The notes beneath the pieces are model-generated. The model had not been told where the DNA came from. It made no database searches and was given only the letters and a program-made list of their open reading frames with translations. Positions 1-64,000 of a stretch of DNA of 64,000 nt are shown here, one piece after another. Origin of the DNA: Trichoplax sp. H2 (lineage: Eukaryota); contig NOWV01000018.1 of the NCBI GenBank assembly GCA_003344405.1, positions 186,001-250,000 of the forward strand. The letters run 5' to 3'. Position 1 is the first letter of the stretch, and each line of letters begins with the position of its first letter. The position numbers were made by a program, and so were the translations under genes.

Positions 1-3
1 TAG

Positions 4-3000
4 ATAAGCTTCACCAACCGACAAGAAATCAAGATTCGCAAGAACTTTTACCTAATTTCAAGGTATGAAATCTTAATCAAATTAAAAGCAAGAATGTAAC
101 ACTAGCACAATACTGTAAATGTTGATTTAAAGTAGTAACTACTACATCAAGTTAAAAATTGTAATAAAATCTTAAAATGCATTATTCAATTTCACACTAT
201 TACTTTACCTGATATTCAATCGTGCAGTATTGTATATTATCAACCCATGTATATCTTTATAGTATATGTTATACGGTATTACTATTAGGGTATGCTTCTT
301 TCATATAGTAACAAAAGACAACGATTATTTATATACTTCCTATATCACTTCTAAATCTATCTAAATTTCTCCTGCAGATTTCCAAGATTGCCAATTGTAC
401 CCAAAAGTCTCAATTAGTCAATTTACTGGTAGTAGCACTTCAAGGTGATTGAACAATTAATGTAATTAACCTCAAGTAACATGAAACTTTCTTCTTTCTA
501 GTATAAAAACAAATTACTTTAATAAATACCTTATTTGCAATCCTTTAATTGTCAAATTTTAGTGAATCCAGCTCACGAAATTCAAACTAAATCAGGCAAA
601 AATGTAAGTTTAAGCAATACACCAAGCTTGCTTTTACAGTTAATGTATTAGCTACATAAATAAAATGCTAATTTTAGGCAGGACAGATGATTTTAATTGG
701 ATCTATGCTAGTTGGTGACCCAACTCAGAGTTATTTTAAGGTGAAAAAATAATGCCGTTAATGCAATATAGCAATTATAATAACTATGACTGCTAAGATT
801 CAAACTTCCTAGGCTTCTTTCTACACTTAGATTACACTCTGGAGACAAAATACTGCATGGCTTGAAAGGATAAGCCTCGGAGATATTCTATTACTTGCAG
901 GTTTAGGATCATATTTCATATCGTAGATGGATAATAAAAACTTTATGTCAAAATCTATTTTTTTCGAACCTTTTGTGATTATAAATACGAGAAAAAAATA
1001 ACAGTCGTCTATACTTGCAATTAATACGGATATCTTTTACATATCCTCACTTGATGTAATACTTCAACCCCTAGATTTAGAAGTCGACGAGTGGCGTGGA
1101 AAATATTTTGCTCAAAGTATTCATTCTTCCTGGGTAGTTAACCTTCATAAATGTAGAGATATAACTGGTAAAAGAGGTTAGCTATCAATTTTTCTAATAT
1201 AAATATTATAAGCTAAAATATCAGTGCTCTTCAGGATAGTACAAACCATTTTTAATACAAATCCTCATATATATCGTAAATTCCTTTTTCCAATACTTAG
1301 TTAGACATTATATTCCATCAAAAACCATGGATGATGTTTACACATGGGCATCGAATTACTTGCCACATATATATAATACAAATGATCAATCAACCTTGCA
1401 AGTACAAAGCAAAGGTAATTCACCCTCGTCACTATAGCTATATATGTGTTTCATCTAGTAATTCTAGTAATATCGTCTACCTGATGTTTTGATATTCAAG
1501 GAGAGGTTCAATTTGTTACTTACAAGAGCTTAACTCAGGACGTTGTAGTTCATTTCAAGGCCAAGTTGCTATCGATCAAATGCTATACTAGTAAATAAAT
1601 AAAAGCACTATTTCTACACGTAATGTAAAAATTAACTCGCTCTTTCTTACCAGTTGTTTTATCTTGTATTAATAATGCACTCTAGTTGGAAATGTTACCT
1701 ATCAGTATGAAACTAAGCGCCTCCCAAAAATGGTTGCTAGTAAGTTGAAAATAGTAATAACAGTTCAAATTTTAATTTCGCTCATATTTTCATTCTCTAT
1801 TTTAGCATTAGCGGAATCATCTGTACAAAGAATTAAACTACAACTGTAAGTGAACGATCTTAAGAAATGTTTATGGTGAATATAAATATATCACTTCATA
1901 TATAACTGTATTGCAGTTGGGGCAGACAGGCTAGATGGTTCTCAGAATTAAGAGCTAATATCAATCGAGTTTGGAAGTGGTCCTTTCTACATGTTCACTA
2001 TGATGAGGTTACAGGTAAACCCTCCGTAGACTATTACTTTAGGATACAATTTTGCGTATGATCATATGAACTGGAGGTTTTAAACTGCTGTTGATTATAT
2101 TACCATTCTTACCATCTTATGTATCCCTTAACTAGATAACTACGTACTTAATACAACTCCAATATCTGAAAAATCTTTATTAGATGATAAGTCTTCCGAA
2201 GCAGTAGATATTAATCGAGTATGTTTCGTTGACCATATTACAAATTTACTATTACCAGTCTAATTTATTTCTTTAATATCTGTTTTAGAAATGTGATAAT
2301 TACGGGCTGGAATTACAGAGCATTAAACAAATGTTATCAATATCACTACAATGTACAATAAAACATTGATATATGTTAATTTATTACGCTTGCTATTTTT
2401 TTGAGAAATTTTTTTATGATAATATATCAAATTCTACATGACTACATGCATTCATTCCATCTATCCGTTTATTTTATGATGCAGCTGTCATTATTTTATC
2501 TGCTAATATCAAACTACTCAGGTAATAATATTGTCATTATTTAAATAAATATGAGTACTAGCTTACGTTGTATTCTATATATGTTCGCTATAACCTAACT
2601 TTATTGTGAATTAATATCGCAGGTTTCAAAATAAAAGTGGAAGATATCGTAATATTTCACTCGAAACAAAAGCTTCGTATGAAGACTTGGTATACGCACT
2701 TATAGATTAATAAATTAATCTGCAACTATTTCTCGTTTCCCCTCCTAATCCATACTAAACTCGTCATTAGAGTAAGCAAATGACAAACTTCACTTACGTG
2801 GGATGTTCACTATGCTCGAAAATGCTACCACAAGTAATGCTTCAGGAGGGATAATCTTTTTTAATTAAATTATAATTATCAAGGCGATGTATTACATTAC
2901 TGCCAATTTCAAATATACTTTCTTTAGGATAAGAATGAAGTTTATAAACAATGTGCGCAATGTATCCGTGAAGAGCAGGGTATACAATAAACTAATTTAT

Positions 3001-3860
3001 TAATAATATATTAAGCTACTCCTGTAATATTAAATGTTTCTATAATAATCATTATATTTATAGCCTTTATCCCTGCAACCATAACTCGGTGCTACCGGTA
3101 ACGCTAACTTGCACTAAATTATTGATTTGCGTTTTAACAATTATCTCTTCATAAACTATATCCAATACTGCATTAGCATACATTTAAAAGTAATATCAGT
3201 AGTGCATTGTATATTTAATTTTTATATTTTTATTTAATAATTGTCCTAGAGATTTATTGTAATCATAATATACGTAATTCTTTGTTTGATCCATATATCT
3301 AGGCCGATAACTATAGTCTTAACAGACGGCCAACAAGATGTTAGTCTAACGGCATCAAATGAAGCAATCGTCAAGGTAAAAAATGTAAAATCATTTCTTT
3401 ATAACAAAAGAGTTCAATCGCGTTTAGTACCATTACATCAGTGTATGTTATATAAATTTATCCTATCTTTATAATAATTTTATTCCGAAAATTTAGTTAT
3501 TCTTGAATGTCCCAGCAAATTCCTTAACCAAACGGCTTCATCCGGAATCAAATATAACGGTATGGCTATAGTAATTTTATATTATGATGTACGAGTATAC
3601 AATCGTATTTGCGGTTAAATAATATAAACTTCGTACCTTTCTATGTAAAGATTAAAAAGTTATAATTTTGCTTATGTAACGCCTTTTAATTACATAATCT
3701 TATACACTTTTAGTATGCAGAGGTAATTGCTGATCTTTGTCGACATATGGTGAAATCATGCAACTCGATGAAATTTCGCATTAATTGCACTGTTACTCAA
3801 GATGATAATGGCTTTATAGTTTCACGGCGATACGAACTACATGACGTTATATCACATTAG
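4..3860 (+). CDS. SHLD2: Shieldin complex subunit 2 (FAM35A)-like OB-fold ssDNA-binding protein, 5'-truncated, ~21 short exons
   Basis: Manual GT-AG splicing gives a continuous frame. Approximate exons: 4-62, 378-444, 563-603, 678-740, 831-900, 1075-~1170, 1301-1413, 1501-1590, 1686-1739, 1807-1845, 1917-2014, 2136-2218, 2289-2352, 2486-2521, 2623-2690, 2771-2833, 2928-2979, 3064-3097, 3303-3375, 3497-3559, 3714-3860 (TAG 3858-3860). Translation includes NCTQKSQLVNLLVVALQVNPAHEIQTKSGKNAG...ITLWRQNTAWLERISLGDILLLAD...LWGRQARWFSEL...VWKWSFLHV...VLNTTP...YVGCSLCSKMLPQDKNEVYKQCAQC...YRPITIVLTDG...LFLNVPA...ITYAEVIADL...DDNG. These blocks are colinear with the vertebrate SHLD2 C-terminus as recalled (VFLWR..AFW..LGDIILLTD, LVLWG..AAW, ELHTTP, YTGCAKC...IYKQCFSC, YRPALMTIADG, ITYGMVVADL, DEN). 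Confidence 0.82.
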
Positions 3861-4091
3861 TAACTTTATAATTCTTAATGTAACTAGCAATAACTAACAT
3901 ATACATTTAATAGTATAATGAATCCGAGTACTTAACCATCTATTACTGAAATTATTATAATGTTATACACTGTATAAACGATATTCAACAGTATGCAAAT
4001 CAAAATATATATACAAGAGTCTCATTATTAAAATGCGACTAAATTTCGTGTATAGTAACCAAATTATTTTGTATATAGTAACCAAAGTAAT

Positions 4092-7000
4092 TTACAATGC
4101 TTTCGATCCAATGGCTAGAATATATAAGCAATAAAAAATTCATTAGCTAGTGATTCTAATATAACTGGTAGTAGAGATTTTGCAATTTATAGTACCTTTC
4201 ACATGGCAAACATCAACATCAATTCCCCAGTTAACAATTCTATCAATCCAGAGTATTTGCTTGGTTGAAAGACGATCGTTCGGCCCTTTTACTTCCGCAA
4301 ACTAATCACGAAAATAGTAACGTGACTATCACCCCATTGAAAGTGCCTAAAATGTAAAAGTACTTACTTTAACTTTTTTCGTCTCTTTATTCCATAAAAC
4401 TAAATCTGGAAGGCCACCTGCTGCAAAGCTCTTAGAAAAACGCTCACATAGATCCGCCAAAATTTCACCACCAAAACATACCGCTAAACTCTACGAATAG
4501 TAGTATTTACTTACTATCGGTTTACAATATTAACTAAATTATGGCAATGTTACTGAAGTTAATATTACTATTATGTGTTTATATTCACCTGAACTTGGGG
4601 TAAACCATTGGGAAATCGTTCCCAGTTAATGCCTACACATATTCTGCCTTCATATCTTGTCCAAGTACTCTTAATCATGTCCTCAATACCCTATAAATAA
4701 TTATTAACAGTGAATGCGCTTTCAATTTTCGTTAATCAATATTTATAATCCTATCGAGCTATCTTACCTGATCATCACTTTCTCTTATTAGTCGTAGCTT
4801 TTCTTCAATTATATCCTTACGGTTCGAATAAAATCCTCCATGCATCAAATCCAAAGGAGCACTCTATAAATGATTATAAACTGGTATTTACTATATCACA
4901 ACTACCTCTTTAATATTAATATTAATCCTACGTGAATTCTAGCAGTTCCCACAAATACCTGAAATGGATGTCGAAAAACATCTGGCACGCCTGGAGTAAA
5001 TAAAATATCCCACATGAGCAACGTGTATAGCGTTGATAATGTCGCACCCTCTGCATGCAAACCATCTGTAAATCCTTCATTATCTAAGTAATGGTATAAA
5101 GCCAATTCCTCAACGGAACAAAGAAAGCTGCAATCTTCACCAGGGCGAATAAATACGGATTTATAACCAGACCCTACTGCCGGGTAAAGACGACCAGTTA
5201 TTGTAATCTGGAAAGTGAGAGAACAGAATTTAATTATTATGGTAAACATTGGTAGGATAAGTTAATGGCCACATTTCAAGATAAGTAATGCATTTTTACT
5301 GATAATATATAAATCGCACATGATTCGCATCTTTCAAGTTGATTTGAGGAATGTCTTGTCTATATATATGAAGTTTCTTATTACTTGGTGAATTACAAAG
5401 TCTAATTCCACGTTGTTGAAGAGCTAGTTTACGTCCTCCTCCAATACATGGATCTACAAGAGCTTCTTTGACGGCATTAAGGCTCTGAGATAAAAGGATT
5501 CAGAGCAAAAATTTGTGAAAAGATTTAACTACTATTCCGTTACAAGGTTTATTATAAATATGAAATCTAACGAATCTGCTGCATTACATACAAGTTCTGG
5601 CTGCTTCAAATGTTGTTCTAGAATTAGAGCTAATCGATCCCACCATTTTCCACGTCGTACGTTACAGAATACTTTCTGTTGTAACAAATATTGCAATTCC
5701 ATGGAAGCTTCCTTGTACATTCGTTTTTTTTCTAATAATCCAATACCCGACGATAAAATCTGGCAGCAAACCCATCCAGGGGTGTATTGCATAAGATAAC
5801 TTGGCAGCTGCCTCCCAATAAAATTCTCATCATTGAGCAAGTCATTGATAATAGACTTGCAATCATCATAAACATCATGATACAACTGTAACGCCGTATC
5901 GACATCTCCTCTAGCAAATGCTTCATTAATATCATAGTACTGTTGTAGCTTGCTATCATATCTAATGAAAATACAAGACATCTTTAGAAAATATACAGAA
6001 AGACTTAATAATCGATATTATGAATGATATTGACTCGCAGGTCCCTTACGTGATAAAATCTTCACGGCATGTAAATACTGGCGTAGGTCGATATATTTCA
6101 TATTCAGGGTATACAAGCCTACCAAAATTTACCATCATCAGTTGCGCCCTATAATGTTGACAAAAGACCATAAAATTAATACTGATACTATTGACCCATA
6201 TCAGTATTACGTACTACCTTATTTAAATTACTTACATTTGAGCATGTCCTCCATTAGCTAAGTCATCGTCATATGTCGCCGACGTAAGAGCAAACAATAA
6301 CGACATACGATTAAAAACACATCGAGGATGCTTCTGTAATCGGATGCACAATCCCAAAACCGATTTCGCTCTACCATTACAAAATGGAAATGTTAATAAC
6401 TCATGTATTCAGTTGCAATGCAGGATTATACCTAAAATAGGAATGCACTGGTAGAAGCATTACCGTTTTATAACACTCCGTGTGATTCCTGATACTCCTT
6501 CCACTTGTTGTCCATATACACCCCTTTGTTGACGACCAAGCTTTTTTAAAGCCTCAATAATATTATTTTTCGATCCAGACTTAACATGGTACATTTTAGC
6601 TAACTTTTTTACTTCTGGGCCAGGTAATAAATTTAAGATATCTTCCATATCGGTCAAGGAGTCGTCTAATTGCAAGAAAATCATTAAATATCAAATTTTA
6701 TTGCTACAGACTAACGAATTCCTTAGAATTAGTACCTACGCAAGAACGGTTGATGCAATTTTTGTTTAAGATCATAAATTCTGTGCACTAATTCTATACC
6801 CTTTAATGTTTAATTTTGTATTGATAACGCATATCTAGTTTAAAGCTAACAGACTGATAGTATAATAACAAAGCTTATTTTTATGTTAATTAGTCCATAA
6901 AATAGCAAAATGAATCCATTAAAAATTTATAGTAGGTAAAATAGTTTGTATGCACGTACTACAAATCATCATTATAAAATTTATTTTACATACCATCTTC

Positions 7001-8653
7001 CACTAAACCAGCATTCCTCAATTGCTCGATGTCACTACTAAGATCTTCCCTGATGTCGGGATATTTCAACTTACTGCATTGGAACCAAGTGTATACGCGT
7101 AAAAATAAACGCACGTATAACTTTTGAGCAGAAACTATAAATCAATTGAAGGACAAGACATGTACGTGCTTGTTAGTAACAAAGGGATGGACTAAATTCG
7201 TGATTGAGCAAAGTTCTTATAAATTTTATTTAAATTGCTATTTGAAAATACCTGATAAATTGTAAAAGCTGTCTACAGCAACTAAATCTTCATCATTAAA
7301 AAGGCAAACATCGTCTTTACAGTTTCGTACTGTCTGGATTATAATGTTAAAGTTACTTAAGTAATACGGCAGGTAAGGCTCTTTTTGAGACGTTTGATGG
7401 GTTTGATCATCGTTTTGTGGAATACCAGCTGGTGCTGAAACAGGTGTAAGTTCTTCCGATTTTTCTACTTTTACCATTGATTGCGGCCCTACATCGATTT
7501 TCTCCTGACTTGCAATTACTACAGCCGTTGACGGGCTTGCACTCTGTATAGAGGATGCAATCTCATTTGTAGATGGCTTTATTACAGTAGGATTAGTTGA
7601 AGTATGACATTCGTCTTGTGCTAATACCTGACAATCTGATTGTTGTATTTTATTCTCCTCCAAGCATACCTGGTTATTTTGACGAGGGCTACTGTTAGAC
7701 ATATCGCTTTGATTACTATATTTTACCTTAGGCTTCATATTCTCTTCCCGAATCGTATTAGTTCTACCACCTCTACCTTTAATGTCAACACCCTTATGGT
7801 TAGCTTTATCTTTAGTAATAACAGATCTACTTGAATCGACTGTTAACGATGGACTTGTGTTCTGTATAGTTGATGTAATCTCATTCGTAGGCGGTGTTAT
7901 CACGATAGAGCTAGTAGAAGTATGATGATCGTCTTGTACTAATACCTGGCAATCTAACTGTTGCGTTTTATCCCCCTCTAAGGATGTTGTGCTGTCTTGC
8001 AACAGGGTTTTATTAGCCATATCGTCATGATTACTGTGTTTACCCTTATATGTTGCTTTAGTCCTATCATCTTTACCTTTAGCGTTAGTAACGCGACGAG
8101 TAATTTTGCTTTTAGCACTAATAGATCTCCTCGAATCAATTGTTGATGACGGACTTGTACATTCCATAAGTGATAAATTCTCCATTCTCGATGATCTCGT
8201 CACCATAAGATCAGTAGAAGTATGACATTTGTCTTTTGCTAACTCCTGATAATCGAATCGCTGCGTGTTATCCTTCTGCAAGCATGCTTGGCTACTCTCA
8301 CAATTAGCTCCATTATCCTGATCGTTATGTTTTAACTTATTCTCTTTCAAAATCGCTTTTGTTTTGTCATCTTTGCCTTGAATGTTAGTAGATCGATTTA
8401 CAGCTTTACCTTTCCTATTGGCAGATACCACTGCATCATCAGTCAGCTGATGATTTTGATGTTTATCAAAATACTTGCTAATTTTAGCCTGTACACGACT
8501 TACAACCGATGCTTGAGCAGGTGAAGGATCTGCAGGTAAATCTTCCTCTGTCAAGTCAATGACCACAACTGATTTATTACTTTCAGATTCTTCATATTTC
8601 CTCTTCCTTTCTTGTTTTAGTTTCAGGCTTAATCGAGTTGAAATTGCCGCCAT
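4092..8653 (-). CDS. FAN1: Fanconi-associated nuclease 1 (SAP, TPR, VRR-NUC domains), ~13 exons
   Basis: Conserved motifs PYYLSNF, QKLYVRLFLR, RRGKWWDRLAL, CSVEELALYHY..GLHAEG, LLMWDILF..VFRHPFQ, GGLPDLVLW and FAEVKGPNDRLSTKQ (PD-(D/E)xK nuclease). The last mini-exon encodes AIGSKAL* with the stop at 4092-4094. Probable ATG at 8653 (MAAISTRLSLK); an alternative in-frame ATG lies at 8704. Exon 1 is ~1.4 kb (8653-7252). Confidence 0.95.
7520..8430 (-). repeat. Three degenerate ~300-bp (~100-aa) coding tandem repeats in FAN1 exon 1
   Basis: Recurrent (Q/K)G(K/R)(DD/GG)xT...QxxDxQxLxxDxxHTST...(T/A)SPS units. The DNA anchor gtatgacattcgtcttgtgctaatacctg and its variants occur near 7603, 7920 and 8220. 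Confidence 0.9.
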
Positions 8654-8705
8654 TGATTGCCAGGTTGATTGCCAAGTGCAGCCTTCGATTTGGTGCGCAG
8701 TCATG

Positions 8706-8832
8706 GTACCGTACAGTACGGTACAGTGTACAGTGTACAGTGTACAGTACTATAGACAAATTGGGCATACTGTACAGTACTGTACAGTACACTGTACAGT
8801 ATACTGTAGTATTGTACAGTACAAATGGTACG
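8706..8832. promoter_or_regulatory. TACAG/CTGTA palindromic repeat array in the FAN1/PPCDC divergent promoter
   Basis: (TACAGTG)n run plus a perfect 22-bp palindrome TACTGTACAGTACTGTACAGTA at 8768-8789, inside the ~460-bp head-to-head gap. Promoter function is inferred from position. Confidence 0.7.
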
Positions 8833-9111
8833 TATGGTCGCATACTTATCTATGGCAATAGAGGTACGCAAACAGGACAATTATGCACGTTAATATCATA
8901 CATTTTCTGAAGGGCTGCGATAATGGTATAAATCTCCAAGGAGAGCAGGATCTTGCCGGATGAATGAGGTAGCAAAGGATCGCCCTGTAATGGCTACTAT
9001 GCTAAATAACTCCAGGATAGTCTTCGATAGAACTGATTTACAACAGGAATCGATAATTTCGTCCTATTTGCTAGCCCCTGTACTATCATAGGAACGGAAC
9101 AGCTCTTTGAG

Positions 9112-10805
9112 ATGGTAAATTTAATCCTTGGTGTGACTGGCAGTGTGGCGAGTATCAAATTGCCTGTGCTTTTACAAAGTCTACGAGCTGCAGCTGACAA
9201 TGTATGCAATTTTACATAATTAATCTTTTAAATTATCCTTTGAAATGATTCTCATACGGTCTGAGATGTAAATACATACTAACTAAAGGCTGTCTCTTAA
9301 GCTAATAATAGAATTAAAACGTAATTGATATGAAATGACTGATGTTTTCAAATCAGTACTGCCAGCAGTTCTGGATATCATTTAATACGATCAATACTAA
9401 CGTAAACATAAACTCAATTTATACTTTGTACTACCTTCGTCTAGCCTACGAGTAGGAGCTACAAAGGGTACCTTATAGTACTTAGTAGAGCTCTGTAGAC
9501 GATGTCAAAATTAAACTACACAGCGCTCATATTTACTAGTAAAGAATCGAGTAACAAATAACCTTACCACGCCTACAATCTTCAATCATAGCTTTAAATT
9601 TTCTTGTTTGTAAATGAAGCTCATTTTTATACGTAACACTATTAATAAATCGATGAATTAACTTGATAGAACATGGAGGTAATATTATACTTTAATTGAC
9701 TTTAAAATAGATCGAAATTAAAATTATTGCTACGACTCATTCCTTCCATTTTTTCGATCAACTATCCATTGATGCAAATATTTATAATGACGACGATGAA
9801 TGGCAGGTAACATAAGACAGATTGACTATCGTAACGTGGATGTCGCAACAATTTCCACAAGTTTAAGACACGACCTAAAATAATGAATGTGATTGTCATC
9901 TATTTGCATTAGTCCTTATCATGATGGCATCTCTTAGAGCTTTTTTCTTATAGATAGAAACAATTTATTATCATGTATAAGTAGTAATCATCCATTCTAC
10001 GCATCTATTGTATAACTTGATTTTGCAATCTTCCAGGCATGGAAACAGAAAGGTGATCCAGTCTTGCACATTGAGGTGAAAGTAACATTATAGAAGGATA
10101 ACATAGTGACAAGGATCGAACTGAAATAGTTCGTATTGACTTGTAATAATGTTTGATCTGCCCTTGCAACATAATTAGTTACGAAAATGGGCCGATATAA
10201 TGTTAATTGCACCATTAGACGCCAACACACTTGCAAAGATAGCCAACGGAATCTGTGATAATCTCTTAGTAAGACGTGCTCTATATTAGTTATAAATTAT
10301 ATACGGATATAATTTTATACTATTACAATTTAATTCAATATCTACAGTATGTATAAACATATAAATTCAATGCCATTCTAATCGCATCACAAATTATATT
10401 ATCAGTATTTAACCCTATTTACTGAGAAGAGATGCATGTGTTATATCTTCCATTTATGTGCATGTCTTATTACATGACAGACTTGCTTGATGAGAGCCTG
10501 GGATTTGAAACGACCAGTCATTTTCTGTCCAGCTATGAATACTCATATGTGGAAACATCCAATAACTAGTAATCATATAGCGATATTGAAAAATTTTGGA
10601 TACATTGAAGTCGAACCAATTGAGAAACGACTGGCATGTGGTGATACTGGTATTATACATTATGTCGCTAATCAACTTATTAACTTGAACTGTTTTAAGG
10701 TAACTTCTTTAATTTTTTCTACTAGGCATTGGTGCGATGGCTGATATCGAAAAAATTGTTGCAGTCGTTATGGATATCTTATCACAGCTAGACACAATAC
10801 GATAG
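9112..10805 (+). CDS. PPCDC: Phosphopantothenoylcysteine decarboxylase (HAL3-family flavoprotein, CoA biosynthesis), 6 exons
   Basis: MVNLILGVTGSVASIKLP; DEWQAWKQKGDPVLHIELRKWADIMLIAPLDANTLAKIANGICDNLLTC; PAMNTHMW; LACGDTGIGAM. Catalytic His and Cys are present. Stop TAG at 10803-10805. Confidence 0.95.
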
Positions 10806-11520
10806 CAAATGAGTTGTGTATAAGAAATGATTGAATTGTTTCAACTACTAGGATGAAACATAGGCAAAAATATCTATTGTCATGGAACTAAGATAATGTA
10901 CTAATATTTTAACTTTGATAGACAATCAAATCTTGTATCCGATACTAGTGAATGTAATTTTCTTTTCCTCCACTTAGTAGTTTTAAATTGCGTGCATTTC
11001 TTAATAATCTGAGATACGTTTATTGAATTACCTGTGGTTGCAAACTATAAGACATAATTTATTTATAAAATGACGCCTAAGAAATTGATTAGAATTTAGT
11101 CAAGATCTATTACAGTGCGGAGAAATGGAATTTCATTCATTTTCTGCAATACTTATTTAGATTGAATTAGATATCTTACAAGTTTTTTTACAGCAATTAT
11201 CCTCAAAACAGCATAAAATACTATCACATATTCTATAATATCTTGCAATAGACGATATACAACAAAAGTTGGAATAGCAAATATCTTTATAACGAAGTAT
11301 ACACTCTGATAATATTCTAAAAATTACAAATGCCTAATATTATTATATATTCTAATAAAATAGTCTATTTTGTGTCACTATCTCAGGAATAAGTCAATGC
11401 TAATGTACTCCGAAAACTATGCTCATTGTCATGTAGATTCTTCATAAGAAATTGCGGAAACATAGTTTAGTAGCAATTTTCACGCTTACAGATATTGTAG
11501 TTTAAGCTTCCAAAGAAGTA

Positions 11521-12352
11521 TTATTCACCAATATCTTCACTAAAACTTGCTTCCCCATAAATCTTGTATTCAGCAGCTAACCGATAAAACCGAATGATGA
11601 TAAAATAAATAAATTGCTATAACTTTACGATATCAACATAAACTTTCGAGAAAGCAAAACAGCCCAACCTTCATAAGCCTCCTTATGTTGACTTGCAATT
11701 TTTCGCTTAAGTATTCTATATTATAAATTGTTTCAATTTTAATCATTCACACTACGTGTAAAATGTCGCCCAATGCAAAGACTACTATATCAAAATTGGT
11801 TAGCTAAAAATATAATTATAATTCACCTAATTCTCTTAAATACATTATCAAGATCCTTTTTCATTTCTATAATTAAGTTGGTATGTTCTCTAAATTTCGG
11901 TAAGAAATCTTCGTACTGTCTTTTACCGACACGATTAAAGTTTTCGATCACCGCATTAGCTCTTTCGACACGACTTATCCTATCCATTAGACATAATAAA
12001 ATATAATAATAAGGATTTTAATAGGCATAAGACAATATATTAAACTGCTTTAAGCTGTATGAACTAATATGATTACTGCTGATATTGGCAAGGATAAATG
12101 CATAAGCTGCCTTTAAAATGGCATTTCAAATTGAACACATTACATGTCACGTTGTATCTTGATCGCTGAATCAACATCATCCTTGTCGAGAATATTGACA
12201 ACACTGCGACAGAATATTTCAGAGGCAGATGAATCATTCAAGTCTTGATCTTTTGGAGGCACTTCCGTTGAGCTTGTCGAGGCAAAGAGCGATGGGAACG
12301 AAGATGATAATTCCTTCACTTCGCCATCGCCTTGATCTTCAGCATCTGCCAT
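11521..12352 (-). CDS. KXD1: KxDL motif-containing protein 1 (BORC subunit), 4 coding exons
   Basis: Exon 1 MADAED...ASEIFCRSVVNILDKDDVDSAIKIQRDM; exon 2 ...FREHTNLIIEMKKDLDNVFKRIR (KxDL signature); exon 3 ILKRKIASQHKEAYE; exon 4 ends EDIGE* (TAA 11523-11521). Confidence 0.9.
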
Positions 12353-12584
12353 TCTGTTGTAAGATTACTGAAAGGAATTAATTAATTATTAGAGCAGCAC
12401 TATTGATTGAGTTGATTTACATGATACATGGTGATCAATGAAATATATACATTCCATAAAAAAAACACGTGAATATTGAATGTTTTGTGGGCTTGATTAC
12501 TTGCATTGGCGTTATACGCGTACGTCTATCATTTGGCTCAGAATTCAAATCAAATGCTCCTAAACCACTATCATCATCATGATT

Positions 12585-12960
12585 ACTGCATACGATATGT
12601 ACTAGTAGTATGGTCAATAAAAGACTTTGTCGAATCATGATCCAATCTGTTATTAATCATATATAAGTTGGCGCTATACAGTACGTATATTTAAGCCTCT
12701 TGTCAATTAGATGTATAAACCGATTTCGATCATCATCAATGTTGAAGCATGCTTACTTATAGGTAAATGTACTTCCGATATTGTGACTACTGCATACAAT
12801 ATATGCATGTGCTACGTTCAATAAAGCCTTTATGCTACGACGATCCAATCTGCTATTAATCGTATACGCATAAGTTGGCGGTATACCTGTGTTTCATTAG
12901 CCTCCTTTCAATTACATCTGGAAGACGATTTGGATCATCGCCAATGTTGATGTGTACAGT
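12585..12960. repeat. Two-copy ~203-bp tandem duplication upstream of KXD1
   Basis: actgcatac...caataaa...gatccaatctg(t/c)tattaatc...ataagttggcg...gcctc...caatta...gatcatc...caatgttga occurs at ~12585-12750 and ~12789-12955. Confidence 0.85.
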
Positions 12961-13623
12961 ATATACCAAGAATAGCAAATATATTTGCTACATCGCTTGT
13001 TCTACCGTAGAATGGAGGATTCCCTATCTAAGTTTACTTTCTCTTATCTTATAATGAAGGAGTCATTTATACAAGCGAAAGCCGTCGATTGTTGAATGAA
13101 TAACCGAGTAGCACTATCCGATTCTACCCTTTCAACGCTACTAGGCATCGATGATGTCATCGAACATTTCAGGTGAAAGTTTGTCCCCTGTACACGTTTA
13201 CAGTAGGTGTTTGAAGGACATATTCTTTTAAAGTTAGGTTAATTCTATTCTACGTTCTATAAGATAATTTTATCTGTGTGTCTGTGTGTGTATTTATGCA
13301 GTAGTTGTTTCGACTCCTTTCATGTTGAAGATGATAAAGTTAGCGTGCATAACGAGCATACTGCAAATTAGCTTTGACCAATAATAATAATAATATTAAT
13401 GGAACTGGTAGTTGTTAACGAAGCACAAGATGGCCTAGACCAGTATGAAACTCACCCTAAACTCTACGATAAGATTTGTACTTTTTAAAAAGACGCCATC
13501 ATGGAAAGGATTCACACTTTCTTTAGCCTTCTGTAACCACTGTTGACTCAAAATGATCAGCACCAGGTAGAGATGATTGTAGGACTACCGCAACGGTGAG
13601 TTTGCTGCAGCGTTTTGCTTGCA

Positions 13624-13778
13624 ATACAGTACTGTACACTGTACACTGTACATTGTACAAGTGGTTCATGGCCGTGCCCAGTCTTCGACAGGACTACTCG
13701 AAATACAGTACAGTATACCTCGCAGTGGCCCATGGCATTCTGCATTTGAGTCCGGTACGCTTAGTACTGTATACTGTA
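13624..13778. promoter_or_regulatory. TACAG/CTGTA repeat array, probable KXD1 promoter region
   Basis: TACAGTACTGTACACTGTACA at 13625-13645 and further units up to 13778. A minus-strand GTGAGT donor at 13455-13450 and an acceptor 15 nt before the KXD1 ATG suggest non-coding 5' exons starting just below the array. Confidence 0.55.
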
Positions 13779-16323
13779 GATCGAAACACATGTGCGCTTG
13801 TGCAGAATCGCATTGTTGGTATTTTTGTAATTAGTTTGTTTTGATTTTGTTAATACTATCAAAATCCAGTGTTATTCTGCAAATTCCTCATGGAAAAATT
13901 GATATTTTGACTACGGAAAGCTTAGCCGAAGCAGTTATGCAAAGGTCTTTGCGATGGTCTCTGCTCAAGTCTTCACATGTGAATGTATATGGTCATGGAC
14001 TCTTTTAAGTTGCCCATAGTACCGTATAGCTGTTACTAACAATGAGTAACAACCATCGCGGCGCGGCGTACAGCAATATTATTTTCGTGAAAGATATTTG
14101 AATAAAAGTATAAATGAAATATATTGCTATCGATACCACCATTTCTACTCGTATACATACAGTTAACTCAAAGGTTAGATGCCGCCAGTATAATCTACTC
14201 CATTAGCCTGCTCGTTTTAGCTATATTTTTCTCCACTTCAAGTATCTAAAACGCTATACACAGGGCTGTAGTGTACTGTGTACTATACACTTTTCTCTTG
14301 CCGCACTGGTCTGAAGAAGACCTCGACTCATCACGCTTGGGCGGACAGACATTTTCAGCCCCATCTCGTCATAATATTGTGACAAATACTTCGTTATGGC
14401 ACTACTTTAGTATGCAAACGGTCGATTTTGAATTGACTGATGTCTTCTTAATTTAGTAATAGGTCTTCTTTTAGTTGTTCATGGCCGTCACTGCACGGTA
14501 GACTTGGCCAGTTGATGACAAATTCTTACAAGACTTTTTAGCTGAATTTGTCGGACCGATGGATTCCACTGAACACTTCTATATAAAAAAATTTCCCAAT
14601 GAACTCCATCTTGAGTAGTGTGAATACATTATTATAACAGTTTCAGCTAAGTATTTTAAGAACCTTTCATAAGCTGGCGGATCTACTTTACAGTAGTATC
14701 ACTACCATAGAGTTTCTCTTCTAACTCGATGGCAAGGCCTGGAATGAAGAACAGGCACTTCTAGCGACTTGTGTCAAAAAATTTTAACAGTCCACGCTAC
14801 GACTTAGATTGGACGCCTGTAAAATCTTGTACCCCCCAACACTCGTAAATCAGCTGCAAATAAGATACAAGTTTTCCGTACGATAATAACGATATAGTCA
14901 TTCATGTTGTCTTAGAGATACAACGATAATGTTATCAAGAAAGAGAGGCGATACCTACTCACTGCTCAGTATCTATAAATTAGCATTGGCAATTTAAATT
15001 AAATGAGATTTTCAACCATAAATTAGAGCAAGCCACGCAAGGATTAAGATAGAATGATAGTTAATTAGATTGAGTGATTAATCGATAATATTATGGTATA
15101 ACCGAATAGAATACGGTAGTATAAGGTGACCAGTGAGACTAAAGTAAATTGCTTACCCTTATTTCTATATTTTTGATACTTCAATAATTAATTGATGTAC
15201 TAAGTTATTGGTATATTATATGAATAGACGAGAAAACTTCACATCCACAGTCATTTTTATACATTGCTTAAAATGATTAAACAAAATATGTTACTGCTTG
15301 TATACCCATACTTGATATATTTATGTTTTAATATGCACAGATATTAGTCATACTACTTGTCATTCATTCAAGTGTCAGCAATCTGTTGTAATGGTTAAAT
15401 ACTACTAATTAATTCCGTTGAAGTTATCGTGTGACAGTTCTTGCAACTCCATGATAATAGTTAGCATTCCATTAATATAGATTGTGCAACTGTCTAATTA
15501 TAGTTATCTACTACTTCCCGTATCTTTATACGACGATCTACTGCAAAGATTTCACGATGTTTGTATCATAGTGCACGAATGTTTTCTTTTTTAAACTGTC
15601 TCATTGATTACGAGGATTAAGTGCAATTAATGTATCGTTGGAAGAAAATAAATGCCTTGATAATAAGCGAAAGAGTAAAATGCTGATCGATAAAAATACT
15701 AATAGTAGCTATGCATGATTTTATATATCGGTAATATTAGATTCTCTAACTATTACAGCGAGTATTGGTAATGGAAGATTAAAATCCATTTCGTTTTACA
15801 TTTGTATAGACGCAAGATATAATCTCATATTTGTTTAGTAAATGGCCTAGAGAGTTGAAGAGTTTTACAGGTCTAGTTAATAAGTAACCTGCAATTAATT
15901 TACACATGATCAACGAAAATCATAGACCGATCGGATGATCTGAATAAGCAAAACAATTTCACCTATACCGCAATAGTAACCGTTCCGATAGAAAAGAATT
16001 ATTATTAACACTGATAACTCTATTCTACTTGATGGCCGCTATTAGCTGTAATCTCACAATCGCAAGGATAGACGGGATAGTAATTTTATTACAATTACCC
16101 CACATCGAGCTGCTTAAGCTAGAATAAACATGTCATCATACCTTCAGTACATCGATGAAAGATTGAATAAATAGATGCAATTAAAAGCATACCGAAGACA
16201 ATCATTTTATAGTGTCTGCCTCTGCTAGAGTGGGTATACAGTATCTCCGATTTTATCTAGTTTTGAAGATTGGATTGTTAAGAAATTTCTAATTTTATCC
16301 ACTTATTTTACATCATCTTTATA

Positions 16324-18804
16324 ATGAGGTTAATAACGTCTCTGATTTTTGGCATTATCGCCTTGTCCTTTACCTCAGCTCAACGTAAGTAAAATAAAAT
16401 GGTTAAAACTACTTCCATCATTGTATCTCTAGCAATAATGGCGATCAGTTTTTGTAAAATATCTATCATTTTATTTTTAGCATTCTTAATTCCCAGACTG
16501 TTATTAATCATTCTATAGCGAATTACAGGTTTTATACTATCGAGAAGTAATTATCTACATTCACCTATAACGATGATATGAAGCTCATTTTTTCTATCTC
16601 TATTTTGTAAAATGTAGTAATCAGTAAGCTCGATTAATGTCCAGAAACGCCTCTTACCTAGCCCTTATGATAAATAAATAAATGCTCGTTTTGAAAAATC
16701 CTCGTTGCAAAGTCATTTTCTTTTAGGGCTTAATTCTTGCCATCGCGTATAATACATTATATTGACAAAAAAATAGTACTATAGAATGTGTCCTTAAATA
16801 TTACCGTTCTATTTTATAATGAATAGTTCCACATTGATTTTTCGTGACCTGATTGATCAATTTCGTAAATGCAACTTGTTCAGTTACTCGATAGACTACT
16901 CCGTAAATAATTCATTAAAAAATATCTGTGTTCTTCCGATGTTCTATCATTTACAGATACTAAAATACCTAACTCTCAAACCATTTTCATATAATTTTGA
17001 CATCAAGTGTCTAAAAAACAGCTACAAGATAAATGGTTTGTCGAAGGTCAAGCTCGTATGAACGGATATTCGAAAACTAAACTGTTAGACACAGGCGGAA
17101 AGAGGGTTATTTTAGCCATTGGCGATGGAATGAGTCTAACAACTGTGACTACAGCTCGAATCTTGCAAGGACAACAAAAAGGTAAAACTGGCGAGGAGGA
17201 GCAACTAAGCTGGGAAAAATTTCCATTTACTGGATTATCCAAGACGTACAACGTTGACTACCAAGTAGGAGATGTGATCATTTCAGAACTTTATAACAGG
17301 CTATTACTCCTTTCTAAATTTATAATTTTATAGCAGTAACTATTTCTATGTATCCTGCAATATCTTACACTACACGACTTGTACTTTAAACCGTCTAATT
17401 CAGTTCAAATGAAAGCTTAATTTATCCAAGTTACCCCTTCAGGCTAAAAGTTTCTTGAAAATTTTGTAGCGTATCTTGTAACATCGATTCATCTGGGCTA
17501 GTAGTCGTTGGACTGGACCTTTAAAAAGTTCTAATCTATTTATCATTTAGGTTCCAGATTCTGCAGGAACAGCGACAGCATTCTTATGTGGCGTTAAAAC
17601 TGATGCTGGTATAATCGGTTTAGATGAAAATTCAGTGCGTGGTGATTGTGCCGCTTCAAAAGGTACTGAAGTAGGATCAATTTTAAAATTGGCAAAACAA
17701 GCTGGGTTATCCGTCGGAATTGTAGTTACAGCTCGGATTACTCATGCTACGCCATCATCGTCCTATGCTCATTGCCCAGAACGTAATTGGGAAGGATCCG
17801 TGCCATCTCTCGCAGAACAACAAGGTTGCATTGATATTGCACAACAATTCATTAACTTTCAAAAAGAACATGGCGGTATCAGTGTTGCCTTAGGCGGAGG
17901 TAGAAGAAATTTTATTCCTAACACTCAAAATGATGTTGAATATCCTAACACCAAAGGCAGACGTGTCGATGGCAAAGATTTAATCCAAGAATGGAAAAAT
18001 CTGCAATTACAAAATTCAGCTTACGTATGGAATTTATCTGATTTTAATGCAATCGATCCTAAAAAAACGGACCATCTCTTTGGACTTTTTGAACCCAGTC
18101 ATATGCAGTATGAATCGGCTAGGAATAAAGGCCCTAGTGGTGAACCTTCAATATCAGAAATGACAAGGAAAGCTATCCAAATATTAGAAAGAAATCCCAA
18201 GGGTTACTTTCTATTAATTGAAAGTGGTCGAATTGATCATGGACACCATGAAGGCAGCGCTTATAAAGCTCTTACTGAAGCAGTAGCTCTGGCTCAAGCC
18301 GTTGAAACAGCAGATAAATTGACAAACGAAAATGAAACATTAATTATAGTTACATCTGATCATGGACATACTATGTCTATGAGCGGATATCCTAAACGTG
18401 GTAATCCTATTTTTGGCTTAACTGGAGCACTGGGTAACTATGGTAAACCATCCTTAACTCTCAATTATGCCAACGGTCCAGGCGCATGGAAAGATGGCGA
18501 TCCACGACCTAACTTAACAGGCGTCGATACCGCTCATCCTAAATTTTTACAACAAGCAATCACTAAACTAAATTCTGAAACACACGATGGAACTGATGTA
18601 GCTATCTACGCTAGAGGTCCATTTTCTCATCTTTACGTTGGCGTTGTCGAACAAAACTATATCTTTCATCCTATGGCTAAAGCATTATGCTTAGATCCAT
18701 CCAAAGCTGGACAACAAACATGTTCTAATTCAGCTCATGGGGTAAATGTCAGCATCTTGGCTTTATTGACTACATTAATGGCGATCGTATTACAGTTTAT
18801 TTGA
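16324..18804 (+). CDS. Alkaline phosphatase paralog 1 (signal peptide, predicted GPI anchor); exons 16324-16384, 17008-17264, 17551-18804
   Basis: Signal peptide MRLITSLIFGIIALSFTSAQ; IGDGM, VPDSAGTA (catalytic Ser), THATP, RNWE, ESGRIDHGHH, TSDH, ETHDG; C-terminal hydrophobic tail. Confidence 0.96.
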
Positions 18805-20639
18805 TTTGGATGGCTTTCTATGTATAACAATGTATGATCAGTCAAAGTATTATCCGAAATTGATAAAATGAGTATATTTTCTCCAATTTTAGCTTATTCA
18901 ATTTTAATCTAAGCTTACCATAGCAATATAAAAACGATGATAGAGTTTTGTGGTTTAAATCATAATACTGCATTAAGTGATATGTATTAGCTCATTCTTA
19001 TTATTCAGAGTGTTTTTAATCAGATTCCGTTTTGTCATTTTTTTTTAAGTCCCTGTTTCAAAAAATCTTTTTTTAAACATTAAATTACCAAAAATAAAAT
19101 TACTTGCTTCTTTAAAAATTTCTTCATTTAAAGGACTGAATTGATTATATTATAATTGCTGCTCGGTAATAAAGTCCACATGCTTCAAGATAAATAAATA
19201 ATTCACGAACATCCACATCGCACCCAAGATCATGAAAAGTACAGTTCAACATATGTAAATTTAACATTGATTATTAAATATTCATTATTGGTAATAACAA
19301 CATACGAAAGTATGCTGCTGGTAGCATAATTTTTTAGCCAATCCGCAAAATTAGAACTAAATATGAGAACTGTACTGTATAAAATAACAACAGTGTAATA
19401 GAGGCACATGGGCAAAAAAATGATTCATTGATCAAGCGAAGAAAATTTTTAAGCCAATATTTTGCTGAGTATTGCTATCTGAAAAGGAATTGGCTGACAA
19501 CGAAAATTAGCAGATGAAAGAAAGGGTCAAGAGTAAAGAGTCTAGTTCTAGGTTGCAACCCATAAGCTAGCTTTCAATATTTTGTAGAACCAACAAACAG
19601 TTACTACTACTGTAGTAACGATCAAAATAACGAGCAGTACAAAATATCTTTCAATGCGCGAGCGATATCAATTTTACCAACATTTACTTATACCACCTGA
19701 GGCTTTAAAATTTTAGAATCTGAGATTAGAATCTTAAATATAAAATAATACGGTAACTATCCTAAAATAGATTTTGTGCTATTAACTGGCCGTAAAATTA
19801 TTTTCTTCCTCCTAACATACTGTATGCGTATGTATCAAAGTCCATACAATTTTTCCTATTTACAGTACTTCAATGTAGGCACCTTACTGTGTATCAATTA
19901 ATAAGAGTAAGACACCCGTTCAAATTGATAACTTTAAGAGATAAACGTTCAGTATCTACTAAATATAAATTAATAATCCTTAAAGAATCTTAAAATTCAT
20001 TCAGTTTCTTCGGATTCTATTTAGCAACTTACAAAATTTCATTTATATCGCCCCAACTAAATCTTTATGCACTGGCTAATCATAAATAGAGCTTCTTGAA
20101 ACCATATAGAGCATCTATTTAATAAATACCGTACCTTTTACATCATCTAGTAGATATAGTAATGTTACTTGTTTGTATACTTCTTAGTCATAAATTAATT
20201 TTCTTCTTTCTAGTAGCTTAAAATAAAGCTTTATAATAGAAACGAGTGAAATATTTAGGGTCAGTATGTTGAATTCTGTCATAAACTTCACTATTTTACG
20301 ACAGTATTGGTACCTACTACATTAATATGAATTATAGGAAATGATGAGTTTTAAGCATATTGTATTTATATACAATTTGAGTGCGGATACATAGTAACTA
20401 TTGTAGCGATAGGTAAACTATTCATATTTAGAATTGGGAAAAGGCCATCTAATTAAAGTACAATCTAAGTTATACAAACTTATATTTACTCAGACTATCA
20501 TCGCAAAAAGAGTTCTAGGCTGTCCATTGCAATTGGCGAAAAGAAAGAAATGACGAGACCGTTGGAGAATTCAAGATTTAAGATTACTCATCACAACGGC
20601 ATTAATTACATTGTACGTATACTAAATATACGGGCATTC

Positions 20640-20900
20640 ACTAGGACTGCAAAAATTAGAAGTATTCTTCTCCCTTTATTAAAATATATGATTTGTATGA
20701 CATGAACCCTTCCTTAAGGTCATTAACTACATGGAAATGATGCACCCCAATTTTCTAGTTATTATATCAGTATTTACCAGGACTGCAAGAATCAAAAGTA
20801 TTCCTCTCCCTTTATTAAAATGTATGATTTGTATGACATGAACCCTTCTTCAAGGTAATTAACTACGGTGAAAATGATGCACGTCAATTCTCTAGTTATT
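20640..20900. repeat. Two-copy ~136-bp tandem duplication (intergenic)
   Basis: aggactgcaa..aagtattc.tctccctttattaaaat.tatgatttgtatgacatgaaccc...aaatgatgcac...tctagttatt at ~20640-20763 and ~20776-20900. Confidence 0.9.
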
Positions 20901-21604
20901 GATATAGTGGACTTTTGCATATTAATTATATCACCAGCTCTGAACCATCCACAGAATGTGGTCATTTTTGGTCGGTCCAGGACTTTAGCTTTGGTAGAAA
21001 CTTACTGACATGACCATAAATCCCAAGCTTTTTATATAAGATGATTGAAACTAATGATCATGATATTGTGATCCTTTCTGTAGAGATGATTAGTGTAAAT
21101 GTGCTAAAAGTACCATGAATTCTCTGTGTAATTCTTCATTTACATATTGACGCAAGAGTTCCAGGAAGTACCCGTATGCAAAGACATCCCGGATATTGCA
21201 GCGTTTATTAAGATAACAAAATGGGTGTATGAATTGGTGAGAAAACAGCCCATGACCCAAAACCTTGACAGTTATGTTGTATCGTTATGAATAAGGAAAT
21301 AAACCTAAGAGCAATTAGAGGACATCATGAATTATTTTATTGTTTCGTGTAGGTTTTTTTGAAAAATTATATATTAGGATATCATCCAGTTAAAGCTAAG
21401 AATAGGCTTGGTTTCGAGGTGGCTATTTTAATTAAATTGGGGTCTATTATGAATTAATTCATGAAATTTAAATACAAAGCGATATACCCATCTATTGTCA
21501 TTTAATAAGTGTCTCAATCTATCTATCATTTATCTACTCGTGTATACTAATTGCTTTATAAACCCAATCGAAAAAAGGTATAAATGCAATGTATTGCATC
21601 TTAT

Positions 21605-21920
21605 ATACACCCATCATAAAACCAACAATGTTTGAGTTCATCTTTCAATTGCATACAGATTGATTACTATGGTTAGTCTGATTGAGTGGAAAAATAAACT
21701 TAACACGCGTAAAAGCGTACATACGAGTACACGAGTTCGTATAAGTACGGTATATGCCTATCAAAATCCAATAACGTTGCAGTCAAATCTGTTATTTACC
21801 TACAGATTAACGGCTATAGTAAGCGAAAAAAAATAGGTTTAAAGGCAATATAATCCACATACCTATCAAAATCTAACAATGTTTGTAACCAATCTATCGT
21901 TTACTTACAGATTGATTGTT
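21605..21920. repeat. Three degenerate ~55-bp direct repeats
   Basis: cc(t)atca(a/t)aa..c.aa..a.gtt....tacagatt(g/a)a near 21611, 21758 and 21862. Confidence 0.6.
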
Positions 21921-24900
21921 AGATAAATTTAATGACGACAAAAATTCTTAAAGTTAGATATTACTAAATGCCTAAAGAAAAAGTTAATAAGCCCCATGCC
22001 ATGTTCATGAAAAGAGTTTAGGACATAATTTCATCAAAATTGAAAAATTTTACATTCCATCTATCCTGTAACTAATGTATATTTTTGGTGGTAGATTTGT
22101 ATTGTAGTAGTTATCAATTACAACTTTTAGATTGGCTGGAAATTGAATAGGGGGGCTGATAAAATTGCAAGACATACCTAATACAGAAAATGGATGAAAG
22201 CGCATACATTTCTCTTTTGTATAATCTATCACCTAACTGATGCTTATATGGATGAAAAAGTTAAGTTAAATACCTAATTAATTTAAACCAAGGTATTCTC
22301 TACATGCGCATAATTTATAGTTACCGGTAAATGGAGCCAACGGAAGGGTAATCTTATCACACAGGGTTTTTCAAAAAACTTAAATGAAGGGAACTCAAAT
22401 TTACGAGTTTTATCGTATCATAATTCACAGTGTAAACACAACATTCGCCTAATGTAAGTAAGCAAAGTATGAAACATTGTCTCACTTTAACTACTAAAGT
22501 AATAAAATATCTTGCCGATATAGGTATTTTTAATCCGATAATTTTGTTTACAAAATCACAGGATGTAGAGAAATGTCATTGTCAACGCGTTAAATTGAGG
22601 TTCATCCTGTGTAAAGCATAGGTTTAATGTGATATATAGTTTAACAACTTAGAGCAATGACAGAATAAAGCAAATACGCGTATATACAGTAAAGCAGTTG
22701 GGACACTACCTTGTAAGCTTTACAAGCACGGAAATAAGTATAATATCTTATTAGTGGCTATGCTGAATCGAAATAATTTAATAAAACGTCAATCACTCAC
22801 AATGTTGGCTAACATCCATCAATAAGCGAATAATTGCACGAATTTACCATATCCATTCCAATAATGCACAGTAGTACCTCAATGTTTGTCCCTACATTAA
22901 ATTGATTTCACGGCGTAAATGAATAAATTAGACTAAGAAAATTCTGACAATTATTGGCAACAAGATTTAGACCAACGCCGATGAAATACTACACTGAGGT
23001 TAAATTTCAAGTAAGTTTTTCTATTTATATGCAATACTCGGAGGAACATCGTAATTTTAGTATCAGGCTGACTTCCTATCTTATTGCAATACAGTAAATA
23101 ATTGTAATAGTACAAAATGAATTAATTCCATTTAAAGATTGGTGTCGATTATTTTAGATACGCTCGTAACATAATCAAGGAAAGATACAGCGAAGGTGAA
23201 AGCCATTCGATTTTCTTCATGAATTAAGATTTATATCAAGAATTATTATTCATCATGATTTTAATCATTAGAGTAATAAAATGATATATCTATTTCCATT
23301 CCTACCTGAAAAAGCCGCAAAAGTGGGTAATTTATTCTCACTCATTTGTAATATCAAGTATAGCGCAAATATTAAACTAAACTAAAACTATTTCCTTCTA
23401 GAACATTAATGATATAAGTATTATTTTAAAATTCATGGATTATCATCACGGTGTCTCTCGATTAGCTAAAAATAAGCTATACCATAATCAAATTAGTTAA
23501 TATTTTTATTTAATATATAGTAAACTACATTAGTACAGTATATTTTATTCCTATTCTGCTGGACTCCGGGATTTATGTTCTTGAAGATCCGCCTCTAAAG
23601 CCTGGTCAAGGTGATAGTATCATGCCACGACCATCCTATTCTTACTTAACCTTGATCTTAAGCCATCATTCGACATTGATTTATTGGGAATAATAATGAC
23701 TAAAACGTATACAATCACGTATTAGTTAGATCTAATAATATACTATAATTTTTGACATGATTCCATTACCGGCTCTAGAAATTTTTGTTATTTTTATAAT
23801 GTTACAATATTCAATAAAATAAAATATTCTGATAATTCTAGCGGGGAGTACTTCATCGGTTTTATGCGGTAGATACATCAACATTTCTTCAAGTTGAATA
23901 CATTGAATTAGTAAAATAAAATAAATAACAATGAATTTCTAAATTTTAAGTTTTCAACAAATGGTTACCGTTTTCATCGCTGTTAAAAAGTAATCTTTCT
24001 TAATGTATTTTGACCATTTTATTCAAGCCAATTGTGAATCATCCATGTTAAATACCTATATTTTTAAAAATCAGGTATCGTAGTCTATAATTATCTTGCC
24101 ACTATACAAGCTAAGTTTCTAATGTTCAGAAAGCCTATTCAATCAGGACAACTAGGCAGGGCATATTATATCCCTATGCAATATGTTCGAACTCAATCAT
24201 ACTGCAAATAATTAAAATTTAAGCATTTATCAATTCAGTCACTACTAAATGGTAATAATGCTTCGATAACAGGATCTTCATAGATAAACAGTATATTAAA
24301 TATTACTGATGATGGTATCAATTTTTATCTATCTGGAAACTATACTCACCTTTCAGTGTTCATACATTATGAACCTAAAGTGATAATCTTGGATGAAGAG
24401 ATATATGTAAAACAGTCTATGATATAATAATAATAACACCGATAGTATAAGCAATAATTTTACTTTTAAAGAAAGTGTACGCTTAGTCTTTGAACTCTTT
24501 ACCGGTCTGGTCCACACATGATATTAGTAAAATAGATAGAAAAATAATCTAAAGGGGATTATAGCACCTTAAAATGGATAGATTTTTAATAAAGCTTTAA
24601 TGAAACGAATTGACCTTCATAGTATCAAGATTTGAACTGATAATCATTTTACTATTGTTTCACAATGCAGAAAAAATCGTTTCAGATTTTTTAGTGACTA
24701 TCAACAAGGTAGACATATCATGGCTGTTTCCAGTAGTCTGGTGATTGTTAAGATTGTTTATACTTTGATAATCACGAGATTTCGGGGAAAGCTTCCACGT
24801 GTTCAGCATGATTTATAAATTTCAAGCCGTTTAACCAGTAAGAAAGAAGATTCGTAACCATGAGTTCGCCATAAGATCTGCATATAGCTGAGCTAGTCTT

Positions 24901-25079
24901 TTCATAACCTCCTGCATAGGCAAATTTTCTTGTTTATTTATTTTTTACTATGTCTGATGCGGAATATCCCACCTTTGCAGCACTTTTACCATACTTCGAA
25001 CCTTATTAACTGTGGATTAAAGCAACTTAACACCTATATATCACATTAGTTTATTAAATGTTCACTAATTTTATGAGCA

Positions 25080-25087
25080 TATAAATA
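25080..25087 (+). promoter_or_regulatory. Candidate TATA box of alkaline phosphatase 2
   Basis: TATAAATA ~100 bp upstream of ATG 25184. The AT-rich background lowers specificity. Confidence 0.5.
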
Positions 25088-25183
25088 CCGCCAACAATTG
25101 CTGTTCTTCCAATCCAGCTGGTAGATATTACACCGATTAACGTTATATCTCTTATCTAGTGGTTAGTCTCAAGAAACACTGAG

Positions 25184-28100
25184 ATGAAATCTCTCATAGG
25201 AGTAGCAATACTCTTCATGTTATTAGCGATTGCTAATGCCCAAGGTATGTAATAAATAGTAAGAAAATGGAGAAAAGCTATTCCGAAATGGAAATAAAAT
25301 TGTGATGTCAATTTCACAATAGTATCGTATAAGCATGTAGTAATCGCTTGAATCTATTTTATAACCCTTGCTTATCGACCATGTTTCAAGTTTCACAGAG
25401 GAATAACTGGTTTCATTTTACTTTAATAATTTATAAATAGACAAAATACTTGAAAATATTAGCCTCGATTACAGTAAAAAGAATAGTTTCTATGTTAACT
25501 GTATTTCTAGTAACTCGTGTAAATTTTCTCTTTTTAATTCCTTGACTGATATTTCGCTAATAAAATTTGAAGGGCGGTAAATTATTCAGCATATAGAGAT
25601 TTTATAATTATACTCTTTATCTTTACTACCCATCAAATTGCTATTTAGATACTAAAACTCAGGTTAACAATCCATGGTTTACCGAGGGCATCAAAATGTT
25701 AGAAGAGAAATTGAATTACAAACCTATCAAGAAAGCAGGCAATAGTGTAATTTTGTTTATAGGAGATGGAATGAGCTTAACAACAGTTACAGCGGCAAGG
25801 ATATATCAAGGTCAACGCGATGGTAAGTCTGGTGAAGAAGGACAATTGAGTTGGGAACATTATCCACATACCGGATTAGCTAAAACATATAACATCGATT
25901 ATCAGGTAAGGCTACAGCTATTCTACGCATCGATTTGTTGATAAATTTCCATTTTATGCTTATATTCTACGCTAAAATGACTGTAAGAGAACAATATACG
26001 ATAGCCTATTCCTTCCTTCAATTGAAATCTCAATTATATCATCCATTCGTTAGTACTGTAATTAAGGTTTTTCCCCCTATTTTGCTACCTAGTCTAGCAT
26101 GACGTTGTACACGCAGCTATTTCGCCTTTAAAATTTAAAAAATTTTTATTAGATAGAAATAAAAATAGACGTCGTTTTTTCCTCTTTCACATTTTTAAAA
26201 TTATTTAAATACTTAGGCAGGATTTTATGATATCGCACTATCTTCATGATTGACCACCGATACATTAGCATTGCTTCAAAGTCGGCATATGCATAAAGTA
26301 AACTATATCAGTATTTATTTTACTTTAAAAATCAGGCCACTCCTTTTAGAGCATCCTATGGCTATTCCAGTACTCAAGCGTATCTCAATGATGTCTAGAT
26401 TTACTCCATCATACAGTTACTTTCTGCTGATATAACCTTGCATATTCTCACCTTGATCAATATTTATTGTTCTACTAAGATACCAATATCACATGATATA
26501 CATTATATTGTACAATATAAAAACTAAAAATTATTTACGTTACGGCGCTAGCATTAGGCCATAAATCATGATAAACAAAGTCAGACTACGCCATGAGGGT
26601 ATAAATTTTACACAAGTCGAAAGTATTACTAACCTACGTATTAATTTAAAATACTACTTTAAAGCCAGGAGATTAATTTAGCTAGCTAAATATTTTACGT
26701 CTATTTCAATCCTTCGCGAGCTAATACTATTAATAGCTTTAAGCTAAGCTAGACTATATCATCATGATGAAGATTTTGCAAAAGACAAAAGTACTACTAT
26801 AGTACCTATTAATTCACAATACTACTTTAAAGCAATCGGATTAATTTAACTTGCTACTTATTTACGTCTATTTCAATCCCTTGCGAGCTAAGTTAAACTA
26901 CCCTGTGGTGATCTAAATTTCATGTAAGACTAGAGTATTAACCTGCTAAAATATTTCATTGACATAAAACCACTGTTTACTAGAAAGGATAGTAGAATAA
27001 TTTAATTCATTAGACACTTTGTTTGGCATTAATTAATTATATATTGCAAATGTATCCTTTCAAGCAATTTCTATGTAGTAAATGTTATAGTAGCATCCTA
27101 ATTATCGTATCGTAAAGTGATTTTTTTATATAAGTATGTCGATGAGAGAAAATATGAGCTCCAATTTATCTATTCGATATCATAATAGTGTTGATATTTC
27201 TCCTTTACCAGTAACTTAATTTATAAATGCATTCTCTTCAAATTTTGGCATAATACTTCAAATTAGTAATACTAAAAAATTTTCAATTTTACTGTAAATC
27301 CATTCTTAGGTTCCCGATTCTGCGGGGACTGCTACCGCATATCTATGTGGAGTAAAAACCAATAAAGGGCTAGTTGGTGTTACAGAAAAGGCTAAACGAG
27401 GCAACTGTCCTTCTGCAAAAGGAACTGATGTTTATTCAATCCTAACTTTAGCTCAGAAAGCTGGTTTATCGGTTGGTGTAGTATCTACAGCACGTATAAC
27501 CCATGCAACACCTGCAGTGACTTATGCTCATACACCAGAACGAGAATGGGAAGGTAGTGTTCCAGCAGAAGTAGCATCAGAAGGTTGTATCGATGTTGCA
27601 CAACAGTATATCAATTATCAGCGAGAACATGGCGGTGTTAATGTCATGTTGGGTGGAGGAAGAAGATATTTTATGTCTGAGTCCCAAAGTGATGTAGAAT
27701 ATTCAGACTTGAAAGGTCGTCGTAAGGATGGTAAAAATTTGCTTGATGAATGGAAAAAATTAAATCTACCTAATTCACACTATATATGGAATACATCAGC
27801 ATTTAATGCTGTTGATCCAATGAAAACTGATTACCTGTTTGGATTATTTGAATATGGGCATATGCAATATGAAGTTAATCGAAATAAAGGACCTGGTGGC
27901 GAACCTTCTATTGCTGAAATGACTAGGAAAGCTATCCAAATATTACGGAGAAATCCTAAAGGTTACTTCTTAATGGTCGAAGCTGGTAGGATTGATCATG
28001 GCCATCATGAAGGTAGTGCATACAGAGCACTGGTTGAAACAGTTGCTATGGCGGATGCTGTTGATGTGGCTAACAAAATGACCAATCCTAATGAAACATT

Positions 28101-28566
28101 AGTCGTAGTTACAGCCGATCATGGCCACACTATGTCTATGGGAGGCTATCAGAAACGTGGTAATCCAATATTTGGCTTAACTGATGATTTAGATATCTAC
28201 GGTAATAAATATTTAACGCTGAATTACGCTAACGGACCTGGCGGTTGGGATGAAAGGAAGCCAAGACCTCGATTGACTAATGAAATGACAAAAGATCCCC
28301 ATTTCTTACAGCAAGCAGTAGCTAAGTTAGTCAAGGAAACTCACGATGGTACTGATGTTGCTGTCTATGCTAAAGGTCCCTTTGCGCACTTATATGCTGG
28401 TGTATGGGAACAAAGCTTTGTAGTCCAACCAATGATGAAAGCATTATGTTTAGATGCATCTAAACCAGGTCAACAGCATTGCAAGAATTCCGCTGGAGGT
28501 ATTGCTCCCGCTGCCATGCTAACGTTGGTAATGGCTCTATTCGTAACATTCTTTCAAAATTTTTAA
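25184..28566 (+). CDS. Alkaline phosphatase paralog 2; exons 25184-25244, 25649-25905, 27310-28566
   Basis: Signal peptide MKSLIGVAILFMLLAIANAQ; IGDGM, VPDSAGTA, THATP, EAGRIDHGHH, TADH, ETHDG; GPI-type tail. Intron positions match paralog 1. Confidence 0.96.
26620..26892. repeat. Two-copy ~105-bp direct repeat (period ~169 bp) in ALP2 intron 2
   Basis: aaagta.tacta...tattaatt.a.aatactactttaaagc...gattaattta.ct.gcta...tttacgtctatttcaatcc.t.gcgagctaa occurs twice. Confidence 0.85.
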
Positions 28567-31419
28567 ATACCTTTTATATTCTCATTGACTGTCATACTTT
28601 CAATTATGCTAGTAGTTATTAAACGATCTAGCAGTAGGTTTGGAAGAGACAGTATCACAAAAATTTTAAATTTTAATTGAATTGACAATCAATTGATCGT
28701 TTTAACACTGCAATCAGTGGGTTAGATAGAATCACCCTAAGGAAAAGGGTTTAGCAATTTAGTGATTTACGCGTAATTTCGTTAATGCTACATCCTATTG
28801 CTTCAATTCCTTTACCGAATGAAGATATTAATTCATTAATATACACTCTTCCTGGCAACTTTATAAGGTTATTTCTTTTTGTGTGTGTATATTTAGCGTC
28901 TAGCTAAATCAAACTTGATTAATTCTGTAATTCGATGGATATTAAATTAATTTTCTTTTGTGCTCAATTCTTGAATCACCTCAAATAACTCCCATGCTAA
29001 TAAATTAGTTGCATACTTTAGCACGCATTTTATAATGAGTTATAAATCTTTCCCATAGTATCCTTCCCCCATTACTTCTAAATTGTAAGTATCCAGTAAG
29101 ATGATATCTGTATGGGTGTAGTAGTTCTAATAAGGAGTACCGTTGCTACATTTTTAATTTACTTAGACAATTACAATTAAATTATATTTCGCTTATAAGC
29201 TGCTAATATTAGTGGTTTAAAGTCAGTAGCAAGTTAATGGAAACTATCGATGATATCAAAGTTTTAATTAGAGTCTTGTTGATTCCTCAAGTATAAATCT
29301 TAGTTATGTCATACCGTACGGTAGTTCCTATGAACATATGATATACGTAGCAGAAATGTTAATAGTGCAATCGATACAATTACTAAGAAATAAATTTTAG
29401 TATCTTTCAAATTGGAAGATACCCGATCAACGATTAGAATTGATCAGTGAAGAACTTTATAGGGATCTATTAATTTTATTTTTAATTATTAATGAGTAAG
29501 TCAATTTAACAAAATATAGAATACTAAGTAAATATTAAATGACGTCGGTTAAATTTAGATATTTAAATAACCTTTACAGTAACGATTTACCTATGGTATT
29601 TATTTGTAATTTTTTATCCTTATCAGTGATGTGTAATTTATATTATTCAATGTACATTAATATCATATTAATAAAATGGTTGCTTAACTCGTTAAACTAC
29701 TGTATATCTGAATGGGTTATTTCTTATATTGTAATCAATTCCTTGACATTACTTTTGTAAGGATAAAGATAACTATATTATTTAACTTTCTTACTGTAAC
29801 GGTTATTTTAGCATTTCTGACTACCTGTAAATTTCATGCTATTTAATATTATAGGATAACAGAAGAAAGATTTATGATAGTCAATTAAAATTGGATTACT
29901 TAACTCGCTTTATAATATTCGTGTATTTAAGTAATTATCATTTACATATAGAAATATGAACGAGGTCCTAATTCTGTTTCAACGTATAGGCAACTTTTAA
30001 CTTTAGTTATATACAGTCAGTTATAACTAAAACTATAACTACTTGCTGTAACAGTTAATTTAACTTTTTGACCATCCCTAATTTCATGTTGTTTTAATGT
30101 AATTCTTTTGCAATATCTAAGTAAATTTCAAGTTTGACTTCCTTTTATCTACTGCCTATTGTTACTTAGTACACTACATTATAAAAATTTAGTTCAAATA
30201 TTGTAGAATATTGATTTTATTTAACAGTATTTGCCATCTCTGTTGGCTGCGCTAGAGTTGTAGCGCGTCAATAGTAGACAAGCAACCATGATGTAGGTAA
30301 AAATTGGCATCTTGAATGAATAGAAGGCTTAATTGAAATTGTTACTATTCTGAATTTTTTAAACGAACAGAAGATACTCTGCTATTCTTCTTTAAATTCA
30401 CTTATATTTTTGTGCTGCATTGAATGATGCATAATGTTCATTTAAGTTGGCATACTCCATCCTGATAACTTTTGATGGCTGCGACTTTTCTGTTAGCCCA
30501 ATTAATTAACCCGCTTTTGTTAAATCAACTACCACTAAAAGAATATTATGCTTGCAACATAGGTAATGTATCTAAATAAGTTTAACGATAACAACTACGG
30601 AATAAACTCAGTAATCGATTCCTCTGCTCCAGTATGTTGAAGTATTGAAGAAAATGTGTTGATAAATTTGATATTTAGAGAGAACGGCTATAGTTGTCTT
30701 ACATCTCAGTTTTTGAGTTACTGTAGATCCATTTTTATCCTCATACAAGAACTGTAAATAAATTGCTTTTAATTATTCTTGATTAAAACAAGTGGATTAA
30801 AGGAAAGAATTAAAATAAGTTGCCTACAATACAAGATCGTAGAAAAATTTTGATTTCCTTACTCTCTCTTTACTTCTATTTCTTTTCTTTTACTTTATTG
30901 TTAGTGATGATTAAAATGCGATTGAATAAATCATGGAAGTGAAGCTTTAGTTCAATTTAAATCTAATAAGGTACATGATCATATCGTCTACAAATTATTT
31001 CTTGTATGATAATGGCAAATTTTGGTGATAAGCTATCATACGAGCATTAACACATAGTGGATGTGGACTTTAACTACGGTATCATTACTGCTCATGGAAT
31101 AGTCATTGTCTTTAATTACAAGGACAGCTACCATATTGTAAATTTTATAGTATCTACTGAAAATATTCTTAAGACTATATTATAGTTAAAATAGTGGAGA
31201 AAGCGTTGAAATCATCTATTTCTATAAGAATGGCGTCTGAGCAATTTAATAAAGCTCAAGAATATAGAAGCGATTTATTGTTGGCAATGGATAATCAGAT
31301 TGGTCAGGTAGGTCAGTACAGTAATGAGGATGAATATGAATAAGGTTGCAGCTTTGATATAGAGTAGGATAGGAAAAGTACCGATATCAATCTAAATGAG
31401 ATCTACAATAATTGCTTAT

Positions 31420-31880
31420 CCAAACAAAATGTTTTCTTGCTCATTCCATCCATTCATTTTCCTTTTGCATATTATCTCAATAACATCAAAGTATTTATAA
31501 CTAAATACAGCAAGAAAAAGTTAACTATAGATGATAGATTCAATAAATCTGAACGGCAATTCTGCTACATGTAATTTAAGCAAAAAAAATTTGACTCAGT
31601 CTATCCATGCATTTTCTTTTGCATACGATCACGATAATACGAATGTATTTATAAGTAACTAAATACAAGGACATAAAGTTAATTGCAGATGATAGATTCA
31701 GTAAATCTGAAGAGCAATTTCTATTGCAAGCAAGCAGTTCAAGCAAAAGGTTTACTCACTCATTTTATCTATCCAATTTTTGTTTTGCATATGATCGCGA
31801 TACTATAAATATATTTATAAATGGCTAAATAAAGTTAAAAAAAAGTCGATCACAGACGGTAGTCTTAGTAAATCTGAAAA
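31420..31880. repeat. Three-copy ~160-bp degenerate tandem repeat (intergenic)
   Basis: tcca...ttttgcata..atc.c.ata...tatttataa...ctaaata...aaagt..a...caga.g.tag....a.taaatctgaa at ~31450, ~31605 and ~31772. Confidence 0.85.
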
Positions 31881-34219
31881 ATTATTTTATTAAATTAATC
31901 GGTTAGATAGAACGAAAAAGTAAACCATCTCTGTTTGGTTTATTTAGTAGAAGGTTTTGTAAGATTATTTATATCATAAACCCGATTTGATGACAATTTG
32001 GTAGGTTAATAGCTGTACTTTGTCAGACTCTTCCTTCTACAGAAAAGATAGATAATTGTTGCAATTTTCCTTTCTTTCCTATCCAATAATTATAATAATA
32101 CACGTTTTCAGTTAGCGTTAGAACTTAACCACACCTGCCTTAACCCAGTATGACTAGATAGAAGAGTATAATAGCTATTGAAAGTAGAATTCTCATTTGC
32201 ATTATTTTTACATCAATATAAGAAATAGTGCAGACAATGTTATTGATGTTATTATCCTATACAGCTATTGATAAGGTGTTAGAGCATTTGAATAGGAAGC
32301 AACGTGGTTATAATCCATAGGAAAATAAAATCGTAGGAAACGAGTGGTTGATTATTTTTGCAATGGTGCAACATTAAAAATGATTCAAGTCCTTTTATCA
32401 AAGCTCTTTATGCCTTGCGTATAGTAGACAGTTTTATTTTTCTGCCTGTTTATCCGTCACTTTTGCGGGTATTGAATTCTTAATCATTTCTATTTTTGTA
32501 GACAAGCTATGAAATCAGGTAAAGGCCTAAAATGAACCTTTGAGATGGAAATTTTCTACTGCAGACATGTTTACGAACTTGACTTATTGTTTTAGCGTTC
32601 ACTATATTCCTTTTCCTTTTTTAAGAGACACAATAGGATAAGAGTCATTATCGTAATCTATCTGTTAACGATCATCTTTTTCTCTCGCTAGCTTATCATG
32701 AGCTGTATCATTAATCTGGAAATCGATCATTTGGCAATATTCTAATTCCAAGTTTCACTAGCGGCCTTATCGCGATTAAAATCTGTACACGATAATTTCG
32801 CTTTACATTTTTATCAGCTGTGTTGTCTTGTGCGCTATTTCTAGCTAGCCAACCATTCTAAGCTTGCAATGTATCCATTGGGCACCTTTAAAGTATACCG
32901 TTATTATTTATAAACTATCCTGTAGTGGTGTAATACCACCTATATTTATTATAATGTAGAAAAGGATTAATTCAGTCGCTTTCCATGTTTTGTTACAGCT
33001 GAAGGAATGCAATTGTTTTCTCGTTATTGAAGACATCGTTTTAGGTTATTTATGCGATGTTTACATTATTAATCGATCCATCTTCAGCATAGCTACATTA
33101 CAACGTTGGACTAGTTGGAAATGGTTTCGTTTTATATTAATGTTAAGATTCTTGATAGGTCGATGTACAGTAGATAGAGGAATGGAGGGGGAACAAGAAA
33201 GATTGACGATTTATTAAAACTCTTCTTTTTTCGTGTACTTAATAGAATGTTTCTTGTTATGCGCTATAGTCTAGACTATATATCTTAGGCTGTTATTGTT
33301 ATTGCCATCATTACCGTAACTCTTATGATATTCTAATCCATTGTGTCTAATTCAATTTTATATCATATCTACTCTAGGAGTTGCGGTCATGATCACTAGT
33401 TTGATCATAGACGATTTAGACGATGTTGTTAAAGACTATTAACGATTACAAAAGAGTTAAAAGGAGGCAATTGTCTATGATATTGATTTTTTTTTAACTC
33501 CTTTTAACCGTTGTATGGTCATATAATCAATCATTTTCAATCTTAAACTGAGTGATAATTAACTATAACGATACCTCTACTTGAAGCTATTTGCTCTATG
33601 GATCAATCATGGATTAAAAGTAATACAAGAAGTTTCTTTCGCCATGATTATTCATCAACGATTAAATAAGGGGACTGAAAAAAGGGGAACATGATTTCAA
33701 TTGATTGCTATTAAATTATTGATCATGTCTGATAAGTACAATTATCATCTTTGAATTGGATAACGGTCGTGAATAGAATGATCGATGAATCCGTTTAGTG
33801 TATTTAATTTAGGGTAATTTTGGAGTTGACAGCCTGAAGGGGTAATGAATATCTGCTAATTAGTACTTTAGGGTGGCATTAATTCAATCTTGTCAACAAC
33901 AGCTATATAACAGTGAATATTAATTAAATGTCGATTAATTAATCAAGTTCATACAACCAAGGGAACAATGACTTCGGAATAGAGGAGTAATTAGTAATTA
34001 CCCACCACAAATTCAAATCAAATACATTACAAGTTCATTGTCAATAAAGAATTGTGACCAGCGGCTGCATCATGCGACTATGTTAGTTCGACAACAATAT
34101 AAGTTATACTGTACTCGCACGATGTCGTGCTGTTTTTCTTATTGCGATATCCATAACAAATTCTAATTATCATGACAACAGTAAGAGTTAAGCTTGAAGA
34201 ATAATACTAAGAAAAGTTG

Positions 34220-34227
34220 TATAAATA
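34220..34227 (+). promoter_or_regulatory. Candidate TATA box of alkaline phosphatase 3
   Basis: TATAAATA ~60 bp upstream of ATG 34286, with an Inr-like TCAGT ~30 nt downstream (34250-34254). Confidence 0.6.
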
Positions 34228-34285
34228 GTTGGAAGATAGTAGCAAATCGTCAGTCTCTCCATCTCCAATCTGTGCTTGCCGAATT

Positions 34286-37200
34286 ATGGTCATGTCAACA
34301 ATGTCGATGGCTCATTTCCTCCTCATTTTAGCATCCCTTTCTTGGGTTTCGTCACAGCGTAAGCTCTTTTTCTTAGCAATATCACCTTATTCCCAACCCA
34401 CGAATCATTCATCTTGACTATTCTACCAGTCAATGACATTTTTAATCCTTTTTAGATAAATGCAACATTTACTAATCTATTAATGCTATACCTACGTTAA
34501 CTGTTTAGGCTATAGTGATACGATGAAAGCCATAGTATGGGATAGAGATGGAGTAGTAGGGATTTAAACTTGCTATCAATTATGATTTAATGCATGGAAT
34601 GGGGTCAAGACTAGTATACGCCTGGAATGGCATATAATTCTATTTTTTTTCATTGCAAGAAATAACTTTCCAAAGCTACATCCCTTTTCAAGCATTGAAT
34701 TTAATAGGAGATCGGCCGAATAGTTATTTTTGTTAATTCTATTCCTATAGCAGGATATTATAACTAAATATATTTAAGATACATTTCTAAGTGAAATGAT
34801 GATAAAAGTTCTATACACAGTAAGGTATCCTAATTTGTTTTTCTCTTAAAATGAGTCAATTTCATTCCTACCGGTCAAGGTTTTCTAGTCAACATTTGCC
34901 AGCGTTTACTTTTTAATGGGCATGGAAAGGCTTTCATGAAGTACACGCAGTAATTATTCTCCCTTCTTCTTCTCTATTATCGCACTTAGTACCGCAGCAT
35001 TTTTTTTAAAGCTTTTAATCATGAATTGTTGACAGAAATACTCTTCTGCACTATGATAGAAATTCCTTTTTTCGTTCTTGCTTTACTAATGTTCACTATC
35101 ATGTATCAAGTTTGCTTTCGTATAGCACATAAAATAATTTTCATTATGTAGGTGATAGCACCAGCGATAGACTAACGAAAGTTGTATTTCTCTATGCCTA
35201 CCATAACTAGTTACCTCGCCACAGATTAATAGCCAGTGGTACAAAGATGGCGAGAATGTCCTGAAGCAAAAACTCAATGCCAAAAATATTGAAAAAACTG
35301 GCAAGAATGCCATTTTATTCATTGGAGATGGAATGAGTATTCCAACTGAGGTATGTGCGCGTATATTTCAAGGCCAAAAGAGAGGCCAGACAGGCGAAGA
35401 AAACAATTTAAGTTGGCAACTCTTTCCTAATGTTGGTTTATCTAAAACTTATAGCGTGGATTTTCAGGTAATTTTTTCATTATTATATTAGCCCAAATAG
35501 AATTGAGTAAACAAGTTAAAAGGGAAGTTGTATTTCTACCAATAATTCTATCAATAACTTTGCTACTAGCATTGATATTTGGTACTTACTGAATACTATA
35601 GAATTGAGTAGAAAAAGTAACGAATTTAAAACTCGATCATAGAACGGGAATAAATAATGTCTATCTAAATAGTAGCAGTTTTTCTACCAACACAAGGGGT
35701 GGTAGAGAAATCAGTTATGGAGTTAATATTTCAAGTAGCTGGTGATTTCCCATTAGGCTAGATGTGATTTCAAAGGGAACATAAATGATGACGATTATTA
35801 AGATGACATTGGTAATGGCTTAATAGCGGAAAGTAATCGTTTCTATTGCATAACAATCGAATGCATTGATGTTAGATTTGATTAGATTACGATTCTTTCT
35901 TGACCTCTATTGAGAAATAGAATTTATATTAGAATCTGGGTCGAAGAAAGAAGGGTAGAGTCTATTGGTAATCGTATTTAAAAACAATTAACAATCCTAG
36001 TGATGCTCAAGATAATCCTGTTATGCAGCTACAACTATCGTTAAGTTAGTTAATTGACAGTCGATAACAGTTTTGCGAATCAAATCGGCCATTAGCGAAC
36101 ATTGTTATAATCGTTTACCACCTGTATTTGTTCAATAAAGCATAATTTGAATTCCATACTACCCTAATCAGCTGATTAGAATTTTACTCTTTCACGCCCA
36201 AATTGACATATATCTTCTTTCATATCCCTTATCGTACACCATCTTTGAGCAATACTAAGATAGATCTATCATTCCCTACGCCATGTCATTTTACTACACC
36301 TTTAGATCGGATTTTTCATCCATACGTTATATAAAAACGACAACAGCAATTGCTGATATGAGGGCTTACTCGCAATCATAGTTACTCCTTCCATGAATAA
36401 TTGGATGAAGGAGAGACCTTTGCTTTGTTAGTCTGCCTAACCTTTCGTGTAAACATGTGTGTACTACATTATCATCAGACGATAGGTTAAAGCGGAGGAT
36501 CATATCTTAACTATTGATTGTTTTTTGGAACAATTCATGTATTATTCTTATTCTAATGAATCACTAACATAGAATGCCTTAACTATGGGAGTAATGTCCT
36601 AATTTACACAATTTACACAAGCTTGCACGCGTTACGATTACGTCAAGGTTAGGGTTAGAGTTAGATAATTAATTAAGAAAAAAAATGGCAATCGTTTCTC
36701 ATTTCATTGACTTGAAGTCAAGGTGGTGGATCAGTTAAAAATGCAGTTGGATAAATTCAATTTCAGGTGATATCTTCTAGACAGTGCTAGCATGAGTAAC
36801 ATTTCTTCTCGAATAAAGTATCTTGTTTAGTGATGAGCTATTTATTGAGATTACAGTAATCGATTTACTTATTTAGCACAATAAAGTTTTACATTTGTTA
36901 CGAGGACTTTTTTGACGGTGTGGCCATTATTTACAATAGCTACCACTCCGACTTTGGCGATGTGATAGATTGGGCAGAGAGTAGTAGAAGAGAAAATGAT
37001 CGGCTAAGATATTCGCTACGTGTAGTTCTTTATTATAGCTTAAATCAAGAAAGTGTATGCGAGAATGTGCTTCCATCTACTATTTTATATAACATCTACT
37101 ACATTACTTACCAAAGCATGATAACATGAAATGTGCTAACGTCATGATGTCTAAGGTTTACACGTATACTTTTTACTGAGATAACATGGTATAGGTAGAT

Positions 37201-40200
37201 GATATCTGTCTAATACTAGGATAGGTGAAGTAGCCGGATTATGGGCACAATAAGTGAATTAAAATTTAGCTAGTAGGTGCTAATACGGTTGATAGATAAA
37301 AAAGGAGTAATGAAGTTGTTGAACACTTGAATAGTTGTTGTTCCCATCATTATTCTCAAGAATATGGCTACATACCTTGGATTTAATTTGTGAAAATATA
37401 AAAGGCGTAGTCGTATAATTAATGACTTTGCTCTTATTGGAAAGAATTTATAACTGGATGCTAGCAGTAGCGATCATTGTGCTCATTCCTTGATACTTTT
37501 GATGCATTTTGAATGAGCGATATTAAAAATTTTTTACTAGCCGTTATTTTAATAGCAGACGTTAACACAATAGGAATATTAGAAGAAAATAACGTTTAAA
37601 ATGAGTAATTTTGGGTATCGGTAGTTTTCTTTTGATCGCTTTAAATAGTTGCTCAAAATTTTAATTATAATAATTATTCTACAGAAAAGTATTTTATGCC
37701 AGGTGTTGCTGTAACGATAGTCGTTGTTCTTCTTACAGACGCTATCTAATTAATAAATTATAACTTTTAGTAAATCAACGTCTAATTTATTAATAGTCAA
37801 ATTCAGTGCCGGTATGCAACTCTATTCTTACGCTTTTATGAGACAATATCTCTGGTTATCATCTCGTAGACTGTGATAAATTCTTTGTAAAAAGTTACTC
37901 TTCACATTTCTCTTCATGATAGCCATTGCTGGAGGATATATAAAGAGTATGAACAGTTACAGGTGTATTATTGCGATATTTTGGAGAATTCTACTTTTGA
38001 TTTCTTCAATAGCTAGTATGAGATCCTTCTTAGATTAAAGTCTTGATAGCAAATCCGTTTTATGTATTATGGCTCCAAATTTTGAAATTAGATGAAATTG
38101 TCATTTCATACTTTTCCCAGAGGATTGAAATATCCTTGAATAGATAGCGTAAACTCTATCCTAATTACTTCTATTCAAATTTGCTTAAGGCTGGTGCAAG
38201 CTACCTTTTTATATCCCAGATATATATCGGGCTAATTAGTCTATACTCCTATATATCGAGATATATTATGATAGAAAATAGTTATTCTTGTACTTTGTGT
38301 GTCGATGTAACTTGAAATCAAGCTATACGAAGTGAAAAGTTGCGTAAACGTAACTCCATAAATTGCACTATTTTTTAGCAATTGCTGTGGGCTGGTATTT
38401 TATAATACTACACAGATTTTTGAATAATTTCTGCATGTAAACAGTAAATTCTAACCTAATTACTCTATTTCAAATGTTTTATACAACAAGAAAGTCGTTT
38501 ATATCTTATTACATACTTTAAATGCGGCAGCATCACATAACAATTTCGTGTGTTGTGTGCACAGATCGCATGTAAGGAATCCTTATAATTAGAGCTCTTC
38601 TGTAAAATAAGGCATTTCAATTACTAAAAAATGACTTGTTGAACGATATTATGATCCTAATTAGTATAATATTGAATTATATCTATAACGAATACGTTAT
38701 ATTACGGCTTTGACGGCTTAAATCACTTTGAATGATTTACTAATTAAAGGAAATATTGCTGTATCGGAGACAGTATTTGCCATTTGCCCTATCATTTTTG
38801 AAAATAATTCTGATTTGGATCGCTAATTTCTACAGTCTATCGAACTTACTACTCCAGAATGGGTTCTGTCTGAAGTTTCAGTATATATGGCATGACTTGT
38901 AACTGTACTAAATTGTTTTCTTGCATCATAATGCTTTAATTTTTGTAATTTTTAATAGGTACCTGACTCAGCTGCTACTGCTACAGCGTTTTTAAGTGGT
39001 GTTAAAACAAATGATGGTGTTCTTGGCTTAAATCAGAATGGTATTAAAGGCCAATGCGCATCGGAAAAAAATAATCATGTCAATTCGTTAGTTGCTATAG
39101 CTGAAGAGCTCGGTATGTCGACTGGAATTATTACCACTGCTCGAGTAACTCATGCAACACCTGGTGCTGCTTATTCACATTGCGCTAGTCGTAATTGGGA
39201 AGCCAACGTAAGTTTATGGTATATCTCCAATTATCGCTAACCACTGTTTACCATACTGTAGGTCGGATTAATGAAAAGACTTTACAGCTCATGGTGTTCT
39301 TTTTCTCTTGATACTTACACTTGTATACTTATATACAGTAGGAATATTTAATCTTGATATAAAAATGAATAAAATACCGATCTGCATATAAGGATATTTA
39401 ACGTACACACATTGCGATTTTCTTATATTTAACATGTTGTCATTATAATTTTTTTCAAACTTTTTCTAGATTCCTTCAAGTCAAGCTGGTCTGGGCTGTA
39501 AGGATATTGCGACGCAATTACTTGATGCGTATAATATTGGCGATGGTTTTGAAGTGGTTATGGGTGGTGGAAGGTGTAATTTCCACTCTATTAACACTAC
39601 CGATCCTGAATATACTACATCCAAAGGGTGTCGATTCGATGGAAAAGATTTAATACAAGAATGGAAGAATAAAAAATTATCCAATTCGGCTTATGTTTGG
39701 AACTTGACCGCATTCAACGCTATTGACCCTAACAAAACCGATCATCTTTTAGGCTTATTCGATCCTAGCCACATGAAATATGATGCTGATCGACTTACCG
39801 ATAAAGCTGGTGAGCCATCCATTGCTCAAATGACGGAAAAAGCTATCCAAATTTTGCAAAGAAATCCCAAAGGATACTTTCTTTTTGTCGAAGGTGGTCG
39901 TATTGATCATTCACACCATTCCGGAGTAGCTTATGGCGCTATTACTGATACAATTGCTATGGCTGATGCTGTTCAAAAAGCTGTCGCCATGACTAATCCA
40001 CAAGAGACATTAATTGTAGTTACAGCTGACCATGGGCATACCTTAAGTATGAGCGGCTATCCGAAAAGGGGCAATCCTATTTTAGGTCTTGTTGATGGAG
40101 CGCCATCACTTGATGGCAAGCCATATACAACGATAAACTATGCTAATGGCCCTGGGGCTATAAAAGATGGCGAACTACGCCCTAATCTGACTGGAGTTGA

Positions 40201-40489
40201 TGTTCAAGCTCGATTACATGAGCAACAGGCAATCTTCCCTATAATTTATGAAACTCATGATGGTGCTGATGTTGGTATTTATTCACAAGGGCCATTCGCT
40301 CATTTATTAACTGGTGTAGTCGAACAAAGTTACATATTTCACGCTATGAAGCATGCTCTATGCTTAGGTCCAAACTCCAATGTTCCTAATTGCCAACGAT
40401 TTGTGACGCGTGGAAGTGCTGTTTCTTCTGTTGCTAGTAATATGTTATTGCTAGTTATCATGCTTTGCTTGGTGAAGTTCCTGCAGTAA
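34286..40489 (+). CDS. Alkaline phosphatase paralog 3; exons 34286-34358, 35211-35467, 38959-39207, 39470-40489
   Basis: Signal peptide MVMSTMSMAHFLLILASLSWVSSQ (start Met ambiguous); IGDGM, VPDSAATA, THATP, RNWE, EGGRIDHSHH, TADH, ETHDG; GPI-type tail. Confidence 0.95.
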
Positions 40490-42081
40490 TCCAGCTGAAT
40501 TTCCTCCTAATTTACACGTACAATATGCCAACACCATTGAAATTTCAAGTTTAATAATTATTCATAACCCTGTTATCTTCAGTCTTTTCTCATCTATTTC
40601 TGAGAGTAACATGTTAATAAATTTTAAATACTTTTACGATTAATCGATTTTTTATTAATGGCAATAATCATGCATGACCCGGTCTCCTCAATTTTTCCCA
40701 TTTATTTCAGACTATAGTGTGCTATTGAACTAGTTCATTGTTGATCTAATTTATGTCATGTTAAAGCTATTTAATAATCAATTACATAAACACTACTTAA
40801 TGCAATATTTTCTTGACGTCAGCTGAAAAACTTGTACCTGTTAAGGCATGCTTCTAATAATTTAAACGTCGGAACCATAGTCTCTTCAAAGGCATTGTAA
40901 CCCGGGTGCTACATTGTTATAATTAGTAGCGAAATATCATATGCACGATTATTTCGCCATGTAGTAACGTTATATAAATGTTTAATTGTATAATTGTGTT
41001 ATGGCTCTACCGTACGCACTAGTGTATTACTGATAACACGGATACGTAATGGAATGTACCGGAGATACCAGGAAAACATACTATATACAAGACGTCGAGA
41101 TTAGAAATAAAGCGCAGATTATACACGTGCATTCAAACGAAGTCTAAACGTGTTAACAGTATTATATAGGTATTTTAGTTATAATTATGGTTACGATTTG
41201 AGATAATAAATGATTGAATGTTTGAATTGAAGGGGTTTAATTTGCGGGAACATCCTCAGGATTTTCTATAGTGCTTCGAGATTAAACCTATACAGTACTA
41301 CCGGTTAGTTAAGGTACCTGTATAATTTCGATCATGATCCTTGTTATCGATAACTATTCTACAGGCATGTTCTACTTTGATAGATTTATTGTTTATAGAC
41401 GCTTGGGAACCAGCTATTAAAGTTACAAGGCTACGGTGTTTGGCACTATGTACAGTACTTCCAAAATTAAATTTAACTTTCAACATTAACGGCATATGAG
41501 GTACTTAAACTGAAGTAGTTAAACAAATAAATCTCGAATCAAAAACCTACAGTAGTGCCCAAATACGAGGATTAAAAATTGCATTTACACCTTAGAGATA
41601 ATTCAAACGTTCATGGAAATCAATTGTTGTAAAAATTTAATTTTCAAAATTACGAAGGTGAAAAATTGATCTACATATTATGTTTTCATGATATAATCTC
41701 CGCTACCATTTTAAAAAAGTAGCTAACCACAGAATTACATCATAAACATATATTCAAAGATTTATATGCATATTCCAATGGTAAATCAAATCAAGCTACG
41801 TAAGTAACAAAATATCACAGTATTAGATTAAATTCCTACAATGGCATCGTAACTTTTGCCGTTAATATGTGTTATTCCAAGAGCAATATTCACGAAATGC
41901 ATCGCTTCTGTTACTCGCATTGACAACAATTTAGAAGATGTATAGACCTCAAGTTTGACTATAACGTAAATATGCTATAAAAAGTATGATATTAACCTAA
42001 ATCAGGATTATTGGGTGACTTTGTCTTTGTGTTGTCTAAACGAATTTTTCAAATGAAATATTACAAGTTTAAGTATTCAAA

Positions 42082-45000
42082 TTATGACATAACACCAAAA
42101 ACTGGATTGTGTCTGCAGATACTGGGCCCATTCTCCATATAATCAGCTTTAGTATGACAAACGCTGTAAAATTCAGGCTATTGTTGATATAAATAATACA
42201 TGCAATTATTGTACGATTGATAATAATTCTACCGTATTGACAAGAATCAAAGTTTACCGTAGCGGCTAAGAGACTACCACCAAACCAAACGGCATAACGT
42301 TGCATAGAATGTGATACTACTTGAACATCAATTGATGTAGGCTAAATCCGAGGAAGGAAAGAAATAAAGGTAAAAGAAATGTTTCAGCATTAGCGTTGTT
42401 GAGTGTTTTTTACTCGTAAACTACAGTAAGTTAAAGAGTAACAACTATACTATGTATGATTCTGCGTATGTACATTGGCAGTATATGCTTATATGTCCTC
42501 TTGTGAACCGTACACTTAAGTTACCTTTAATTTGCCTCCACTCAACTGTTCACTAATTCTTAAGCGGCTATCTACCGTTCTTTTAACATCGCGCTGTAAA
42601 CGCTTACCAAAATCCTTAAACATAGTCGACCCACCAGATAGTACAATATTCTAAAGTGATAAAAGAGCGAGAATTTTAATGAATCTCTACAGATTCATAG
42701 AATAATACTATATCCATAAGGTAGTGATTATGATATCATACCTTGTATAAAGGTCTACGAACATCAATGGGACAATTTTGAATTACTGTATCTACAACTT
42801 CTGATATTGGCGTTTGAAAATCTTCATTGCAAAACTAAATACAGCGAATAACGGTTATGCAGTAATTGTAGTAAAATGTATGATTGTTATTGAAAGATTG
42901 CAATATAAACTAACCTCCGGATGAAAATAGATCTCTGGACCAAGAAAGCGCTCGTATCCGACGTCAACGTTAAAAGGCTATATCAAACGGTTCGATTGAT
43001 TAAAACGTTAACATAAAAATTAAACATTTATAAACATTATAGATCGATGAGGTTTACTTACTCGTTTACTTATATTGTTGATACCCTCATATTTCTTAAT
43101 CCACTTTGCCGGTTCTTTTTCATATTTTGCAAACTCTTTAGCAATGTCTGGACATATATAGCTGTAACGTTCCTATTTTTTTATAATGAGGATGAAACAA
43201 TTACATACTATCAAAAGGCTTCGAAATTAAATACAATCGCCAAACCTGATACTAGCTAAGTAGGTATCTATTTGCAATTTATACCTTGATTTGTTTAGCA
43301 GTTTCTAAAGACTGTTCTGGGGGTATTCCGACTTCTCGTTCTCTTAAGATTTGTTGTATAAAATGTGTAATATCTCTACCAGCAATCGGTATATGCTTGA
43401 TGCAACTTCCAATAACATATCCGTCCGCCTGATATTAAAATAAGTAAAAGCTGTTTACGCGAACGAAAATTTAGTTGACAATGGCTTTTGAGGATAGCAA
43501 GATCCCTTACCACAGGTATGACATGTGTTACACCATCTCCAGAATCTATTACTGTGCCAGTCAGAGTTCTTTGTGATACCTCTCGTGACGTCCATGATGC
43601 TGCTAGAGCAAGTACAGCCTTATTCAAATAATAATGCAATATTGAATTATTAAAACCTTTTCAACAATCACTGCCATTATACAGAATAGTTAAATCGTTT
43701 AACATCGTTATTAGTGTTCAGAAAACAAAACTTTCATCAATTGTATCAGACGGCAATTCCTATCATGTTATGTTTTAGTTCATCATGTTCTTATTATCTT
43801 ATGTAGTTGAATAGTAAGAGCTGAAATGTTGCTTTTTCGTACCTGAACAGCAATGTATAAGCCGGGGACATTGAATGATTCGAACATGATTTCTAATTTT
43901 AAGATTTTTAAATAAAATCACTTATTTTAAATTCCAATATTTTTTAATCAAATTACATTAAATTAATGATATTGTAGGTTGATAGTATCGATGAATATAC
44001 ATATACAGTAAGTTAAATAGTCAGCGGTCAATATGCCGGGAATAGTCAGTTGGCTATACAGTACCTGCAGTATATTCTCTATTTTCTGGTGTATTGAGAG
44101 GAGGTTCCGTCTGGAAGTGAGAATTTGAAAGTAATAATTTTATCAGCATTGATAGGTAGTAGAGTGTAACAATTATATTGATTAGTACCAATAAAAAGTA
44201 ATGATCTTCCGGCTCCGCTCGTAAATATTTGAAAATGCACTGCTCCCAAAATCGTTCCTGTAATTTAAAAAGTCAGAATTAACTTTTATTGGTCGAAGAC
44301 TAATGGAGAAATACAAACCGATTATAGCTTTAGGAAGTCATTATTTTTGTATCTCTTCTTTAGGCATAAAAAGCTTACCATTAGATTCCAATCTTCTACG
44401 ACACCGTGGCGAATAGGATACTATTTGATTGTAGTTAAGGCGACAGTTATATATAAATATTCAACCTTAGGGAATTTAATAATTGGATATATTGAAAACG
44501 TTACCTTAGCGGCGTATGCAGGTTGTTCGAAACAGTCATCTCCAATATAGAAATCTGCAAGGTGAACATGGAATACATTAGAAAGAGTTGATAGTACCAG
44601 TAACCTTGTCCATACTACAAATCATGCATGTTTTAGCATTTTATCATACTGTAGAACTATAGCAATCCTATGCTTTCGTATGAGATTTATACCGAGATCA
44701 TCGATTCCTCTAGCAATATTAGATCGAACGCCAGCAGATTCTTTAACTGCAATACCTAAAACGATAGAAAATTTAGTTTCAAGTTACCGATACTTTACTG
44801 TTTAGTCCAAACTTGCAAACTAATACACCATAAATGTTAAGAGCTAGAAGGGCGATCTATATTCGCCGTTAAACACTAGATCCTAATGATTACTACCAAA
44901 AATAATATTTTTAGTAATCCCTCAAATCTGCCGTTGACTTTAAATATTTGTCAAACTTTTTAAAGTCAACTGTAATAAATTTCTAAGTATGCTTAATGGA

Positions 45001-45715
45001 GGAAACAATATAAACGATAGCAATAATCGAAGTTTCAAATTTTTTAATTTCGGTAGCGTTTAAAGCATAAATTATCGAAACATAAGTTAAAGTAAGTTGA
45101 GCTCCATTTTTATTTTTTTTTTATAACTTACAACTAGGAAAGATATATTGTGGTTCAGGATTGCCAGCGTAACCTAGCTTAGTATACCTAGAATTTGATA
45201 CACAGATAGAACGAGTCAATGTTGTCAGTACGGTTTGCAGTATTTACTGAAGTAATACATAAGTCATTTCAATCGTCAGAGTACAATGATCAACATGAAG
45301 CAACAGTATTATGACTGACATTCATTAAGTTTGCAGTTGATTTATGGCAAACTATTTTAGTCTGGATAGCCTAATCTTTTACAGTGAAGGCTATTTATGG
45401 TAGGTTTTTGAGGGATTAAGAAGTTGCGTAAATTTTTACCGCTTTGAAACAAAGACTGTCGGATTCACCCTACACAGTCATCACTACATGTTTAAGCAGG
45501 AAATTGTACTAACAGCCGGTACATTACATTTATTACTACCGATAAGGAGCATTTGGTTGCAAGTTAATCATCTATTCAATAATGGAGTAAATTGATGATA
45601 AAATACGAATTCTAATTCCGAAAAGTTTCATGTATAATTATAATTGATAGTACCAACTACTCTGTTCTTACCCTGTGCCGTTATCAATTACTGCTGCAGG
45701 TAACCGCGTAGCCAT
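42082..45715 (-). CDS. ACTR3: Actin-related protein 3 (Arp2/3 complex), ~16 exons
   Basis: [102 protein letters not shown] (stop 42084-42082). Confidence 0.97.
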
Positions 45716-47532
45716 TTCTTCTGGTAACTAGAAATATAAAGCGTCAAGAATTAAAATTATAAGCATTAGTTTTATAATAATAAGAAAGCTACACTGGTGG
45801 TAAGTTTAAGCGAAATGAGATTAGGGCGTTCATCCACAAAGGCAAAGCAATTAAGTTTTAGCGCTGTACACAAGGTAGATACTGTAGATATACTACGAAT
45901 CAATCTTGGTGTAGGGGTTGATATTCATTATGATGACTGTAACTAAAACAGGATTTGTACTCTTTTAAGATGGTAGAAACAAGATTTTTAAATGGTGACG
46001 ACTAGTGATTACGAGTTCGAATGGAAATAGAACGACAATTTTAAACTTATGCAAATTATTGCCTTTCGATTAGTGTGTAATTTACTCGTTTGATGTACAA
46101 TGGAATAAACTGTATGCTGATTACCAAGTATACAGCGTAAAATAGCAGTGTAATTGAAAATAATCAGTTGTAAAAGTTTGACTTTGTAATTTCTAGCTTA
46201 AAAAGGATCCAATTTGTGGTTTGTACATTAGAAAAATATCATTTCAAATGATGGCGAGTGGGGTGAAGACTCCATGTTGGGTGGTGTAAAGTACTTCACT
46301 TACTTCCGTACTAGTGGATGAATAAATTACCTTATTTCACGTCACACGCTTACGTGGTTATGAATTAATAATTAATCAATTCTTATCGCAAAATGAGAAA
46401 GCGTAGCTGACGTTTTTGGTTAAAATGCAGCGCTTAAATTCATTCTCAGTTGCTATCGTTCATTAGCTTGATGCTATTACTACTCATAACTGAGTCGTTT
46501 CTTACAGGGATATAGTACTATATATAGTATATGATTTGGCTCATTTTTTATAGCCAAAGTAACGAGATTGGCACACCCATTTGGTACGATACGACATCTT
46601 TTATACAACGTTGACTTTTTTAATTCTATTGCAGTATAATATGGGCAATTTATCGGATTAGTTCGTTGGTAAAGACATTATGTTACAAGTTGGATAGTAC
46701 AATGAGAATAAGTTTAATTAAAGGCGCAGTCGATATGTTATACCTGTAAGACGCAATGATTAAGAACAGTTTGTAAAGATATTGACTTTTGTTTGAGTTG
46801 GCTTGTGAAAGTTACTACTGTGAAATGTATCGTTGAGTCTGTAAAATTAGTCGTTCAAGATTGATGTGTAGGAGAAGCTACAACATCGTATGGCTATGGA
46901 CTGTATTGGAAGCATTTTACTGTATAGAATCAAGGTAGAGATCGTTTCCATTGGAAAATCTCCTTTTGACTGAGTCATTTTGACGAGGTGTACTCTGTAG
47001 CACCGTAGCGAGGCCTTTATCCTATAGCAGCCGACTTGAATTAGCGGCGATAACTGCCAAAATGAGAAAAAATTTTGGCTTCTTCCTCAACTGTATAAAT
47101 TGCATCGATACAAGGAAAGCATTTCATTTCGACAAGAGTATTACTAGTACGGTGTAAAGTAATCGATAGGCTAGGTAAGAATTTTTTCCTTCAATGAAGA
47201 AAAATTCATTCTTGTCTAACTGACACGTCTAGCCACAGTGTGGCAAGTAGTTTTCGATGCCTGGTTGAAAGCTACCAGTTTTAAGGAGCAAATTTTCAAC
47301 ATTAATATTGGGTAACAGCGTTATACTAAAGAATGAAATGTATTTTAATTCAATTTAAGAATTATACCTGTTGAGTTAATAATTGAAGAAAAGAGAATTT
47401 CAAGAAGAACCAAGGCTACCAAGCATGAACTAGCTCTTAATTTCCAAGATGGCACGGCGCAGCTAACACAGTCGAGTAGAGAAGTGAAAAAGTCCCAACT
47501 AGCGTTTTCGTCAGCGGCTTTGCCTACTTTTA

Positions 47533-48946
47533 GTGTACTGTACAGTAGTATGGGACTATGGGTACGGTGGTGTGCCCTACACTGTAGCATTGCTACGGCC
47601 ACCACCACGACTTTTAGCGGTCACCAGTCATCACTCAACTCAATCTTGCGAAAAGTCGTGTTGGCCGCATCAGTGCTACAGACGGACAGATCATTTGTGA
47701 ACTATACCCTGCACAGTACACTGTACTGTATTATACAGTACAATAGAGTAGCATGGCCTAGACTTCTTCTACTGTACTGTACTGTAGACTGTAGTCCATG
47801 ACGGTACGATTAATCATCGAGAACTGCATACTGTACTGTAGAGTGAAAAGTCCTGTTGCACCTTGTGACTGCGGCTGTACAGTACAGTGTACAGTACTGT
47901 ACAGTACAATGAGATCCGTTTTCTTTGATACAGTACTGTACTATACTCAGTGTACTGTACTGTGCTTCATCACTGCTGCTGTCCGTCCGTGTCGTCTCAC
48001 TCACTCAGTAACGATGGACTTTTCGAAAGTACAGTTACTGTACAGTACTGTACTGTATTTTTACAGTAACCTCGTCGACACGCCATCCCAGAACTATGGA
48101 CTGATAGATTGACGGATTTTGCGGATTAAGCTACTGTACTACAGTACTCTTACTACTCTACAGTACAGTACGTTACGTACAGTACAGTACTGTACTGTGC
48201 GCTCCTTTCGAAACTAAAAACTGTACTGTACTGTACAGTACAGTACAGTACACTGTACAGAACGTACTGTACTGCAAAAGAACATGGAAAAGCAGACGGT
48301 GTTTCAAGATTAATTGAAGATTTTACAATTGAAGCTGTTAACGAGCGTTAATTTGATGGATGTTGTCATTTTCGGAGATATGAAAAATTCGAGGGGTGAC
48401 GAATGTAGTGATGCACCCATATTTGATTAAAAAATTACTCTATACAAGAACGACTTGGAATGTTATCCTCCGTGCAGAAATAATTTCAATCAAGTAAAAG
48501 TGTCCAATGAATTAGAAGGTTATGCACACCTACAGTACAGTACTGTACACTGTACAGTACAGTATACTGTAGTAGTACAGTACTGTACAGTAGAACAAAG
48601 TACAGTACGGTACTGCACTATTGTATAATGTACAGTACTGTACAGTACTGGTAGTGTTAGCTCATGAATTTGGGGATACAATTTGAAATGATCAGCCTGC
48701 TCAATAATCGGCGTGTCGCATTTGTAGTACTGTATACTGAATGATCATTTCCTATTCCTCTCTCTCTTTAGCTGGCAATAAGCTTGGCATAGACTACGAG
48801 TCGATGCCGAGGTAAATCTACTTGCTACCGTAGCATCGATGCCATTTGGTGAGTTACTGATCGCCTTAGGGTCTGGGGCTATGATACTGATTACAGTACT
48901 GTACACTGTACAGTGCAGTCCAATATTCCAAGTACTGTACAGTACA
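47533..48946. promoter_or_regulatory. Large TACAG/CTGTA palindromic repeat region in the ARP3/DNAJC13 divergent intergenic region
   Basis: Dozens of TACAG/CTGTA units in sub-clusters (47710-48065, 48130-48275, 48530-48650, 48890-48946). Perfect 30-bp palindrome (ACTGT)3(ACAGT)3 at 48220-48249. The 21-mer TACAGTACTGTACACTGTACA occurs at 48536 and 48892. Confidence 0.7.
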
Positions 48947-48947
48947 A

Positions 48948-48968
48948 TATAATAAATAAATAAATAAT
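48948..48968. repeat. Short (AAAT)n microsatellite
   Basis: tataataaataaataaataat directly after the last TACAG array. Confidence 0.6.
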
Positions 48969-49543
48969 AATATTATTATGACGTAACTGCATGTCAGGCA
49001 AGTTGACTAATCAATCGAGATCCTAGAGTACAGTAGTTGACGAGGCTGCTGATAGAGTAGCAATCCCTGAACTATATCATACAGTGTCATTCTTTCACAT
49101 GACTTCACTTGGACGCAAGTCAACCTTCAGGAGTACTGACGTGCAGATACAGTCGTTCTACAGAGAGGAGCTAGAAAAAAATGTCTAGTACAGTGTCGAT
49201 AACACCGCTGGCAGGCCTAAAGGCTAGAGGCAAGCTTAGGCAGCCAAGTGAATCAATCGTTGCAGCCAGGCAGCCACCTGCTTCTGCTCGTTAGGACCGA
49301 TACTCGAGCCACTTGACTTAGTGGACGGGAATTTTGGGGGCAGCCATATTACCTTAGTCAAGCTTGTTGGCGGAATAGTCGACAAATATTCATTCGTAAC
49401 AGTCAATTCTATTAATTAACTGCCATCTTGTCATTGATTATTAGCTACAAATACATTGGTTGCTTGGTATTTCTTGCCAAAACCATTTGCTATCATTGCC
49501 AAACGGTACTCCAGTCCATAGTGCCACACAGACGGCAGTGAAG

Positions 49544-52500
49544 ATGTCTGTTTGCCAAGGAAACGAAGATATTGCAAGTTATTATACAACCAAACACTCA
49601 TGGCGTGGAAAGTAAATCCATTATTTAAAACAAGTTATATCTTTTTTCTTTCATTATAGAGCGTTGTAGATAGAGATGAGGCATGTTCAATAGCATTTGT
49701 AGACACTTTTTTCTCAAGGATAAAGTGACTGTGTTTCACTACTTGGCGCTCTATCGCTAAACGTCTTGACTATTGACTAATACAACGATACGATTGATAT
49801 TGATTTGATGGTCTCCGTTTCATTCTTCAGCCTTTCCTTACTTCTAATGTATTTCCTTTCCATGGATTCTAGATATAAAAGGATCTTTTCAGTGGGCAGC
49901 AAGGCTATAACAACGTATAATCCTAATACGTTAGAAATAACCAATCAGGTAGGATAAAGCCATGATACAATTTAGTCGATGTTGATCAACTTGCAGTAGC
50001 AGGCCTCAAACGAAGCGAGATACATTCTGCTATCGTACAACGCACGTACTATGTACGAGTTCTTCAATTACTGAAAGTGATCCCCTTGCAACGCTTTCTA
50101 TGTATAGTTGGTTGATTATATTTAAATTGATTTAATGACAGCCTACCAGTTGCATGATCACATCGAATAAATCACTCGTGTAATAGCTTACCATGGACTG
50201 TCTAAATTTTTACCAAGGCATATTCTGAAATTGAATACTGTTGAAATCGATCTCTTCAGTACTAGTCGTAATAAAAAAGAAGCAAACTAAAAACAACTTG
50301 ATAAATCTCCAAATGGGTCATCACGTTATTTTAGTAAGACAAATTGAACACTACACCGTTACAAGAGGAATGGACTATTATTAGGAGTAGTTCAACGCTA
50401 GCTAGCTATGCGGTACAAAGGATTCATTTTGTCATTGACACCCCTTTTTTATCAACTTTCAGCTAGGGTTTTAGCGTAGATGATACTTTCATTTGCCAAA
50501 GAGCACAGTACCCGAGTGAAGAATAGTTGTACTCGTAGTATTATTTTTGCACCTGCAGATAGTTTATGTGATATGTCCTACACACAGCATTGTTTGCTTA
50601 TGCTGAATCAACTATGTCGGAGGATAACATTTTCAAATATGGTGCTTGTTGTCGTAATGGTTGATAATCATGGATAGTTGCAAAGAATACCTCTACTGCA
50701 GGATAATAATATTTTTTTTATTTTCATAATACTACTTGCAATCGATAAAGACGCACTTGATGATAGTACAATACTGTAATAATAGTAATAATATTCAGAC
50801 TTTGTGGTAAACACTGATTCTTCTTACGTTGTTGTTACTTGGAATTTTGATACTACTTTACTATTTTAAATTAATTTAGTGGGCCTACACCGACTTTTTT
50901 GGTATACAAATCACTCCCAAACCCGGCTATGAATTTACCATTACCATTAGGAAAGGTATGATTATTACTACTAAATTGATCGTTGTATACTGGGTAGAAT
51001 TTTTAGTGATTAGGGTAAACTGCTGGAATTGATCGTTACATTAGCAGTACGCAAGTAGTTAAATTTATGCATGACAGCTGTTATAAGTTTTGTTTTTATG
51101 AAAATGCAGAAAAAATGCATCCATGCCAGTGTCGTATCTAACCAAGCCATCAATGAGGCTAGTACTTATGTGCAGTACCTTAATTTGAATATCGTATTCT
51201 TAGGTAAAAAATCGCAAACTATGACCTTTTCAACGGAATATCGAGCAGATGTGATCACGGAAGCATTGGTTAGTTAACTATTCAATACATGCATGATTAT
51301 GTTATTATATTTATACATCTGTAATGACCTACTGTATATTAACAGACTAGATCTTTTTGAACCTGTAAGACTCGTGTATCTTAGATATACAACTTTATTA
51401 ATGTTGACAGCGCTTTAGGGGTTCATATGCCACCGATAGAGAAAAACGGACTACTGAAGATGTTAGAATTACAATTGTTAAACACTTTACATTTTTCTTA
51501 CATCATTCTACTTGTATACTGTAATTAATATTAATACGTAAACAATAGTAATAATGAAATTATATCTTTGGCATTGCTTTGTAGAGATATGTTGCTTATA
51601 AGCAGCATTGGAGTGATACTCGTGTTCAAACAATCTTACAAGTAAGTTTACATAAATAATACTTGCATAATGAACTTACTTTCTCCAAGATTAGGCCTGT
51701 AGTCCTTAATTCAAATAATGCTATGCAAATTGATAAACTCCATCTAATTGAATGATATGCAAGTAATTGTAAATTTGTCGCAAATTATTCTTTAGGTCAC
51801 GCCGGCATCTTTAGATCAAATCAACCCTGCTACTGGAAATTTAACTTGTAGCTATGATTATAAAGATATTGAAGGCATAACAACAGTACGTTACGTGATA
51901 GTAAAAACATTTAACTTTTGTATGAGGGAGATTTTTGAATAAAAATAAATCTCTTCATAGAAAGTGTTTCTGAAAGAGGCTACATTGATGACATTTACTA
52001 TTTCAGGTATCTGATTGCCCAGGAGGTTTCGCTGTTATTCATGGAGGTTTTGGTAGATTGGTAAATGTTATTTTATGTACGCATATATCAAATTATTCAT
52101 CAGTAATTCTAACATATACTATTACTGGTCGTCATTTTCTTGTAGCATGTATTTGCTTCTGAAAGCCGGGATGAAATTTTAAGGAAAATCACAGAATTAT
52201 CTCTCAATGTAGTCGGTTATAGTATCAGGTATTTACGTTCGAGTAGTTACTTACAGTAGATAAAAATGTGCTCAATAGGTAGCTATGCATAATAGTGGTA
52301 ATAATTGTTGATTGTATTAAGAACTAGCTTGAGAACTCTTGTTTTAATGATGCGCTATGAAAATTGCTTGATTTTTTTACAGAGTCCGAAAAAATCCAAT
52401 CACATTGACTGAATTTGAGGAAAAACGACTAGGAAAATTTAGGTTGTTTACGAACATAATGAAATTTGGCGCCTGTATAAAATTATAAAGGAGATATTGC

Positions 52501-55500
52501 ATATTATTAGTAGTAGTAAGGTTATCCTGTATTAAGTATATCTATCTTCTGTTGTAGTGATGATGAACATATCACATCTCTGTCTGAGTTCAGAGTTCAA
52601 AAGATAACAAATAGATATCCGGTTAGTATAAATTTCTCCTAATATCTTACCATTATTCAGTTTTTGCTATTCACAATTACTGAGGAGGTTAATATTGAGG
52701 CATATACATTGGTTATATTTAATTCTGCTAGGATCCGACTTCTCGCTTATTTTGCTTAACCGAAACCTGTATTATTGAACGAGATCCAGCAACTTATAAT
52801 ATTGTTACATGTCGGCCATTTGGCGATATTTATGCTTTAATCCGTTATTCTGACAATCCGCAAAAGTTTGCTGTAGAATATATTCGTGGTCAAATAAGAA
52901 AATATTATTCTACCGAAAGGTGATAAGCTACTATAAATATTTTATTTTCGTAGAAAGTTTACAGTTATATAATATATCATATTTTACACCATCTAGAGAT
53001 TCGCTTCTCGCAAGTGTTTTAGATGGAGCTAGAGCTGGTGGCAATTCTGAAGTTTGTGTTAAAATGCTCGAAACAAAGAGAGGATTAAGATTTGGACCAT
53101 TTCATTCTCCAGTAGATGAAGATATAGAAAGCTTACTTCTGAAATGGCTACAAACTCCGCCAAGTATGCAAAATAATGTATTCTTTGGTGGAGAACGTAA
53201 ATCTTTATATATTAATGTGAATATCATAATGTATATATCTCGTAGGCTCTGGTATCAGTGAGGCTATCGAACGTTTTAATGCCAACATATCATACAGCGG
53301 ATTATTGTATGCTGTAACGCAAGAAGTAAGTAAAATCTCAAAGTACTCACCTTAATTTCAGGGGTGCCTGTAATTGTTAATATTTAACTTAAATTTTATA
53401 GGGATTATTTGCTGAAAATAAAGAAAAGCTCATAAATGGAGCTCTTATTGCTTTCTTACTAAATGAGCGTAAGTTAAAAACCAACGGGTAGAGTAATTAC
53501 GTTATACTATACATATCTAATAGTTGTGTCACTGATGTAATTTTACAATATATGCATTAGGAAGCCATGATACTTTGTCGAATGATGAAATTGAAGCTCA
53601 GTTTCATGTCTTACGTCGCATAGTTGCATCAAAAATTGGATTTCAAGCATTTACTACATTACCTAGGTATTTATTTCCTGGCTTTAACCTAAAACGTTGC
53701 TTAATGCGGTACCATAATTGTTGAGATTTCAAACTTATACTTACACTGACTGAATTACTCGTAAAAATCACATTCTTCTATTAGTTTCCGTGAAAAAATT
53801 GGTGGCAAGATACTAAAATCCCTTAAAAGAAACAACGATGGAATTTCTCATGCTGCTATTGATATGTTATGTGCTTTAATGCAGGTAATGGTTTATAATT
53901 GAATAACAATCTATATCGAAATTTATAAAACTAAAACTGAAATACTTATATTTTAGCCTATGCATGCAAATTACGATCTCCGTCAAGAGCAGCTGAATAA
54001 ATCATCATTATTATCGTCTTCTTCTTTCGTGGAAAATTTGTTGAAACTACTAGCTAGCCACGTTGTATGTCCATTAGATATCAAGTACTTTGTAAACGTT
54101 GCTATGACAATTCACTAAAGCGTCCGTTTTGATTTAGGATCGCGGAACTGGAGCACTGGTCGTTAGTGCGTTACTAGATTTTATAACTTTCGCATTATGT
54201 GCTCCTTACAGGTGATATACGAGACAACAATACCTGATTTAAAATTTTATTTCTCATTACATCGCACTGTAGCTATAATTTCGTTGTGTAGTGATATATA
54301 AGCATTTACTAATTGATCTTTTTCATATGGACTTATGCGTAGTGAAACTACTGATGGAGCACAATTTGATACAGTATTGGAATTGGTAGCTGACCTCGGA
54401 AGATCATTCTTTAGATTATTTGAGGTAACCTATTACATTCGTAACGGAATAATATGTTTTTCGCTAGTTGTGATATTGAAAAAAACTTGTTTTTGTAGCA
54501 TCCTTCCCTTGCAATTCTGAAAGCTGCTGGGCTGATAATGAAGTCATTAATTGAGGTAAATAGGTTATATGAAAATATTTAATATAATCAAACCCTGGAT
54601 ATTGTACTTTAGTACCATGATGCAAATATTTCTGTCATCGTTAAATAGGAAGGCAATGAAGAAGTATCAACGAGACTCCAGGAACTAGCATTATCGGAAG
54701 GGGCTCTTCCCCGACATGTACATATTGCTATGTTTACAAGTAGTACGGACGGTAGAATGTTGACTTTAAGGTATAACTTGTATAGCATTGTAGTGTGATG
54801 GTAGTTCTTTTTGGTATGCGTTGTATTCAAGGCATACTAATAATTATACTTATTTAAAACTTTCGATAGGCAATTGAGTCGGCATCTTGTAAGCTTATGG
54901 ACTGAAGGAAATCCCAAAGCCATGGAACTATTTGGTAGAATACTGGTAAGCCATGAAAATGCCAGCATTGATTCATAATTATATTATCAAAACAGATAGA
55001 TTTATTAAATTACTAAAAATTAAAGTTAAGTAACTGGGCTTGATCGTAAATTCATTCATCACTCATACATAAATATTTAATTATTTCAATTATTAATTGA
55101 AAAATTTTATTTTATGTTAAACTAACCGTTATTTTCATATTATTCATATAGCCCGCTGGCTTAGTAGCATATCTAGAATCTTCTGATGTTGCTCCGGATG
55201 ACGATATTGATCGTATGCACGTCCGTGATAATATGAAGCTCGCTAAGGTTCATTATTGATTTAAAGTGAAGTGTGTGCACTGTATTCTAAGAAGTAGGTG
55301 GCAAGTTGTGAACATTTCTAAGTAATTTAGTTTATAATATTTACTAGGTCGCATCATCGAAAAATAAAAAAAGTTTACAGCGGCAACAGATTGAGGCGCT
55401 GCTTATACATTGGAAAACACGTCTTGGAAGGCAGAAACCAGAGGTAGACTGATTATTATAAATATCGTATCGCTATCTTAGCATTTCAGTACCGTGAATT

Positions 55501-58500
55501 TGTAGGTACATGGGTCAATAGTATTATATCAACTAAGAGTTCCTGTATTATTTTGATTAGCCAACTACTAACAGACCAGTAGTTTTACGAAAGCGTCGTC
55601 AAAGATTGAAAGTAGAATTAAACTGGCAGTATTTCTTTTACAAGTATGTAAAAGTTTAAATAAATTATCATTTCCTTTTGTCATCTTGGAGTTAACGTAA
55701 TAGAGGTTACAACTTACTTTATTAAACAGATTTTATGAAGACCACTCTAATGCTTGGTTAATATGGAATTACAAGGTTATATAAGATGACAATGTCGTAA
55801 ATCCTGAAATCTGTGTTTTGTACTCAGTGGGTTGTATTCCTTATTTTTAGACTAGGGAAGAATTAAGAGAAGCCTTAGAAATGGAGATGAGACTTTTCAT
55901 GCAAGATCGGGTGCGTTCGAACTTTAATTCTGTACTTGGTTTTACGTTCAGTTGTGTCAGTGACGTCTAATAATGTATTGGTAACTCATAGGAGCTCAGT
56001 CAAAAACAGATAATTTCTTGGAATCATGTTGAATTTGAAGTTCGCTATGAGAGCCTGTCTGAGGAAATCAAAATAGGTTAACAGAATTGAGTTACTTATA
56101 TTATCAGTATGTGGGAGTAGACAGTCTAACGTACTCATTATTCATGGCTTGAAATATTTTTATGTATTTAGGCGATTACTACCTTCGATTATTGCTGGAA
56201 GATGACGAATCTGTTCTTATTAAACAATCGTGAGTATACATCTTTAATAATACTGCTGTTACTTTTAACATTGATGAATTGTAAATATCTGAAGTACCAA
56301 TAAGCGTTCTTATCTTAATATAATTTCAGATATCAATTTTTTAATGACCTGTACCATCGATTCTTGCTATCCCCTAAACCACAAATGAAAGCATTATGCT
56401 TACAGGTAAGGATTTATCCAAGACAGTATAGGCATTATAATTGCCATGGCAGCTCTAAAAGTAGAGTAACTCTATTGAATCGAATAGTGTAATGTATTAA
56501 TTTAGTGATAACTATTGCTCTTTTTGGACATAGGCAATGGCAATTGTGTATGGAAAATGTTATGAAGAAATTGGTGTTTTCAATGATACGAGATATATTG
56601 TGAAAATGATAGAAAGGGTGAAGCTTTAAATAGATTTTTTTAGTTCGTGGTGTCTTGCTTTAATCAAATATTTATATCTTTTGATAGACTATCGACAAGC
56701 TAGAAAGAGACCGTTTACTATTTTTTGTCCATAAGCTTATTAATAGAAGAGTAAGATTGGATAATAGTATCGCCATTATTGTTCATTGTATATTGTATAT
56801 TGTCCTATGAGTCTTCAACACCATATTAACAGAAATATTTTATGTAGGAAAATGTTAAGGCTATAATGGATGCTAATGGAGTTAGAATTTTTGTTGATTT
56901 ACTTACTTTATCACATCTGCATGTTACAAGGGCAACCGTACCACTACAGGTACGACGTATAATTAAACTTTTCGTGAACTTATAACAATGCTGCAATGCG
57001 ATATTATATATTAACTCGATTCTTATTTTCGTTCGAAATATCATTAGACGAACGTCATTGAGGCTGCTCCAGATATGGCTAGAGATACAGAGAAGGAGTG
57101 GTACTATGGAAATGCGGACAAAGAAAGATTAGGACCTTTCAGTTTTAAAGAGGTATAGCACTGCATACTGTATACGTATATGTATCAAATCTAATGTAAT
57201 ATATATTAGATACAGCGTTCATCATATGTATTTTAAAATGCTTTAGATGAGAGAATTTTGGGCCAGTGACGTTTTGAGACCCACTACCCGTTGTTGGGCT
57301 CAAGGGATGGATGGATGGCGACCATTACATAGCATACCCCAGCTTAAATGGTGCTTAATGGCGACTGGTACGGCTGTAATGAATGAAACGGATATGGCTG
57401 TCTTAATTCTTAATATACTTAACAAAATGTGTGAATACTACCCTAACAAGTAAGTCTCCTTATGAGATAATGCTGTTTTCTATTCGTCCATTTACCAGAA
57501 TGAAACTACTATTATAGGGACGAAGATGGAGCAATTGTTCGTCCTATGCCTAGAATCAAGCGAATGCTAAGCGATCAGACTTGTTTGCCCCACCTTGTAC
57601 AACTATTCTTAACATTTGATCCTATTATTGTTGAAAAAACAGCCCTATTACTTCATTCTATCGTCATGGACAATCCAATCCTTCCGCGCTTATATTTATC
57701 TGGGGCTTTCTTTTTTATTATGATGTATACTGGGTCTAATGTTCTACCAATTGGTAAATTTCTTGTGGATACGCATAACAAGCAGGCATTTCGCTCAGAT
57801 GAGGAGCAACAAGCATCTGATGTTGTAAATCGTAGTATACTTAGTCAAATGTTACCAGAAGCTATGGTTTGTTATATTGAAAATTATGGCGCAAATAAAT
57901 TTGCCGAAGTATTTCTCGGCGAATTTGATACACCTGAAACTATTTGGAATACAGAAATGAGGCGAATGATGATTGAAAAACTTGCATCCCACTTGGCAGA
58001 CTTTACTCCCCGATTGCTTAGCAATACTAGGGCACTTTATCAGTATTGTCCTCTTCCAAGGCTTACATATCCGCAGCTGGAGAATGAACTATTCTGTAAT
58101 ATTTACTATCTCAGAGCTCTTTGCGACATTGCTAGATTTCCAGATTGGCCTATTAAGGATCCCATCAAACTTCTTAAAGATGTTCTAATGGAATGGAAAA
58201 AGGAAGTTGAAAAGAAAGGCTCGTCAATGTCAAGTGAGGAAGCATACAAAATTCTGGGATTAGAAACTGGTGTAGGCGGCCATGAAGAATCTAAAGTTCG
58301 TAAAGCCTATTTCAAATTAGCGCAGAAATATCACCCTGATAAAAATCCTGAAGGAAGAGAAATGTTCGAAACTATCAATAAGGCTTATGAGTTTTTAGGC
58401 AGCAAATCTGAGAAAAAGACCGACGGTCCGGACCCTAATAATATTGTCTTAGTCTTGAGGACTCAATCAATTTTATATTCAAGATATAAAGAGGATTTGG

Positions 58501-61500
58501 CTCCTTATAAATATGCAGGATATCCTATGTTAATTAAAACGATTAGATTAGAAACCCAGGATGATACTCTGTTTTCGAAGTCAGCTCCGTTATTGACTGC
58601 TGCTAGCGAGCTTGCCTATCATACGATAGATTGTTCGGCTTTGAATGCTGAAGAATTGAGAAGAGAGAACGGTTTTGAAGTGAGGTTTATCACGTTCTTA
58701 TATACTGTTATGAAAGGGTCAGGGTATTTAAAAAGTTCGTCATTTGTACTTATGTTAGGCTTTACAGGAAGCATTTGATAGATGCATTGCTGTTCTTGGG
58801 CCTTCAACAGAACCGGAATCTGTTTCAGTGCAGGTTATGATTTAATTCTTATACTCTTATTTGGCCAGATATTCAGTGATTGTGAAACTAAAATATGTTT
58901 ATAATTTCCTGTAGGTCTGTAAATACGTTATTCGTTGCTTCGAAGCATCTGCACAATTCGATGCCTGTCGCGAGAAGCTGCAAGAGCTGCCTATAGTTAT
59001 TAAGGATATTGCTAGAACTATGTACTTTAAGGTAAACTGTGGCTCTTCTCTGCTGTCGACTCTGTTGATATTGTATATGTAATGATTACAATAAATTAAA
59101 CAACGTCTGCTTTTTAGAATTTGACGGTCTTATGCACAACTGCAACTGATTGTGTGAGTGCGTTGGCAATAGACACCACTTTACAAGCACAAATGTTGGC
59201 CGTATGTATTTGCTTTATTTTGTAACTTAGATAGAAGAAATAGTAACTTATGGTAACTTAAAGATACTAAATTATTTGTAAATTATTTTTGAAATTCATA
59301 GGCTGGTGTAGTATGGCACTTGCTATTGTACCTGTTCAATTATGACTATACGCTGGATGAGGGTGGTGTCGAGGCTTCTACTGACACAAATCAGCAGCTT
59401 GTAGCTAATAATTTGGCTAAATTAAGTATCAGAGCTCTGATTAGACTAGCGGGTTTTCAAACTCCGGGTTCGTCATTTTTGATATCCGAAATCATCCTTA
59501 AATGTGTATGTAACCTTTGTAATTATTTTTTTCTTATTATTAGAACCAAGTATTGAAAAAACGCCAGATAACACTTCAATCAAGAAGTGCGTCAGCGCTA
59601 TGTTAACGCCCTATGTTACTAAACAGTTAGAATTGAAGGGATCTGTTGAGGTGATTTTTAATTACTAGATTATCACCAAATGGTAATTGTTGCTTAACGG
59701 ATGTATTTAATTCTTACTTTACTTTACTGTTTTATAGATTTTAAAGTTGTTAAACTCTAATTCTGAGAATCCGTATTTGATCTGGGATAATGCGACTAGA
59801 GCTCAATTGATTGATTATTTGGAGAAAGAGCAAAGTAGTATGATTAGAAGTGTAAGTATTTTAGCTCTTTTATGATATTGTAGAACGTTTCACGATCGTG
59901 TACTCTCTTGTTTTTAGGGAGAATGCGATCCATCGTACGGGAAAGATTTTACTTTTGATGCACATGAAAAAGAACTTATCATTGGAGATATTTTTGTTCG
60001 TATCTATAATAAACAATCATCATTTCCACTCGAAAATGGGGAACAATTTTGCTCCGATTTACTTAATTTCTTAGGTTCTGAAGCAGAGGTATGTGAAATC
60101 GAATGTCGTTAACATCATTGTTTTTTACCAAATACTGCAATTGTGGAGTTAGTTCATTTTGTACCGAGAAAGTAATAATTTTATCATATTTGTAGTACTT
60201 GCATTCACTAATGGCTTTGGCTGCTTCGGGACAAGAAGTTGATAGTAATTCTGCACGCCTTGTTAAAAGTGAAATGGCATTAGAAGCTTTGAGAAATGTT
60301 ATTAAGAACAACCCAGGTTATTGTTATGTTAAAAGAAGTCGCTTACTAGCATATTTGACTGTGTTATGTAAAATGATCTGATGGAGCTTTGCTATTTCAG
60401 CTTGCTCTGAACGATGCATCGGTCATTTCAAGCTTCTGTTTAGCCTATTGTGCATGGAAAGTGATGGCAATTTACAGCAAATGGCTCTTGAGGTATAATT
60501 ACAGTTATGCAATGCACTTCTATTAGTTCTGTCTGCTATTAGTTGTTACAAAATACTTAAAATTCGATCATATTTCTTCATTAACATTACATTTAGGTAA
60601 TCAATAATGTTGCCGGTAATAAGAAATGTGTGCAAGATATCGCTGATGCAGATGTTCTGTCGTATCTCTTCTTAGTTGTTGAGATGGCACCTGATAGTAA
60701 GACTTTTAGATAAACTTAAATTATCTTATTTCGCTAACATTTTACTCTAGAAGAAAAAGACATATTTAACTGCTTTTCTATATTGTCTAGGTCAAGTAAC
60801 AGTAATGGAAGTTCTTATCGCATTGTCATCTAACACTAAGATAGTAAAGGATTGCATGTCTAAAGGTGAACTGTTAACTCAGCTTATACTTTAAAATACT
60901 AGTTTTTTGAGACTTCAACATTGGATTGCATATCACTAACTACAAAACTAAATTTTTAATTTAGGTGCTGTAATATATCTGCTCCACTTATTTTGCAATT
61001 CTACATCACCAGAAGTTCGACAAAGTGCTGCAGAACTTCTCGCTAAATTAACCAACGATAAATTAGTTGGACCCAAGGTGAGTTTAACACATTTTAGGAA
61101 TTGATAATTAGAATGTACTAAAGTATGCTTATAACAAATTTTTAGGTCCGCATTTTATTGTCCAAGTTTTTACCGGTAATATTTATTGATGCTATGCGGG
61201 ACAGTGCTGAAGCTAGTGTCTATATGTTTGAAAGTAAGAAATTAAGTAGACGCTTGGTGATTTATATACAATAGTTTTATGGCTAGGTTCGATTTATTAT
61301 ATCTGTATTGACTGGGCTGCTTTCGGATTTATTTAAAGGTAGTCAAGAGAATCCTGAATTGATATGGAACGAAGAAACAAGAGAAAAAGTATCTAAAGTA
61401 GTTCAGAGAATGGAAAAAGATTTTTACCACAGGCAAAAAGATAATATATCCACTACTTGGAAGGTTAATATGCCTGCAGTACTGTGTTTAATTGTGAGGG

Positions 61501-62932
61501 TTTGTTTGTTTATTGAATTATTTTTCTTTATCTGTAGCTTCCCGAAAACTTTGCCATAGTTTACACCAACATTGAAGGTGAACTTACTGTTGGCGGAGTT
61601 TTCTTGCGCCTTTTTATTTCACAACCAGCTTGGGTACGTGCAGAATCTAGTAATTTTAATAAAAAATTTTCAGAGTACACGCTTAGAACCGTATTTCCGT
61701 ATAACTCCTATTGAACTGCTTTATTGACTTATGGTTAAATACTCCAGGTGTTACGAAAACCGAGAGAATTTTTAATAGCTCTAACAGAAAAATTTTCGCA
61801 ATTAATTGGGTCAACGGCACCGGATGTTAGTATCAGAAATATATATTAATCATTTCTCGATTATACTACGAGTTGTGACTGATAGTTACCCGAGGTTTTT
61901 TAATGTTTTTACTTATAATCGTTTAGACTGAAGTTTTAGAGACTGTTACCACTGCAATCGTTGCTTTCTTCAACGCTCAACCATTAATGATGGATCAGGT
62001 AAAATAATTTTCTTTGGGTTGATGTGTCTATTTGTGGTGCTGTTATGACTAACATTTGTATGATTGCTTCAGTTACCTAGCTTAGGACACATTCCACGCT
62101 TTTTTCAAAGCATGAGTTCTAGAAATGATGCCATACCTAAAGCTTCTGTCACTGTTGTGCACACGATTACCTCTAGTGATGTAAGTCAGATGATTAATTT
62201 TATTAGTAATACGAAATACGGTGTAAGGAAGATTCATATTTGATTATTTTTGTGTAATAAATTAACAGATTTGTATTAGAGCTATGACGGAGACCGAATG
62301 CATTGGTTCAGTTATGGTTGCAATGAAGAAAAGACCCGACATCATAGGGCTAGCTTGTGAGGCGTATTATAATATGTTTGAACACAAGGAAAGCGCTTTT
62401 GTTCAACAGGTTTGGAAAGAACGATTAGACATTATTATCGTCTGTAGCGCTTTCTTATTGTAATTTAATAATACTGCATAGGCCCTCAAAGCAGAAGTTG
62501 TACCATATTTACTGAGCTTACTAGATTGCGGCTTAGAAACTGTTCCGAACGCTGCTTCAACAAAGGCTCAGATTGTCAAAGCCCTCAAAGCTATGGCAAT
62601 GGATTTACAACACGGAGAACAGGTATAGTAAAAACTACTGGTAGCTAATGTTTCCTTAGAAATTCTTATTGTACAGAATCGGCTAACCTGAGTTCGTGTG
62701 CGAATGTTTCATAACTTAGATTGCCGCTATACTGGAACAGTCATCAGTTTGGGCGTCTTACAAAGATCAAAAGCATGATCTTTTTATTCAAGATACGAAT
62801 ATTGCTGGTTACTTAACTGGACCAGTTGGCACAGCGGGATATTTGACTGCAGGTCCTGCTCATAGTTCTAACTTACCTGATGCACCTCCGCCACTTCAAA
62901 ATTCTTCAATTCATCAAGAAGATGATGATTGA
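49544..62932 (+). CDS. DNAJC13: DnaJ homolog subfamily C member 13 / RME-8 (endosomal J-domain protein), roughly 60 exons
   Basis: N-terminal [37 protein letters not shown] repeats; GYF-2-like [20 protein letters not shown] domain with [11 protein letters not shown]-terminal [23 protein letters not shown]...PPP. Stop TGA at 62930-62932. Confidence 0.97.
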
Positions 62933-64000
62933 TTATGAAATACAGTTATGAACTAGGAGCTATATTTACAAGTACTCTATTAGATAGATACTCTTGAATC
63001 AGTGATAAATTGTACAGTAAATTTAGGGTAACGAGATAATTTACTCGCGTTTGATCTCGGATAATTTCTAAAGATCTTTTGTAAGGTTAATCAATTTTAT
63101 ATCAGTGAATTTAAAACAAATCAAATGCTCCTTATTTGCAATTATTTCTCTATTAAAAATCTTGATGATGTGATTTTATGTCAACTATAAACAGCGAATT
63201 TTACCAGATTTTTTACCGTCGTATTGTTCAATACAATATACAGTTGGCGTTCAATCTTAAAGTCCTTGGTGATGTGGTTTAAATGATTTTGTACAAGCGT
63301 ATAGTGAACAGTATTACGTTAGTGCTCTTCAATCTATTAGATTTGCTTTTCCAAGTTAAAATCACAATTTGTAACAACACTTTCTGTCCATAAAATTTAT
63401 GCAAAATTCTTATACGATAAACAGCATTGAGTCTATCCTAGAAAAATTTTGTCAGCTGTAATTGCCTACTGCGTTTATTCTTTCATTAGTCTATGAGTCT
63501 CGGTATAGTATGGATTCCTTGAAAACTAGTAAAATTTATCTTGTTGTACGTGTATTATCACCGAATAAACTAATAAACTTATCATAATTAATGAGATCAA
63601 TTAAAATAGTACAGTAGTCTGCTCACTTGTGAAATTATACTAAAGAAATAAAATTTATCATTTAAGATGTCTGCGAGTGTATAATATCCGACACTAGTAA
63701 ATTACTACCAGTAATTACTGTATATAATAATCTTAAAAGTACAGTATGCGTATTACCTGGTCAGCATTGGTATAGAGCATCATTGCTGACGATTATATAT
63801 ATGTAGTTATAATACTAATACAAGTATACTGTAATGATGTAGTTTCAGATAATCATGCAACTAGCGTTTCCAGCTTTCTAATTTGTTATACAGCATGCAG
63901 TATAGCTTTGAAATACGGATGTTTGGCTTAATTTGTATTTTAACGTTATTTAGCATCTCGAACCAGTTGCATGCTTCCATTCATAGCTCATGGCATAATC

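Follow-up and report, generated by a model that had tools for sequence, protein, structure and literature searches.

Positions 4-3860 on the forward strand of the window, the 64,000-nucleotide stretch of Trichoplax sp. H2 DNA analysed here, very likely belong to the orthologue of SHLD2 (FAM35A), the single-stranded DNA (ssDNA)-binding subunit of shieldin, and cover its 3' two-thirds. The gene is intact and expressed. A reading of this DNA made from sequence only had proposed a SHLD2 homologue hidden in small exons of a non-vertebrate genome, and it was right about both SHLD2 and the host, which is a placozoan. The gene is not hidden, however, and it is not new, as it is deposited as 'Protein FAM35A' with SHLD2 Pfam domains. 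That reading had itself made novelty depend on invertebrate SHLD2 being uncatalogued, and novelty falls because RefSeq already names such proteins, for example in Nematostella vectensis and Ptychodera flava. The gene is therefore already known under the SHLD2/FAM35A name and is not a discovery.

The exon chain, rebuilt from the raw sequence, counts 21 exons, all of them small at 34-147 nt, separated by 20 introns that measure 66-315 nt and have GT..AG borders in 20 of 20. After splicing, the exons form a single stop-free frame of 1482 nt (493 codons) that closes with TAG at 3858-3860, in line with the ~21 small exons noticed in the sequence-only reading, whereas the unspliced stretch contains 86, 92 and 97 stops in the three frames. 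The G+C content is 36.5% in exons versus 26.0% in introns. Within the window, the gene encodes residues 205-706 of the deposited sequence, and the codons for residues 1-204 lie upstream.

Four RNA runs were aligned to the window, run X8 being recorded as RNA. Spliced contigs were present in three of the four (X8, X12 and X7, from three studies), and 15 splice joints were listed out of 20, all 15 of them GT..AG and all located on the borders of rebuilt exons. The RNA contigs thus show the junctions, a check that the sequence-only reading had called for. One 3465-nt contig in X12 spans the exon chain. The remaining run, X4, gave short unspliced contigs with no joints and is uninformative on expression.

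Exon 1 of the window (4..62, 60/59 nt), an internal exon of the gene, encodes residues 205-224 and shares its first codon with a preceding exon that lies beyond the window. Its start is most likely position 4, with AG at 2-3, because the RNA contigs exit the window at position 2. The first OB fold begins in exon 2 (378..444, 67 nt; joint 444→563), which is followed by exon 3 (563..603, 41 nt; joint 603→678) and exon 4 (678..740, 63 nt). The 15 listed joints do not include 740→831, and a piece of the X12 contig starts at 829. The core of OB1 (ITLWRQ...) is encoded by exon 5 (831..900, 70 nt; joint 900→1075). For exon 6 (1075..1176, 102 nt), a donor at 1167 was used in the first model and was rejected, as the RNA joint 1176→1301 uses 1176. 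Exon 7 (1301..1414, 114 nt; joint 1414→1501) encodes the end of OB1 and linker helices.

The second OB fold starts in exon 8 (1501..1590, 90 nt), which is covered by a contig piece at 1498-1590. Exons 9 (1686..1739, 54 nt) and 10 (1806..1845, 40 nt) fit the 94 nt between listed pieces of the X12 contig, exon 10 being inferred from these distances; the distances fit exons 13-18 likewise. Exon 11 (1917..2014, 98 nt; contig piece 1917-2012) encodes the OB2 core (LWGRQARW...) and is followed by exon 12 (2136..2218, 83 nt; joint 2218→2289) and exon 13 (2289..2352, 64 nt; joint 2352→2485), the donor of which, GTACAA, is weak. The third OB fold, corresponding to SHLD2_C, starts in exon 14 (2485..2521, 37 nt; joint 2521→2623), and exon 15 lies at 2623..2689 (67 nt; joint 2689→2771). 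The two cysteine pairs of a zinc ribbon are divided between exon 16 (2771..2833, 63 nt; joint 2833→2928), with CSLC at 2804-2815, and exon 17 (2928..2979, 52 nt; joint 2979→3064), with CAQC at 2952-2963. Exon 18 (3064..3097; joint 3097→3303) is the shortest at 34 nt, and is followed by exon 19 (3303..3375, 73 nt; joint 3375→3497) and exon 20 (3497..3559, 63 nt; joint 3559→3714). The last coding exon (3714..3860, 147 nt) comprises 48 codons and the TAG, and RNA contig pieces at 3713-4000 indicate that the 3' UTR extends beyond 4000; it may overlap the convergent FAN1 gene.

The last exon is a 100% match to GenBank RDD45147.1, 'Protein FAM35A [Trichoplax sp. H2]', a 706 aa protein for which the SHLD2 Pfam domains are precomputed in the public record. 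The splice supported by RNA equals RDD45147.1 minus one 9-aa insert (YMLYGITIR), and the full protein is ~697-706 aa. The insert is encoded by a 27-nt exon at 263..289 (+) of the H2 model, which is absent from the Trichoplax adhaerens model. This exon was found in no RNA contig, and three of the four runs join 62 straight to 378, so that it is probably outside the main transcript. The orthologous gene in the sister strain, T. adhaerens TRIADDRAFT_54129, carries no functional name (601 aa, 'uncharacterized protein'). Three exons are missing from its model, namely exon 8, the last exon and exon 16, which carries the first CxxC; over the shared exons the model is near-identical to the H2 protein (~99%). 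The suspicion that annotation may miss or fragment the gene is partly borne out by these two deposited models. Both models would benefit from curation, for the 27-nt exon without RNA support in H2 and for the three missing exons in T. adhaerens, one of them encoding one of the two cysteine pairs of the zinc ribbon.

The disagreement between the two deposited models, together with the weak donor of exon 13, could be taken to indicate a decaying or mis-assembled gene, the splice chain of which is an annotation artefact. This is hardly credible, given that the 493 spliced codons contain no stops as against 86-97 per unspliced frame, that the junctions occur in RNA contigs from three studies, that the H2 and T. 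adhaerens proteins are ~99% identical over their shared exons, and that structure prediction gives a high-confidence fold. Such a gene is refuted by the RNA junctions and the stop-free spliced frame.

The assignment to SHLD2 is carried by profile comparisons, which the sequence-only reading had put forward as a check. The deposited protein exceeded the cut-off of all three SHLD2 Pfam models: SHLD2_OB1 (PF21669) with 137.2 bits (cut-off 26) and E 3.8e-40 over profile positions 4-137 of 138, SHLD2_C (PF15793) with 90.9 bits (cut-off 27) and E 8e-26, and OB_SHLD2_2nd (PF22779) with 34.8 bits (cut-off 27) and E 1.7e-8 over positions 2-81 of 82. Single exons matched the SHLD2_OB1 and OB2 models colinearly. 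Exons 2, 5 and 6 each matched SHLD2_OB1 when taken alone, in colinear order (exon 5 at 2.1e-5), and exon 11 alone matched OB_SHLD2_2nd at 0.014. A phmmer search of 1.84 billion representative sequences returned 155 matches at E≤1e-3. Thirty homologue clusters were looked up, 21 of which bore a functional name, and in 21 of 21, Nematostella and Ptychodera among them, this name was SHLD2/FAM35A. In an alignment of 58 sequences, SHLD2_OB1 was matched in 53, SHLD2_C in 40 and OB2 in 39. The identity to vertebrate SHLD2 is ~22-28%. A word-based protein search with residues 225-706 found just the two Trichoplax proteins, and other phyla were reached by phmmer.

The best non-placozoan phmmer match was 'shieldin complex subunit 2' of N. 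vectensis (XP_032235417.2, E 2.3e-53), and the sixth-best was 'shieldin complex subunit 2-like' of P. flava (XP_070542300.1, E 5.3e-45). These proteins belong to other phyla and are ~25-28% identical to the Trichoplax protein, with which they have all three Pfam domains and the N-terminal motif in common. Like the Trichoplax protein, vertebrate SHLD2/FAM35A/RINN2 (human Q86V20) consists of a disordered N-terminus followed by three tandem OB folds, the third of which bears a CxxC-x14-CxxC zinc ribbon.

An AlphaFold2 model of the Trichoplax protein includes three β-barrels, with pLDDT mostly >90 over residues 234-706. Upstream of this OB array, the N-terminal region of the deposited protein is disordered (pLDDT <50 over 20-38, 49-87 and 107-223). 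The three OB-fold-like blocks noticed in the sequence thus correspond to three confident OB folds and to three Pfam models. The coordinates of the two cysteine pairs in the third OB were also exact, but the spacing between them is x14 rather than x13, giving CxxC-x14-CxxC. These cysteines and the x14 spacing are kept in 13 of 13 sequences displayed, from Trichoplax to mammals, and Y.GC..C is kept in 12 of the 13.

A structural comparison based on the AlphaFold model, as had been recommended, found the closest solved matches in RPA70, the best Foldseek matches being RPA70 chains 9pd4_N (2.8e-19) and 4gop_C (6.5e-19), with TEBP-alpha, CTC1, RADX and POT1 among the further top matches. OB matches in the PDB by sequence were to archaeal SSB and RPA chains only, those of the single protein being weak archaeal SSB matches at E ~0.1. 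REPA_OB_2 also exceeded its cut-off (29.6 versus 27 bits, E 6.9e-7), on the same stretch as SHLD2_OB1. These results would suit another RPA70-like triple-OB protein, such as an RPA1 paralogue, RADX, MEIOB, CTC1, POT1 or SPIDR. No SHLD2 OB-fold structure was found in the PDB by sequence, and because of this the fold comparison cannot separate SHLD2 from RPA70, and matches to RPA70 folds are expected for a true SHLD2. The scores of the SHLD2 models are far higher (137, 91 and 35 bits), no other Pfam family, further RPA families included, was listed for the deposited protein at E≤1, and the names RPA1, RADX, MEIOB, CTC1, POT1 and SPIDR occurred in none of the 21 functionally named clusters. RPA70 (RPA1) resembles the Trichoplax protein in its triple OB array (DBD-A/B/C), whose last OB carries a zinc ribbon. 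However, the N-terminus of RPA70 is the OB-F domain, whereas that of the Trichoplax protein is disordered and includes a putative REV7-type docking motif. RPA70 would also be expected to match Rep-A_N and Rep_fac-A_C, whereas the Trichoplax protein matched no RPA-specific Pfam family besides REPA_OB_2. As the profiles clearly favour SHLD2, membership of one of these other families is considered very improbable.

The putative docking motif, ILIFCNPP at residues 7-14, is encoded upstream of the window and coincides with the position of the vertebrate hHhFxGAP motif; vertebrate SHLD2 likewise has hhhFxx[AP]P at residues 7-14 and a W-basic motif following it. In human SHLD2, Val7, Ile9, Phe10 and Trp11 belong to a β-strand contacting O-REV7 and SHLD3 (PMC7181697). 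When the Trichoplax N-terminus was shuffled 20,000 times, the pattern [ILV].[ILV]F..[AP]P, which was defined post hoc, arose twice; in protein bodies its frequency was 2 per 92,358 positions. A vertebrate-only N-terminal profile (n=13) gave 4.3 bits for the Trichoplax N-terminus, a score reached by 48 of 1000 shuffles, and because of this value the conservation of the N-terminus rests on a short post hoc motif. A phmmer search of the PDB with Trichoplax residues 1-60 found no match at E≤10, and the SHLD2 family profile matched human SHLD2(1-52), 6kto_D, at 3.2e-6. The W-basic motif after the β-1 strand is shared by Trichoplax, Nematostella and Ptychodera, and two more short motifs of the disordered region, including an SQ site, align with vertebrates.

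Binding of ssDNA and docking to REV7 are the functions predicted for this protein by homology. SHLD2 is further characterised by contact with SHLD1 via its C-terminus and by recruitment downstream of 53BP1-RIF1. By analogy with human SHLD2, the OB array would bind the 3' ssDNA overhang of a resected double-strand break, and the disordered N-terminus would dock via the strand at residues 7-14 to REV7, and to SHLD3 if present. The effect would be to restrain resection or to favour fill-in and end joining. Class switching is impossible as a role because the host has no antibodies, and in such an animal the protein may serve general end protection.

We lean slightly towards the view that animals inherited from their last common ancestor, which long predates antibodies, an end-protection module of REV7 and SHLD2 whose recruitment was regulated, and that placozoan SHLD2 has kept the OB array and the disordered-region motifs. 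A SHLD2-family protein without full shieldin is a possible but rather unlikely alternative. Acting alone or with REV7 only, it would bind ssDNA ends and hand them, for example, to CST-Pol alpha, SHLD1 and SHLD3 being later vertebrate additions. Human SHLD2 is 835-904 aa according to a passage of PMC6003645, compared with ~700 aa in Trichoplax, the latter being shorter because its disordered region is shorter. This alternative would be consistent with the short disordered N-terminus (~225 aa versus ~420 aa in human, from the same portion of PMC6003645), with the fact that the vertebrate-only N-terminal profile barely recognises it, and with the description of shieldin subunits as lacking in many eukaryotes in PMC11616998. 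Against it, the β-1 motif lies at residues 7-14 as in human, the W-basic motif is kept, and vertebrate sequences align with the two further disordered-region motifs. If the ancestral REV7-SHLD2 module did exist, the original job of shieldin would be testable in a simple animal, and the module would contradict the absence of FAM35A from invertebrates that has been stated in print.

Work on shieldin has been almost all mammalian, centred on antibody class switching and on PARP-inhibitor resistance in BRCA1-deficient tumours. FAM35A was stated to be absent from invertebrates in a 2018 paper (PMC6003645), and yeast, fly, worm, zebrafish and frog were said to have no shieldin orthologues in a passage of a 2024 paper that cites a review (PMC11616998). 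A literature search found no printed reports of invertebrate SHLD2 among the matches listed: the text of PMC11753365 contains no evolution terms, PMC6396423 names SHLD2 in the reference list only, and the passages of PMC8529158 consulted contain nothing on shieldin orthologues. Databases, in which SHLD2 is named in a cnidarian, a hemichordate, lampreys, teleosts and several frogs, contradict the printed absence of FAM35A from invertebrates.

The intact and expressed SHLD2 homologue in a placozoan therefore indicates that the family predates vertebrates and adaptive immunity. The value of the window lies in providing a clean, RNA-supported case of an ssDNA-binding subunit older than adaptive immunity, which corrects a textbook impression. 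The SHLD2_OB1 model, alone among the SHLD2 models, was also passed by proteins of a Mortierellomycete fungus, with a weaker match in a choanoflagellate, and these matches hint that the SHLD2 family may be older than the last common ancestor of animals.

The window is AT-rich (G+C 29-40% in 2-kb steps), and its first 3.9 kb have no long open frame, with 86, 92 and 97 stops in the three forward frames. From the raw sequence and its three-frame translation, 21 exons, each bordered by AG and GT, were chained at 4-3860 (+). After one RNA-based correction, the spliced chain is 1482 nt long, with 493 stop-free codons and TAG at 3858-3860. The exons are 34-147 nt and the introns 66-315 nt in size, their G+C contents being 36.5% and 26.0%, respectively. 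The spliced micro-exon gene proposed by the sequence-only reading was thus confirmed as an observation. The cysteine pairs that it had assigned to a zinc finger were located exactly (CSLC at 2804-2815 and CAQC at 2952-2963), but are separated by 14 residues, not 13.

When the translated last exon (48 aa) was searched among longer proteins, the single match (100% identity) was RDD45147.1, 'Protein FAM35A [Trichoplax sp. H2]', a protein of 706 aa with four precomputed Pfam domains. Hence, the window is placozoan, and the gene had already been submitted to GenBank as FAM35A, the former name of SHLD2. Residues 205-706 are encoded in the window and residues 1-204 upstream of it. A Pfam scan of RDD45147.1 at E<=1 returned SHLD2_OB1 (137.2 bits, cut-off 26, E 3.8e-40), SHLD2_C (90.9 bits, cut-off 27, E 8e-26), OB_SHLD2_2nd (34.8 bits, cut-off 27, E 1.7e-8) and, over the OB1 stretch, REPA_OB_2 (29.6 bits, cut-off 27, E 6.9e-7), and no further family. 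Taken singly, exons already match SHLD2_OB1 and OB2, and the order of the matches is colinear; those to SHLD2_OB1 cover profile positions 9-29, 65-86 and 93-119. With all three SHLD2-specific models above cut-off, the original family call holds.

Public sequencing runs were searched with window positions 1-4000, and the contigs of four runs were compared; as contigs, not raw reads, these inform on presence and junctions, not on strand or level. Spliced contigs were found in X8 (recorded as RNA), X12 and X7, which come from three studies; the contigs of the fourth run, X4, were short and unspliced only. Fifteen of the 20 joints were among those listed, and all 15 are GT..AG and lie at predicted exon borders, which supports the predicted junctions. 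The exon chain is carried by one X12 contig of 3465 nt, in which the distances between the listed pieces fit the exons not listed, 9-10 (94 letters) and 13-18. In the RNA contigs, position 62 is spliced straight to 378, so that they do not show the 27-nt exon (263-289, YMLYGITIR) that the deposited model includes; the T. adhaerens model also lacks it. The RNA-supported translation is the deposited protein without this 9-aa insert. A donor of exon 6 at 1167 was ruled out by the RNA joint at 1176, which agrees with the deposited model. At three single bases the contigs depart from the window: every one of the four runs has C>A at 3346, and some runs have T>C at 3481 and at 3803. These are probably strain differences.

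A word-based protein search reached a sole relative, T. adhaerens TRIADDRAFT_54129 ('uncharacterized protein', 601 aa). Its model is without exon 8, exon 16 (first CxxC) and the last exon, and the concern that annotation might fragment the gene was therefore justified for this older genome. With phmmer, 1.84 billion representatives were searched exhaustively; 155 matched at E<=1e-3, of which 83 reached E<=1e-10 and 21 reached E<=1e-30. A functional name was available for 21 of the 30 clusters looked up, and in all 21 it was SHLD2/FAM35A; RPA1, MEIOB, CTC1, POT1 and SPIDR did not occur among the names in these 30. The best match outside placozoans was 'shieldin complex subunit 2' of Nematostella vectensis (2.3e-53). 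The named clusters also include Ptychodera flava ('shieldin complex subunit 2-like'), lampreys, shark, teleosts, lungfish, several frogs, caecilians, newt, bird, bats, tree shrew and a Mortierellomycete fungus, Actinomortierella ambigua ('Shieldin complex subunit 2'); one of the nine unnamed clusters is from the choanoflagellate Didymoeca costata. In an alignment of 58 homologues, SHLD2_OB1 was matched by 53, SHLD2_C by 40 and OB2 by 39. Outside animals, the fungal protein and several proteins of 1000-1270 aa pass the OB1 model alone, and that of D. costata has only a weak REPA_OB_2 match. These proteins are therefore candidate orthologues, and the SHLD2 family may be older than animals.

AlphaFold2 on the alignment of 58 homologues (mean pLDDT 73.5) modelled residues 234-706 as three beta-barrels with connecting helices, in pLDDT blocks mostly >90, and the N-terminal part as disordered (pLDDT <50 over 20-38, 49-87 and 107-223). 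The top Foldseek matches in the PDB were RPA70 chains 9pd4_N (2.8e-19) and 4gop_C (6.5e-19), followed by Oxytricha TEBP-alpha, CTC1, RADX and POT1. A profile search of the PDB gave, apart from weak matches to archaeal SSB/RPA, only 6kto_D, an N-terminal peptide of human SHLD2 (3.2e-6); no SHLD2 OB structure was found in the PDB copy. The predicted fold is accordingly that of an RPA70-like triple OB, and membership in SHLD2 rests on sequence. An RPA70-like triple OB was also predicted for human FAM35A, according to a passage of PMC6003645.

As described in PMC7181697, human SHLD2 contacts O-REV7 and SHLD3 by a beta-strand (Val7, Ile9, Phe10, Trp11), with a second docking strand around Ile39-Tyr43. 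Residues 7-14 of the Trichoplax protein are ILIFCNPP; the counterparts are VIVFCNPP in a second placozoan fragment, ILVFLPPP in Nematostella and LLLFMGPP in Ptychodera, and the motif common to the 13 vertebrate N-termini compared is hHhFxGAP. A W-basic motif follows downstream in all four invertebrate proteins and most of the vertebrates. When the Trichoplax N-terminus was shuffled 20,000 times, a post hoc pattern drawn from the sequences already seen, [ILV].[ILV]F..[AP]P, turned up in 2 of the shuffles. Its frequency within the bodies of stored proteins was two occurrences per 92,358 positions. Among 59 representatives with a length of 550 aa or more, 33 have it in their first 45 residues. 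Against a profile of the 13 vertebrate N-termini, Trichoplax scored 4.3 bits, equalled in 48 of 1000 shuffles, and Ptychodera 10.6 bits, equalled in 1 of 1000. The two tests disagree, and conservation of the docking strand in Trichoplax, as judged from these motifs, is likely but not proven. At residues 76-107, the motifs S..Y[LI][DEN]..F and EF....T.SQ (SQ site) align Trichoplax to mammals; they are modelled as a helix, the block 91-100 averaging pLDDT 83, in an otherwise disordered N-terminus.

The gene is expressed and encodes a triple-OB, zinc-ribbon SHLD2-family protein. By analogy with human SHLD2, the OB array would bind 3' ssDNA tails at resected breaks and the N-terminus would tie the protein to REV7, such that end resection would be limited or fill-in favoured; the placozoan role would have to be general genome maintenance. 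Contrary to the proposal, the gene is not hidden, nor is it novel: it is named FAM35A in GenBank, and RefSeq names invertebrate SHLD2 (Nematostella, Ptychodera). The finding is therefore sound but already catalogued. A literature search gave no report of invertebrate SHLD2 among the matches listed. According to a 2018 paper, invertebrates lack FAM35A, and the later PMC11616998, citing a review, repeats that shieldin orthologues are missing from a number of model organisms, frog and zebrafish among them. The remaining point of interest is this mismatch between databases and literature on the occurrence of SHLD2.

A FAN1 (Fanconi-associated nuclease 1) gene lies at 4100-9000 (-), with ORFs 5532-6014 and 7238-8746 and a TPR domain (1.7e-29). 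It is convergent with the SHLD2 gene, and the two DNA-repair genes thus face each other with their 3' ends. As the RNA contig of X12 extends ~1.1 kb beyond position 4000, these ends may overlap, or an unstranded assembly may have fused two transcripts. Further along the forward strand are tandem alkaline phosphatase genes at 17001-18801 and 25597-28563 (Pfam Alk_phosphatase 6.7e-118 and 1.2e-113), each with a small upstream exon, and at 39470-40486 (8.5e-82), and an RME-8/DNAJC13-type gene at 52854-58775 (RME-8_N 4.3e-19, DnaJ domain 4.9e-15).
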